Assembly: GCF_023055435.1 (NCBI RefSeq)
Contig: NW_025964383.1
Coordinates: 48,670,001-48,734,000, forward strand
Source: Haliotis rufescens
Lineage: Eukaryota
Direction of reading: 5' to 3'
DNA: 64,000 nucleotides
Part shown: one piece after another, positions 1 to 64,000 of the stretch
Layout: the number at the start of each line of letters is the position of its first letter
How positions within the stretch are numbered: the first letter of the stretch is position 1
Notes under the pieces: model-generated
The model's database searches: none
What the model was told of the DNA's origin: nothing
What the model saw: the letters and a program-made list of their open reading frames with translations, nothing else
Translations under genes and position numbers: made by a program

Positions 1-189
1 TCCTTTTCTCACCCAAAAGGTTTTCTAAGTCAACGTAGCAGAACACAATACTCGCTTACCGGAACTGAATTCGGGTTTTATTTTACTGTCAGCCACTTAG
101 TTTTAAAGTTTTAGATTTATCGATGAATCAAGTTGACATTCACGTGTCACGTTTTTTGTCAAACCTTTTGGACGTTGCCATGAAAACAG

Positions 190-540
190 TCAACACACTC
201 TGAGGAACGCCTGACGCAGTTCAGCTGCAGTTGTTGGCCTTGTTCTGACGTCATTCAGCCCTCTTTGAATCTCGTCCCACAGGTGCACAATGGGATTTAA
301 ATCGGGCATGAGGGCAGGCCATTGCATGGTTCTGATGCCATTCTGCTGGAGGAGGTTTCTTGTTGCTCTCGCAGTATCGGCCAGGGAGTTATCATGCTGA
401 AACTCGTGGTTGCGGCGACGTGCCAAATGAGGTATGGCGTGTGGTCTCGAGACTTGATCAATGTACCGACCTGCTGTGACACCATTGCCTCTCCCTGGAC
501 CGATGTTCTGGAAGGCCACAGGCACTTTTGTTGTTCAGTA
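190..540 (-). mobile_element. Tc1/mariner transposase C-terminal (DDE) remnant joined directly to a terminal inverted repeat
   Basis: The translation contains FQHDN...MQWPALMPDLNPIVHLW, matching the Tc1 motifs FQQDN and WPxxSPDLNPIExLW. Bases 517-540 (cacaggcacttttgttgttcagta|TA) match the TIR at 10921-10946. Confidence 0.85.
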
Positions 541-799
541 TATATTGTACTGCCATGCGACGGTGACCTGTAAAGAAACCAGACAATCAAGGATGAGGAT
601 TGTTTTCAGCTTGGATGTAAATAATTGAAAATATGCCAAAAGTCGCCAGGCAACTGGATGCACTTGCTGGAGATGACATTCCGTCTCACATAAAGCTAAA
701 GGGCAATTGATGAAATGCTAGGAATAGCCTTCAGAATATCAACTTTTTATCGACTACTTCTTTATTGTTTATAACGCCTATTTCAGGAGAACCAATTTT

Positions 800-975
800 A
801 GTTAACCACGTTTAGAACGAACACGCTTATAACGAACTGACGGATATAACAAACTTATCTTTGTTGTCCCGAACATTTGCTGTATGAGAGGTGTATATGC
901 TTATAACGAACTACGGTTATAAGGAACTAAAATGAGTGGTCCTTTTGAGTTAGTTATTACCGTCGTTTGCTGTAC
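800..975. mobile_element. pogo/Tigger-like MITE remnant (paralogues at ~11208-11380 and ~22265-22436)
   Basis: Internal repeats of gcttataacgaac and a ...gtttgctg|TA end, which is typical of Tc1/pogo-type MITEs. Confidence 0.45.
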
Positions 976-1385
976 TGGGAGATTTGGCTTGGATAGTCCT
1001 CTGTGTGTGTCCTCTGTCTTTTTTCATTCAGAACAATCCAACACTTAGGTATTATGTTTTCCTACTTGCACTCAATAATGTCTTAATTTCACTGGTTACG
1101 GCAGTGTCTCCTCTGTATGGCGAAGGCGTTCAGTTTAGCTCTAGAGGTGTCATATGTGCCTTGTGATACTTTGTGGTTCTATTTACATTTTGTGACATGT
1201 TTTCAACACAATCACATGAAATTACTAAACATGAATCGAATCGCTAAATCAGAAAATGCTCTTGGTTAGAGAGAGTGAATGAGTGAGTATGGTTTTATGC
1301 CACTTTTATTAATATCATTTATCGTTATCAGAGCCATCATTTCCACGTCGGACTTATATGAACACGTTTATGTGGCACAGCAAGG

Positions 1386-1539
1386 ATGGACCTGCATACT
1401 TTCATATTACTCTCCACTCATCTGAGTCAAAGCTGTATGCTTAAAGAATTGGAACCGACGGGCTGCGGACATGCCAGGATTAAAAATGGAATATCTCATT
1501 TCAACATGCATACTCCATATTTGAAGAAGATAAATCGGG
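1386..1539 (+). CDS. Probable upstream coding exon of four-repeat gene copy 1 (MDLHTFILLSTHLSQSCMLKELEPTGCGHARIKNG...INR)
   Basis: Runs from ATG to a phase-1 G|GTAAG donor that fits the phase-1 acceptor at 2557. It is open in all three copies, and 3 of the 4 copy1/copy2 differences are synonymous in this frame. Confidence 0.55.
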
Positions 1540-2556
1540 GTAAGAGCGTACCTTGTTAGTACTTTAGTATCTGCATAACGCGTACCATGTTAGTACTTGA
1601 GTGTCTGAATAACATTGATGGTGAGTTCATGAGTTGCGTTAATACAGCTTTCAGCAGATTTTTAGTATCAGATTAATGTGATTTAAGTCCAAACTGTCGT
1701 TGCTCTGATATATGTCAGAGTGGTCGCCATGAAAGCCAGTAGAATATATAGATTCAAGGTTAATAGTGATGAATTAGAACCTGCGGCAACGTCAAAGTGA
1801 GGCAACTCTGCACTGCATCAACCATGTTTAAGTGAGTCGAGTTTTAACCCAATTTACAATAGTTTATCAGTTGTGTTACATGAATACCGATGGTTTCATG
1901 TGGGAGATTAGACACAAAGATATTGTTTGTTTCTTATATTGAGTGAGAACAGATTCGGTAAGGCATATACAAGTACGTTTTCGGTAACAATCAAGTAGCC
2001 TGCCTACAAACTATTGGTAACCACTCACAACTGGAGTCTTGTGCTGTGACGTGTATGTCCTGGAGATGCAAGGTCTGTAGAATGACGGCAAACTATCGGC
2101 AATTGTCCTAGTTACTTATCATTACAGGACGTTGTTTGTTAGGCTCATCCCATACGTGTTCAGTCTGGCTCAAAGCTGGATTGAAATGCTCAGCATAGAT
2201 CATTCTCTATATCACGACGCTTATGAATTCTCTGCGTGAATGTAGCTGTGCAGGGAATAGGTGCTATCTTGCTGAAAGGCGTATCATTAGTGAAGAGCAC
2301 CGCATACCATTTTGATGCATTCTGATGTCCTGATGCTTGGACCACCCAACGGATATGTCTCGTCAGCTTATTTTGTCATTTCCAACAATCGTCATCGACT
2401 GATGTTGTCACCAGTTGTGATGTCGCATTGTCCACTGTCTGATTGGACACCAAAGAAAATTAAATTAGAAATGTTTACTTCTATAGCACTTTGGTGTATT
2501 CATATGGTTTAATTTGATGAAACTGTATATATTCATGTTCTTGTTTGATTCGACAG

Positions 2557-4028
2557 ATCCGTGTAATCTGAAATGGGTGCAAGTATTACACACAGACCAA
2601 AACGGTGGTGTCATTTCAGGAAGGAAAAGAGACCTACAACAGAGCGTTCTCCATGGGCGAAGAATAAGATTTGTTTTGAATAATACATACCACAATACAG
2701 CTGAGTTCGATTCGTGCACAAAGGTCGATGCAGATGCTTGCTGTCAGTCTATGCCACATGTCTCTGTCTATAACGAAGATGACTTCGATCCATCCGGGTC
2801 CTGGTCGTTAATGATTGTGTGTTCCACAGGGCATATACAGATGAAAACCTATTTCGTTGGTGGCAAGGCTAAATCTGATAAAACCATAAAATCCGCAATA
2901 ATTTGGTTTGCATTGCAAAAGGAAAAAACACAATATCCATCACCAGTTTATGCAAGTGGATACAAAGGAAATGTTTCTGTTAAGTACATAGACGCGCTTG
3001 CTACACATATTCTTCAAGGGTCTTCTGTTGCTATTTCCTGCATTAGTAACATATTTTATACTGCAAACTGCGAGGTGCTACCGAGAAAACATCCTAAATC
3101 AAGAGAAATCAGTTGCGAGGCTATTTGGGTCGTTGGTCAACATCAATACGGTAATCATAACATATTTATGAAAAATGCATACTGGTATTTTCTAATTCTA
3201 ACGTCTTTAGATTCATTTTACCAAAGTAGATGGTATATTGGGAATAACAAGTTTAGGACCAGCAACCGTAGCCATTTTAAAATGAAATGGTTTGTCGATG
3301 ATTGTTGGACCACGCTGCATGTCTCTGAGAGAAATGGATCTCTTAGTAACACATTGATGCATTTAAATTTCTTTGCTGACTGTGGACATTCTGTCAAAGT
3401 AAAATTTGATAACACAATAATGGAGGCAGAAGGTATCCGAATCTCAGGTGATCACCTGTCAGTGTTTTTGATATCATCCTTGTCCAAAAGAAATGCAGAG
3501 TACTTTAGAGAGGATCTAAACTGGGAGTTCAGGGTCGTGAGTACTACAGGAACTATTAGGACATATCGTCCTCTTGTGGGGGCATCGAACGTCACTCATA
3601 AGACAGCTACAATAGAGAGGAAGCCAATAACCTGGTTTGTGGATACAAAGAAGTGGGACCTTGTGTTGCACACTCTAAGGAATACTTCAGTTGTGAGCGG
3701 TTCGATCCTGGCAGTGAGATATGCCATAGCTCATGGTGCAGAAATCAGAATAGCTTTCCGATTTTCTAACGACTCCGGATTTCGCATCTATAAAGCACAT
3801 AACATTCACCTTGGACCCGAGCATCACGTTACAGCACAGGTTGTACGTGCTCTGAAAGAATACGAAGTAGGGAATGAGAACTTTCGACTTGATGATAATC
3901 CATGTTGGTATTTCAAACTAATATCTACCAAAGGGTATGTTGTTAGCACTGAATGGACCCTGAAAGGTGTGATAAATCACGGTCAAAGGTCGGATAAAGC
4001 AGAGATAAAGTGGTTTGCAAACCTTTAA
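2557..4028 (+). CDS. Uncharacterised protein with four ~120-aa internal repeats, copy 1 (main exon; ORF track 2514-4028)
   Basis: Long ORF intact in all three copies. Acceptor ttcttgtttgattcgacag|AT at 2556/2557. Repeating motif WxxVLHT..G..ISG...L...I..G..IR...W.F..vS.tG...I.WF. Confidence 0.85.
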
Positions 4029-5819
4029 AAAAAGATGACTTACACTCCCTGTTATTCATGCGTATACTTCTATGTATTCTTAAATCAGTGTAGGACACTT
4101 CCATGTTCTGGTTGACAGCCTCTGCCAGGAGAACGGAACATCGATCGTTCTACCCCCTTGCTGTGTCATACCAAAAGATGGTACACTGTCTGCCATTAAC
4201 GACTTAGACATGTTAATGGATGTATCATCAAATTGATATATTTGTAGCAAAGGTTTGACAAGTGAGGTCAAAATAAGATCAGCCACTGATGCCGCCGTCA
4301 AAAGGAGAAACTGATAAGTTACCTATTTGTTTGGGTGAAATTTATGCTGCTTTTTGCAGTATTCCAGTATTATCAAGACGGGAAACACCACGAAACGGTT
4401 CTTTATAATATGATGTATAGGGATGTCAAACTCAAGTCGCCTGTGTGACGAACATAGATAGCGAGACCTTAATTAGTGTAAGAAAGCTGCTCACAAGTAA
4501 CTAACAGCAGTTTGTTAACGATACTGGAAGACTGTATTTTTTTATATGTCAAATTATAAAGGTGCGGAAAACTATCAGGCATGTGCAAATGACTGGCAAT
4601 TAGCCTTTTTCTTTTATGACACGTGAGAATTTGAGAATTCTGACATGGATACATATATCGATATGGCTTCAATGTGAGAACATGGCAGATTGTTTTAACT
4701 TCAAGTGAGCATCTAAGACGTGGTCATGCTCATATACTAGGAAAAGGCTTAAAAAAAAAACAAAGTCGAATACGGCGCCTTATTTGCTTTAAAGAGTTGC
4801 TTAATCTTGTATGTTGTACCGTTTGTATGCATGTCTTTCAGTTTGTAATAAACTTATTGTTGTTCTAAACTTGTGTTTGCTGTTCCATATTTGTTTTTTT
4901 TGTAGAGTTAAGAGAATATGAGCTAAACTGATATATATATATGTTTTCTTCATTGGCAAGTCCATCTTGTATGGTCGACCCAAATGTAAAGGTAAAGTAA
5001 AGTGGAATCAGTCGTAAATGACGAGTAAAATCTTACATCACCCGGTTCAAATGACGTTAAACTTAACACTTCAAGACTTTTATTTGAAACGGTGGTCAAA
5101 TGTCATTTGACTATATCATGATATGGCTGTCCCATTTTAAAAAATGAAATTAATAACATACTTCATCAGCGTTGGGAAACCTTTGCGAACGATTTCGAGG
5201 CATTTGCAACTGATATCTCTAAATGATTTAAGAGGAGAAAAAATTGGTGCGAAATCTGTATTTTACGATGATGTGGTTTGAACACATTCATATGTTGCAT
5301 CTCATTCATATATTGCATTTTAAGGCATACGTTCCATACGTTCCTGTGGATATAAACACTGTAATGAAATGTGAAACATGATTGTACAGAAAGTGCGTAT
5401 ACCAGCTACATATGCTTTCCATGCCTGGTGGTGGGTGTGCATGTCAAGCCTGTTAGTGTTCGTGGATTAAACAGACCAATCATGAAGTCATGTCCAATCA
5501 AACTATCTGTCCAGCTTACGCCTGTGTTTAAGAAACGACAATAAGAGTATTATTTCGTCACAAAAGAGTGTGTTTTGAAATTCCTGAACATGTAAAATCT
5601 TTTGTTGGAAAGATAATTTACGGCAACATATATCTCTCGGTTTCACAGAGATAATCTAAACTGTAAGCCATGCATGAGGCAGCTTCCTAACTGGAAACTA
5701 TGGGCCCCTAACATTTTACATTGGAATATCATTTCCGTTGGCATATCAAATGTCGACACGCTAATTCAGGTAACTTTACACTGTGTTCTCAACCTTCTTC
5801 AAATGCAAGTTAACGCAGA

Positions 5820-6771
5820 GAGACGAAGTCACTGCCCGGAGAGGTGAGACGGAGTGAGGGTGAGGGGTAGAGGTCACAGGGGAAGACGAAGCCACTGCCC
5901 CGAGAGGTGAGACGATTTGAGGGTGAGGGGTAGAGGTCAGAGGAGCAGTTAAAGTAACTGCCCGGAGAGGTGAGACGGGGTGAGGGTGAGGGGTAGAGGT
6001 CAGAGGAGCAGTTAAAGTCACTGCCCGGAGAGGTGAGACGGGGTGAGGATGAGGGGTAGAGGTCAGAGGAGCAGTTAAAGTCACTGCCCGGAGAGGAGAG
6101 ACGGGATGAGGATGAGGGGTAGAGGTCAGAGGAGCAGTTAAAGTCACTGCCCGGAGAGGTGAGACGGGGTGAGGGTGAGGGGTAGAGGTCACAGTGGAAG
6201 ACGAAGTCACTGCCCCGAGAGGTGAGACGGGGTGAGGGTGAGGGGTAGAGGTCACAGGGGAAGACGAAGTCACTGCCCCGAGAGGTGATACGGCGTGTGG
6301 GTGAGGGGAAGAGGTCACAGGGGAAGACGAAGTCACTGACCGGAGAGGTGAGACGGGGTGAGGGTGAGGGGTAGAGGTCACAGGGGAAGACGAAGTCACT
6401 GCCCCAAGAGGTGAGACGGGTTGTGGGTGAGGGGTAGAGGTCACAGGGGAAGACGAAGTCACTGCTCCGAGAGGTGAGACGGGGTGTGGGTGAGGGGTAG
6501 AGGTCACAGGGGAAGACGAAGTCACTCCCTGGAGAGGTGAGACGGGGTGTGGGTGAGGGGTAGAGGTCACAGGGGAAGACGAAGTCACTGCCCCAAGAGG
6601 TGAGACGGGGTGAGGGCGAGGGGTAGAGGTCACAGGGGAAGACGAAGTCACTCCCTGGAGAGGTGAGACGGGGTGTGGGTGAGGGGTAGAGGTCACAGGG
6701 GAAGACGAAGTCACTGACCGGAGAGGTGAGACGGGGTGAGGGTGAGGGGTAGAGGTCACAGGGGAAGACAA
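5820..6771. repeat. 63-bp G-rich minisatellite, ~15 units
   Basis: Unit gtcactgccccgagaggtgagacggggtgagggtgaggggtagaggtcacaggggaagacgaa. Confidence 0.95.
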
Positions 6772-8539
6772 GGTCTAATCAACTAGCAGCCGAGTCCGAG
6801 TTGGTTGTTGACGTCAGGTTTGTAATGGCAAATCTAGTGATTGGAGTCCTTATACTCCAGAGGGCTGTGTTTTTACACACCCGTGGGTGAGAAACCCGTT
6901 TGAGATAACTGGTATCAAACAGATGCGTGAGATCGATTTCCAGGCCCGTGATTGGCTATTCCATGGTGATGACCTGAGGTCAGATTATGACGGAGTACTT
7001 TCCTGATTGTAAGTTATTGCCCGTGCTTCATTCGAATGTTATGTGGAATATTGCCGAGGGAAAGTGTAGCAAAGCAAACAAACATATCACCAAACATATA
7101 TTGAGTTATTGCAAGTGTTTACTGTAGTGGGATGAAACTTGTTACATAACCTCTTGTGTCCTGATAGTGATACGGTTTTGAGTGACCTTCATTGTAGGTC
7201 AAGGCCACGTGAAAAAAAGGTAATTCGTAATTAGTTCAACATAAATGTTCAAAACACACAGTTGACATATAACTCTCCAAATTCAGTCCGTTGTAGGGTT
7301 GATGGGTTGTAGCAAAAGCTACATTTCTCCAACAAATTTGATCAATTAACATTCTTCTATTGACTTTTCATGTGTTCTTCTTATTAGTAAGTTACCAATA
7401 ACCCCCAGTAAATAATACGAATACGAAATAAATGCCTCTTGGAAGTGGCAGAACTTGACCTACATACAAAGTCAACTCACAACTTTCAAAGGCTGCCAAC
7501 CTTGTTGTTTACACTCTCCATGCCTCTGACGAAGCAACATGACAACCCCGATCTATGCTGTTGATCAACATTCACCTATGTAGATAAACTGTGGATGAGC
7601 CTGCTGGTACAACGTGATTGACAATAGAACTACACAGAGCATGACTGATCATGAACGATCAGGTTGCATTTTGGCATGAGGGTTTTAAAATCTATATCAA
7701 CGAAATTCGACGCCAGTACGTGAATAAAATGTGACAGTTGTGGCCTGACATAGTGCTTCGTGTATATTTTCCGTAAGTGTGCGTGTTCTGAAAAGCTGGT
7801 GTGACCAAGTGCCTGTGCTGTGACTTCAGTGATGTTGGGACATTTGTGAGTGGCCTTTCAAAGGGGGGAGTGTTTACCGATGGTCTTTCAAATACTCTCT
7901 TGACAAATCGTGAAGGTGGTGGTTGAGTAAAGGAACATTGTACTATACGACGCTCTTGTAAAATAGACAGTGCCTTGTACCAGTGCACATGAGCAATCGG
8001 AACCGGAACCGGAACCGGATAAAATTATAAACACGCCAGTGTTTCAACCTGTTCAATACTTAATTAGTTATTGTCATTTCACGCTGATTCTCTCAAGTAA
8101 AGTGAGCAAACAAATAGAAATCGGTTCTTATTAAAAGTCGTAGCCAAACAAACCCACATCAAACGTACCGTATTTTCTCTATTCATACACTTGGTCGTCT
8201 ATTAATTTCACGAAAGCTGTTGACCCAGCTTGTATTACAAACCTTTCTTGCATTTGAGACCCATCGTCTAATATATTGATAGGATATACAATTCTTTTGT
8301 TGATGGACAGCCTTTGTTTATTGGTCTATATGTAGGGTGTCGAGGTATTCATATACACGTTTTTGTGTGTAAAAAGGGCTTAATATGTTTTAAAGAGGTT
8401 TCTGTTGCAAAACGGAGACCTCTTTTTAACCAATCAGAATAAAGCATTCTTCAATGTCATGGCAGAATTACAAATAACCAAGCTTGAAATTGGCTGAACG
8501 TCAATGTCATTGAACCGGAAGTGCAAATATCTTCCTCAC

Positions 8540-8768
8540 TAATAGATCTTCAGCAACCTATGCTTTCCGTAAAAGATGACTGGGCGAATAACGAGATCCT
8601 GTGGTCAGGCTCGCTGACTTGGTTGGTGTATGTCATCGTATCCCAATTACGTTGATCGATGTTCATGATGTAAATCACTCGATTATCTCGTACATACCCG
8701 ATTATTAACAGACCGCCGCCATATAACTGGAATATTGCTGAGTGCGGTTTTAAAACAACAAACAAACA
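8540..8768 (+). mobile_element. Interspersed SINE-like repeat, family B (5'-truncated)
   Basis: Shares ggtcaggctcgctgacttggtt...cagaccgccgccatata.ctggaatattgctgagtgcgg and a (caaa)n tail with copies at 19575, 31003, 34925, 47007 and 60915. Confidence 0.8.
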
Positions 8769-10200
8769 GTAATTACTTAATAATGTACTCAGACGCATTG
8801 GACTCTCTCTCTCTTAGAGCTGTACTGCCTTTGGCATGCGCTTCATTAATTAGAAAAACATATACCAGTAATTAGGCTGGAAGTGATGCCTTCAGGTTCC
8901 TGATAATGTTACCTGGAGGCAAACTTTCTGGTATGCCATCAAACTACAGGCAACTTCAGTCGGCATTCTCGGGCGAGCCACAATTGCAATGTCCTCTTCG
9001 TTAGACTGGGATCGGTGCCTCATGAATCTAGGTGCGACCGTTTGGGGAACATTCCTGGCAATTTCTCGCTCCCTCAGTTCACCGTTGACGACGAGTGCTG
9101 GGCAAGCAGGTCATTGCAGAAGCTCACTTGACTATATGTTAGGTGAGCTATAACATGGCTTCGCAAATTACCTTATAGCGATGATCGGAGTAGTCTGATA
9201 TTAATAAATAAAAGACAGTAAAGTGCCAACATGGAAAAACATGAACTTTGATATTTCGAGATATAAATTCAATACACTGGTTTTCTTTTGTGTTCATTCT
9301 CTGTGAACATTGTCAAGACATTTGAAATCACTCATTGATTTATGAGCAGAAACATTCGGCGCAAAAGCTGTATTCCTCACAACAATGTTGTGATATATTC
9401 TTGAATGTTAGTCTGCATGATTGCCCACTTTAGGGTGAAATAAATATATGCACATAACAAATTCTAGCATCTCGATCATATGTTGCGCAATTAAAGCATG
9501 CATTCCTTGGAACATAAAAAACAGAATGATCTATAAGACATGATTTTTCAGAAGGTGCACCTGCCAATATTGAAAACGAGTTAGTAACATTTACAAAAAG
9601 CTCTGTCAAAATGTTTAATTTGCAGGAATTGGTATTCTATGCAAGATGTAAAAGTATTTGATCCATTTGCTTTGTTTCTACTTGCTCTCTTTCTGTTAAT
9701 TAGTGTTCTGAAGATGACTGAATAACCAAATTGAGGGTGACATATTACCATGTACAGATGCATCCAGCAGAAGCAATCATGAACGGTGGAAATTCCAATA
9801 TCAGAAAGTTCAAGACTTTCATCATGTGCTCTTACTGTGTGCTGTTTTCAGACAAGAAGCAGCAAAAACAGCTTAAGTAAAAACATGCTTCTATTCAAAC
9901 CTATAACACAAACGCTTCCTGAAAACCTTCAACTCTAATGCTTTGACACACTTTAAAGACACGTCTTCAAAGCAGCTGTTATCAAAAGTCAAGTCATCAC
10001 TCATGCGAAATGATGATATCTGTTCAATGACTAATTCCAGAAAAATATTCGGCAAGGCAAGATTTTTCTCCTAACCTAATAATGTCACCGTATACGGCAA
10101 CTAAAGACACCATAAAGTTCAATATTAGGTGCGAACTCGTTAAAGAGGATTAAACACACAACTTGCAGGGTTGGATTTGTGATAATATGACTTTGTAATA

Positions 10201-10946
10201 TACACAACAACAAAAGTTCCTGTGACTCCAATTTTTTAGTGTATTTTTCAAACAAGTAAAGTTTGGGTTTCAATATTGTAGCACATGTATGGAATCAAGT
10301 CACATAAACGCAACTGCTACAGAAAAGCATGCATTACATGCAAAAGTTGACTTTTATGCAAGCCCCATGCATTTCACTACCCAAGAATGTGTATAAAAAC
10401 ATGTGCGTTAACAGGATTCCATATGCATTGTTTAGCATCGTGCTGACAACAACCACTCAGGAAAACGACAAAATTACGCAATTATTTAACATTACGAAAT
10501 GCCACGCCCTTCAGAAAATGAGCGTCTGAGAGCCTTTGGTATGCTTGAAGCAGGATCAGTCAACGTGATGTTGCAAGACACAAAAACACCATTTGGTGTT
10601 TATGGCAACGTTGGCAACAGTCGAATGCAGTCAGAGACCATCCTCGCAGTGGCAGGCCGTGCGTAACCAATTATCGACAAGACAACTGGATTCGAACAAC
10701 ACACCTACGAAATCGATTCCAGCCAGCAACAGTGACTGCAAGAAGCATCCCTGGCCTTCGACGAATATCTTCACAAACCGTACGCAAATATCACGCATTT
10801 TCGGAAATCAGAATGGCAAATTAAACAATTTGAACACTTACAGGCGTCTTTTATCTGTTGCAAACCAAAATTGTTTCAGATTTGGTAAAAAACGTAACTT
10901 TGCATTTAATCTTATTCAATGTCACAGGAACTTTTGTTGTTCAGTA
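10201..10946 (+). mobile_element. Internally deleted Tc1 element with both TIRs and a frameshifted transposase N-terminus
   Basis: Left TIR TA|TACACAACAACAAAAGTTCCTGTGAC; right TIR reverse complement TACTGAACAACAAAAGTTCCTGTGAC. From ATG 10499 it reads MPRPSENERLRAFGMLEAG../RDHPRSGRP../HLRNRFQPATVTARSIPGLRRISSQTVR (Tc1 HTH region). Confidence 0.85.
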
Positions 10947-11681
10947 TTTATTGTACTGCCATGCAACGATGACCTGTTGAGAAACCAGACAATCAAGGAT
11001 GAGGATTGTTTTCAACTTGGATGTAAATAATTGAAAAGATGCCAAAAGTCGCCAGGCAACTGGATGCACTTGCTGGAGATGGCATTCCGTCTCACATAAA
11101 GATAAAGGGCAATTGATGAAATTCTAGGAATAGCCTTCAGAATGTCCACTTTTTATCGCCTACTTCTTTATTGTTTATAACTCTATTTCAGGAGAACCAA
11201 TTACGATTAACAACGTTTAGAAAGAACACGGTTATCACGAACTGACGGATATACCGAATTTATCTTTGTTGTCCCGAACATTTGCTGTATGAGAGGTTTT
11301 AATGCTTATAACGAACTACGGTTATAAGGAACTAAAATGAGTGGTCCCTTTGAGTTAGTTATTACCATCGTTTGCTGTACTGGGAGATTTGGCTTGGGTA
11401 GTCCTCTGTGTGTGTCCTCTGTCTTTTTTCATTCAGAACAATCCAACACTTTGGTATTATGTTTTCCTAATTGCACTCAATAATAATGTCTGAATTTCAC
11501 ACATGGCACTGGTTACGGCACTGTCTCCTCTGTATGGTGCAGGCGTTCAGTTTAGCTCTAGAGATGTCATATGTGTCTTGTGATACTTTGTGGTTCTCAT
11601 TACATTTGTGATATGTTTTCAACACAACCACAAAAAATTACTAAAAGTGAATCGCTAAATCACAAAATCCTCTTGGTAAGA

Positions 11682-11850
11682 GTGAGTGAATGAGTGAGTA
11701 CGGTTTAATACCGCTTTTATTATTATTCTAGCGATATCACGGCGGGGGGACACCAGAAATGCGGTTTACACATTGTACCCATGTCGGAAATCGAACCTGG
11801 GTCTTCGGCGTGACGAGCGAAAACTTTAACTTCTAGATTACCCTACTGCC
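11682..11850 (-). mobile_element. tRNA-derived SINE, family A
   Basis: B-box ggttcgatttcc on the minus strand, (actc)n tail, near-perfect TSD cctcttggtaaga / cctctttgtaaga. Confidence 0.85.
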
Positions 11851-12451
11851 CCTCTTTGTAAGACCGAATGACATGAAAAGAGAATGTTACATATGATTGA
11901 GTGTGATTCATAATTTAATTATATTTAATAGTTATCCATAAAGGCTGTATTCGGATCTATTCCAAAGAATTTTAGCATTTTATTCTGTGTAAAAGAACTA
12001 TACATTTTCGACGTATCTGACATGGGAGCTCCGTCTTGTAGTACTATTTCTCTAGTGTGTGTATGCTTTTATGTGTTTGTGTAAGCGTTTGGTGTTTGTG
12101 TCTCGAATTGCTAGATAAGTATACCTAAAAATGTGAGTTGACAGACAAAGGATTTAAATGCAATTGTTTGGAATGCCAGACTAGATTGGCCCTAGACTAC
12201 TCTCCCTGTTTGTACGCCAACTCCATCTGCTTGAGGCTGATTGATTGTTTTCTTCTGCTGTCAAGTCATGTGCCGCCGTCGGAATTCTGATAGTTTGAAT
12301 GTATCATGTTCTCTATGTGATTGAATATTCAGTTATGCTTATACGTGTACACCTCTAACTGGTTGAGGTGGTATTCATTCTGAATCATCGTTATCAGAGG
12401 CATCATTTATACGTCGGACATATATGAACACGTTCATGTGGCACAGCAAGG

Positions 12452-12605
12452 ATGGACCTGCATACTTTCATATTACTTTCCACTCATCTGAGTCAAAGCT
12501 GTATGCTTAAAGAATTGGAACCGACGGGCTGCGGACATGTCAGGATTAAAAACGGAATTTCTCATTTCAACATGCATACTCCATATTTGAAGAAGATAAA
12601 TCGGG
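12452..12605 (+). CDS. Probable upstream coding exon, four-repeat gene copy 2
   Basis: Paralogue of 1386-1539; open, with a phase-1 GTAAG donor. Confidence 0.55.
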
Positions 12606-13635
12606 GTAAGAGCGTACCTTGTTAGTACTTTAGTATCTGCATAACGCGTACCATGTTAGTACTTGAGTGTCTGAATAACATTGATGGTGAGTTCATGAGT
12701 TGCGTTAATACAGCTTTCAGCAGATTTTTAGTATCAGATTAATGTGAGATTAAAGTCCAAACAGACGTTGCCCTTATATATGTCAGAGTGGTCGCCATGA
12801 AAGCCAGTAGAATATGAATAATAATTCCAAGGTTAATAATGAGGAATTAGAACCTGCGGACACGTCAAAGTGAGGCATCTCTGCACTGCATCAACCATGT
12901 TTAAGTGAGTCAAGTTTTAACGCTATTTACAATAGTTTATCAGTTGTGTTACATGAATACCGACGGTTACACGTGGGAGTATAGACACAAATATATTGTT
13001 TTTATCTTATATTCAGTGAGAACAGATTCGGTAAGGCATATATAAGTACGTTTTCGGTAACAATCAAGTAGCCTGCCTACAAATTATTGGTAACCACTCA
13101 CAACTGGAGTCTTGTGCTGTGACGTGTATACCCTTGAGATGCAAGGTCTGTAGAATGACGCCAAACTATCGTCAATTGTTCTGGTTACTTATCATTACAG
13201 GACGTTGTTTGTTAGGCATATTGGGGCATGTGTTCAGTCTGGCTCAAATTTGAATTGGAAAGCTGAGCATAGATCATTCTCTATATTACGACGCCTATGG
13301 ATGCTCTGCGTGAATGTAGCTGTACAGGGAATGGGTGCTATCTTGCTGAAAGGCGTATCGTTAGTGAAGAGCACCGCACCGCATACAATTTGGATGCATT
13401 TTGATATCCTGATGCTTGGACCACCCCATGGATATATCTCGTCAGCTTATTTTGTCATTTCTAATAATCGTCATCGACTGATGTTGACACCAGTTGTGAT
13501 GTCGCATTGTCCACTGTCTGATTGGACACCAAAGAAAGTTAAATTAGAAATTTGTACTTCTATAAGACTTTGATGTATTTATAAGGTTTCATTTGATGAA
13601 ACTGTATATATTCATGTTCTTGTTTAATTCGACAG

Positions 13636-15107
13636 ATCCGTGTAAACTGAAATGGGTGCAAGTATTACACACAGACCAAAACGGTGGTGTCATTTCAGGA
13701 AGGAAAAGAGACCTACAAAAGAGCGTTCTCCATGGGCGAAGAATCAGATTTGTTTTGAATAATACATACCACAATTCAGCTGAGTTCGATATGTGCAGAA
13801 AGGTCGATGCAGATGCTTGCTGTCAGTCTATGCCACATGTCTCTGTCCATAACGAAGATGACTTCGATCCATCCGGGTCCTGGTCGTTTATGATGGTGTG
13901 TTCCACAGGGCATATACAGATGAAAACCTATTTCGTTGGTGGCAAGGCTAAATCTGATAAAACCATAAAAACCGCAATAATGTGGTTTGCATTGCAAAAG
14001 GATAAAATACGATATCCATCACCAGTTTTTGCAGGTGGGTACAAAGGAAATGTTTCTGTTAAGAACATAGACGCGCTTGCTACACATATTCTTCAAGGGT
14101 CTTCTGTTGCTATTTCCTGCATTAGTAACATATTTTATACTGCAAACTGCGAAGTGCTACCGAGAAAACATCCTAAATCAAGAGAAATCAGTTGCGAGGC
14201 TATTTGGGTCGTTGGTCAACATCAATACGGTAATCATAACATATTTATGAAAAATGCATACTGGTATTTTCTAATTCTAACGTCTTTAGATTCATTTTAC
14301 CAAAGTAGATGGTATATTGGGAATAACAAGTTTAGGACCAGCAACCGTAGCCATTTTAAAATGAAATGGTTTGTCGATGATTGTTGGACCACGCTGCATG
14401 TCTCTGAGAGAAATGGATCTCTTAGTAACACATTGATGCATTTAAATTTCTTTGCTGACTGTGGACATTCCGTCAAAGTAAAATTTGATAACACAATAAT
14501 GGAGGCAGAAGGTATCCGAATCTCAGGTGATCACCTGTCAGTGTTTTTGATATCATCCTTGTCCAAAAGAAATGCAGAGTACTTTAGAGAGGATCTAAAC
14601 TGGGAGTTCAGGGTCGTGAGTACTACAGGAACTATTAGGACATATCGTCCTCTTGTGGGGGCATCGAACGTCACTCATAAGACAGCTACAATAGAGAGGA
14701 AGCCAATAACCTGGTTTGTGGATACAAAGAAGTGGGACCTTGTGTTGCACACTCTAAGGAATACTTCAGTTGTGAGCGGTTCGATCCTGGCAGTGAGATA
14801 TGCCATAGCTCATGGTGCAGAAATCAGAATAGCTTTCCGATTTTCTAACGACTCCGGATTTCGCATCTATAAAGCACACAACATTCACCTTGGACCCGAG
14901 CATCACGTTACAGCACAGGTTGTACGTGCTCTGAAAGAATACGAAGTAGGGAATGAGAACTTTCGACTTGATGATAATCCATGTTGGTATTTCAAACTAA
15001 TATCTACCAAAGGGTATGTTGTTAGCACTGAATGGACCCTGAAAGGTGTGATAAATCACGGTCAAAGGTCGGATAAAGCAGAGATAAAGTGGTTTGCAAA
15101 CCTTTAA
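13636..15107 (+). CDS. Uncharacterised four-repeat protein, copy 2 (chimeric; ORF track 13593-15107)
   Basis: Intact ORF with acceptor at 13635/13636. The N-terminal third matches copy 3 and the remainder matches copy 1. Confidence 0.85.
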
Positions 15108-16825
15108 AAAAAGGACACTTCCATGTTCTGGTTGACAGCCTCTGCCAGGAGAACGGAACATCGATCGTTCTACCCCCTTGCTGTGTCATACCAAAAGATG
15201 GTACACTGTCTGCCATTAACGACTTAGACATGTTAATGGATGTATCAACAAACTGATATATTTGTAGCAAAGGTTTGACAAGTGAGGTCAAAATAAGATC
15301 AGCCACTGATGCCGCCGTCAAAAGGAGAAACTGATAAGTTACCTATTTGTTTGGGTGAAATTTATGCTGCTTTTTGCAGTATTCCAGTTTTATCAAGACG
15401 GGAAACACCACGAAAGGGTTCTTTATAATATGATGTTTAGGGATGTCAAACTCAAGTCGCCTGTGTGACGAACATAGATAGCGAGACCTTAATTAGTGTA
15501 AGAAAGCTGCTCACAAGTAACTAACAGCAGTTTGTTAACGATACTGGAAGACTGTATTTTTTTATATGTCAAATTATAAAGGTGCGGAAAACTATCAGGC
15601 ATGTGCAAATGACTGGCAATTAGCCTTTTTCTTTTATGACACGTGAGAATTTGAGAATTCTGACATGGATACATATATCGATATGGCTTCAATGTGAGAA
15701 AATGGCAGATTGTTTTAACTTCAAGTGAGCATCTAAGACGTGGTCATGCTCATATATTAGGAAAAGGCTTAAAAAAAAAAAACCAAAGTCGAATACGGCG
15801 CCTTATTTGCTTTAAAGAGTTGCTTAATCTTGTATGTTGTACCGTTTGTATGCATGTCTTTCAGTTTGTAATAAACTTATTGTTGTTCTAAACTTGTGTT
15901 TGCTGTTCCATATTTGTTTTTTTTGTAGAGTTAAGAGAATATGAGCTAAACTGATATATATATGTTTTCTTCATTGGCAAGTCCATCTTGTATGGTCGAC
16001 CCAAATGTAAAGGTAAAGTAAAGTGGAATCAGTCGTAAATGACGAGTAAAATCTTACATCACCCGGTTCAAATGACGTTAAACTTTTATTTGAAACGGTG
16101 GTCAAATGTCATTTGACTATATCATGATATGGCTGTCCCATTTTAAAAAATGAAATTAATAACATACTTCATCAGCGTTGGGAAACCTTTGCGAACGATT
16201 TCGAGGCATTTGCAACTGATATCTCTAAATGATTTAAGAGGAGAAAAAATTGGTGCGAAATCTGTATTTTACGATGATGTGGTTTGAACACATTCATATG
16301 TTGCATCCCATTCATATATTGCATTTTAAGGCATACGTTCCATACGTTCCTGTGGATATAAACACTGTAATGAAATGTGAAACATGATTGTACAGAAAGT
16401 GCGTATACCAGCTACATATGCTTTCATTGCCTGGTGGTGGGTGTGCATGTCAAGCCTGTTAGTGTTCGTGGATTAAACAGACCAATCATGAAGTCATGTC
16501 CAATCAAACTTTCTGTCCAGTTTACGCCTGTGTTTAAGAAACGACAATAAGAGTATTATTTCGTCACAAAAGAGTGTGTTTTGAAATTCCTGAACATGTA
16601 AAATCTTTTGTTGGAAAGATAATTTACGGCAACATATATCTCTCGGTTTCACAGAGATAATCTAAACTGTAAGCCATGCATGAGGCAGCTTCCTAACTGG
16701 AAACTATGGGCCCCTAACATTTTACATTGGAATATCATTTCCGTTGGCATATCAAATGTCGACACGCTAATTCAGGTAACTTTACACTGTGTTCTCAACC
16801 TTCTTCAAATGCAAGTTAACGCAGA

Positions 16826-17713
16826 GAGACGAAGTCACTGCCCGGAGAGGTGAGACGGAGTGAGGGTGAGGGGTAGAGGTCACAGGGGAAGACGAAGCCA
16901 CTGCCCCGAGAGGTGAGACGATTTGAGGGTGAGGGGTAGAGGTCAGAGGAGCAGTTAAAGTAACTGCCCGGAGAGGTGAGACGGGGTGAGGGTGAGGGGT
17001 AGAGGTCAGAGGAGCAGTTAAAGTCACTGCCCGGAGAGGTGAGACGGGGTGAGGATGAGGGGTAGAGGTCAGAGGAGCAGTTAAAGTCACTGCCCGGAGA
17101 GGTGAGACGGGGTGAGGGTGAGGGGTAGAGGTCACAGTGGAAGACGAAGTCACTGCCCCGAGAGGTGAGACGGGGTGAGGGTGAGGGGTAGAGGTCACAG
17201 GGAAAGACGAAGTCACTGCCCCGAGAGGTGATACGGCGTGTGGGTGAGGGGAAGAGTCACAGGGGAAGACGAAGTCACTGCCCCAAGAGGTGAGACGGGG
17301 TGAGGGTGAGGGGTAGAGGTCACAGGGGAAGACGAAGTCACTGCCCCAAGAGGTGAGACGGGTTGTGGGTGAGGGGTAGAGGTCACAGGGGAAGACGAAG
17401 TCACTGCCCCGAGAGGTGAGACGGGGTGTGGGTGAGGGGTAGAGGTCACAGGGGAAGACGAAGTCACTGACCGGAGAGGTGAGACGGGGTGAGGGTGAGG
17501 GGTAGAGGTCACAGGGGAAGACGAAGTCACTGACCGGAGAGGTGAGACGGGGTGAGGGTGAGGGGTAGAGGTCACAGGGGAAGACGAAGTCACTCCCTGG
17601 AGAGGTGAGACGGGGTGAGGGCGAGGGGTAGAGGTCACAGGGGAAGACGAAGTCACTGACCGGAGAGGTGAGACGGGGTGAGGGTGAGGGGTAGAGGTCC
17701 CAGGGGAAGACAA
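16826..17713. repeat. 63-bp G-rich minisatellite, ~14 units
   Basis: Same unit as 5820-6771; one unit has a 1-bp deletion near 17255. Confidence 0.95.
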
Positions 17714-19574
17714 GGTCTAATCAACTAGCAGCCGAGTCCGAGTTGGTTGTTGACGTCAGGTTTGTAATGGCAAATCTAGTGATTGGAGTCCTTATACTCC
17801 AGAGGGCTGTGTTTTTACACACCCGTGGGTGAGAAACCCGTTTGAGATAACTGGTATCAAACAGATGCGTGAGATCGATTTCCAGGCCCGTGATTGGCTA
17901 TTCCATGGTGATGACCTGAGGTCAGATTATAACGGAGTACTTTCCTGATTGTAAGTTATTGCCCGTGCTTCATTCGAATGTTATGTGGAATATTGCCGAG
18001 GGAAAGTGTAGCAAAGCAAACAAACATATCACCAAACATATATTGAGTTATTGCAAGTGTTTACTGTAGTGGGATGAAACTTGTTACATAACCTCTTGTG
18101 TCCTGATAGTGATACGGTTTTGAGTGACCTTCATTGTAGGTCAAGGCCACGTGAAAAAAAGGTAATTCGTAATTAGTTCAACATAAATGTTCAAAACACA
18201 CAGTTGACATATAACTCTCCAAATTCAGTCCAATAATATATGTTTTAATTTTATTGCAAACCAGTTGTGCCCTATTTGGACTCACCTAGCCATTTCACCG
18301 AAACCAGCGAGACAAACAGAAATGCCCCTTCCCGTTGTAGGGTTGATGGGTTGTAGCAAAAGCTACATTTCTCCAACAAATTTTATCAATTAACATTCTT
18401 CTATTGACTTTTCATGTGTTCTTCTTATTAGTAAGTTACCAATAACCCCCAGTAAATAATACGAATACGAAATAAATGCCTCTTGGAAGTGGCAGAAATT
18501 GACCTACATACAAAGTCAACTCACAACTTTCAAAGGCTGCCGACCTTGTTGTTTACACTCTCCATGCCTCTGACGAAGCAACATGACAACCCCGATCTAT
18601 GCTGTTGATCAACATTCACCTATGTAGATAAACTGTGGATGAGCCTGCTGGTACAACGTGATTGACAATAGAACTACACAGAGCATGACTGATCATGAAC
18701 GACCAGGTTGCATTTTGGCATGAGGGTTTTAAAATCTATATCAACGAAATTCGACGCCAGTACGTGAATAAAATGTGACAGTTGTGGCCTGACACAGTGG
18801 TTCGTGTATATTTTCCGTAATTGTGCGTGTTCTGAAAAGCTGGTGTGACCAAATGCCTGTGCTGTGACTTCAGTGATGTTGGGACATTTGTGAGTGGCCT
18901 TTCAAAGGGGGGAGTGTTTACCGATGGTCTTTCAAATACTCTCTTGACAAATCGTGAAGGTGGTGGTTGAGTAAGGGAACATTGTACTATACGACGCTCT
19001 TGTAAAATAGACAGTCCCTTGTACCAGTGCACATGAGCAATCGGAACCGGAACCGGAACCGGATATAATTATAAACACGCCAGTGTTTCAACCTGTTCAA
19101 TACTTAATTAGTTATTGTCATTTCACGCTGATTCTCTCAAGTAAAGTGATCAAACAAATAGAAATCGGTTCTTATTAAAAGTCGCAGCCAAACAAACCCA
19201 CATCAAACGTACCGTATTCATACACTTGGTCGTCTATTAATTTCACGAAAGCTGTTGACCCAGCTTGTATTACAAACCTTTCTTGCATTTGAGACCCATC
19301 GTCTAATATATTGATAGGATATACAATTCTTTTGTTGATCGACAGCCTTTGTTTATGGGTCTATATGTAGGGTGTCGAGGTATTCATATGCACGTTTTTT
19401 TGTGTAAAAAAGGCTTAATATGTTTTAAAGAGGTTTCTGTTGCAAAACGGAGACCTCTTTTTAACCAATCAGAATCAAGCATTCTTCAATGTCATGGCAG
19501 AATTACAAATAACCAACCTTGAAATTGGCTGAACGTCAATGTCATTGAACCGGAAGTGCAAATATCTTCCTCAA

Positions 19575-19803
19575 TAATAGATCTTCAGCAACCAATGCTT
19601 TCTGTAAAAGATGACTGGGCGAATAACGAGATCCTGTGGTCAGGCTCGCTGACTTGGTTGGTGTATGTCATCGTATCCCAATTACGTTGATCGATGTTCA
19701 TGATGTAAATCACTCGATTATCTCGTACAGACCCGATTATTAACAGACCGCCGCCATATAACTGGAATATTGCTGAGTGCGGTTTTAAAACAACAAACAA
19801 ACA
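19575..19803 (+). mobile_element. SINE-like repeat family B (array paralogue of 8540-8768)
   Basis: Near-identical to 8540-8768. Confidence 0.8.
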
Positions 19804-21258
19804 GCAATTACTCAATAATGTACTCAGACGCATTGGACTCTCTCTCTCTTAGAGCTGTACTGCCTTTGGCATGCGCTTCAATAATTAGAAAAACATATAC
19901 CAGTAATTAGGCTGGAAGTGATGCCTTCAGGTTCCTGATAATGTTACCTGGAGGCAAACTTTCTGGTATGCCATCAAACTACAGGCAACTTCAGTCTGCA
20001 TTCTCGGGCGAGCCACAATTGCAATGTCCTCTTCGTAAGACTGGGATCGGAGCCTCTTGAACCTAGGTGCGACCGTTTGAGGAACATTCCTGGCAATTTC
20101 TCGCTCCCTCAGTTCAGCGTTGACGACGAGTGCTGGGCAAGCAGGTCATGGCAGAAGCTCACTTGACTATCTGTTAGGTGAGCTATGACATGGCTTCGCA
20201 AATTATCTTATAGCGATGATCGATGATCGGAGTAGTCTGATATAAATAAATAAAATACAGGATGGTTTGAAGCGTGTAAAGTGCCAACATGGAAAAACAT
20301 GAACTTTGATATTTCGAGATATAAATTCAAGACACTGGTTTTCTTTTGTGTTCATTCTCTGTGAACATTGTCAAGACATTTGAAATCACTCATTGATTTA
20401 TGAGCAGAAACATTCGGCACAAAAACTGTATTCCTTACGACAATGTGGTGGTATATTCTGGAATGTTAGTCTGCATGATTGCCCACTTTAGGGTGACATA
20501 AATATATGCACATAACAAATTCTAGCATCTCGATCATATGTTGCGCTATTAAAGGATGCATTCCTTGGAACATAAAAAACAGAATGATCTATAAGACATG
20601 ATTTTTCAGAAGGTGCGCCTGCCAATATTGAAAACGAGTTAGTAACATTTACAAAATGTTCTGTCAAAATGTTTAATTTGCAGGAATTGGTATTCTATGC
20701 AAGATGTAAAAGTATTTGATCCATTTGCTTTGTTTCTACTTGCTCTCTTTCTGTTAATTAGTGTTCTGAAGATGATTGAATAACCAAATTGAGGGTGACA
20801 TATGACCATGTACAGATGCATCCAGCAGAAGCAATCATGAACGGTGGAAATTCCAATATCAGAAAGTTCAAGACTTTCATCATGTGCTCATATTGTGTGC
20901 TGTTTTCAGACAAGAAGCAGCAAAAACAGCTTAAGTAAAAACATGCTTCTATCCAAACCTATAAGACAAACGCTTCCTGAAAACCTTCAACTCTAATGCT
21001 TTGACACACTTGAGAGACACGTCTTCATAGCAGCTGTTATCAAAAGTCCAGTCATCACTCATGCGAAATGATGAAATCTATACATTGACTAATTCTAGAA
21101 AAATATTCGGCAAGGCAAGATTTTTCTCCTAACCTAAAAATGTCACCGTATACGGCAACTAAAGACACCATAAAGTTCAATATTAGGTGCGAACTCGTTA
21201 AAAAGGATTAATCACACAACTTGCAGGGTTGGATTTGTGATAATATGACTTTGTAATA

Positions 21259-22003
21259 TACACAACAACAAAAGTTCCTGTGACACCAATATTTTAGTGT
21301 ATTTTTCAAACAAGTAAAGTTTGGTTTTCAATATTGTAGCACATGTATGGAATCAAGTCACATAAACGCAACTGCTACAGAAAAGCATGCTTTCCATGCA
21401 AAAGTTGACTTTTATGCAATCCCCATGCATTTCACTACCCAAGAACGGGTATAAAACATGTGCGTTAACAGGATTCCATATGCATTGTTTAGCATCGTGC
21501 TGACAACAACCACTCAGAAAGACGACAAAATTACGCAATTATTTAACATTACGAAATGCCACGCCCATCAGAAAATGAGCGTCTGCGAGCCTTTGGTATG
21601 CTTGAAGCAGGATCAGTCAACGTGATGTTGCAAGACACAGAAACACCATCTGGTGTTTATGGCAACGTTGGCAACAGTCGAATGCAGTCAGAGACCATCC
21701 TCGCAGTGGCAGGCCACGCATAACCAATAATCGACAAGACAAGTGGATTCGAACAACACACCTACGAAATCGATTCCAGCCAGCAACAGTGACTGCAAGA
21801 AGCATCCCTGGCCTTCGACGAATATCTTCACAAACCGTACGCAAAAATCACGCATTTTCGGAAGTCAGTATGGCAAATTAAACAATTTGAACACTTACAG
21901 GAGTCTTTTATCTGTTGCAAACCAAAATTGTTTCAGATTTGGTAAAAAAAATAACTTGGCATTAAATCTTTTTCAATGTCACAGGAACTTTTGTTATTCA
22001 GTA
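21259..22003 (+). mobile_element. Internally deleted Tc1 element (paralogue of 10201-10946)
   Basis: Both TIRs are flanked by TA; transposase N-terminal remnant from ATG 21556. Confidence 0.85.
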
Positions 22004-22715
22004 TATATTGTACTGCCATGCAACGATGACCTGTTAAGAAACCAGACAATCAAGGATGAGGATTGTTTTCAACTTGGATGTCAATAATTGAAAAGATGCC
22101 AAAAGTCGCCAGGCAACTGGATGCACTTGCTGGAGATGGCATTCCGTCTCACATAAAGATAAAGGGCAATTGATGAAATTCCAGGAATAGCCTTCAGATT
22201 GTCCACTTTTTATCGACTACTTCTTTATTGTTTGTAACTCTGTTTCAGGAGAACCAATTATGATTAACAACGTTTAGAAAGAACACGGTTATAACGAACT
22301 GACGGATATACCGAATTTATCTTTGTTGTCCCGAACATTTGCTGTATGAGAGGTGTATATGCTTATAACGAACTACGGTTATAAGGAACTAAAATGAGTG
22401 GTCCTTTTGAGTTAGTTATTACCGTCATTTGCTGTACTGGGAGATTTGGCTTGGGTAGTCCTCTGTGTGTGTCCTCTGTCTATTTTCATTCAGAACAATC
22501 CAACACTTAGGTATTATGTTTTCCTACTTGCACTCACTAATGTCTTAATTTTACACATGGCACTGGTTACGGCACTGTCTCCTCTGTATGGCGCAGATGT
22601 CATATGTGTCTTGTGATACTTTGTGGTTCTCATTACATTTTGTGATATGGTTTGAACACAATCACATGAAATTACTAAACGTGAATCGCTAAATCACAAA
22701 ATCCTCTTGGTAAGA

Positions 22716-22884
22716 GTGAGTGAATGAGTGAGTACGGTTTAATTCCGCTTTTATTATTATTCCAGCAATATCACGGCGGGGGTACACCAGAAATGCGGTT
22801 TACACATTGTACCCATGTCGGAAATCGAACCTGGGTCTTCGGCGTGACGAGCAAAAACTTTAACTTCTAGGTTACCCTACTGCC
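22716..22884 (-). mobile_element. tRNA-derived SINE, family A
   Basis: Perfect 13-bp TSD cctcttggtaaga at 22703-22715 and 22885-22897; B box and (actc)n tail present. Confidence 0.9.
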
Positions 22885-23506
22885 CCTCTTGGTAAGACCG
22901 AATAACATGAAAAGAGAATGTTACATATGATTGAGTATGATTCATAATTTAATCATATTTGATAGTTATCCATGAAGGCTGTATACGGATCTATTCCAAA
23001 GAATTTTAGCATTTTACTCTGTGTAAAAGAACTATACATTTTCGTCGTATCTGACATGGGAGCTCCGCCATGTAGTACTATTTCTCTTGTGTGTGTATGC
23101 TTTTATGTGTTTGTGTAAGCGTTTGGGTGTTTGTGTAATTAAACTCGTCTCGAATTGCTAGATTAGTATACCTAAAAATGTGAGTTGACAGACAAAGGGT
23201 TTGTAGGATTCGAATGCAATTGTTTGGAATGCCAGACTAGATTGGCCCTAGACTACTCTCCCTGTTTGTACGCCAACTCCATCTGCTTGAGGCTGATTGA
23301 TTGTTTTCTTCTGCTGTCAAGTCATGTGCCGCCGTCGGAAATCTGATAGTTTGAATGTATCATGTTCTCTATGTGATTGAATATTCAGTTTTGCTTATAC
23401 GTGTACACCTCTAATTGGTGAGGTGGTATTCATTCTGAATCATCGTTATCAGAGGCATCATTTATACGTCGGACATATATGAACACGTTCATGTGGCACA
23501 GCAAGG

Positions 23507-23660
23507 ATGGACCTGCATACTTTCATATTACTTTCCACTCATCTGAGTCAAAGCTGTATGCTTAAAGAATTGGAACCGACGGACTGCGGACATGTCAGGG
23601 TTAAAAACGGAATTTCTCATTTCAACATGCATACTCCATATTTGAAGAAGATAAATCGGG
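23507..23660 (+). CDS. Probable upstream coding exon, four-repeat gene copy 3
   Basis: Paralogue of 1386-1539; open, with a phase-1 GTAAG donor at 23661. Confidence 0.55.
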
Positions 23661-24698
23661 GTAAGAGCGTACCTTGTTAGTACTTTAGCATCTGCATAAC
23701 GCGTACCATGTTAGTACTTGAGTGTCTGAATAACATCGATGGTGAGTTCGTGAGTTGCGTTAATACAGCTTTCAGCAGATTTTTAGTATCAGATTAATGT
23801 CAGATGAAAGTCCAAACTGACGTTGCCCTTATATATGTCAGAGTGGTCGCCATGAAAGCCAGTAGAATATGAATAATAATTCCAAGGTTAATAATGAGGA
23901 ATTAGAACCTGCGGACACGTCAAAGTGAGGCAACTCTGCACTGCATCAATCATGTTTAAGTGAGTCGAGTTTTAACGCCATTTACAATAGTTTATCAGTT
24001 GTGTTACATGAATACCGACGGTTACACGTGGGAGTATAGACAAAAATATATTGTTTTTATCTTATATTCAGTGAGAACAGATTCGGTAAGGCATATACAA
24101 GTACGTTTTCGGTAACAATCAAGTAGCCTGCCTACAAACTATTGGTAACCACTCACAACTGGAGTCTTGTGCTGTGACGTGTATGTCCTGGAGATGCAAG
24201 GTCTGTAGAATGACGCCAAACTATCGGCAATTGTTCTGGTTACTTATCATTACAGGATGTTGTTTGTTAGGCATATTGGGGCTCACCCACACGTGTTCAG
24301 TCTGGCTCAAATTTGGATTGAAATGCTGAGCATAGATCATTCTCTATATTACGACGCTTATGGATGCTCTGCGTGAATGTAGCTGTACAGGGAATGGGTG
24401 TTATCTTGCTGAAAGGCGTATCGTTAGTGAAGAGCGCCGCACCGCATACAATTTGGATGCATTTTGATATCCTGATGCTTGGACCACCCCATGGATATAT
24501 CTCGTCAGCTTATTTTGTCATTTCTAATAATCGTCATCGACTGATGTTGACACCAGTTGTGATGTCGCATTGTCCACTGTCTGATTGGACACCAAAGAAA
24601 GTTAAATTAGAAATTTGTACTTCTATAGCACTTTGGTGTATTTATAAGGTTTCATTTGATGAAACTGTATATATTCATGTTCTTGTTTAATTCGACAG

Positions 24699-26170
24699 AT
24701 CCGTGTAAACTGAAATGGGTGCAAGTATTACACACAGACCAAAACGGTGGTGTCATTTCAGGAAGGAAAAGAGACCTACAAAAGAGCGTTCTCCATGGGC
24801 GAAGAATCAGATTTGTTTTGAATAATACTTACCACAATTCAGCTGAGTTCGATATGTGCAGAAAGGTCGATACAGATGCTTGCTGTCAGTCTATGCCACA
24901 TGTCTCTGTCCATAACGAAGATGACTTCGATCCATCCGGGTCCTGGTCGTTTATGATGGTGTGTTCCACAGGGCATATACAGATGAAAACATATTTCGTT
25001 GGTGGCAAGGCTAAATCTGATAAAACCATAAAAACCGCAATAATGTGGTTTGCATTGCAAAAGGATAAAATACGATATCCATCACCAGTTTTTGCAAGTG
25101 GATACAAAGGAAATGTTTCTGTCAAGAACACAGACGCGCTTGCTACAAATATTCTTCAAGGGTCTTCTATTGCTATTTTCTGCATTAGTAGCATATTTTA
25201 TACTGCCAACTGCGAGGTGCTACCGAGAAAACATCCTAAACCAAGAGAAATCAGTTGCGAGGCTATTTGGGTCGTTAGTGACTATCAATACGGTAATCAT
25301 TACATATTTAAGAACAATGCATACTGGTATTTTCTAATTCTAACGTCTTTAGATTCATATTACCAAAGTAGATGGTATATTGGGAATAACAGGTTGATCT
25401 TCCACAACCGTAAGCATTTTAAAATGAAATGGTTTGTCGATGACTGTTGGACCACGCTGCATGTCTCTGAGAGAAATGGATCTCTTAGTAACACATTGAT
25501 GCATTTAAAATTTTTTGCTGACTGTGGACATTCCGTCAAAGTTAAATTTGATAACACAATAATGGAGGCAGAAGGTATCCGAAGCTCAGGTGATCACCTG
25601 TCAGTGTTTTTGGTATCATCCTTGTCCAAAAGAAATGCAGAGTACTTTAGAGAGGATCTAAACTGGGAGTTCAGGGTCGTGAGTACTACAGGAACTATTA
25701 GGACATATCGTCCTCTTGTGGGGGCATCGAACGTCACTCATAAGACAGCTACAATAGAGAGGAAGCCAATAACCTGGTTTGTGGATACAAAGAAGTGGGA
25801 CCTTGTGTTGCACACTCTAAGGAATACTTCAGTTGTGAGCGGTTCGATCTTGGCAGTGAGATATGCCATAGCTCATGGTGCAGAAATCAGAATAGCTTTC
25901 CGATTTTCTAACGACTCCGGATTTCGCATCTATAAAGCACACAACATTCACCTTGGACCCGAGCATCACGTTACAGCACAGGTTGTACGTGCTCTGAAAG
26001 AATACGAAGTAGGGAATGAGAACTTTCGACTTGATGATAATCCATGTTGGTATTTCAAACTAATATCTACCAAAGGGTATGTTGTTAGCACTGAATGGGC
26101 CCTGAAAGGTGTGATCAATCACGGTCAAAGGTCGGATAAAGCAGAGATAAAGTGGTTTGCAAACCTTTAA
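24699..26170 (+). CDS. Uncharacterised four-repeat protein, copy 3 (ORF track 24656-26170)
   Basis: Intact ORF with acceptor at 24698/24699; divergent segments in repeat 2. Confidence 0.85.
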
Positions 26171-27959
26171 AAAAGGATGACTTACACTCCCTGTTATTCA
26201 TGCGTATTCTTCTATGTATACATAAATCAGTGTAGGACACTTCCATGTTCTGGTTGACAGCCTCTGCCAGGAGAACGGAACATCGATCGTTCTACCCCCG
26301 TGCTGTGTCATACCAAAAGATGGTACACTGTCTGCCATTAACACCTTAGACATGTTGTTGGATGTATCAAGAAATTGTTATATTTGTAGCAAAGGTTTGA
26401 CAAGTGAGGTCAAAATAAGATCAGCCACTGATGCCGCCGTCAAAAGGTGAAACTGATAAGTTACCTATTTGTTTGGGTGAAATTTATGCTGCTTTTTGCA
26501 GTATTCCAGTTTTATCAAGACGGGAAACACCACTAAAGGGTTCTTTATAATATGATGTTTAGGGATGTTAAAATCAAGTCGTCTCAGTGATGAACAAAGA
26601 TAGCGAGACCTTAATTAGTGTAAGAAAGCTGCTCACAAGTAACTAACAGCAGTTTGTTAACGATACTGGAGCACTGTACTCTTTTATATGTCAAATTATA
26701 AAGGTGCGGAAAACTATCAGGCATGTTCAAATGACTGGCAATTAGCCTTTCTCTTTCTGACACGTGAGAATTTGAGAATTCTGAAGTGGATACATATATC
26801 GATATGGCTTCAATGTGAGAAAATGGCAGATTGTTTTAACTTCAAGTGAGCATCTAAGACGTGGTCATGCTCATATACTAGGAAAAGGCTTCATAAAAAT
26901 ACCAAAGTCGAATGAGGCGCCTTATTTGCTTTAAAGAGTTGCTTAATCTTGTTATTGTACCGTTTGTATGCATGTCTTTCAGTTTGTAATAAACTTATTG
27001 TTGTTCTAAACATGTGTTTTTTGTTCCATATTTGTTTTTTGTATAGTTAACAAAATACGAGCTAAACTGATTTAGATATGTTTTCTTCATTTGCAAGTCC
27101 ATCTTGTAAGGTAGACCCAAATGTAAAGGTAAAACTAAAGTGAGATCAGTCGTAAATGACGAGTAAAATCTTACATCACCCGGTTCAAATGACGTTAAAC
27201 TTAACACTTCAAGATTTTTATTTGAAACGGTGGTCAAATGTCATTTGACTATATCATGACATGCCTCTTCAATTTTTAAAAATGAAATTAATAACATACT
27301 TCATCAGCTTTGGGAAACCTTTGCGAACGATTTCGAGGCATTTGCAATTGATATCTCTAAATGATTTACAAGGAGAAAAGATTGGTGCGAAAGGTGTATT
27401 TTACGATGATGTGGTTTGAACACATTCATATGTTGCATCTCATTCATATATTGCATTTTTTAGGCATACGTTCCTTACGTTCCTGTGGATATAAACACTG
27501 TAATGAAATGTGAAACATGATTGTACAGAAAGTGCGCATACCAGCTACATATGCTTTCCATGCCTGGTGGTGGGTGTGCATGTCAAGCCTGTAAGTGTTC
27601 GTGGATTAAACAGACCAATCATGAAGTCATGTCCACCAAACTACCTGTTCAGTTTACGCCTGTGTTTAAGAAACGACAATAAGAGTATTATTTAGTCACA
27701 AATTAAAAGAGAGTGTTTTACTTCCTGAACATGTAAAGTCTTTTGAAGGAAAGATAATTTACGGCAACATCTCTCGGTTTCATAGAGATAATCTAAACTG
27801 TAACCTAGGCATGAGGCAGCTTCCTAACTGGAAACTATGGGCCTCACAGTTTACATTGCATTTGGAATATCATATCCGTTGGCATATCAAATGTCGACAC
27901 GCTAATTCAGGGAAATTTACACTGTGTGCTCAACCTTCTTCAAATGCAAGTAAACGCAG

Positions 27960-28275
27960 AGAGACGAAGTCACCTCCCGGTGAGGTGAGGCGGGATGAGG
28001 ATGAGGGGTAGAGGTCACGGGGAAAGACGAAGTCACTGCCCGGAGAGGTGAGACGGGGTGAGGGTGAGGGGTAGAGGTCACGGGGAACGACGAAGTCACT
28101 GCCCGGAGAGGTGAGACGGGGTGAGGGTGAGGGGTAGAGGTCACGGGGAACGACGAAGTCACTGCCCGGAGAGGTGATACGGGATGAGGGTGAGGGGTAG
28201 AGGTCACAGGGGAAGACGAAGTCACTGCCCAGAGAGGTTAGACGGGCTGAGGATGAGGGGTAGAGGTCACAGGGG
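27960..28275. repeat. 63-bp G-rich minisatellite, ~5 units
   Basis: Same unit as in copies 1 and 2. Confidence 0.9.
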
Positions 28276-29307
28276 TCTAATCAACTAGCAGCGAGGGCCC
28301 CAGTTGGTTGTTACTTGACGTGACCTCTGAAAATTAGGTATGTCGTAATTCAGATTTTACACTGTGTAGCATTTTCTCCTATTAGAGCTATCCATTCGTC
28401 TAATTGTTGCATACATTGGCTCACGCGTTTAAACATATTCATGGGAAGAGTATTGCGACACTAATTATGGAATTACAAGTAGATACATTACAATGATCAG
28501 GTAAATTCAACAGAAATCGTAAAAGTTTCCGTCCTGTGTGACGCCATAGCTGACGCGAAATCACGCACAACGACGACGGTAGGCCCAGTTATCTGCGCTC
28601 CTGACAAATTCTCTTGGTTGCATATAACAAATCACAAATAACAGTACAAGATTGTCGTATTGTTTCTGATTACTAACACGACACACTTACGTACGATCCC
28701 TCAGTCAACGGAAATCCTCCCGCCTCATGTCAGTGAACGCGCCACATAAACGTCGGTCACCGGTGATGATGTCATACTTAAGTAAACGTTATTGTACATG
28801 TTTGGTAATTTCTTTGAAGGAAAAGTATTCACTAGTTTGCATTATCGTCATCGCCTTGATAATCTACTGATATGGCTGAAACCATTTTGTGTTGGGTCAC
28901 ATTGTTTATGAGTAGTAAGCACATCGGATGACGTCACTTTTGACCGGTGTATTATGCTAAAAGGGGGCGATTTTAGGGTGTGTAAGAAACAGATTACTGC
29001 TCTCATGCTTGTCAGGTACTAGTTATCTTACAACTTTCAAAGCGTATTAATGAAATAACTCGTTGTAAGATAAATGGTATCTAACTGATATTCGAGTAGT
29101 AATCACTATTTACCTCTTTAATATACGAGACGATAGTATTAACCACTTGAAGTATGAAATTCGGGAGAAAGGAACTGTTAAAGTGGGGCTGTATTAATAG
29201 GAGAGGTTGCTGAGATCAAATTTGTTGGGACATTTCTTACATCCACAACTCAAACGGAAGACTTTATGGAGCAGTGATACCAACACTTTACTTCTTATTT
29301 AGTAGAC

Positions 29308-29932
29308 NNNNNNNNNNNNNNNNNNNNNNNNNNNNNNNNNNNNNNNNNNNNNNNNNNNNNNNNNNNNNNNNNNNNNNNNNNNNNNNNNNNNNNNNNNNNN
29401 NNNNNNNNNNNNNNNNNNNNNNNNNNNNNNNNNNNNNNNNNNNNNNNNNNNNNNNNNNNNNNNNNNNNNNNNNNNNNNNNNNNNNNNNNNNNNNNNNNNN
29501 NNNNNNNNNNNNNNNNNNNNNNNNNNNNNNNNNNNNNNNNNNNNNNNNNNNNNNNNNNNNNNNNNNNNNNNNNNNNNNNNNNNNNNNNNNNNNNNNNNNN
29601 NNNNNNNNNNNNNNNNNNNNNNNNNNNNNNNNNNNNNNNNNNNNNNNNNNNNNNNNNNNNNNNNNNNNNNNNNNNNNNNNNNNNNNNNNNNNNNNNNNNN
29701 NNNNNNNNNNNNNNNNNNNNNNNNNNNNNNNNNNNNNNNNNNNNNNNNNNNNNNNNNNNNNNNNNNNNNNNNNNNNNNNNNNNNNNNNNNNNNNNNNNNN
29801 NNNNNNNNNNNNNNNNNNNNNNNNNNNNNNNNNNNNNNNNNNNNNNNNNNNNNNNNNNNNNNNNNNNNNNNNNNNNNNNNNNNNNNNNNNNNNNNNNNNN
29901 NNNNNNNNNNNNNNNNNNNNNNNNNNNNNNNN
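29308..29932. other. Assembly gap (625 N)
   Basis: Run of N. Confidence 1.
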
Positions 29933-30189
29933 GGGTAATTACTCATCTATCTACTGATTCCCCTCGATGTATCACTCGAGGTTCAAATCCATACAACACT
30001 TCAGGTTTCCTCCATGTGATATAACTGAAGTTCTGATTAAAGCGGCGGTAAACGAACATGACTCACCCACTCACCCAACCCAGAGTGAAGTACGACCCGA
30101 ACTGAAACCGAATCTATTTCAACTCATATGCTACTCCACAATATATGCATGTCGTTTGATTTACGTATGTTTATGCCCTTGTCCAGAAA

Positions 30190-30665
30190 CCTATGCTTGT
30201 CGTGCGGTTTTCGTAACGATATATCAACTAAGATATGCTTGTCGTGCGGTTTACGTATCGATATATCCACTAAGCTATGATTGTCTTGCGCTTTACATAA
30301 CGATATATCCACTAAGCTATGCTTGTCGTGGGGTGTACGTCACGATATATCCACTAATCTATGCTTGTCTATGGGTGTACGTAACGATATATCCACTAAG
30401 ATATGCTTGTCGTGCAGTTCACCTAACGATATATCCACTAAGATATGCTTGTCATGCGCTTTACATAATGATATATCCACTAAGATATGCTTGTCGTGCG
30501 CTTTACATAACGATATATCCACTAAGATATGCTTGTCATGCGCTTTACATAACGATATATCCACTAAGCTATGCTTGTCGTTGGGTGTACGTAACAATAT
30601 ATCCACTAAGATATGCTTGTCGTGCGGTTTACCTAACGAAATATCCACTAAGCTATGCTTGTTAT
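30190..30665. repeat. 42-bp minisatellite, ~11 units
   Basis: Unit cgatatatccactaagatatgcttgtcgtgcgctttacataa; gives 14-aa periodicity in several frames. Confidence 0.95.
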
Positions 30666-30825
30666 GAGTTTAATCGTGTGGCTCGCGTGTCATAGCACAT
30701 CGTTCAAAAATTTTCACCATTTCCAGGAAAACCCCAATTACTGATTGTTAGTTCCAGATGTCGCTATACTATTTCTGAGAGCAGCATTAAATAATCAACA
30801 AACACGTGCTTAACATGACCTACTC

Positions 30826-30980
30826 CACGAGAACAGGTATGGTGCTGACAAACGTAGAAACATAATTGGGGCGAACCGGGATTCTAACCCACAATCATAG
30901 ACTTCTGGCGTGCCCAAGGGACGCAGCAACTATGCACAGCGAGTCGCGGTGCCTTAGACGACTGGGCCACCTGTGCACCC
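30826..30980 (-). mobile_element. SINE family C head (tRNA-Leu/Ser-like)
   Basis: Homologous to 45185-45339; minus strand reads ggtggcccagtcgtctaaggc...gggttagaatcccgg. Confidence 0.75.
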
Positions 30981-31002
30981 TCAATAACAGGCGAATAAAT
31001 GG

Positions 31003-31135
31003 ATCGGGTGGTCAGGCTCGGTGACTTGCGTGTCATCGTATGCCAAATGCCTGGATCGAAGCTGATGATGTCAATCACTGGAGTTTCTGGCTGTCGCACA
31101 GTTAGAGTGCGGTGTGAAACAATAAACAAAAAGCA
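31003..31135 (+). mobile_element. SINE-like repeat family B fragment
   Basis: gatcgggtggtcaggctcggtgactt...gagtgcggtgtgaaacaataaacaaa. Confidence 0.7.
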
Positions 31136-31867
31136 AATGATATTGAGTAATTACATTTACATGACAAAATCGTAATGTAGCGATAAGGCAAAATACAAAC
31201 GTATTGAAATGCGGAAACAAAGAAGACCATGTGAAATATATGTACAGTATTTTACATGTTCGAAGAAAGCATATCACTAAGATGACTTAACATTGATTCA
31301 TAATTCCACTATAGGTAGTCTATAACGCTCACAGTGCATCTCTTTTACAACATTTTACGACATCGTTGTTTTGACACTTGAGCATTGACTGACATGACGT
31401 CAAGCAATGTGTTCTATTGTGTAAAATATGACATTGAATACGCCCGCCGTATAAGCCTAAGGCAGCAGCCACGGTAAAGTATCTAAATAAACCAACACAA
31501 GTTGTATTCCTATAGAATAAATTTCAAAACATAAATAATTAAATTTGAATAATAGGTTATAAGAGTTGTATTTTTCAGAAAGCATATGTTTGATAGAATA
31601 CGTTCAACGCCAATTTTGGAGGTTATTTGTTTCCATAACATTTTGCTTTATAAAAGTTAAATCAACTGATATTTTCGTGTGATCTGTTTCACGTTAAAGA
31701 AGTTAGAGCTTTCGTCTGCAGGTTCCTAGGTGCACAGCACATTTTCATTGCAGGATCAGAATAGTATGTTTTATGCATGCAAAGACCAAACATAGTGCTC
31801 ACAGATCAGCTGTTTTTATGACAGTGAGCTCCTGGCATAGCTATCTGGACTGACGTCATCTACGATA

Positions 31868-34783
31868 TCAATCAAGGGAAAATTCTGTGACAGGAACAAG
31901 TCGACACTGCTCTGTACTGGCGCCTTCTTGGATCTCGTCTGGTAGCTGACCAACTCTGTCTCCCTCAGTCATATCCTCATAGTGATGTAGTGACATGTAC
32001 TCCCTGCTGGGGGCATCTGTCTGTGCCGCGTTCACGGCCTCATCATTAGCACCGTGTTTCCTGTAAACAGAATGTTTCATTTTGTCAAACACAAGAACAA
32101 CATATTTATTAATGCACACGCACAATTATGCATTGATGTTTTAAATTATCAATTGTGTATTTAGCGGTCATGTGTTGTATTAAAAAAGATAATAGATTTG
32201 ATATTTTACTTTACGTCTCTCCATCTACCAATCGTTTACATCACAACGTTGTCCGGTTACTCGATGATAACAACATGCCATTTTACACTATATATAGTCA
32301 ATACCAACCGTAATCATTAGAAATATCCGCTTGAAACAAAGTATGTTGTGCGCTTCCAACTAGGCTTTACAAAGGCCGTGAATGTTGTCAGTTTGATCTA
32401 ACAAGTTTTGAACAAACTTATACGCTCGTAGAAAGAGCATGTTCGGTTGTAGCTCACAAGTGAAATGCGGACACCAAAGGCTGGAACTTCCTCGACAAGA
32501 ACAAACCTTTTCGTACTCAATCCTTTACGGTAACAGACGTAACATGTGAAACTAGCCACAAGGATGATAATAATATTCAACACAACTAGTGTCAAGGTCA
32601 CAGTGTTGGAGGCCTCTGGGTTCTGCACGTCTGAAATAGGTAACAAATCACAATCATGGAACATAGTGTCTGCCAAGAAGTGAGTGGGTGTATGTATTTT
32701 AACATGCTCCGGATTGTAAATCACAAAGAGTCCATACTGCATCGATCGAAGGAAGTGTGATACAATAGTACTCGGTCATGTATCAAAGCGTGACTTGGTT
32801 TCCCATATTTGCATTCTACGATTTAAAAACTTTTACAAGTTCCAGGTTAACCCATTTTAAAGGATCCAGAAGGAGATTGCTAGTGATACCACATTCCTGT
32901 ATACATCAAGCAAACAAACAAACAAACAAACTATACTCCTGTACTCCTGGTCACAAACACCCTCGAGAGAACTAATTACAACTATCTCCAACTGCTGTGA
33001 CCGCTGAAACAAGCTTCAGTGTCCAAAGATCAATATTAAATGGCGGTCTGTCAGAGCTCTCAGCATGGCTTACCTGTGTCACAGGATCCCGTAGAACAAT
33101 TAGATAATGAGGCGTTGTTTGTGCAGTTGTACCTACACGTGTATCGAGTGATGTTGTACACAGGTATACATAAACTGGAGCTTGTGTCAGTAATATCATC
33201 CTGACATAAATTGCATGATAGGTTGCAACCATCCCCAGCTAAACCACTGTTGCAACCATTGCAACAAGGTCCGATGTTTAAGGCACAGGTGAGGTTGAGG
33301 CACTTCTCCAGGCATCGTTCACATCCATACTTAATATGTCTCTGTGCACATCCTTCAATACACGCACCTGCGCGGTTACACCTTTGATGTGTGCAGTCAG
33401 AGTTGCATCGCCTTGAACACTTCGGGCCGTACCAGCCATCTACACAACCGTGAACACACTCGCCAGTCTGGCTGTGGCACTCTGGGGTACATGAGTCTCC
33501 CTCAGGACATTGTTCATCAGTAGACAGGGAGGGATCAGCTCGGCAGGTGTCACTGCATGCTTCAGTACAGTTGTCTCCATAGAATCCTTGTCTGCATCCC
33601 TGTTGGCAGCCACTCTCACATCCACCGACACAGTGCTCACACGAGGATCTACAGTCCAGTCCAGAATATGGAGGCTGACACTCCTCACATGTTCCTGTGA
33701 TCCTGTTGCAGGACTTACATCTGCTGGAACACGTCCTACATCCTGCTCCGTGGTATGAGTCGCTGCAGCCAGAGAAACAAACTCCACCCATCTGGCAATA
33801 CTCGCCATCACATCCACCTGGGCATCTGGTACAGTTGCCATTGTTATTGTAACATGGCCTCTGGCAGTTTGAGCCTTGGAATCCCGGGATGCAGCCATAA
33901 GTACATCTCCCAATACCCCTATCAGGAAGCAGGTGACATGTGTTGTTCCTGCACCTTGTGCTGCAAACATCCCTGTATGTGGCGCCGAAATATCCCCTAT
34001 GGCACTCTGTGAGGCATCCTTGTGTCTGCGCATCACACTCGGAGCATTGCTGAATACTCCAACAGTTAGCACCTAGAAAAGAATATGATAAAGATATATT
34101 TTGCTATACATATTTGATCAAGAAAGTTACTGCAACAACACACACAATTGGGTGATGTAATGTGAGTTGGGTTTAACGCCGCTTTTAACAGTATTCCAGT
34201 CATATCACAGCGTGTGTGATGTAATGTGGAAAAGTGTTGCCAGCAATCCAGTAGAAGCAGCTTAACTTCTTATGCCAGTCAGACAAGTCTCGACAACATA
34301 ATCGTGTATTTGGTCGGGTTTGGGAAAATAATGCCACAAGTCTTGGCGATGCGGTCTGCAAGTCTGCAATCTTGCGAAGGAGATATAGAAATACAATGAG
34401 CAGTGTAAGGACAGGTCATGAGTGACTTTTCAACAGGGGGACGCACATTTCATAAGTTTCTTTTCTAATGCACTTTCCTCACCTCCAATATAAAGAGATT
34501 TTGTCAATTGGTATGCAGTCAAAACCACTGTTTATCTATGATTATGAAGAACATTATAACAAAAAAGCATAAACATGACGCCCACGTACAATAAGGTGCA
34601 TTCATTATCTATGGGCATCGTTATTAAACAACTAATTTGATGATAATGTCAAAACCTTGAAGCGCCGCCAACAAGTCCTACGATGACCTACCTCATGCAG
34701 CACAATGAATATAGATAACTCATCTGCTTACCTTGTGTGGGGATAAGCATCCATGCAATCACTGTTATCCCAAGAGGCCACAT
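31868..34783 (-). CDS. EGF/laminin-EGF-rich type-I membrane receptor (MEGF10/Draper/SCARF-like), ~455 aa, 4 coding exons: 34783-34732, 34072-33074, 32630-32507, 32060-31868
   Basis: Signal-peptide exon MWPLGITVIAWMLIPTQG. A 999-bp Cys-rich exon with CxxGyyGxxC units. TM exon (LTLVVLNIIIILVASFTCYVCY followed by RK). Tail exon with YMSL/YEDM. All introns are GT-AG with compatible phases (1,1,2), and the exons total 1368 nt. An acceptor at 34791 implies an upstream 5'UTR exon. Confidence 0.88.
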
Positions 34784-34924
34784 TGTCTCCCTGAGCATGA
34801 AATGAAGCAAATTAAAACAGCTGATTAATGTCCGGTTAGAGGATACAATCTCACCAATCCTCGACGTTAGTAGTTGAGTGCATCGTCCATAGACCACATA
34901 GACCTCTGATGACGTCATCGCGTA

Positions 34925-35116
34925 CCCGTGAAGATTCCGGGGTAGAATAGGTCTTCAGCAACCTATGCTTGCCGTAAAAGGTGACTATGCTTGTCGGAAA
35001 AGGCGACTAACGGGATCGGGTGATCAGACTCGCTGACTTGGTTGTCTGGTCGATTTTTTACAGACCGCCGTCATATAGCTGTAATATTGCTGAGAGCGGC
35101 CAACCAACCAACCAAC
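34925..35116 (+). mobile_element. SINE-like repeat family B inserted into the left Polinton TIR
   Basis: cccgtgaagattccggggtagaataggtcttcagcaacc... with a (caac)n tail; absent from the right TIR. Confidence 0.8.
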
Positions 35117-35379
35117 GTGACCTGCGCAGGGCATTGTGGTCAGGTGTGACGTCACGATGATGTCACTTCCGGTTCCGGTGGCAGTGCGCATCCAAGATGG
35201 CGGCACGTCCAGTTCCGGGGTTCGTGCACCTCCAAGATGGTGGCACGTCCGGTTCCGGGGGGACCATCTCCTCATCCAAGAGAGCGGCACGGTGCCTCCA
35301 AGAGGGCGGCGGTGGCGGAAGGGAGGGAGGGCGGGGAGGCGAAGGCGTCGGCGGCGGCAGCGCGAGGTCTGGGAGGGAG

Positions 35380-35380
<1 letters not shown>

Positions 35381-35423
<43 letters not shown>

Positions 35424-35424
35424 A
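35381..35424. repeat. (GGC)n microsatellite
   Basis: About 14 GGC units. Confidence 0.95.
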
Positions 35425-35564
35425 GTGATTGTTGACGGCTCAGGATATGGGTATTTCGATCACATTCGTGTCCAATCGTGCCTCTCATTAAATCAGATCT
35501 TAGTTTTCGCTGTTGGTTGGCAAAGCTCAGAGGACATCCCAGTTACGGCCACGTCACAACGTCG

Positions 35565-38500
35565 GTAAGACTGAGTGTACGCCCCTGTAAGACTGACTGT
35601 ACACGTCTGAAAGACAGACGTACATCCCTTAAGACTGACTGTACAATTATGTAAGACTGGCTGCACACCCCTTAAGACTGACTGTTCACCCCTTAAGACT
35701 GTCTGTACACCCATATAAGGCTGTCTGTACACCCATGTATGACTGACTGTACACCCATGCAAGACTGACTGTACATCCCTGTTAGGCTGACCGTACATCC
35801 ATATTGATTTAAACATAATTATAAAACTGATTGATCACTGACAGTACGCTCAGGTAATATTGTCGGTAACCTTCTACGGTTCAATTAACTTACATCAACT
35901 GACTGTACAGCCCTTGAGACTGACTGTACATCCCTTAAAAATGACTGCACAACTCTGTAAGACTGACTGTACACTCTTGAAGGCAGACTGACTGTACATC
36001 CATCACAAGGGTCTGTCAGGGTCTGTTGACTGTACAACCCTGTAAGACTAAGTGTATACCACTGTAAGACTGGCTGTACATCCTTTAAGATTGACTGTAC
36101 ACCCATATAAGGCTGACTGTACATCCATGTAAGACTGACTCTACAACCCCGTAAGACTGACTGTACATCCCCGTAAAGCTGACAGTACACCCCTTTAGAT
36201 GACTATACACCCCTTGTAAGAGTGACTGTACACCACTGTAAGACTGATTGTGCACCCCTGTATGATTGACTGAACAACTTCTTAAGATTAACTGTACAAA
36301 CCTGTAAGACAGACTGTAAAACTCTGTAAGCCTGACTGTACAGTCCTTAAGAATGATTGTACAGTCCTTAAGAATGATAGTACAACCCCGTAAAACTGAC
36401 TGTACAACTCTGTAAGATTGACTGTACAGTCCTAAAGACTGATTGTACAACCCCGTAAAACTGACTGTACAACGCTGTAGGAGTGACTGTTCACCCATGT
36501 AAGACGGAGTGTACAACCCTGTAAGACTGACTGTACACCACTGTAAGACTGAGTGTACAACCCTGTAAGACTAAGTGTACAACCCTTTAGAGTGACTTTA
36601 CATCCATGTAAGACTGTGTGTACAACCCATGTAAGACTAAGTGTACACCACTGAAAGATTGACTGTACAATCCTGTAAGACTAAGTGTACACCACTGTAA
36701 GATTGACTGTACACCCCTGTAAGAATGAGTGTACACCACTGTAAGACTAACTGTACACCCCTGTAAAACTGACTGTACACCCCGTCAGACTGACTTTAGA
36801 GCCCTTAAGAATGATTGTGCAACCCTGTAAGACTGACTGTACAACTCTGTAAGATTGACTGTACAACCCTTAAGACTAAGTGTACACCACTGTAAGATTG
36901 ACTGTACAACCCTGTAAGACTAAGTGTATACCACTGTAAGATTGACTGTACAACCCTATAAGACTAAGTGTACACCACTGTAAGGTTGACTGTACAACCC
37001 TGCAAGACTAAGTGTACACCACTGTAAGATTGACTGTACAACCCTGTAAAACCGAGTGTACACCACTGTAAGACTGACTGAACAACTTCTTGGGATTGAC
37101 TGTACAACCCTGTAAGAAAAACTGTAAAACTCTGTATGACTGACTGTACAGTCCTTCAGAATGATTGTACAGTCCTTAAGAATGATTGTACAACCCCGTA
37201 AAACTGGTTGTACAACTCTGTAAGAGTGACTGTACACCACTGTATGACTGAGTGTATAACCCTGTAAGACTAAGTGTACACCTCTGTAAGATTGGCTGTA
37301 CAGCCCTGTAGGACTTACTGTGCACCCTTGTAAGACAGACTGATTGTACACCCTTGTAAGACTGACTCTACAACCCCGTAAGACTGACTGTACATCCCCG
37401 TAAAGCTGACAGTACACCCCTTTAGATGACTATACACCCCTTGTAAGAGTGACTGTACACCACTGTAAGACTGATTGTGCACCCCTGTATGATTGACTGA
37501 ACAACTTCTTAAGATTAACTGTACAAACCTGTAAGACAGACTGTAAAACTCTGTAAGCCTGACTGTACAGTCCTTAAGAATGATTGTACAGTCCTTAAGA
37601 ATGATAGTACAACCCCGTAAAACTGACTGTACAACTCTGTAAGATTGACTGTACAGTCCTAAAGACTGATTGTACAACCCCGTAAAACTGACTGTACAAC
37701 GCTGTAGGAGTGACTGTTCACCCATGTAAGACGGAGTGTACAACCCTGTAAGACTGACTGTACACCACTGTAAGACTGAGTGTACAACCCTGTAAGACTA
37801 AGTGTACAACCCTTTAGAGTGACTTTACATCCATGTAAGACTGTGTGTACAACCCATGTAAGACTAAGTGTACACCACTGAAAGATTGACTGTACAATCC
37901 TGTAAGACTAAGTGTACACCACTGTAAGATTGACTGTACACCCCTGTAAGAATGAGTGTACACCACTGTAAGACTAACTGTACACCCCTGTAAAACTGAC
38001 TGTACACCCCGTCAGACTGACTTTAGAGCCCTTAAGAATGATTGTGCAACCCTGTAAGACTGACTGTACAACTCTGTAAGATTGACTGTACAACCCTTAA
38101 GACTAAGTGTACACCACTGTAAGATTGACTGTACAACCCTGTAAGACTAAGTGTATACCACTGTAAGATTGACTGTACAACCCTATAAGACTAAGTGTAC
38201 ACCACTGTAAGGTTGACTGTACAACCCTGCAAGACTAAGTGTACACCACTGTAAGATTGACTGTACAACCCTGTAAAACCGAGTGTACACCACTGTAAGA
38301 CTGACTGAACAACTTCTTGGGATTGACTGTACAACCCTGTAAGAAAAACTGTAAAACTCTGTATGACTGACTGTACAGTCCTTCAGAATGATTGTACAGT
38401 CCTTAAGAATGATTGTACAACCCCGTAAAACTGGTTGTACAACTCTGTAAGAGTGACTGTACACCACTGTATGACTGAGTGTATAACCCTGTAAGACTAA

Positions 38501-38920
38501 GTGTACACCTCTGTAAGATTGGCTGTACAGCCCTGTAGGACTTACTGTGCACCCTTGTAAGACAGACTGATTGTACACCCTTGTAAGACCGACTGTACAC
38601 CCCTGTAGACTTACTGTACACCCATGTAAGACAAACTGACTGTACACCCTTGTAAGACCGACTGTACAACCCTGTAAGACTGACTGTACACCCTTGTAAG
38701 ACCAACTGAACAACTCTATAAGACTGACTGTACAGCCCTGTAGGACTTACTGTGCACCCTTGTAAGACAGACTGATTGTACACCCTTGTTAGACCGACTG
38801 TACACCCCTGTAGACTTACTGTACACCTTTGTAAGACAAACTGACTGTACACCCTTGTAAGACCGACTGTACAACTCAGTAAGACTGACTGTACACTCTT
38901 GAAGGCAGACTGACTGTACA
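35565..38920. repeat. ~22-bp satellite (gtaagactgactgtacaaccct) with a 1227-bp higher-order duplication
   Basis: Tandem units; variant patterns recur at offset 1227 (36129 vs 37356; ORFs 36956 vs 38183). Confidence 0.95.
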
Positions 38921-39304
38921 TCCATCACAAGGGTCTGTCCGGTTTGGCTCAGACAAGGTGCCGGAACGGATCCATAGACGTGCTGCGTTTTCAACCCTTC
39001 AGGAAGCAGGGTTTCAATGCCTGTCCTATAAAAATTAAAAAGAGCGAAGCCACGCACACCGTCACAGTCCTAGCACTGAATGAGCTGTCGATGCAGCTGT
39101 CTGACGTGCCAGACCAAAGGTCAACAATGTCCGTGGACCGAAAGAACGCTTTCATCCTTTGCTTTGCCAATACAAACAACAATCAAAAAGAACCCACACC
39201 CTTCCCAGTCCTCTTGGAGGTACACGCCTACGAGTGACACCATGTATCTTTGTATGTTTGTAAATACTACTATTTAAAAACGTCTGTTTGAAGGCACGCA
39301 TGAC

Positions 39305-39835
39305 ACCACGTTTGCATGGAGACACGCGTGACACCACGTTTGCATGGAGACACGCGTGACACCACGTTTGCATGGAGACACGAAGAACATCACGTGTGCA
39401 TTGAGACACGAAGTACATCACATTTGCATGGAGACACGAAGTACATCACGTTTGCATGGAGACACGAAGTACATCACGTTTGCATGGAGACACGAAGTAC
39501 ATCACGTTTGCATGGAGACATGAAGTACATCACGTTTGCATGGAGACACGAGTGACAGTACGCATGTAGACATACACGAGTGCCACTTCCTCGGCGTGGA
39601 TGAACGAGTGACAACGTCACGCATGTCTATCGATCTATACTTCAAAAACGTCTGTTCGTAGTCAAGCGTGACACCACGTTTGCATGGAGACACGAAGTAC
39701 ATCACGTTTGCATGGAGACACGAAGTACATCACGTTTGCATGGAGACACGAGTGACAGTACGCATGTAGACATACACGAGTGCCAACTCCTCGGCGTGGG
39801 TGAGCGAGTGACAACGTCATAATCATATTGATAAA
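39305..39835. repeat. 28-bp minisatellite (cacgtttgcatggagacacgaagtacat) in two subterminal blocks
   Basis: Tandem units at 39305-39550 and 39670-39750, each followed by a shared ~70-bp tail. Confidence 0.9.
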
Positions 39836-40973
39836 CGTCTGTTTGTAGTCACGAAGTAAATCTCGTTTGCCGCCGCCGCCTTCCCGCCCTCTTGGAGGCA
39901 CCGTGCCGCCCTCTTGGATGGGGAGATGGCCCACTCGGAACCGGAAGTGACGTCATCGTGACGCCATCCTTGACCCACAATGCCCTGCGCAGAGGTCAAA
40001 GGTCAAAAGTGGTCCTAGGACGATGCACTCAACTACTGACGTTTACGCTCCCTAAGTCATACATAGGATGTGATAATTACTAGATGAAGACACATGTTTA
40101 GTAACACAACTTCACGTCAGGTCTATAATACAAATATTAGGAATATGCGTATAAATGTTAACCAATTAACCTCAGCTCTTTCACAAAATATTGTCATGCG
40201 CCAAGCTACTGCTACACCGGTCAGCTTAAATGTGCAAATATGCTCGTGCTTGAAAAATAGGTTATTTAACATACAATGGGTAGGTTTCTCCGATCAAAGG
40301 TTGTACTTTCGTGTTCCCATAGTGAAAATAGGACGAGTGCAACTGAGTTGTCATGCTCCAGAAATATATAAATAGTTTTACATTAAATTAATGGTATATA
40401 TAGAACATGGGATATTTCATTACATGATTTCAGTTTCCATCCTATTGTCCATTATTTACAAAAAGCAAATTTTATAATAAAAATAACAATAATAATAATA
40501 ATAATAATAATTATATTATGTGTAAAATACGTCAAACGTGTGAGAGTAGTTGTATTTACTGATGATGTTTTGACCAATGGTGCGTCATAAAGTCACACAC
40601 TGTTGTTCCATAGTCTGAAGTACTTCACAGGGGGGAGGAACTAGAAGTTAATAGTATGTTTCATTATCATATATATGACATATGAACTGTATTATGTGAA
40701 CCTATTTGAAGCCATGTTTATCAAGAAACCTAGATGTTGATAAGATTAGGCAACAGTGTACTCAGCAAGTGGACACGGCAGATGCTGGTGATTAAATAAA
40801 TGTTCACAACGATTGATTATCGTGCGTATCGTGTAAGACTAATTTCAATTCAATTGCAACTTCCCTGACCACAGTTTTATATAATGAGTAATTTAAGACC
40901 TATAGCTGGGCCACTCTCGTCCGATGAGAAATATACATATCTTCATATGGCCTCCTTCATCTTATTACCACAG

Positions 40974-41127
40974 CCCCGTGGCCTGGTGGATAGAGCGTCT
41001 GCCGGGAAGGAGGAGGTCAGTGGTTCGATCCCCGGCCGGGGGATATCAAATGACGTCAATGGATGGTATTTGTTGTTTCCCTGCCTGGCGTTCGGCATTA
41101 AGGGGATAAAACAAGAACTGGTCGGTT
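40974..41127 (+). mobile_element. tRNA-derived SINE 5' part, with a central region resembling the MetaSINE domain
   Basis: A box tggcctggtgg and B box ggttcgatccc, followed by atggtatttgttgtttccctgcctggcgttcggcattaagggg. The family assignment is from memory. Confidence 0.6.
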
Positions 41128-41224
41128 CTGAGTTTGAAAGCTTTATCCATGTTAAGCTGAGTTATGTAATTTCTGTTAAACCCTATTTTACCTCCCCAAA
41201 CCCCTATCTTATTATGTTTTATCC

Positions 41225-41360
41225 AGATAACTTTCCAAGTGTCAACTTTCCCTTTATATCCAGCAATATTCCTGCAGTATCATTCGATTCGTAATCAAAA
41301 GTTGTGAGATCAGGGCTTCATCATTCAAGGCCTTCGTAAGGCTTCCACAACTATGATGCA
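41225..41360 (+). mobile_element. Penelope-like retroelement RT remnant
   Basis: Reads DNFPSVNFPFISSNIPA, then KL*DQGF..LRKA, resembling the PLE motif F.IVNFP.L.SNIP. Confidence 0.55.
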
Positions 41361-41947
41361 TAAGATGACATAGGAGGTTCTAGATTATACAATGATATTT
41401 CATTACACATTAATCAAATACAGTTCAAGGCTACTTGACATTTCATACTGTCGAGCACTGGATTGTCTGAACCAGACTTAAAGACCGCCGTCATGTAGCT
41501 GAAAAATCGTATATTGTTAAACAAGAAACAAGTAAACATATATCAAATTTGTAATAAACATTTAAGCCTGGGTCTCACCTTGCTCATTTGCGCGGCACCT
41601 CTCCTCTGCTGTTTTCCTAAATCGCGCGTTAATTGAAACTAACCCTGCTTCCTTGTTGATGACACGTCGCACCTCTACAGCTTCTAGTTGAGTTGCCTTG
41701 TCCTCATTTCAACAGGAAATCAAAACAAGCCAAGAGAGTTAATCTACTTTCGATAGCTGTAGTTTTTCCAATAATTGTATAAACTAAAATAGCCGTGTGT
41801 ATAGCGAGTCAGCGATTATCAATATTCACCTAGCAGAAACAGTGGTCAAGCTTCCAAACTATCCAGGGATATCCAGGGTAACAAAAAATGATCTTCAAAC
41901 AAGGGCTGCTCTTGATGTACTCTGAGATGAGAGACGCGTTTGTCCAC

Positions 41948-42020
41948 TTATATAGTCTAAATATCTTCTAGAAAGTTCCACACTTTGCACCTTTAGTCGA
42001 TAGCTCTTCCAGAAGATTCC
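41948..42020 (-). promoter_or_regulatory. TATA box with two perfect heat-shock elements
   Basis: TATATAA on the minus strand at 41954-41948. cTTCtaGAAagTTCc at 41965-41979 and cTTCcaGAAgaTTCc at 42006-42020 both match nTTCnnGAAnnTTCn. Confidence 0.65.
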
Positions 42021-42496
42021 AGATTACAGTTGACTCCAAAAGCATCAAAATAAAGTAATTTGCTTACATTAGACAGTACTACATTCCTGACAAGTAATTA
42101 TTGTTAAAACACTATATTCTGAACTTCTACTGAACCTTGACAGTAACAATCTAATACAATTACAACATTGTTTAACAATAAGTTTAACTGCCACATATCA
42201 AGACTCACGCACGTAGTTCTATTCTATGAAAGTTTTTGCATTTTCAAAATAACAAAGAATCCATTTTTGTCAGTCCTCAATTGCATTTAATAACATTATC
42301 ATTCTGTCGACTGCACATGATTCATTGGAGACATTGTACCGTATGGTGTGTTTCTGCGTCTTGTACTTGTAGGGCCGAAGGTTGGATTTGATTATCCATA
42401 TGGGCCCAACATGTGAAGTCCATTTCTGCTGTCCCTCACCAAGCCTGTGCTGGAATATTGCCTACTGCTGTGTTACACCATACTCTCTTACTGTTG

Positions 42497-42700
42497 TGGG
42501 TGGCCCAGTCATCTAAGGCCCCGCAATTCCCTTCCCCTTGGGCCCCTTGGGCAACCAGAACCCATGATTGTAGCTTCGAATCCCGTTTCGAATTATGTTT
42601 CTAGGTTTGTGGTAGACTTTCCTCCCACATTAAGCCCACATGCTTTGATATAACTGGAACGCTGTTCAAGCGGTTAAACCCAACTTTCTCACTCACTAAC
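42497..42700 (+). mobile_element. SINE family C, degenerate and internally deleted
   Basis: gggtggcccagtcatctaaggccccgcaattc...ttcgaatcccg...aaacccaact followed by (ctca)n. Confidence 0.7.
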
Positions 42701-43053
42701 TCACCTTTATCATTGTATAACATTATGAAGAATGTTACCATGATACCATGATATCAGATATGTTTTCACTGAATGCGAAAAGAAACCAGATGTATACCCA
42801 ATGCTTATTTTTTTACTGACTCTAGTGAACAAGAAATATGCTAATAATATCGAATGACCAAGTAAGATTGGTTGTATAGCTCTCTTAGTTGAGTTTAACA
42901 TGATGGATTAAAGAAAACAAAGACTGGTCCCGTGCCGTCTTCATTGATGTCACCGTCAGTGATCGGACTGAGGTAAGCTGACAGGTTGGTCAGCCTCTGT
43001 ATCCTGTAGGTTGTGTTGCTTCACCTGCACCGGCCTGTGAACCTTCATCCGAG

Positions 43054-45339
43054 TGAGTGAGTAAGTTGGGTTTAACGCCGCTTTTAACATTATTCCAGTT
43101 ATATCACGGCGTGCCAGCTTAAAGGGGCACTGATCTAACGGACTGGTTGTTGCCTTTGTTATTGTTTTCCCCCCGTGAGTACCCGGATGATACGCAATGC
43201 AACTGAGCGTGACCAGAGACTGGGGTACCGTCTGCCAGGACAGCTAAATAAACTTGAGGCTGGAGGCAATATTTGTTTTACGGATTTTTGAACACTGATT
43301 GGTTAACTGTGATCTATAAAGATTTCGACAAAGGGCGCATGTTAATTCATTTCTTCAGCCTCAACAAACAGAAAAAAAGAACAAGGGAGCTCATCGGATG
43401 TCGTCATTTGGAAATACCCCAGATGGTTATAGTTTATACTAAAAACAGTATCCATGCAGTGAAAGCATTTTCGGATTTCGGCTTGCGTCGATAATACGAT
43501 TACTACTCCCATGTTGTCATCCACGTTTTCTCGTATAACCCTACACTTGTGTATTTGTCTCCATTCACTTGATGCTCAGTTAATGAATTTATTACAAGTA
43601 CAATTAGTGGTAGCACCACTTATATTACCTGACAAAGGTTCCCATTTGGCATTTATTGTGTCTGGGGTAATTATTCAATCTAAATCCAGGTTTGAAGTGA
43701 GGTGAAATGTGTGTTATGTAATATGCACGTGGCAGCCCAGCAAGAGATGAATGATCAGTTGATTTACAGAAAATACGTTGATTGATTAATCACTGTTATC
43801 TTGCACAGTGGATATGTCAAGAGTGAGTGTTTACATGTCTAGGTTTACTAAAACAAAGGGAATACACTCATATCATGGCGCGAAGTGCCGATGTAAAAAC
43901 AACATACTTTGTTCAAAGGGTTAACTGATAATACGTTGATTGATTGATCATTGTTATCTATCACTCAATGGAATTTTTAGGAACCGTGGACGCTATGAAA
44001 ATAGTTGTCACGTGGGCTTTCTCAGCCGACCACTGAGACTTGACACCTATGTAAAACACCTGAAACAATCCAAGCGATCAGTTGAGAAACGAACACGGGT
44101 TATAATATCCCGAAACGATAAATATCTTTTAAAATATTTGATTGTTACTGAGACACGTGACATCGAATAAGTTTCTTTGTACAGCTGCAGACGAGTGGGA
44201 TATTGTTCCTTTGTGTGGATATTCACGGATACATTCCTCGAACAAGGAAGCTGCCTAAAACTTATACACATAAATTTGGTAGGTTGTAATTATGATATCT
44301 GCATTTTGTTTTCCTTCATTTGAACCGATTCGTTCTTGTTTCTCTACGTCTTGGTTGGGAAATTCTTCAATGCGCGATAGACGTTGTTGTCACAGGTCTT
44401 TTCCTTTGTAAGCGTGTAAATATTACAGTCAGTTTGTAAAATGTGATTCTCTCAGGCAATTTATAAAATGTGTAAATATTTCAGTCATTTTGACTAAAAA
44501 ATCTGTCCAGATTGATCAAGACGATCAAAAGGGCCTACAAACATCACAACAGATTATTATGTAGGATTAAAAGCCAAACAACTTAGAAATGTACTTTTCA
44601 ACGTTACATTTTCAGTCTCTTGGTGATGACGTTAAACATCAAAATGTTTGGAATTCGTTGTCATAATAATACAGATGGAAATGTTTTTCAGTCCCTTTGT
44701 AAAATAACTGAATATTTAGACGTTTAATAAATTTGTTACACATTTGACAGTAAAAAAATATACACACTATAAAAAAGCATATGCTCAAGTGAAATATATA
44801 CTTTGTGTTGCAAGTCAAAATAGTGTAAACGAAAATCGCAAAATTACCAAGCAAGTGACTTATCAAAACTTCGACACCATTACCGATGCTATTCACAAAG
44901 ATACCTACATTTCCTTATTATCTCGAAAACTGTATTTGATTTTGTTGATCAATGTGACCATACGCCCTAATTACTACCCATAAAAGTGACTAATGCGCTT
45001 ACGAATGGCGCAGCAGAGGTCACGAACTAGTCTAGATTTCTGCTATACATCCGGGTACTCACTGGGAAAAAACAATAACAAAGGCAACAACCAGTCTCGG
45101 GGAATTGCGTTAGATCAGTGCCCCTTTAATGTGGGAGGAAAGCCCGAAGTGACGCAGGTCTAAGACGTTTACCACTTCGGTGAAACCTACGAGCACGGGT
45201 ATGGTGCTGACATACCTAGAAACATAATTGGGGCGAACCGGGATTCGAACCCACAATCACAGGTTTCTGGCGTGCCCAAGGGACGCAACTCTGCACAGCG
45301 AATTGCGGCGCCTTAGACGACTGGGCCACCCGCGCCCCC
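43054..45339 (-). mobile_element. Full-length SINE family C split by a nested DNA transposon (tail 43054-43118, head 45130-45339)
   Basis: 13-bp TSD accttcatccgag at 43041-43053 and 45340-45352; A box and B box (ggttcgaatccc) in the head. Confidence 0.85.
43123..45125. mobile_element. Kolobok-like non-autonomous DNA transposon (~2.0 kb)
   Basis: TTAA TSDs at 43119-43122 and 45126-45129. Termini AGGGGCACTGATCTAACG...CGTTAGATCAGTGCCCCT. TIR extends ~70 bp with one indel. AG..CT ends with TTAA fit Kolobok rather than piggyBac (CC..GG). Confidence 0.8.
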
Positions 45340-46278
45340 ACCTTCATCCGAGCCACCTATAGCATGAACATTAACATGAAGAGTATATTATAATTTATTT
45401 AATCAATTCAGTCTTACATTTGTTTGACGGTGGTTTAATAAGTGCTGGTGATAGGATAGATATACTAACCCATCATGAATCTATATTAAACATGACAAGT
45501 GGTTTCATCGCGGTGTCTGACAATTATTCCCACTATCATGGAATAGAACAATATCAACTTGCACTTGCCAAGTATGACATTGTTACCTTTGTGGTGACAC
45601 CTAAATACTGGCATATCCGCATATAGTCTTGTGCAAACAGATTTACAGGATATTCTCGGCGTTTCCATTTTGATATCACCTCGTAAAACATATGTTTCAA
45701 CAAAAATTTCACAGTCGGTTCAACCAAATGCTTTGTGAACAATTTTGAAGTAACTTCTTATCGATATATATCTCAAAAACTGGTTCGATGACATACCTGA
45801 AAATAAGCTCTCTTTGTTGTTAGTTGGATGACTCTGCACCCAACACTATTCGGGCCGTGCGACGGAAGGCTGACCAGACAATCAAGTGATTGGTATCTTG
45901 AGCAATACCATCAACCAAGTCACCTGACTTTGATCCGATCCATCAAGGAGGCGCGAAATATACATGAAGTTAGAATTCATGATTGGAACAACGAGAATAT
46001 CCGTCCTGTGACACAGCCTGGTACATAGGTTGTCATCGGTAGGTCCAGATAGGATAGGAATATGTTTTTTCACTTGTTTCTTCATTTATCCTCCCTGTTG
46101 AATACTGAAATCTTGAAATTAACGCGAGCGTGAATTAAATGTGAAAAACGCGAGTGGTCTTTGTTCGCATTAATGAAACTTCGCATTTATGTCTCCAAAA
46201 TGACTATCAGCAATCTGCACACTTTGTATAGCGGAAATACCAACTTGAATATATACACAAATATAGAATAATAAACGA

Positions 46279-46396
46279 GCTCCCGTGTAATACCAATTTT
46301 ATGAAACGAGTGAATAGCTCTGGTATCTGACGAGCGAAAGCGATTCAGGTACCACAAGTATTCACGAGTTTTATAAAATTGGTTTTACACGGGAGC
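46279..46396. repeat. ~118-bp imperfect palindrome (fold-back, MITE-like)
   Basis: gctcccgtgtaataccaattttat...ataaaattggttttacacgggagc arranged around a gcgaaagc centre. Confidence 0.75.
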
Positions 46397-47006
46397 GAGT
46401 TAAGTATTTTATTTATTACTGGCCATTTATAACGTTTTTAGAATTATACCTACACGATCAACAGCATAATCCAATTGCGTTTAACACAGTAATACTTCAA
46501 ATACGTCAAAAGTTGAAACGTATGAGTTTAATACCATACAACGGTCCACCTTTAGAATTCAGGCGTCCGTTCCACAAACTTATCGTAGCGTTAAGGTTAT
46601 CGCAACTCACATACTTTAACTGAGACCAACGACTGTCGTTGCGCTACAGTACGATCGCCTTGTGGAACGGGGCCTTGCACCTCAAAGTTTACAATCACGT
46701 CACAGTACCCGATGACGTAATTTGTGGAATATTGTTGCAAGATCCATCGGCGAAACAATGCCTAGTAACAAGGCTGCTGGGGTCATCGAGTGTGCATAAA
46801 CTCCTCTCAGTGATCTATCATCTCCACCCGCAATGTCGTTGAATAAGCCAAGGGATGTCGAGAGCTTTCAATATTTGTTCGTAAAACGTGTTCCGAGAGT
46901 ACATAAGCACGCGTTTTGGTATTACACAATGTGTAATGCAGCTGTATGTTTATTAAACGGGTGATGTCTTCACGGGCAAGTAATAAACACGATTTACTGA
47001 GCAGCA

Positions 47007-47203
47007 GATCCGGGTAGAATAGGTCTTCAGCAACCCTTGCTTGCCATAAAAGGCGACGCTGATTGTCGTAAGAGGCGACTAACGGGATCGGGTGGTCAGG
47101 CTCGCTGAATTGGTTCATGCATGTCAACGTATCCCAATTGCGTGGATCGATGTTCATGATGTCAATCACTTGAGTGTCTGGTCCAGACTCGATTATTTAC
47201 AGA
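47007..47203 (+). mobile_element. SINE-like repeat family B
   Basis: gatccgggtagaataggtcttcagcaacc...ggtccagactcgattatttacag. Confidence 0.8.
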
Positions 47204-47889
47204 GTTATCACTTCTTGCGTCAAGAGTTCTACCCTCTCGGGTCAACTTAGGCATCATTGACCACTTGACACGTAGACCTTAACTAATGTAGTCAACACAT
47301 CCGATTCGTATACAAAACAAAGAACAGTCAGATTAACTGTGACAAAGGCACAGTTTCCATCCCCGAGGACACCTACAACGGTCTACAATGTTCTAAATGA
47401 CCCATACCTAAATTGACACAGAAGTTACATTGGCGTTTTAAGAGTTAGACGTTACCCTGTGACGAAAGATGTTTTAAAGCAATGTTATTCCGCATGTCCT
47501 GGAAGAAGCCTTGCGGTCATTATGTGTCAACTTAAGCGTAATGCACATGTTCATATACCAGTCAAATACACAAATATGTTTAAACAGTACATAAATAAAC
47601 ACAGCCATGTGTACACCCGAGAGACATGTTTGTGTTCTCCGGGGGCATATATCCCAAATGAAGTTAACGCATTTCAGCCTTGAACACAAGGTTATAATGC
47701 AACGTATAAAACATGTCAGTGTATAAGTCGCTTATAACCGCGAGACGATACAGTGCTACCGCCCCACGATAAATCAACACATTACGAACATGTGAATGAC
47801 ATCGAGGTGTCACAGCGATATATTTATGAATAACAGCAAGACCCAACTGTGATATATTTGTCCACCAGCGAGATGCCTTTGTTTGATCC

Positions 47890-48400
47890 ATATTTACTTA
47901 TAAACTCCAAGATATACACAACTTATGTAGGATGACAATATGTCTTTGAATACCAATAACTCATATGCAAGTATCAGCAGAGTTTGCATTTTGAAACATT
48001 TTGAAATTTCGTTATGTTTATAGCAAAGAGAAAAAGACTGAAGACACGGCCCTGTCTGGCACCACTATATTGATTCAAAATATTCCCCAATGGATGTGTT
48101 ACAAATTCACACTGCAGCTTTTATATTTGAAAACATATTCCTTAATATTGTGAATAAGTTTCCATGTATACCATTCTTCAATAGTGAAGGCAAAATTATA
48201 CTTCTATTAATAGAATCGATAGTTGTGTTTTAAATATAAAAATATACAATAAAATCTCTGATATTTCTGCACCAGACATTGTAAAGTAAATATGTCATCA
48301 GACGTTCAGTTGTCTTTACGGAATCCCGCTTGTGCTACTGGGATCTTCTCAAAGTATACCGCCATAAACGGTTATTTAAAATTATACAAAATATTTTCCA
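47890..48400 (-). mobile_element. Degenerate non-LTR (LINE) reverse transcriptase fragment
   Basis: Minus strand reads AQAGFRKDN*TSDDIFTLQ, DSINR, KNGIHGNLF and SGARQGRVFSLFLF, matching the QxGFR, DSIxR and GVRQGxxLSPxLF motifs, with stops and frameshifts. Confidence 0.8.
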
Positions 48401-50267
48401 AAATATAGTAATCAAGATATATTTGTATAGTGACATATATGTAAAACGTCGAGGCTCCACGTTGACATATATGCAGAACAGCGAGACTCAAAGGGACAAG
48501 AACTCTGTCAGGACAAGGCAGACAGTATCCTTTCATTTTTTGAAAGAGTATGCACAATCGCACCGAATAATTTAATCGAGCACTGGCTGAATAGTCACCA
48601 TACAAATTACAAACGGAAATGCTTCAGTAACACTTAGTGAGTGAATCAGGCAGTGAGTCACAGTCAGCAATATCACTGACATATTCTTTTTGAGGGAACT
48701 GATTTTACAGATCAGTTATATTTTCCATTGCATGCCACATCCCTGAATAGGTAGTTGTTGATTTGGCAGGAATTGTACTTTGAAATGAAAAGCAATAAGA
48801 GAGCCCGGTTTATTGTGTCTGCTAAGGCTTAGGTCATAATATCCTGACTTGCATGTGGGCTTTTGTAACAGTCTGTGTACATATATCCAATATTGAATAT
48901 GAATCACTATGTCAGGATAATCAGTAGTGTGTGCATTCGTCTTTGCAGCATGTGCTTGCTGTGTGGAACGAATGCTGATCAGTTCCACTGCCAAAACGTT
49001 GAATGGACATGTTGGCGAGTGGCCGGGTACATACCGGGTTATTGTTCGCTTTACATGTAATTTGTTATGCAAGCCAAAGGCAATACCTTGTATTGAAGAT
49101 TGCACGTTCAATAGTCAGCAGTACAATTGTATAGTAGGCTACAGATAAATGACGAGTGGACATACTGGTGAGTGGCTGGGTACATGCCTATTTATTGTTC
49201 ACTTTACATGCAGTAGCAATACAAATAAATAAAAGCCACAAAAAATCATTTCCATATTCAAAGGCATATCTGTTACAAGCTGATTTGTTTGTAAGATTTG
49301 GGCTATATTATGAACATGTGTGTATGAATCAAAATCAAATAGTGATAATACCAGGTGCTTTACCAGTTATATATACTATTTACAAGACAGCAAATGTCAG
49401 GAAGCTTAATAAAATATATCAGTTTTATAAGTAGCTTAGTGAATTTACAAGTGATTTACAACGTTAATGTGACATTGCAGTATTTCAACTAAACAGTAAT
49501 ACGTGCATTTGACAAACACCAACGAGAAGGTTCGCGGTTTGGTATAGATACCTTAGATCCAAACTATAACACATATATCAACTATCATCACTATACGAGA
49601 CTATACATCATGAGCAGGGGATGATAGGCCTGAATGAAAGAGAACAGAACGCATCCTTGCTGGAGATAACCAGCTGATATGACATCTGTGTCACACATGT
49701 CCAATACGTTCTCTGATCAGGCATTGTTACAGACATACACCAAACATATTTCACAAAACACATTTATAAACTAAATTACAATTAGCACATGCAGACATGT
49801 GATATAGTGGACATTTAGACATATTAAGGTGTGGTGTGTATCGTACGGTGGCATAATGCCTCCCCCTCCATTAAGGAATATTTAAGAAACAGATACATCT
49901 TTACATCTGGTTTAAATTAAATGAGAGTTATTGAGTTTAGTTATAAGTAAAATTATTTCTGCGTTACAGGACACCCCAGTGCTGCTACATGTACCAAAGT
50001 GAGTGAGTGGGTGAGTGTCGCTTTGAACAGAGTTTCTGTCATATCAGCGTGTGTCAGTGTAAATGGAAGCCGAAATAACACACGAGAGACGTTGACCACC
50101 TGGATGAAACGACCAGGCTTGGTTGCTATAAAACCAAGGGCAAATCTGACAAGTCTGAGGGACACAACGCGGCACAGGGAAATAGCAGCACCTCAGACGA
50201 CTGTGCGACCACTACCATTAACTGTAAAGCAGGTGGAATAATGGTGCAAGCACAGCGTGTTCGTCCC

Positions 50268-52679
50268 TTAAAACAACGACAGTATACGTTCATGTTTCTT
50301 TGTTTGTGCGATGTCTGCTGCTGTAGCACCACTCTTGTTGACATCCTTGATGTCTATTCCAGGCAGTGGGAGGATGTACTGCACCATCTGCACATTGCAT
50401 TCTTCATCTCCTCCAGCACAGGCGACGTGAAGGATGTTGTTGTCGTCATCATCAACCACAGACGAATCACAACCCTTCTGTAGAAGGAAATCTAATACGT
50501 CTATATGTCCACCCTCTGATGCTATCATCGCTGCAGTCTTCCCGTACCTGCCCCTGCTGTTGATGTCAATAGATGTACCCATCAGGACCCTCTCCACAAT
50601 GTCCTCATTTCCTCCACTAGATGCTAGATGCAGGATGTTGTTATTGTAAACATCCACAAGTGTCAAAATGGCCCCTTCTTTCACAAGTAAGTCAAATAAA
50701 GGTTTACATCCGCGGTTTGCTGCCACCATCACCGGCGTCCTTCCGTCTCGCCCTGCACTGTTGATGTCGAAAAAGTGTTTTAAGAGTAGATAGTTTGCAA
50801 TGCTCATATTATCGCGAATGCAGGCCAGTTGGAGCATATTGTCACCATGGTTGTCTACATGTAGGAGATTTGCATGTTCCCTAATGAGAAGTTCCAGAAC
50901 GTCTCTGTTGCCCTGACGTGCTGCCAACATCGCTGGCGTCTGCCCCCGGCAGTCTTTCGTGTCAATGTCAACAAGTTCTAGTGTCAGGAGTTCAGTCACC
51001 ATGATCACATTGTTTCCTAAGCAGGCCAAGTGAAGGATGTTCATTCCATCAGCATCTACTTCTGAAACATCACCCCCTTTACAAACTGTGAAATAGAAGA
51101 CGTCAATGTTGCCAAATTCTGCTGCAAACATCATGGGCGTCCGTCCATGTTTACCCTTACAGTTGATATCAAAATACCCTTTAGAGACAATATACTTCAC
51201 CATCTCTGCGTGTCCTCCCATGCATGCCACATGGAGGATATTATCATTATCCTCATCAACGACAAACACATCACATTGTTTTGTCAAAAGGAGATCAAAC
51301 ACTTTCATATTGCCTTTCTCAACTGCCATCATCAATGCAGTTCGCCCTTTGTATTTTCCCCTTTTGTTGATGTCAAAGGTGAACCGGGAGAGTACATATT
51401 CTACCATATCCACATGACCCCCACGACAGGCAGCATGGAACACCGTATCTTCTTCCTCATTATCAAGTGACAAATCACATCCTTCACCCAAAAGAAAATC
51501 GAAAACATCCTTACGGCCACTCTCTGCCGCAAGGATCAACATCCTCCCATCATTCAGGCCATCCGTGAAATCCAGTGAGGCGATATGCATTATCATTGGT
51601 AAATCCCCTCCAAGACAAGCAACATAAATGAGCTTGTTCCCCAAGCTGTCTCTGATGGTGATGTCCCCTCCTTTACGCCTCACTATCTCAAAGGCTTCCT
51701 TGTGTCCTGTTTCTGCTGCCGCCATCAGGGGTGTCCTCCCCTTCGTGTCTGTGCCGTGGATCTGTTGCTGCTGTCGCCCTGGTAAGTTCCTGTCACAGAT
51801 GTGCTGCACCATGCTCCTGTAGCCTCCCCTGCACGCCACATGGAGGATGTTGTTGCCCTCGGTGTCTTTCATCGACCTGTCTCCTCCTTCTTTTAAGAGT
51901 AGGTTGTACACGTCTTTGTGTCCACACTCCGCTGCTACCATCAATGGTGTTCTTCCATCTTGCCTCCTACTGTTGATTCCCACAAGGCGCTTTGAGAGGA
52001 TGTACTTCACAATGTGCACCTTCCCTCCAGCACAAGCCACGTGAAGGATGTTCAATCCCTTGTCATCTAACAGCGACGTGCTGCCTCCTTTCTCTATGAT
52101 CAAATCGAAAATTCGTCGAGAACCAGCCCATGCTGCCTTCATTATTGGGGTTCTGCCTAACTTCCCTCTACAGTTGATGTTAAATATTTTACGTGAAAGC
52201 AGATGTTCAACAATGAACAAATGGCCTTTAAGACAAGCCAAGTGCAGAAGGTTATCACCATCATCCCCAACATGTCTCACATCGCAGTTGATGTTGTTTA
52301 TAAGTTCCAGATACACATGTCGACACCCATGTCGAGCGGCCACCATCACCGGCGTCCATCCGTGTTTGCCTCTCACGTTGATGTCAATCCTTCCATCTGA
52401 GAGAATCAACTTCACTATTTTCAGACGATTTCTGGAGCAGGCAACATGCAAAATGGTGTCACCATCTTCATCCAAGAGTGACATGTCAGCTTGCTTCCTG
52501 TGGAGTAGTTTAAACACCCCAACATGCTCCCCATGTGCAGCTGCCATCACCGGTGTCCAGCCGTGTGCCCCCCTGGTGTTGATGTCCACTCGATCTTCCT
52601 GTAGGATGCGAGTAACTGCATCCAACCTCCCCGAGCAGCAGGCCTGGTACAGATCCGTGTTGATGTTGGTGGACGACAT
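50268..52679 (-). CDS. Ankyrin-repeat protein A, ~803 aa, ~23 repeats, single coding exon
   Basis: Uninterrupted ORF of alternating GRTPxMxAA / GDNILHVAC repeats. Acceptor tatcttgcag|G immediately precedes ATG 52679. Candidate 5'UTR exon donor CAG|GTAAG at 53263. Confidence 0.92.
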   Translation of the reverse strand: MSSTNINTDLYQACCSGRLDAVTRILQEDRVDINTRGAHGWTPVMAAAHGEHVGVFKLLHRKQADMSLLDEDGDTILHVACSRNRLKIVKLILSDGRIDINVRGKHGWTPVMVAARHGCRHVYLELINNINCDVRHVGDDGDNLLHLACLKGHLFIVEHLLSRKIFNINCRGKLGRTPIMKAAWAGSRRIFDLIIEKGGSTSLLDDKGLNILHVACAGGKVHIVKYILSKRLVGINSRRQDGRTPLMVAAECGHKDVYNLLLKEGGDRSMKDTEGNNILHVACRGGYRSMVQHICDRNLPGRQQQQIHGTDTKGRTPLMAAAETGHKEAFEIVRRKGGDITIRDSLGNKLIYVACLGGDLPMIMHIASLDFTDGLNDGRMLILAAESGRKDVFDFLLGEGCDLSLDNEEEDTVFHAACRGGHVDMVEYVLSRFTFDINKRGKYKGRTALMMAVEKGNMKVFDLLLTKQCDVFVVDEDNDNILHVACMGGHAEMVKYIVSKGYFDINCKGKHGRTPMMFAAEFGNIDVFYFTVCKGGDVSEVDADGMNILHLACLGNNVIMVTELLTLELVDIDTKDCRGQTPAMLAARQGNRDVLELLIREHANLLHVDNHGDNMLQLACIRDNMSIANYLLLKHFFDINSAGRDGRTPVMVAANRGCKPLFDLLVKEGAILTLVDVYNNNILHLASSGGNEDIVERVLMGTSIDINSRGRYGKTAAMIASEGGHIDVLDFLLQKGCDSSVVDDDDNNILHVACAGGDEECNVQMVQYILPLPGIDIKDVNKSGATAADIAQTKKHERILSLF

Positions 52680-53056
52680 CCTGCAAGATACATAGTAAGT
52701 GATTAGTCTACGACTGCACACATTTAATAAAGTATAACACTCTGGGGCATAGCTAAGTGATTAAAGACAGGTTCCATTCCTCACATATGTACATTTGAAA
52801 TCCTTTTATTGGTTTCAATGCTTTGATATGGATGAAATATTGCTAACATTAGCAGCAGAAAAACGCCCTCAAAATCTAAATAGTTGTACATTTAGTTATG
52901 TAATTGTTATGTCACAAGTGTTATGTCACAATTGTTATGTATGTAGACATTATTTTGTTGGGGAACAACCATGATGATGTGTCATGATGACCCCCAAAGA
53001 TCCTGCACTTATTATCGTGCATTGTCTTGTATAAGTATGTGTCTTTCTCTATAAAG

Positions 53057-53216
53057 TGGGGTAGTCTAGTGGTTAGAGCGTTCGCTCGTCACGCCGAAAA
53101 CCCGGGTTCGATTCCTCACATGGGTACATTGTGTGAAGCTCATTTCTGGTGTCCCCCGCAGTGATATTGCTGGAATTTTGTTAAAAGCGGCGTAAAACCA
53201 TACTCACTCATACTCA
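53057..53216 (+). mobile_element. tRNA-derived SINE family A, in the 5'UTR intron of ankyrin gene A
   Basis: A box tagtctagtgg, B box ggttcgattcc, (actc)n tail, near-TSD tctctat(a/g)aag. Confidence 0.9.
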
Positions 53217-54860
53217 CTCTCTATGAAGACATTTACCTTAATTAATCACAGAGAATACTTACCTGTCTGTTTCACCCGCTATTCATTATCAGGCGGCGTT
53301 GACGGCATGTTCAGTAGCGACCGCGGAGCGTGTGATCGTACAAACACAGAGAATATCTTTGTAATATACTTATACTTATAACTTGCGATTGTTAGGCCGG
53401 CTATAAATGCACGTGGTCGACCGGCAATGAATCGTTTTGTGCCGTCAGCAAGTCGCTATGCACTGTGCCGTACTGCAGACAGTCCTACATTCTTTAAGTG
53501 CCTGTATTGTGTTGTAGTGTGCAATCATATTCAGCCATACCGGTATGTGCGTGGAACCACGATGTAGATACGCATAAATAAACGTGCATGTACTGATCGT
53601 TCAAGTTTTGTCAAGAATAGTTGCAATTGTTGTAGATCTGATGCCAGACACTCAAATACATTCAATGGTATTTACGACTTGAATGTAATGCATTGTATGT
53701 ATGGCGGGTCAAATCCACCTGGGCATGTAGTGTATCTGGTCAATGGTTGTCCACGAGTGGCCTGATTCTAAATTACTCATTCGTGTGTCTGACACATGTA
53801 GCATATAGAGAGTTTCGTTGAGTTTCGTTGATATATTTCATATCAAAAGACACGAGAGTGAGATTTTATTTATCATCCAACATCATTCTTCCAACTTGTT
53901 CAGTTTGTATACAGTAATAAACGGTGTCTTAAGTGTAAAAAGTACTGATAGCAGCTTCAGTAGCAGAGACATTAGTGATGTCATTTGATTGTGACGTCAT
54001 GTAACAATGACGTCACAATGCCTGCAAAACATTGTAATGCAATTTCATTGCAGCAATATCTACAATGTAGTTATCGCTTGATCTCACCCAAGGATATCTC
54101 TCGTAGGAGCCAGTTCTTGATGATAAAATTAATTCCGTCACAAAAAATTAAATGTAGAATAAAATCACAAATAAATCAAAGTGACATCGTCACCAAATCA
54201 TATGTCTCGTGTTTTTTGCCATTGCCAAATTAGTTTACATTTGCTGCTAATGGTATATTTACATATTATCTCATTCTCATCACGTTTCTCGAAGTTTATG
54301 AATTCAGGTATGTTATTTCCTACATGAACTTTATACTGAATGGACTGATAGAATCACTGGTGCAATGTGCGCTATGTACACCTTCATGGCGGCATGCGTG
54401 CTTTGTTCAAGAACGTGAGATCTGAGCGCCGTGCTGCTCTCTGTCACATCGTGGATACGTGAGACAACCATCGCGTTTTACAACATTTCTGTTTTATTAA
54501 AGACATTGGTGACATTTTATAGGGACGTATACTAGTTTACGTACAAGTGTCGAACACGACCATGTGTTTACCGCGTGATTATATTATAGGTAGTATTTAT
54601 AGGTGTATTAAATATTGCAAGGATTGCCCACGTGTAACGGAAAGATAGTTGCATAGATGTCACGACGGTTCTCAGAAGAACAGAATGTTGGTCGGCTCCA
54701 GGTATGTGCGTCATTGAGCGCAAGGGTGGCAAAGCAGATATTAATATTACAGATGACAAATCTCTTACAAACGCACACACAATGTTACAATCGGTCCGTC
54801 CCACGTGAAACCTGTCACGTAGCATAGCCATACAGCAAGTGTGTTCTGTCCACTTCACGA

Positions 54861-55437
54861 CTTGTCTGACGTTACGTCTTGTCTGACGTTACGTCTTGTC
54901 AGACGTTACGCCTTGTCTGACGTTACGTCTTGTCTTGTCTGACGTTACGCCTTGTCTGACGTTAGTTCTTGTCTGACGTTAGGTCTTGTCAGACGTTACG
55001 CCTTGTCTGACGTTAGGTCTTGTCAGACGTTACGCCTTGTCTGACGTTACGTCTTGTCTTGTCTGACGTTACGCCTTGTCTGACGTTAGTTCTTGTCTGA
55101 CGTTAGGTCTTGTCTGACGTTATGCCTTGTCTGACGTTACGTCTTGTCTGACGTTATGCCTTGTCTGACGTTACGCCTTGACTAACGTTACGTCTTGTCA
55201 GACGTTACGTCTTGTCTGATGTTATGCCTTGTTTGACGTTACGTCTTGTCTGACGTTATGCCTTGTCTGATGTTATGCCTTGTCTGACGTTATGTCTTGT
55301 CTGATGTTATGCCTTGTCTGACGTTACTTCTTGTCTGACGTTATGCCTTGTCTGACGTTACGTATTGTCTGACGTTACGCCTTGTCTGATGTTACTTCTT
55401 GTCTGACGTTATGCCTTGTCTGACGTTACGTCTTGTC
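54861..55437. repeat. 17-bp minisatellite (gtctgacgttacgtctt), ~33 units
   Basis: Tandem units visible directly. Confidence 0.95.
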
Positions 55438-56801
55438 TATTGTTTTTTCTCTCAATAGATTTGCTGAATAACTGATTGGGTATGTTTATTCAATTGGATA
55501 AATAAACATGGAAAGTATGGCACAACATTATATGTGCATGCGTCTGTTAGATAGTGACCACATCAACTTAACGTGTTGTTAAAGGCGAATGGATCTGGTT
55601 GTCAGACTCGGTGCCTTACTTGATTTAGTTTCATCATACCGCAACGGTCTGAATCGTTGATTAGAATACCAATGGCTTGTTTGTGTGGTCCAGATCCAAG
55701 TATTCACAGACCTCCCGTCATAGCTGGATTTTGGCTGAATGTTGTGCTAGCCTGTTATAGCGTCTAATATAACCAACGGATGAAAATGTACCCAATGTCG
55801 ACATAACTTTTAAAGCTATGCATAGAGTGGTGGCTAGTATCTGAAAATATGTCCGGTATGTAGGTGATATATAATATTTAGTGAATATGCTGCTACAAAC
55901 CTGTTTTAGGATTACCATTTATACAATGATTACAGCTATGTTATATGATATATCGACAAGAGGGTCTATGGTTGAATCGGAATGTATTAAATAACCATTA
56001 ATGGTTGGCTTGCCCGCTGAAGGTGTTATGCAAAGGAGAAATATGGTGATATTGTGCCCGCGTGAAGATATGCGTGGGCGATTCACAACTGTGAGCGTAT
56101 TTATGAATGGATCCATTATCTGATAGAATTCACTCGATGATACAGTTGGTTATGGCATTGTTCATTTCGTTTATGTAGTACCTCAAAGTCCCTATCACGC
56201 ACATTGGACTGTTTGAAAAAGGTGGTAGCAAACCGTGGGCTGGTGAATGCATCCACTTCTTTTCATTTCACATTTGATGGCACATTGCCATCCAAGCTTG
56301 CAAACCCGACAGTTAGCATACATGCACATGCACGTCTTGACATCTCAAGGCATGCATGCAGTCTATGGCGCTGCAATGCACTAAACAGAATAAAGTCGCT
56401 TGACCTTTGATTCTCTGCTTTTGTATTTACATAACAGATGCTCCCCCGTTTATGACTCTTGGTCTGTCAGTTCTATGCCTTTGATACAAATACACGGGTT
56501 ATACTCACACTCTCAACAAAAGCTTTATTGTTACTTTCTGTAATACCTTCCTCAAGGTGGGCGACAGAGACAAACACACCGATGTGATTAGTTGGCTATA
56601 GTTTACAGATTGCATGATAGTGTTTACAATACAAGCGTACAATCATAGAATCACACAAAAAAGGATGAAAATGGTAAATTATATCATAAATATATGGACA
56701 CAAAATATGTTGTGTTTCTCGTCAAAGGACCCCGCTAGTTTCTCCATTCAGTTGATGTTTGACCACAATCGTGACAAAGTGGTCAGCAGTACTGGCCATC
56801 A

Positions 56802-59800
56802 TCAACTTGGCATGTTGTCCGAGAGCCCCTGGTGGCCGTGTTCCCTGGCTACCATTGCTGCTGTGGACCCGAAATGGTTCCTGGCAGTCACGTCAACAAG
56901 GTCCAGCTGGATTATGTGTTTCACCATCTTCTCATCTCCCCCACTGCACGCCACGTGGAGGATGTTGTCCCCGTTTACATTCAACACAGACACGTCACAT
57001 TCTTCACTGACAAGGAAGTCAAACACCTGAATGTGTCCACTCTTTGCTGCCAACATCAGCGGTGTCATCCCAACATGTTCTACACCGTTTATGTCGACCA
57101 TGTCGCGCAGAACCACATACTCCACCATCTCCAGGTGCCCCCCGCTGCAGGCAACGTGTAACAGGTTATCACCATTGTGATTCACCAGAGACACATCTGC
57201 TCCTCTTCTTACAAGCAGGTCTACCACACCTAAATGGCCCATTCGTGATGCAATCATCACTGCTGTCCTTCCGTACTGATTTGTGATGTTGAGATTTACA
57301 TGATATTTATAAAGAATGTGCTTCACCATGTCCAAGTGACCCCCATAGCAAGCCACGTGGAGGATGTTGTCCCCGTGGTTATTTACAAGTGACACATCTG
57401 CACCTCTGCTTACCAGGAGATCAAACACGCCCTTATGTCCCCAGCGTGCTGCGATCATGACGGGTGTTCTCCCGTACTCGCCTCTGCTGTTAATGTCCAC
57501 AACATGCTCTGAGAGGACATACTTGACTATGTCTGTGTTGCCCCCGATGCAGACAACGTGGAGGATGTTGTTGTTGTAGTCATCCACCAGAGACACGTCT
57601 CCACCTCTACTGATGAGCAAGTCCATCACGTCTCGGTGTCCCCCCTCAGCTGCTGACATGAGCGGCGTTCCTCCGTACTGCCCCCCGCTGTTGATGTCCA
57701 CAATGTCCAGTGAGACGATACATTCCACCATCTGCACATGTCCTCCAATACAGGCCACGTGGAGGATGCTGTCTCCATTGTCATCAACACACAACATGTC
57801 ACTGCCTTTACACACAAGGAAGTAAAACACATCCCGATGTCCAGACTCCGCTGCAAGCATCGCCGCCGTCCTCCCGTACTTCCCTCCACTGTTGATGTCA
57901 ACGATGTTTAGCGAGAGGACATACTTCACCATCTCTACATCTTCCCCTAAGGAGGCGACGTGGAGAATGTTGTTACCGTCATCATCCACCAGGGATGGGT
58001 CACCACCTTTACTTACGAGGACATCAAACACGTTTCTATTTCCCCTTAAAGCTGCAAACATCAGGGGTGTCTGTCCAGTCTTCCCTCTACTGTTCATGTC
58101 ACAAAGGTCCAATCTTAGGACATATAGAACCATCTCTATGTGTCCGCCAAGACAGGCTATATGGAGGAGGTTGTTATTGTCCACATCCGATACGGATAAA
58201 TCACATCCCTGCGCCCTAAGTAGATCAATTACTTTTGTATGACCCCTTTCTGCTGCAAACATCAGAGGAGTTCGATCATTGCTTCCTATACTTGTGACTC
58301 CAGCAATGTTTTCTGACATGACACGCTGTACAATCTTCACACTACCCCCACTACATGCCAGGTGTAGTATGTTGTTGTTGTGACCATCCTTTAATGACAG
58401 GTCAGCTCCTTTACCGACAAGCAAATCAAACACTCCTCCATGTCCCCCCTCAGCTGCTAACATCACTGGCGTCTGTCCGTTTCTTGTCTTACTGTTGATG
58501 CGAGCGATGCGTTTAGAGAGACAATGCAGCACCATGCTGCTACTTCCTCCCCGACACGCCACATGGAGCAAGTTTTCACCGTTAGAATCCACGAGTGACA
58601 CATCACCACCTTTATCAACAAGTACATTTAACACGCCCCTGTGTCCAAACATCGCTGCAATCATCACAGGCGTCCTCCCGCTCTTACCCCGGCAGTTGAC
58701 GCCGACGATGTGCTTGGACAGGATGTGCTTCACCATAGGCACATTATCTCTGTTACATGCTAAGTGTAAGATGGTGTCTCCGTGCTCGCTCACTACGGAC
58801 AGGTCAGCTCCTACCCTTTCAAGAAGGTCAAACACGGTCACATGACCTCCCCATGCTGCTTTCATAACTGGGGTTCTCCCGAACTTTCCTCGACTGTTTA
58901 TGTCAATAAAATCTTGTTCCAGGATATATTTCACTATCTCTATATTACCTCCCAAACATGCAAAATGCAGAATGTTGTCATCATCATCGCTCACTTGAGT
59001 TACATCGCTGCCGTTACTAACAAGGAAGTCAAACACCTTCTTGTGGCCATACCATGCTGCTAGCATCACCGGCGTCCTGCCGTCCTTTCCTTCAGCGTTG
59101 ACATCCGCTTGGCCACCAGACAGCAAGTGCTGCACTTGCTGCAACTTGCCCGTTCTACAGGCGACGTGGAGAACACTGTCAGAACTGGATGTACGTTTAG
59201 GAGCCACTGGAGGGACACAGGCGACATGGTGGTCACTGTCAGAACTGGATGTACGTTGAGGAGGAACTGGAGGGACACAGGCGCCGTGGAGGTCACTGTC
59301 AGAACTGGCTGTACGTTGAGGAGGAACTGGAGGGACACAGGCGCCGTGGAGGTCACTGTCAGAACTGGCTGTACGTTGAGGAAGAACTGGTGGGATAAAG
59401 GCGACGTGGTGGTCACTGTCAGAACTGGCTGTACGTTGAGGAGGAACTGGAGGGACACAGGCGCCGTGGAGGTCACTGTCAGAACTGGATGTACGTTGAG
59501 GAGGAACTAGTGGAACACAGGCGCCGTGGTGGTCACTGTCAGAACTGGATGTACGTTGAGGACGAACTGGTTGAACACAGGCGCCGTGGTGGTCACTGTC
59601 AGAACTGGATGTACGTTGAGGAGGAACTGGAAGGACACAGGCGCCGTGGAAGTCACTGTCAGAACTGGATGTACGTTGAGGACGAACTGGTTGAACACAG
59701 GCGACGTGGTGGTCACTGTCAGAACTGGATGTACGTTGAGGAGGAACTGGAGGGACACAGGCGCCGTGGAGGTCACTGTCAGAACTGGCTGTACGTTGAG

Positions 59801-61272
59801 GAGGAACTAGTGGAACACAGGCGCCGTGGTGGTCACTGTCAGAACTGGATGTACGTTGAGGACGAACTAGTGGAACACAGGCGCCGTGGTGGTCACTGTC
59901 AGAACTGGATGTACGTTGAGGACGAACTAGTTGAACACAGGCGCCGTGGTGGTCACTGTCAGAACTGGCTGTACGTTGAGGAGGAACTGGGGGGACACAG
60001 ACGCCGTGGTGGTCACTGTCAGAACTGGATGTACGTTGAGGAGGAACTGGGGGGACACAGGCGCCGTGGTGGTCACTGTCAGAACTGGATGTACGTTGAA
60101 GAGGTACTGGTGGAACACGGGCGACGTGGAGGTCACTGTCAGAACTGGATGTACGTTGAAGAGGGACTGGTGGAACACGGGCGACGTGGAAGTCACTGTC
60201 AGAACTGGATGTACGTTGAGGAGGACCTAGAGGGACACAGGCGCCGTGGAGGTCACTGTCAGAACTGGCTGTACGTTGAGGAGGACCTAGAGGGACACAG
60301 GCGCCGTGGTGGTCACTGTCAGAACTGGATGTACGTTGAGGAGGAACTGGAAGGACACAGGCGCCGTGAAGGTCACTGTCAGAACTGGATGTACGTTGAG
60401 GAGGAACTGGGGGGACACAGGCGCCGTGGTGGTCACTGTCAGAACTGGATGTACGTTGAAGAGGGACTGGTGGAACACGGGCGACGTGGAGGTCACTGTC
60501 AGAACTGGATGTACGTTGAGGAGGACCTAGAGGGACACAGGCGACGTGGAGGTCACTGTCAGAACTGGATGTACGTTGAGGAGGACCTAGAGGGACACAG
60601 GCGCCGTGGTGGTCACTGTCAGAACTGGATGTACGTTGAGGAGGACCTAGAGGGACACAGGCGCCGTGAAGGTCACTGTCAGAACCTTCCGAACATGGGG
60701 TAGGAGAGGGGACGCTGTCCTTTGTTTCTGGAACATTAAATACAGCTAGAGAAGTCGTATTGTTTGGCTTTAAATCAACACTGTTGTTCACCAGATTGTT
60801 CAATACAACCACTTCCAAGTTTCGTTTTGATATCGTTATGTTAATATTTCGGATACAGTGGCATTAAAACCTTTCCAAATCATTAATATATTGTTCATTC
60901 ACGTACACACACAACCCGTGAAGACCCGGGTTAGAACAGGTCTCCAGCAACACATGCTTGTCCTAAGAGCCGACTAACGGGATCGGGTGGACAGGCTCGC
61001 TGACTTGATTGATGCATGTCATCGTATCTGAGTCGATGTTCATGATGTCAATCACAGGACCTTCTGGTTTAGCCTCGATTATTTACGGACCGTCGCCATA
61101 TAGCTGGAATATGGCAGATTTCGCGGTTTAACAACAAACAAATACATAAACAATGCATTTTAAAATCACACGAAGCCGAGGGATGGTGGAATAGCCTCAG
61201 CACTGATACAGGATGATGTAACTGGACAAGAGAAACACTCTTCAACTCATCTAACGCATCTAACGTACACGT

Positions 61273-61320
<48 letters not shown>

Positions 61321-61458
61321 CCTGGTTATCGAATTACAAATACCACCATCAACGATCGCATATGAATCGGTACTTCCTGCTCTTTAAGAAAAAGACAATT
61401 GTCATGGAAGCTGGAGATAGGTAATAGCCATACCTTCAAATCTGTCGGGGTGATCCAT
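56802..61458 (-). CDS. Ankyrin-repeat protein B, ~1316 aa; exons 61458-61434 (MDHPDRFE) and 60727-56802; ~25 x 20-aa repeats followed by ~23 ankyrin repeats
   Basis: The 4-kb ORF has no in-frame ATG upstream of the ankyrin repeats. The phase-1 acceptor tttaatgttccag|AA at 60727 fits the phase-1 donor GAAG|GTATGG at 61434. Exons total 3951 nt. Confidence 0.85.
59157..60685 (-). repeat. Coding 60-bp minisatellite (SSSDSDHHGACVPPVPPQRT), ~25 units
   Basis: Exact 60-bp periodicity with no indels or stops on the coding strand. Confidence 0.97.
60915..61145 (+). mobile_element. SINE-like repeat family B, near full length, in the ankyrin B intron
   Basis: cccgtgaagacccgggttagaacaggtc...ctggaatatggc...aacaacaaacaa. 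Confidence 0.85.
61274..61320. repeat. Poly-C run plus (CA)n
   Basis: About 33 C followed by CA repeats. Confidence 0.9.
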
Positions 61459-61624
61459 CACGAGGCCGCATCTGCATCACACAAAGCCTTGCGTGATGTC
61501 TGCAACCAGCCAGACGAAAGCTGTTACCTAGTTATGCATATAACACCGAATAAAACAACAACATAACGCATCAACAGAATAGATAATCTATGGCAGTAAC
61601 GTTTCACTGGGAATATAGTTGTAT

Positions 61625-64000
61625 TTGGAGGTGCGTAAGTGATGGAAGTGCGTAAGTGTTGGAGGTGTGTAAGTGTTGGAGATGTGTAAGTGTTGGAGGT
61701 GTGTAAGTGTTGGAGGTGTGTAAGTGGCGGAAGTGCGTGAGTATTGGAGGTGTGTAAGTGTTGGAGGTGTGTAAGTGTTGGAGGTTTGTAAGTGTTGGAG
61801 GTGTGTAAGTGGCGGAAGTGCTTAAGTGTTGGAGGTGTGTAAGTGTTGGAGGTGTGTAAGTGTTGGATGTGTGTAAGTGTTGGAGGTGTGTAAGTGTTGG
61901 AGGTGTGTAAGTGTTGGAGGTGTGTACGTGTTGGAGGTGTGTAAGTGTTGGAGGTGTGTAAGTGTTAGATGTGTGTAAGTGTTGGGTGTGTGTAAGTGTT
62001 GGATGTGTGTAAGTGTTGGATGTGTGTAAGTGTTGGAGGTGTGTAAGTGTTGGAGGTGTGTAAGTGTTGGAGGTGTGTAAGTGTTGGATGTGTGTAAGTG
62101 TTGGAGGTGTGTAAGTGTTGGATGTGTGTAAGTGGTGGATGTATGTAAGTGGTGGATGTGTGTAAGTGTTGGAGGTGTGTAAGTGTTGGATGTGTGTAAG
62201 TGGTGGAGTTGTGTTAGTGGTGGAGGTGTGTATGTGGTGGAGGTGTGTAAGTGGTGGATGTGTGTAAGTGGTGGAGGTGTGTTAGTGGTGGAGGTGTGTA
62301 AGTGGTGGGGGTGTGTTAGTGGTGGATGTGTGTAAGTGGTGGAGGTGTGTTAGTGGTGGAGGTGTGTAAGTGTTGGAGGTGTGTAAGTGGCGGAAGTGCG
62401 TGAGTATTGGAGGTGTGTAAGTGTTGGAGGTGTGTAAGTGTTGGAGGTTTGTAAGTGTTGGAGGTGTGTAAGTGGCGGAAGTGCTTAAGTGTTGGAGGTG
62501 TGTAAGTGTTGGAGGTGTGTAAGTGTTGGATGTGTGTAAGTGTTGGAGGTGTGTAAGTGTTGGAGGTGTGTAAGTGTTGGAGGTGTGTACGTGTTGGAGG
62601 TGTGTAAGTGTTGGAGGTGTGTAAGTGTTAGATGTGTGTAAGTGTTGGGTGTGTGTAAGTGTTGGATGTGTGTAAGTGTTGGATGTGTGTAAGTGTTGGA
62701 GGTGTGTAAGTGTTGGAGGTGTGTAAGTGTTGGAGGTGTGTAAGTGTTGGATGTGTGTAAGTGTTGGAGGTGTGTAAGTGTTGGATGTGTGTAAGTGGTG
62801 GATGTATGTAAGTGGTGGATGTGTGTAAGTGTTGGAGGTGTGTAAGTGTTGGATGTGGGTAAGTGGTGGAGTTGTGTTAGTGGTGGAGGTGTGTATGTGG
62901 TGGAGGTGTGTAAGTGGTGGATGTGTGTAAGTGGTGGAGGTGTGTTAGTGGTGGAGGTGTGTAAGTGGTGGGGGTGTGTTAGTGGTGGATGTGTGTAAGT
63001 GGTGGAGGTGTGTTAGTGGTGGAGGTGTGTAAGTGTTGGATGTGTTTAAGTGGTGGATGTGTGTAAGTGGTGGAGGTGTGTAAGTGGTGGAGGTGTGTTA
63101 GTGGTGGAGGTGTGTAAGTGGTGGAGGTGTGTAAGTGGTGGAGGTGTAAGTTGTGGATGTGTGTAAGTGGTGGAGGTGTGTAAATGGTGGATATGTGTAA
63201 GTGGTGGAGGTGTGTAAGTGGTGGATGTGTGTAATCGGTGGATGTGTGTTAGTGGTGGAGTTGTGTAAGTGGTGGAGGTGTGTAAGTGGTGGAGGTGTGT
63301 TAGTGGTGGAGGTGTGTAAGTGGTGGAGGTTTGTTAGTGGTGGAGGTGTGTAAGTGGTGGATGTGTGTAAGTGGTGGAGGTTTGTAAGTGGTGGATGTGT
63401 GTAAGTGGTGGAGATTTATAAGTGGTGGATGTGTGTAAGTGGTGGAGGTGTGTTAGTGGTGGAAGTGTGTAAGTGGTGGAGGTGTGTTAGTGGTGGAGGT
63501 GTGTAAGTGGTGGAGGTGTGTAAGTGGTGGAGGTGTGTAAGTGGTGGATGTGTGTAAGTGGTGGAGGTGTGTAAGTGGTGGATGTGTGTAAGTGGTGGAG
63601 GTGTGTTAGTGGTGGAAGTGTGTAAGTGGTGGAGGTGTGTTAGTGGTGGATGTGTGTAAGTGGTGGATGTGTGTAAGTGGTGGAGGTGTGTAAGTGGTGG
63701 ATGTGTGTAAGTATTGGATGTATGTAAGTGGTGGAGGTGTGTAAGTGTTGGATGTGTGTAAGTGTTGGATGTGTGTAAGTGGTGGAGGTGTGTAAGTGGT
63801 GGATGTGTGTAAGTGGTGGAGGTGTGTTAGTGGTGGAAGTGTGTAAGTGGTGGAGGTGTGTTAGTGGTGGATGTGTGTAAGTGGTGGAGGTGTGTAAGTG
63901 GTGGATGTGTGTAAGTGGTGGATGTGTGTAAGTGGTGGAGGTGTGTAAGTGGTGGAGGTGTGTTAGTGGTGGATGTGTGTAAGTGGTGGAGGTGTGTTAG
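61625..64000. repeat. 17-bp GT-rich satellite (ggaggtgtgtaagtgtt), running off the window, with a 663-bp higher-order duplication
   Basis: The rare variant gtggcggaagtgcgtgagtatt recurs at offset 663, which is 39 x 17 (61728 vs 62391). Confidence 0.95.

Follow-up and report, generated by a model that had tools for sequence, protein, structure and literature searches.

The three gene copies and their spacers

We identified three gap-free open reading frames of 513 codons (2487-4028, 13566-15107, and 24629-26170) in the window, that is, in the whole 64,000-nucleotide stretch of Haliotis rufescens DNA analysed here. Each frame contains a main coding exon on the forward strand that runs to the stop codon. 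The exon of copy 1 (type A) spans 2557-4028, behind an acceptor CAG that ends at 2556, and that of copy 3 (type B) spans 24699-26170, as placed by its open frame and by alignment. Copy 2, with its main exon at 13636-15107, combines a B-type repeat 1 and linker with A-type repeats 2-4, and differs from copy 1 at 16 residues and from copy 3 at 25. Copy 1 matches, over the part common to both, the NCBI model XP_046335394.2, which is named for H. rufescens. Judging from the sequence, the main exon of copy 2 likely begins at 13636, directly after the acceptor CAG, with the same join as in the NCBI model.

Within the 1.33-Gb genome assembly, these three loci are the only matches at ≥95% identity. 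More distant paralogues (≤42% identity) are present on contigs C445, C101, C600, C556, and C35. A 90% protein cluster with five members includes the copy 1 model and two H. cracherodii models. Paralogues with 42% identity form another array on C445 (14.77-14.96 Mb, loci L004-L008 and L010) and are likewise most divergent in their 5′ third. One member of this array has an in-frame TAG (L007), L008 and L010 are one copy split by a deletion, and informative sites switch partner over the length of the exon, in a weak pattern (4 versus 6 sites). The distant paralogue loci L011 (C600) and L012 (C556), which hold several copies each, are 97.6% identical over 3.1 kb and represent either a recent duplication or a retained haplotig.

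A candidate upstream coding exon of copy 2 (12452-12605, forward strand, phase 1, GTAAGA donor) was placed from the NCBI model of copy 1 and is open in all three copies (1386-1539 and 23507-23660 in the other two). Short frames resembling signal-peptide exons lie at 503-569, 10929-10975, and 21986-22032, where homology among the three copies begins. The ATG and the GTAAAG donor of the copy 1 frame contrast with copies 2 and 3, where that ATG is missing and the donors are weaker. The candidate start at 503 in copy 1 (‘MFWKA...’), missing in copies 2 and 3, overlaps a repeat-derived stretch. In X18, a run guessed to be RNA, a loose contig end joins sequence upstream of copy 1 (~537-567) to the main exon; since this joint is a 3-base microhomology and not GT-AG, it defines no intron. 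At the other end of the gene, copy 2 lacks 59 bp directly 3′ of the stop codon (at 15111-15112) that copies 1 and 3 have, an absence that may change its 3′ untranslated region.

In the assembly, the array has the layout A-spacer-(B/A)-spacer-B. The spacer, of ~4.1 kb, lies 3′ of copies 1 and 2 (6810-10922 and, by genome search and flank alignment, 17752-21979) and is found neither 5′ of copy 1 nor 3′ of copy 3. Searched against the genome assembly, a 1.9-kb piece of it matches in full at two places, both inside the window. The spacer also holds an interspersed repeat of ~600 bp (10200-10785), with at least 38 copies at ~92% identity elsewhere in the genome. Further along the window, two long minus-strand frames at 50268-52760 and 56802-60863 resemble ankyrin repeats by eye, the latter opening with 25 units of a 20-residue repeat. 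A cysteine-rich minus-strand frame at 33060-34103 resembles EGF-type repeats by eye and has no Pfam match.

The switch in copy 2

The preliminary description had proposed that copy 2 is a chimera of copies 3 and 1. We aligned the three copies across their upstream DNA, the exon, and the downstream DNA as far as the minisatellite, leaving out the minisatellite itself and the non-homologous ends. The 5,183 ungapped columns contain 275 informative sites. To the left of the best break, copies 2 and 3 agree at 120 of 145 such sites, and to the right copies 2 and 1 agree at 122 of 130 (Fisher p 9e-42; none of 5000 permutations reaches the statistic). The same switch is visible in the exon alone, where 17 of 21 sites on the left are copy-3-like and 34 of 36 on the right are copy-1-like. 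A single switch thus accounts for 242 of the 275 sites, which are not randomly interleaved. Copy 2 is a real hybrid gene, as had been proposed.

The DNA on either side agrees, again as first described. Upstream, a SINE-like interspersed repeat with tRNA-like A and B boxes (recognised by eye) is whole 5′ of copy 2 (11679-11847, minus strand) and of copy 3 (22713-22881) and is truncated 5′ of copy 1, where a gap of ~656 bp interrupts it; copies 2 and 3 have both the repeat and the adjoining ~656 bp. Downstream, the long 63-bp minisatellite 3′ of copy 2 (16827-17711), at 14.1 units by tandem-repeat count, is close to that of copy 1 (15.1 units, 5821-6769), versus 5.0 units 3′ of copy 3 (27962-28275). 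The residue motifs that had been listed as markers are all there. Those said to mark copy 3 are present, but two of them, ‘KN’ and ‘PVF’, are unreliable as markers since A-type alleles carry the copy 2 letters.

Allelic variation also bears on the position of the switch. With the assembly alone, the best breaks are at 14064/14068 (chi-square 161.7) and, tied with these, at 14029/14060 (161.0). At 14064, the letter of copy 2 is also present in an A-type short-read contig from run X7 (record 23), and an A-type contig from X18 (record 9) agrees with copy 2 at 14029, 14064, and 14153. A-type alleles with copy 2 letters at 14029 and 14064 shift the breakpoint 5′, to ~14030-14059. The switch had been placed at ~14058-14085, which is slightly too far 3′, although the switch itself is real. 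Reliable B-type sites end at 14011 and reliable A-type sites begin at 14060; alignment and short-read contigs together give outer bounds of 14012-14067. Most likely, the exchange point lies within 14030-14059, a 30-bp stretch that is identical between copies 1 and 3. Repeat 1 ends at ~13991 and repeat 2 starts at ~14013, so the crossover is near the boundary between them, as described earlier, in the first part of repeat 2, and the hybrid consists of B repeat 1 and the linker on A repeats 2-4. Two bases inside the switch interval, G14034 and G14039, are in neither neighbour, and the first of them changes Ser to Gly. These copy-2-only bases, 5 bp apart, could be crossover-associated mutations or variants of the donor alleles.

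A few copy-3-like silent sites right of the break had been taken as a sign of additional, later gene conversion. We found 8 copy-1-private versus 7 copy-2-private sites right of the break (25 copy-3-private versus 37 copy-2-private sites on the left). Because the private sites are balanced, the pattern is as expected from two alleles, and later conversion is unneeded. The two exonic copy-3-like sites right of the break are 408 bp apart, and the C at one of them, silent site 14471, is also carried by A-type contigs from X5 and X7. The two H. cracherodii models, compared as proteins, are one A-like and one B-like, with agreement at 5 of 6 split sites. The two proteins have in common 8 residues that are absent from copies 1-3, which suggests from sequence that longer-term exchange between the A and B paralogues has probably occurred.

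The junction in other samples and the origin of the hybrid

Two A-B haplotypes mis-joined within the exon would give the same layout as a crossover, so we examined contigs of other samples. Short-read contigs of four of 24 runs (X1, X5, X7, and X18) were placed on 13560-14500 only. A 171-bp contig from X1 (record 7, 14004-14174) spans the whole junction with a single differing letter (14153). It is B-type at 14008 and 14011, carries G14034 and G14039, and is A-type from 14060 to 14144. Because its diagnostic sites are at most 21 bp apart, they are phased by real 31-mers. In X7, which belongs to another study, G/G at 14034/14039 is found in 17.4 of 100.7 depth, on a path inferred from the depth table.

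The junction thus exists in real DNA, beyond the assembly, which makes a plain mis-join unlikely. As X1 and X7 come from separate samples and studies, one or both must be independent of the assembly. The view that the junction is purely an assembly artefact, present in no animal, draws on the shared layout and on the observation that none of the NCBI models listed in the five-member cluster is a counterpart of copy 2. Against it, the junction was assembled independently in X1 and its markers recur in X7, at most one of which can be the assembly source, and A and B are identical over only 30 bases at the switch. The X1 and X7 contigs largely refute this view, which we consider highly improbable. 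In the assembly, the junction is linked to both spacers.

In X5, A/A at 14034/14039 accounts for 105.5 of 105.5 depth and no marked junction is seen. This does not amount to absence, as contigs drop paths (between 13828 and 14064, for example, X1 shows no A-type path) and the 30-bp identity prevents phasing of any hybrid that lacks G/G. Depths in X5 are 38.7 (B) and 12.5 (A) before that identity and 27.9 and 26.4 after it, a shift that may conceal either a hybrid lacking the marker bases or the loss of an allele from the contigs. The contigs of X18, at depth 3-5, are of A-type and B-type, none of them with G/G, and are uninformative on expression of the hybrid.

Contig depth, which is not copy number, gives a hint on the number of copies. 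In X7, the pure paths have depths of 46 (A), 17.4 (hybrid), and 37.3 (B), for which the small-integer fit A:hybrid:B of 3:1:2 ranks first and 2:1:2 fourth, so that the best fits make the hybrid the least abundant path. In X1, 2:1:3 fits best, and 1:1:2, with the hybrid replacing an A allele, is nearly as good. Contig depth favours an extra copy in X7 and is ambiguous in X1.

These depths bear on the possibility that the junction is real and lies on an A allele that received a long conversion tract from B, with two two-gene haplotypes falsely joined by the assembler. The 1:1:2 fit of X1 is compatible with such an allele, the difference of 2.0% between the duplicated units (below) is a plausible allelic level, and the near-identical C600 and C556 loci may be retained haplotigs. 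Such an allele predicts equal amounts of A and hybrid, however, and the 46 versus 17.4 of X7 places this fit outside the eight best (weak evidence, resting on contig depth); furthermore, no second switch is seen within the 2.7 kb upstream of copy 2. We regard this explanation as quite unlikely.

The duplicated DNA comprises two units of 11 kb, each with the 3′ part of A, the spacer, and the 5′ part of B (2988-14066 and 14067-25129, forward strand, aligned to each other). They are in register, with 222 substitutions in 10,904 columns (2.0%) and 19 indels. Divergence is uneven: it is 0.2-1.2% in the initial 3.5 kb and reaches 4.8% further on, a pattern that fits a single recent event only via allelic variation. 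Copies 2 and 3 differ by 2.9% upstream and copies 1 and 2 by 0.7% downstream. Both patterns, along with the 8 residues common to the H. cracherodii proteins as a sign that paralogue exchange happens, would also suit an older triplication whose first break lay elsewhere in the A/B homology, with later conversion or unequal exchange moving the boundary and homogenising the 3′ half of A. We think this history unlikely, given that one switch covers all but a remainder that private sites balance and that X5 contigs show no marked junction.

Taken with the in-register units, the doubled spacer, the switch, the junction in other DNA, and the H. cracherodii pair, the origin first proposed holds up well: copy 2 probably arose by a single unequal crossover within the exon that turned an A-B pair into a three-gene A-(B/A)-B haplotype. 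In this event, B on one chromosome would have paired with A on the homologue, with the exchange at ~14030-14059. Most of the 2% difference between the 11-kb units would then reflect the distance between the parental haplotypes. Three-gene haplotypes would coexist with forms that lack the junction, and the three-gene haplotype is likely still segregating. The hybrid would encode an intact protein of four repeats, the first from B and the other three from A, under the upstream DNA of B.

The event is of an ordinary, well-known kind. In anti-Lepore duplications of HBB/HBD, a hybrid fusion gene is flanked by its intact parents and one copy is gained (PMC4041002). Copy 2 likewise has its 5′ part from the downstream gene and its 3′ part from the upstream gene, and in the assembly the intergenic DNA is doubled, with both parents intact on either side. 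Unlike in the anti-Lepore case, the abalone crossover lies close to a repeat boundary within a single long exon, and the mollusc gene concerned is uncharacterised. Gene copy number is reported to vary commonly in Haliotis, both within species and from one species to another (PMC9936805, PMC12627906); the available text of these two studies treats neither this locus nor hybrid junctions.

The encoded protein and its predicted fold

When copy 2 is searched with a repeat-4 profile, four repeats of ~120 residues are recovered, all on the forward strand. Repeat 1 (13650-13991) is matched by the profile at E 4e-20 and by the structure model, and profile and model also place repeat 2 (14013-14378) and repeat 3 (14382-14723). 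Repeat 4 (14727-15104) is predicted to have a VirK-like fold. AlphaFold2 models the chain with a pLDDT of 93.7 (95.0 for repeat 4). The predicted repeat 4 aligns with PDB 5XTA, the Legionella protein lpg1832/NttG of the bacterial VirK family, at Z 11.2 and rmsd 2.5 Å over 104 of 120 residues (next best Z 4.5), and Foldseek gives E 2.5e-4 and TM 0.57/0.59 for the same pair. Repeat 1 within the whole predicted model matches the 5XTA fold at Z 5.9.

Three reports (PMC6617341, PMC5700972, bioRxiv 2021.08.03.454866) present VirK as a secreted protein whose function is undefined. Although a predicted abalone repeat resembles lpg1832 in fold and domain size, VirK is a single secreted bacterial domain of ~120-145 residues, and the abalone chain has four domains and is encoded by an animal gene. 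Identity between the repeat and VirK is 12-14%, with no sequence-level match to Pfam or PDB. Pfam gave no match for the three proteins; for 69 homologues (E 0.01) and for four single repeats (E 10) it returned no VirK, and no family passed the cut-off. A profile search of PDB sequences returned one chance match with no VirK link. Foldseek with the whole four-repeat model yielded nothing usable, and a viral structure library yielded nothing at E 0.001. ESM Atlas had no usable match for copy 2 and, for homologue P0010, only unnamed clusters at ≤0.90. The comparison thus suggests a predicted fold shared with bacterial VirK, as distinct from family membership.

Homologues form ~146 clusters at E ≤0.001 (one of 147 is a false ankyrin match); a word-index protein search found one relative only. 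Those with names come from abalones, bivalves, and Lingula and are uncharacterised. Across 69 homologues no residue is invariant. Mollusc and Lingula proteins such as XP_046560186.1, XP_013396413.1, and XP_052820061.1 have the same four-repeat build, often in several near-identical copies, at ≤42% identity to the abalone copies. Homologues P0002, P0004, and P0010 have N-termini that resemble signal peptides by eye. In the literature outside subscription journals and supplements, no paper names LOC124117508 or six homologue identifiers, and none of the titles on VirK among the matches listed links VirK to an animal family.

The repeats differ in their rates of change. Synonymous divergence between A and B is ~4% in every repeat, and dN/dS is 1.05, 2.47, 0.29, and 0.09 in repeats 1-4. 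There are 41 nonsynonymous changes in 594 sites in repeats 1-2 versus four in 561 sites in repeats 3-4, and constraint on repeats 3-4 is significant (dN/dS 0.19, p 0.011). In no repeat is dN/dS significantly above 1 (repeat 2, 2.47, p 0.16). In a comparison of six close proteins, the most variable repeat, repeat 2, has changes at 40 of its 127 positions, versus four of 126 in repeat 4.

One tentative reading of these rates, of the signal-peptide-like N-termini, and of the lack of any invariant residue is that the protein is a secreted, non-enzymatic binding protein with its specificity in the first two VirK-fold repeats. Relaxed constraint may instead explain the variability of repeats 1-2. 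If the binding-protein reading holds, the crossover would add dose and a new pairing of repeat 1 with repeat 2. A broader and more doubtful reading is that an unnamed mollusc and brachiopod family consists of secreted proteins with four domains of the VirK fold, which until now has been described in bacteria, and that its abalone member is a diversifying recognition protein in which repeats 1-2 are positively selected and crossovers shuffle segregating specificities.

The value of the locus is that of a checked example: a hybrid junction resolved to the base, whose two marker bases are accessible to short-read typing, at a place where abalone likely differ in copy number. The VirK-fold link is the fresher lead, and this side finding may matter more than the hybrid itself. 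An animal family with both fast and conserved repeats would give a handle on the partner-binding sites of the VirK fold.

What the first reader, a model, noticed from the sequence alone, without database searches (positions are those of the whole stretch)
34869..40037. Miniature Polinton/Maverick shell filled with satellites, just upstream of the receptor's first coding exon
Seen: AGTAGT...ACTACT termini, a perfect 6-bp TSD (GACGTT) and GC-rich TIRs. About 75% of the interior is 22-bp and 28-bp tandem repeat, and no integrase or polymerase is present. Established: Polintons have AG/AGT-repeat termini, 6-bp TSDs and are usually 15-20 kb. Inference: a non-autonomous derivative of an endogenous DNA virus that may carry satellites around the genome. 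It sits ~78 bp from the acceptor at 34791, so it could affect receptor splicing or expression.
Basis: partly seen in the sequence, partly recalled or inferred. Interest (0 to 1): 0.75.

Follow-up and report, generated by a model that had tools for sequence, protein, structure and literature searches.

The report
Gene-less Polinton shell with tandem repeats
This is the emptied shell of a virus-like jumping element (a Polinton/Maverick), now mostly filled with short tandem repeats and sitting just upstream of a receptor gene; such shells are a known kind, and nothing here shows that this one spreads the repeats or changes the gene.

Summary
The element spans 34869-40037, with perfect 20-bp inverted tips starting AGTAGT, a 6-bp duplication (GACGTT), inverted ends 91% alike over 147 aligned bases, 73.6% tandem repeat and no recognisable gene. 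These ends fit published Polinton/Maverick ends, so a gene-less Polinton derivative is the best reading. No autonomous partner could be sought, because no genome is held.

Contigs of public runs add three points. The right junction is present in 3 of 4 runs, under two organism labels; in one run it is on both flank haplotypes. The insertion therefore looks old and tolerated. The inner inverted repeat has only a few diverged relatives (summed depth 3.5-34x the flank). The 28-bp repeat is far more abundant (180-620x) and also continues in other forms, which weighs against these shells being its main carrier.

The receptor gene looks intact, and no effect on it was shown. Non-autonomous Polintons, Polintons as satellite spreaders and a Polinton-derived promoter are all in print. 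Verdict: a new member of a known kind.

The parts
34863..34868 (.). Left copy of 6-bp target-site duplication, GACGTT
34869..34909 (+). Left TIR, outer part: (AGT)2 tip, 20 bp perfect, 26 of 29 identical to the right tip
34924..35118 (+). Nested dispersed host repeat (about 195 bp, ends in a CCAA microsatellite) splitting the left TIR; boundaries approximate
   Evidence: relatives at 47012, 8541, 19576, 60914-61118, 30986, 41478; absent from the right TIR
35119..35330 (+). Left TIR, inner GC-rich part, with two 40-bp units (35184-35260) that the window's right TIR lacks; holds CRE-, ETS-, YY1- and GC-box-like words
35380..35423 (+). (GGC)14 microsatellite at the inner edge of the left arm
35431..35555 (.). 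Short non-repeated spacer 1, no family hit
35556..38930 (+). 22-bp tandem array, about 153 units, 71% matches between units
36128..38581 (+). Exact 1227-bp tandem duplication inside the 22-bp array (36128-37354 = 37355-38581): very recent or an assembly error
   Evidence: exact run of 1235 bases at lag 1227; the next longest run is 62
38931..39272 (.). Non-repeated spacer 2 (342 bp); its frames match no family
39273..39853 (+). 28-bp tandem repeat (about 16 units) in three higher-order blocks; member of an abundant repeat family
   Evidence: summed contig depth 180-620x flank over 39720-39844
39860..40037 (-). Right TIR, uninterrupted, ends ACTACT on the + strand
   Evidence: bridged to the flank by contigs in X6, X7, X12
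40038..40043 (.). Right copy of the TSD, GACGTT; G>A at 40041 in the two organism-B runs
34732..34792 (-). Host gene: putative splice acceptor (34792-34791) and first coding exon (ATG at 34783, signal-peptide-like), donor GTAAG
33074..34072 (-). Host gene: 999-bp Cys-rich exon (59 Cys), laminin-EGF-like by a weak lead only
   Evidence: Atlas 0.92 to a mollusc cluster with PF00053 on 35% of members; no Pfam or PDB hit
32507..32630 (-). Host gene: transmembrane exon
31870..32060 (-). Host gene: last coding exon, cytoplasmic tail with two tyrosines

Best explanation
The element is an old, gene-less derivative of a Polinton/Maverick. Inferred from family knowledge: a Polinton retrovirus-like integrase joined the ends into this site with a 6-bp staggered cut, which gave the GACGTT duplication. 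The AGT-repeat tips and GC-rich inverted ends are the parent's origins for protein-primed replication and probably its end promoters. The coding interior was lost, either before insertion (a short copy moved in trans by a helper) or afterwards in place; the data do not separate these. Shown: the interior is now two tandem-repeat families, the arms have diverged to 91%, a host repeat sits in the left arm, and the right junction is shared by runs under two organism labels. Inferred: the arrays grew or were captured by slippage and unequal exchange and ride along passively. This copy is probably immobile and tolerated upstream of an intact receptor gene.
For: Ends and TSD match the commonest vertebrate Maverick end motif, 6-bp TSDs and TIRs of 46-1447 bp (PMC8097293). 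Polintons occur in molluscs, gastropods included (10.1101/2023.08.22.554363), and the host gene points to a mollusc (lead). No gene remnants were found. Age: arms 134 of 147 alike; nested repeat; contigs bridge the right junction in X6, X7 and X12; in X6 the bridging contig has depth 46.6, about the sum of the two flank haplotypes (19.9 + 27.8); the TSD is mutated in organism B. Low-copy family: inner TIR at 3.5-34x flank depth, with variant arms seen as loose ends and small deletions. Passive repeats: 28-bp region at 180-620x.
Against: No autonomous Polinton with these ends was found or could be sought in the host genome; exact-match scans of viral, metagenome and prokaryote collections gave no relative, though these collections hold few animal sequences. 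The outer 43 bp of the right TIR is at 1.0x flank depth in 3 of 3 usable runs, so no second copy of the tip was seen; the relatives of the inner arm might not end in AGTAGT. No empty site was seen, so the TSD is not confirmed against an unoccupied allele. Summed contig depth is not a copy number. Only the right junction was laid.
Confidence: 0.65

Rival explanations
1. Carrier family: a mobile non-autonomous Polinton family whose copies all hold these arrays, often much longer ones, and so seed the 22-bp and 28-bp repeats across the genome.
For: Both arrays lie between the TIRs and have no match elsewhere in the window. The 28-bp blocks run up to the right TIR, and contigs show head-to-tail runs of the block (tables 5 and 5c). 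The depth ratio could be met by about ten elements with tens of blocks each. The idea has precedent in Triatoma (PMC5983683 citing Bardella 2014).
Against: The linker part of the 28-bp block is at 181-325x against 3.5-34x for the TIR, while this copy has only three blocks. In all 4 runs the repeat also continues into an AAT-microsatellite form that this element lacks (table 7). No second terminus was seen. The abundance of the 22-bp repeat was not measured.
Confidence: 0.2
2. A non-autonomous element of another TIR superfamily (IS3EU/GingerRoot, hAT-like or unclassified) whose ends resemble Polinton ends by coincidence.
For: Only cis features tie it to Polintons. IS3EU/GingerRoot also makes 6-bp TSDs. 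A one-base wider reading gives TAG/CAG-type ends with a 4-bp ACGT duplication and the same empty site. TIR elements with tandem-repeat interiors are common in molluscs (PMC8268682 table).
Against: TA..TA readings have no TSD. The wider reading has a mismatch at the first base and needs two further chance matches. The exact (AGT)2//(ACT)2 motif is the published Maverick motif.
Confidence: 0.1
3. Add-on to the best reading: the right TIR is an inward-facing promoter, in the receptor's sense, that now starts receptor transcripts or changes their level.
For: CRE-, ETS-, GC-box- and (left arm) YY1-like words are more frequent than in shuffles: 4 of 8 word kinds in the left inner arm (0 of 5000 shuffles) and 3 of 8 in the right arm (8 of 5000) (words recalled and chosen after seeing the sequence). 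CpG o/e is about 1 in the arms. Precedent: Polinton-1N1_DR is a blood-specific TSS of dnase1l4.1 in zebrafish (PMC9341505). The insertion seems widely shared.
Against: No strong minus-strand donor word lies inside the element, whereas such words occur upstream at 41581 and 42705-42707. Motif words are expected in any Polinton end and do not show use by the host. No transcript evidence was obtained.
Confidence: 0.1
4. Chance arrangement or assembly artefact.
For: The exact 1227-bp duplication may be an assembly error, and the scaffold has a gap at 29308-29932.
Against: The chance expectation for the tips and the TSD is 0.01 and 0.005. Independent contigs bridge the right junction in 3 of 4 runs. 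An artefact would change the array's length only.
Confidence: 0.02

Closest known systems
Polinton/Maverick elements (polintoviruses, adintoviruses), as described for vertebrates in PMC8097293
   Same: (AGT)2//(ACT)2 end motif, 6-bp TSD, TIRs within the reported 46-1447 bp range, low copy number.
   Different: 5.2 kb rather than 12.7-24.6 kb; no pPolB, integrase, protease, ATPase or capsid gene; interior mostly tandem repeat.
Non-autonomous Polintons such as zebrafish Polinton-1N1_DR (name seen in PMC9341505; that the N suffix marks non-autonomous Repbase families is recalled, the entry was not seen)
   Same: Polinton-type element lacking its own replication and integration genes (by the naming convention); one copy of that family lies at a host gene's start.
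   Different: The interior of that family was not examined, so whether it is repeat-filled is unknown. Promoter use is shown there and not here.
Satellite-bearing mobile elements: Helitron-associated satellites of the oyster (PMC8268682), and Polinton-like sequence beside Triatoma satellite arrays (PMC5983683 citing Bardella 2014, not read)
   Same: Short tandem arrays enclosed by, or adjacent to, the ends of a mobile element; proposed route of satellite spread.
   Different: Here both Polinton-type ends and the TSD enclose two arrays in one intact shell; spread by the element is not shown.
IS3EU/GingerRoot DNA transposons (PMC10045372)
   Same: 6-bp TSD, TIRs.
   Different: TA..TA (sometimes TG..CA) ends; no such reading with a TSD exists here.

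Membership tests
Polinton/Maverick (autonomous) | [quoted passage not shown] | tested here: not met
   Longest frames lie in the repeats; 3 interior frames in Pfam and 11 in PHROGs gave no hit below E 0.1
Polinton/Maverick (autonomous) | Capsid, packaging ATPase and protease genes; length about 13-25 kb | tested here: not met
   5169 bp, under 500 bp of non-repeated interior
Polinton/Maverick (cis ends) | (AGT)2//(ACT)2 or (AG)3//(CT)3 end motif | tested here: met
   AGTAGT ... ACTACT; motif from PMC8097293
Polinton/Maverick (cis ends) | 6-bp target-site duplication | tested here: met
   GACGTT on both sides, only length that matches; not confirmed against an empty allele
Polinton/Maverick (cis ends) | Long terminal inverted repeats | tested here: met
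   About 180 bp on the right; 134 of 147 aligned bases alike; left arm interrupted
Non-autonomous Polinton family | Ends shared with an autonomous Polinton of the same genome | not testable with these tools
   No genome held; collection scans gave no relative
Non-autonomous Polinton family | Several copies of the short form at different sites with distinct TSDs | tested here: inconclusive
   Diverged inner-TIR relatives exist (3.5-34x), but the tip bin is at 1.0x and no second junction was seen among the rows shown; 156 loose ends and 992 pieces were not shown
IS3EU/GingerRoot | TA..TA (or TG..CA) termini with 6-bp TSD | tested here: not met
   No boundary pair within 6 bases gives such ends with a 6-bp TSD at both sides; definition from PMC10045372
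Satellite-carrying mobile element | Most arrays of the repeat lie between the element's ends | tested here: inconclusive
   28-bp family is about tenfold or more deeper than the TIR and has other continuations; 22-bp family not measured

The most novel reading that the evidence does not exclude
A helper-dependent Polinton satellite family whose whole interior has been replaced by expandable tandem repeats. The repeats would act as stuffer, so that copies reach a length the helper can replicate and package. The family would seed the host's abundant 28-bp repeat, and this copy's GC-rich end would have been taken over as a promoter of an EGF-repeat receptor gene.
Probability: 0.1. Interest if true: 0.65.

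Novelty: new member of a known kind. Interest (0 to 1): 0.3.

Why it matters
As it stands it is a clean example of a Polinton shell: it marks the cis ends (a 20-bp tip plus a GC-rich inner arm with promoter-like words) that can be used to find the autonomous Polinton in this host, and it is a case for repeat annotation, where satellite and transposon calls overlap. If other copies carried the same arrays with distinct TSDs, it would give direct evidence for a proposal that I found in print only on grounds of adjacency (Polintons spreading satellite DNA). If the right end started receptor transcripts, it would be a virus-derived promoter on a putative mollusc surface receptor. Neither is shown.

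Tried and rejected
Whole-genome search for other copies: no genome is held. Exact-match scans: viral contigs 0 hits for the tip, the inner TIR and both repeat units (4 scans); genome contigs 0 hits (2 scans); metagenome contigs 1 hit for the 20-mer, inside a bacterial reading frame with no second arm or TSD, rejected as chance. Earlier scan notes: none for this genome or for look-alike stretches. Run X1 had no cover over 39995-40019 or most of the flank and was left out of the depth ratios; this hole proves nothing. An 11-bp sub-periodicity of the 22-bp unit was suspected and is not there (identity 0.25 at lag 11 against 0.59 at lag 22). The three 11-kb tandem gene copies at 1-28 kb do not include the insertion site, so they give no empty site. 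No Rfam match. The receptor's Cys-rich exon has no Pfam or PDB hit; the EGF-like label is a lead. The 107-aa frame over spacer 2 got no Atlas result. The automatic alignment of the two ends was misaligned by the nested repeat and was replaced by block alignments.
Full report
Observation. The stretch 34869-40037 (5169 bp) begins AGTAGT and ends ACTACT, its tips are perfectly inverted for 20 bp, and GACGTT flanks it on both sides. This is far beyond chance: the 20-mer occurs 2 times against 0.01 expected, and 1 of 18 AGTAGT...ACTACT pairs in the window has a 6-bp duplication against about 0.005 expected. Of 17 symmetric boundary shifts only this one gives a perfect tip together with a 6-bp TSD. 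A reading one base wider gives a 4-bp ACGT duplication but a mismatch at the first base. Tandem repeats of 22 bp (152.8 copies) and 28 bp (15.9 copies) make up 73.6%. No gene was recognised: 0 of 3 interior frames hit Pfam at E<=0.1, 11 frames gave only 4 PHROGs hits at E 0.16-0.85, and Rfam gave none.

The arms are imperfect: 134 of 147 bases agree over four gap-free blocks. The left arm is split by a dispersed repeat of about 195 bp (about 34924-35118) with relatives at six other places in the window, and it holds two 40-bp units that the right arm lacks. Inside the 22-bp array, whose units are only 71% alike, 1227 bp are duplicated exactly; the next longest exact run is 62 bp. This is a very recent duplication or an assembly error; without it the element is 3942 bp. 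The 28-bp units are grouped in three higher-order blocks. Both arms are GC-rich and carry words like CRE, ETS, GC-box and (left only) YY1 sites. The left inner arm has 4 of 8 word kinds (0 of 5000 shuffles reach that) and the right arm 3 of 8 (8 of 5000). These consensus words are recalled and were chosen after I saw the sequence.

Host gene. On the minus strand four exons (34783-34732, 34072-33074, 32630-32507, 32060-31870) have canonical splice sites, matching phases and no stops. They give a signal-peptide-like start, a 59-Cys ectodomain, a transmembrane segment and a short tail. The Atlas's nearest cluster is a mollusc protein group with laminin-EGF on 35% of members (score 0.92 at a low recognition value, a lead); Pfam and PDB gave nothing. 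A putative acceptor at 34792-34791 lies 76 bases from the element, and its pyrimidine tract and a branch-point-like word lie in those 76 bases, outside the element. No upstream exon was identified, so the element is either in a 5' UTR intron or in the promoter.

Other copies and other individuals. No genome is held, and exact scans of viral, metagenome and prokaryote collections gave only one chance hit in a bacterial gene. Of 24 public runs listed, 14 hold 0.46-0.69 of the words, under two organism labels. First, single contigs bridge the right junction in 3 of 4 runs: X6 (organism A, 39916-40153, no difference), X7 and X12 (organism B, 39936-40153, one difference); X1 has a hole there. In X6 the bridging contig has depth 46.6, about the sum of two flank haplotypes that differ by a 149-bp deletion (19.9 and 27.8), so both carry the element end. 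In X7 and X12 the one difference is G>A at 40041, inside the TSD. No empty site appears among the rows shown (156 loose ends were not shown). The insertion therefore predates these flank variants, or at least is widely shared. Second, summed depth relative to the flank in the three usable runs is 181-622x over the 28-bp region, 3.5-34x over the inner TIR and 1.0x over 39995-40019. The tool warns that summed depth is no copy number, so only the order of magnitude counts. Variant arms exist: loose ends at 39927 (X6) and 39932 (X12, 5 contigs) resemble the left arm's 40-bp unit but differ from it (27 of 30 letters for X12, compared by eye). No second copy of the tip was seen; 20-30 conserved bases may be too short to be laid, so this is not proof of absence. 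Third, the 28-bp family runs head to tail and in all 4 runs also continues into an AAT-microsatellite form that this element lacks.

How it most likely works. Shown: Polinton-type ends, a 6-bp duplication, no genes, diverged arms, a nested insertion, an abundant repeat inside, and a shared junction. Inferred from family knowledge: a Polinton integrase made the insertion; the repeated AGT tip serves initiation of protein-primed replication (recalled); the GC-rich arms were the parent's origins and end promoters. The interior was lost either before insertion, with pPolB and integrase supplied in trans, or afterwards in place; the data cannot tell these apart. The arrays then grew or were captured. 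This copy is probably an immobile relic (0.65). Rivals: an active carrier family (0.2), which would need much longer arrays in the other copies; another TIR superfamily (0.1); promoter capture as an add-on (0.1); artefact (0.02, interior length excepted).

Comparison with what is known. I saw passages only, found by term search, of each paper named here. PMC8097293 gives (AGT)2//(ACT)2 as the commonest vertebrate Maverick end, 6-bp TSDs, TIRs of 46-1447 bp, sizes of 12.7-24.6 kb, and 96% of loci degraded. 10.1101/2023.08.22.554363 lists mollusc Polintons. PMC10045372 gives TA..TA ends for IS3EU/GingerRoot, the other 6-bp-TSD group, which fails here. PMC9341505 names Polinton-1N1_DR as a blood-specific start site of a zebrafish gene; that the suffix marks a non-autonomous family is recalled. 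PMC5983683 reports, citing Bardella 2014 (not read), Polinton-like sequence next to satellite arrays and the proposal that Polintons spread them. PMC8268682 lists one oyster satellite with Polinton similarity and shows that satellites inside mobile elements are common in a mollusc. 10.1101/2025.02.07.637071 shows polB-less polintons with cargo that stayed mobile, and 10.1101/2024.01.15.575659 shows Polinton TIRs reshaping a host gene. PMC3014272 reports an apparent absence of non-autonomous copies in a lizard, so they are not universal. Passages of PMC6431247, PMC4935994, PMC11296320 and PMC5499653 added little. In 9 searches I found no description of an intact Polinton shell filled with two tandem arrays, but the library lacks most subscription papers and Repbase, and supplements were not read. 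Earlier scan notes describe gene-less Polinton offshoots in other animal genomes (unchecked AI notes), which suggests the kind is not rare.

Verdict. It is not an autonomous Polinton (defining genes tested, not met). It has the cis ends of one and is best filed as a gene-less Polinton derivative, with the link to a helper untested. New member of a known kind; interest 0.3. The boldest reading not excluded is a helper-dependent family that uses expandable repeats as stuffer, seeds the 28-bp repeat and lends this receptor a promoter (probability 0.1, interest 0.65).

Noticed in passing
window 517-28312: Three tandem copies of an ~11-kb unit (89-97% alike), each with a 513-aa open frame on the + strand (no Pfam hit for the first copy) and a 63-bp tandem array.
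   Followed up: no
window 29308-29932: Assembly gap of 625 N between the tandem gene copies and the receptor gene.
   Followed up: no
window 50268-52760 and 56802-60863 (-): Two long single-frame ankyrin-repeat genes (830 and 1353 aa frames; Pfam run on the first only); the second begins with a 60-bp coding tandem array.
   Followed up: partly
window 30192-30662, 54857-55438, 61626-63997: Further tandem arrays of 42, 17 and 17 bp, unrelated to those in the element; the last runs off the window.
   Followed up: no
window 40154-40302: 149-bp deletion polymorphism in the right flank: in one X6 haplotype and in X7 and X12; a high-copy short repeat overlaps 40245-40319.
   Followed up: partly
window 8541, 19576, 30986, 34924, 41478, 47012, 60914: Abundant ~200-bp dispersed repeat family ending in a 4-bp microsatellite; from memory it resembles an interspersed repeat common in abalone genomes (recalled, not tested).
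   Followed up: partly
window 39936, runs X7 and X12: The junction-bridging contigs of organism B stop matching at 39936 (41 further letters in X7), where the left arm has extra 40-bp units; that allele's right arm may keep a unit that the window's allele lost (inference).
   Followed up: no
L001 1-4700: Bacterial contig with three consecutive recombinase-like frames (417, 519, 627+ aa) next to a truncated deacetylase-like gene; names are recalled from the look of the sequences, not searched.
   Followed up: no

Follow-up and report, generated by a model that had tools for sequence, protein, structure and literature searches.

A probable coding minisatellite built from linker and ankyrin-entry sequence in an abalone ankyrin-repeat gene

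An ankyrin-repeat gene on the minus strand of the window (the whole 64,000-nucleotide stretch of Haliotis rufescens DNA analysed here) carries 25 head-to-tail units of 60 bp, placed in frame between a conserved exon 1 and the ankyrin repeats. The unit length lies within the 10–100 bp range of a minisatellite or coding VNTR. The copy number forms a series across species, with one unit in H. rubra, 10 in a sister species and 25 in the window, so that arm length varies between species and may perhaps also vary between transcripts. We consider it reasonably likely that this coding VNTR is a tolerated, near-neutral disordered arm, amplified by unequal exchange or slippage and shortenable in frame by splicing. 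The splice-site-like cassette found in every unit is a new point beyond the earlier reading of the array, made in a first-pass annotation of the same DNA.

Extent, frame and setting of the array

Tandem Repeats Finder places the array at 59157–60685 (period 60, 25.5 copies, 92% matches, 0% indels), and the coordinates of its parts and of the neighbouring gene features are collected in Table 1. Among the 25 units 22 are distinct, with a mean pairwise identity of 91%, and a 29-base unit pattern gave 24 matches, every one within the array, and none in 100 shuffles. The frame runs on from the array into the ankyrins with neither stops nor indels, the other two minus-strand frames containing 9 and 52 stops. 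The corresponding stop-to-stop open reading frame (56802–60863, minus strand, 1353 aa; protein P0001) has Pfam matches to ankyrin families only, in its C-terminal part, and no NTPase domain was found upstream of the ankyrins within the window. The first-pass annotation had described an array of about 25 copies of 20 residues without indel or stop, and this stands, as 25 full units and a half copy in the open ankyrin frame. Of its proposed extent, 59100–60685, the upper end agrees with ours but the lower end does not, since the array stops at 59157 if the half copy is counted and at 59185 if it is not. Units 5–6 apart show a mean of 4.2–4.5 differences and units 2–4 apart 5.6–5.9, which suggests duplication of multi-unit blocks, that is, a higher-order structure. 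Two other candidates were rejected: a 434-aa open reading frame on the plus strand, which is interrupted by two stops and lacks independent support, and an intron within the array, for which the coding strand offers no strong donor.

The window, P0075 (XP_071085961.1, 1016 aa, from the sister species) and H. rubra share the short first exon and the acceptor that follows it, which puts the array within coding exon 2. The coding residues of exon 1 are identical to the N-terminus of P0075 at 8/8 positions, the H. rubra orthologue begins at the equivalent Met, and the donor at 61434 is used by one spliced contig, from run X6. The candidate exon 1 extends to about 61499 and contains stops in all three frames, including an in-frame stop upstream of the ATG at 61458, as well as two out-of-frame upstream ATGs. 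P0075 has the exon-1 residues, the junction at the 60728 acceptor and then 10 units read in frame; this RefSeq model supports the earlier claim that the array is coding. The canonical product of the window's gene, comprising exon 1 and all units, is predicted to have 1316 aa. The protein that the databases list for the window itself, P0003, has 754 aa; it begins at the first Met after the array and excludes it.

Table 1. Positions, in window coordinates, of the array, the gene that contains it and the comparison gene.
Feature	Positions	Strand	Basis
Exon 1, coding part (8 codons + 1 base; ATG at 61458, donor AAG/GTATGG)	61434–61458	minus	P0075 N-terminus match
Intron 1, phase 1, canonical acceptor ttccag at 60728	60728–61433	minus	Junction position agrees with RefSeq models P0075 and P0192
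Unique exon 2 start, ETKDSVPSPTPCSEG, conserved in orthologues	60685–60727	minus	Orthologue comparison
Coding minisatellite, 25 x 60 bp (20 aa), consensus SDSDHHGACVPPVPPQRTSS	59185–60684	minus	Repeat and frame analysis
25 in-frame phase-1 acceptor-like sites, one per 60 bases (first exonic base 60646 ... 59206)	59206–60646	minus	Simple rules
Half copy = entry of true ankyrin repeat 1 (SDSVLHVAC, then RTGK)	59157–59184	minus	First predicted helix starts here
Ankyrin region of 793 aa, in the array's exon; two repeat types alternate (12 and 11 copies, 23 in all)	56802–59184	minus	Pfam, repeat count
Candidate polyadenylation signal AATAAA	56524–56529	minus	Sequence motif only
Paralogue A, 803-aa ankyrin-only gene without arm	50268 to about 52679–52760	minus	Comparison gene

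A dispersed repeat at 60915–61150 in intron 1 is probably a SINE-like element: about 1400–2100 contigs in each run match it, their summed depth being very high, and five further partial copies, 72–86% identical, are present elsewhere in the window. A 17-bp satellite of about 140 copies runs from just upstream of exon 1 to the window end (61626–63997), with the promoter or additional 5′ exons perhaps on its far side. At 1321–28273 a block of ~11 kb is present in three tandem copies, 92–97% identical, with an N gap then at 29308–29932. Each block has a 513-aa stop-to-stop open reading frame (2487–4028, 13566–15107 and 24629–26170), the first without Pfam match, and across the three a 63-bp minisatellite reaches 15.1, 14.1 and 5.0 copies (5821–6769, 16827–17711 and 27962–28275), with two minus-strand frames open, one of them Ser/Thr/Pro/His-rich. 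A Cys-rich open reading frame at 33060–34103 (minus strand) resembles EGF-type repeats and has no Pfam match at E 0.001; since the ankyrin paralogues P0127, P0184 and P0187 have a membrane-like segment ahead of their ankyrins, it may belong to such a receptor gene.

Origin of the unit within Haliotis

The H. rubra orthologue P0192 has the shared exon 1 and exon-2 start, the spacer EGHINVDH, a single linker VPPPPREAS, the entry SDSDLHVAC and then ankyrin 1. This arrangement indicates that each unit combines the ancestral linker with the ankyrin entry, and the proposal in the first-pass annotation, that the unit joins a linker to the LHxAC entry of ankyrin 1, is thereby confirmed by an orthologue with exactly one such linker. 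The Asp of SDSD is the ancestral residue; at the true entry the window and P0075 have a derived Val. We rejected assembly collapse as an explanation for the one linker of H. rubra, because the spacer stands where a collapsed array would leave a unit. Models of the gene are found on three H. rubra contigs (P0193, P0192 and P0159), one of them split in two pieces, and these may be haplotypes, recent duplicates or assembly breaks.

Among the matches listed, the closest relatives of the gene are all Haliotis proteins and the whole protein, with its tandem ankyrins, fits the Haliotis ankyrin-repeat family. Ankyrin identity to orthologues is 757/784 (P0075) and 144/175, and to paralogues about 50%; in a quick tree of 18 proteins, a single clade unites P0003, P0075, P0004, P0192 and P0193 (support 100). 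The SDSD-x-H motif is present 25 times in P0001, 10 times in P0075 and once in P0192, and is absent from the other proteins compared (ids to P0322). Paralogue A has no similar arm, just as had been noted earlier, and a 20-aa arm before the ankyrins was seen in no other of 123 proteins scanned. An arm search over 8000 scored candidates gave 72 matches, through its ankyrin end, none of them arm-like outside these orthologues, and a second one, also of 8000 candidates, gave a single match, the H. rubra orthologue. In a third, the best 150 of 22,888 matches, a list crowded by ankyrin matches, included no best stretch below query residue 460 of 573. The Atlas yielded no usable match, a result that speaks neither for novelty nor for absence.

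According to the consulted parts of PMC12627906, H. cracherodii, H. rufescens and H. discus hannai are close to each other and H. rubra and H. asinina are more distant. With these relationships and one array-free outgroup, the array probably arose on the H. cracherodii/H. rufescens/H. discus hannai side. The first-pass annotation had called the array young and probably length-polymorphic. The former needs qualifying, as the array is common to the sister species and unit sequence occurs in 4/4 RNA-like runs from four coded organisms; the latter holds between species, the evidence concerning species rather than individuals.

We propose that an ankyrin-only abalone gene gained a coding VNTR as follows. 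The 5′ end of the ancestral exon 2 contained a single proline-rich linker and, after it, the ankyrin-1 entry SDSDLHVAC, as H. rubra shows. Duplication of the 60-bp linker-plus-entry block and further amplification led to the 10 units of the sister species and the 25 of the window, with unequal crossing-over or slippage as the probable mechanism. The spacer EGHINVDH has been lost, and this presumably happened during the amplification. Since the unit is 20 codons long and nearly stop-proof, the frame would remain open without selection, and since the copies lack helix 2 and neighbouring repeats, they would not fold and are predicted to form a disordered N-terminal arm. This arm, of up to 500 aa, would sit on a predicted 23-repeat binding solenoid and would be tolerated and near neutral, rather than a selected metal-binding domain.

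Predicted structure, variation and possible splicing of the arm

An AlphaFold2 model of six units and seven ankyrin helix pairs (24-row alignment) assigned no secondary structure to the units (residues 1–110, pLDDT about 36–47), while the ankyrins (residues 121–340) reached pLDDT 94–98. The first helix (model residues 124–131) begins at the true entry, in the half copy (59184–59157). The low pLDDT of the arm stems partly from a shallow alignment, as the linker is covered by only two other rows. With 94 Ser and 77 Pro among 500 residues, arm composition is consistent with disorder, and the disordered arm of the first-pass annotation thus reappears in the prediction. An ankyrin repeat is a 33-residue helix-loop-helix, whereas the unit has 20 residues, no Pfam best stretch within the array and no helix; on this model it is an ankyrin fragment and not an ankyrin repeat itself. 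Extra folded half-ankyrins were rejected, the units being without helix and below pLDDT 50.

What keeps the frame open over so many units, then? Only 2/180 single-base changes in the consensus unit create a stop, and the probability that 25 distinct variants contain none is 0.76 by chance. An open frame is therefore to be expected, and we rejected it as proof of selection. The unit variants comprise 17 nonsynonymous and 8 synonymous changes (N/S 0.70, binomial p=0.36 vs neutrality), counts that are rough since the units share ancestry and are not independent. With halves of the unit picked post hoc, the SDSD+RTSS codons have 1 variant and the remaining twelve codons 24, both nonsynonymous (1/56 vs 16/78, p=0.001) and synonymous (0/16 vs 8/28, Fisher p=0.036) variants being deficient in the former. 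As the deficit extends to synonymous sites, it is more readily put down to homogenisation or a constraint on the RNA than to protein motifs. The invariant half goes beyond what simple neutrality accounts for.

These counts bear directly on the suggestion, made in the first-pass annotation, of about 25 Asp-His(-His)-x-x-Cys clusters and of repeated RTSS/SDSD phospho-motifs, from which one could picture a selected polyvalent arm for metal or redox binding or for phospho-docking. His/Cys-rich disordered peptides often bind Zn or Cu, one His is kept in 25/25 units and the SDSD core is constant. However, Cys is retained in 21/25 units, the four losses having occurred through two different changes, and in 9/10 units of P0075, and His-His is present in 13/25, so that the clusters are fewer than had been counted and the ligand residues lack the conservation across units expected of metal-binding His/Cys repeats. 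The His and Cys are moreover inherited from the ankyrin LHxAC consensus, near-invariant across the family, N/S is near neutral, and the H. rubra orthologue has no arm. As for the phospho-motifs, the invariant half is equally invariant synonymously, and RTSS is changed to RTSR, RASS, RTAI and RTAS in P0075. Selection for such an arm would thus be very improbable, and neither the metal clusters nor the phospho-motifs can be upheld as selected features.

The unit also contains the elements of a 3′ splice site, scored here by simple rules without a trained splice model. By these rules a splice-site consensus is present in 25/25 units, with YAG (C or T at −3), about 11/15 pyrimidines, a 29-base AG-free run and a branch-like CTGAC 33 bases upstream. 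Exon 1 could therefore join a unit and drop the units upstream of it without a frameshift, the predicted products ranging from 1289 down to 809 aa (last unit). Retention of YAG in all units is not significant by itself, as 40/60 unit columns are invariant. Two other AGs are constant (25 and 24 copies), both out of frame and with shorter AG-free runs, and six units contain one additional in-frame AG. The canonical acceptor is richer in T (8/15 vs 4–5/15 at unit sites) and may for this reason dominate over the unit sites.

The contigs of four sets, taken as RNA by guess and coming from four studies and four coded organisms, were aligned to 60600–61620, a range that includes the first unit and 25 bases of the second; none of the listed runs is on record as RNA. 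Unit sequence, in several variants, is covered in 4/4 sets (summed depth in the first bin 177, 159, 170 and 5.6), although these units may be transcribed from another locus. Intron 1 is bare in all four apart from the dispersed repeat, exon 1 is covered in 1/4 and the unique exon-2 start (60705–60727) in 0/4, gaps that are uninformative either way; the canonical exon 1–exon 2 junction was not seen in these sets over 60600–61620. In run X6, from a related organism, one contig (depth 3.37) joins the exon-1 donor to a repeat unit instead of the canonical acceptor. At the junction 27 letters, starting directly after a unit YAG, fit the 3′ part of the unit at 23/27 (by hand), 33 more letters fill one 60-base period, and the join is in frame with the ankyrins. 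The X6 organism, perhaps another species than that of the window, may have lost the canonical acceptor. The first-pass annotation had offered transcripts that splice the array out as a refutation of its reading, and the X6 contig goes part of the way, since it enters the array and skips its start.

If every unit acceptor were used, one allele could give up to 26 isoforms (809–1316 aa) in 20-residue steps, because each unit combines 20 codons with a complete in-frame 3′ splice site; we put this forward tentatively. A regulated ladder of 20-residue isoforms is possible, with a single contig behind it. A stronger version, in which the array has been kept because every unit is a working in-frame acceptor and cells set arm length by tissue or condition, seems unlikely to us. 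It would account for the in-phase cassette in all units, for the absence of synonymous variants from the half with the branch motif (a region picked post hoc) and for the sole exon-1 contig going to a unit acceptor. But that is a single junction, with no second rung, the two out-of-frame AGs are kept too, the invariant half could just as well result from homogenisation of the array, and the canonical acceptor is used in two RefSeq models. The array might instead be mostly untranslated, with transcripts beginning within or below it, or the upstream ATGs diverting ribosomes, and the protein starting at an internal Met, as in P0003, in the H. asinina model P0004 and in the H. rubra model P0193. 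The coverage of exon 1 in a single run agrees with this. Such a start would, however, remove ankyrin 1 and half of ankyrin 2, the exon-1 Met is conserved in H. rubra, P0075 and the window, and the X6 splice is in frame with the ankyrins. An internal start is called also in H. rubra, although the other model of that species is free of the array, and so looks like a 5′-incomplete model; we hold an untranslated array to be quite improbable. Against the tolerated, in-frame shortenable arm that we prefer we count that P0003 starts past the array and that the internal splice is one contig in 1/4 runs whose RNA status is guessed.

Relation to known arrays and to the abalone ankyrin family

In the CBS exon-13 31-bp VNTR and the interferon-induced 6-16 minisatellite each unit carries a splice donor, at an exon-intron boundary. 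The abalone array is similar in that tandem units give a series of alternative splice sites, but these are acceptors, lie inside the coding sequence and are all in frame. It also resembles the human MUC1 coding VNTR, described in the consulted parts of PMC12776774, in its 60-bp/20-aa unit, in-frame logic, Ser/Pro-rich composition, location in exon 2 and variable copy number. It differs in that the abalone unit derives from the protein's own folded ankyrin domain, and the protein is no mucin, its predicted N-terminus showing neither an evident signal peptide nor a membrane segment. The variable internal repeats treated in the consulted parts of PMC2812944 share with it minisatellite growth in a large paralogue family, accretion of amino-acid repeats and splicing-out through cryptic sites. 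In the human paralogues reported there, new introns appear at exon-intron boundaries, whereas the abalone units are alternative in-frame acceptors of an existing intron, and, in contrast to those cases, the abalone outgroup displays the single-copy ancestor. Repeats can change splicing via protein binding or branch-point spacing (PMC13196383, PMC10078293), and the consulted parts of these two papers contain no per-unit acceptor array. Our literature search, with subscription papers mostly outside it, found no report of the abalone array or of a coding array of in-frame acceptors. VNTRs in coding sequence that alter splicing are already known, and the abalone array is a well-resolved variant.

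Upstream of their ankyrins, many Haliotis paralogues have either an apparent membrane segment or PF20720, which we take to be the nSTAND3 NTPase and which makes them NLR-like, whereas the array gene has neither within the window. Five PF20720 paralogues (P0085, P0107, P0137, P0173 and P0188) carry an unrelated 11-aa tandem repeat at the N-terminus, and repeat arms may therefore have arisen more than once in the family. The orthologue of paralogue A has the next accession number after P0075, which suggests synteny. The array gene shares the alternating two-repeat module of the expanded Haliotis ankyrin family, with its many paralogues in four Haliotis species, and the same source, in the parts consulted, describes an enrichment of ankyrin genes on one abalone chromosome that is non-syntenic and points to links with host defence (PMC12627906). 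An ankyrin transcript is raised in abalone resilient to summer mortality (PMC5405107, consulted in part). The consulted parts of these two papers do not name the array gene. An isoform ladder, about which we are rather doubtful, would amount to VNTR length variation that is somatic and set by splicing, in an ankyrin protein with a possible part in defence.

If there is no ladder, the array is a tolerated coding VNTR of the ordinary kind, in a gene family that evolves fast, and tells us little about function. If the unit acceptors do work as a ladder, they show how in-frame splicing can buffer or tune a large expansion of coding sequence. The gene provides an unusually clean record of how a repeat region arises out of part of a folded domain, the 1-, 10- and 25-copy states being all available.
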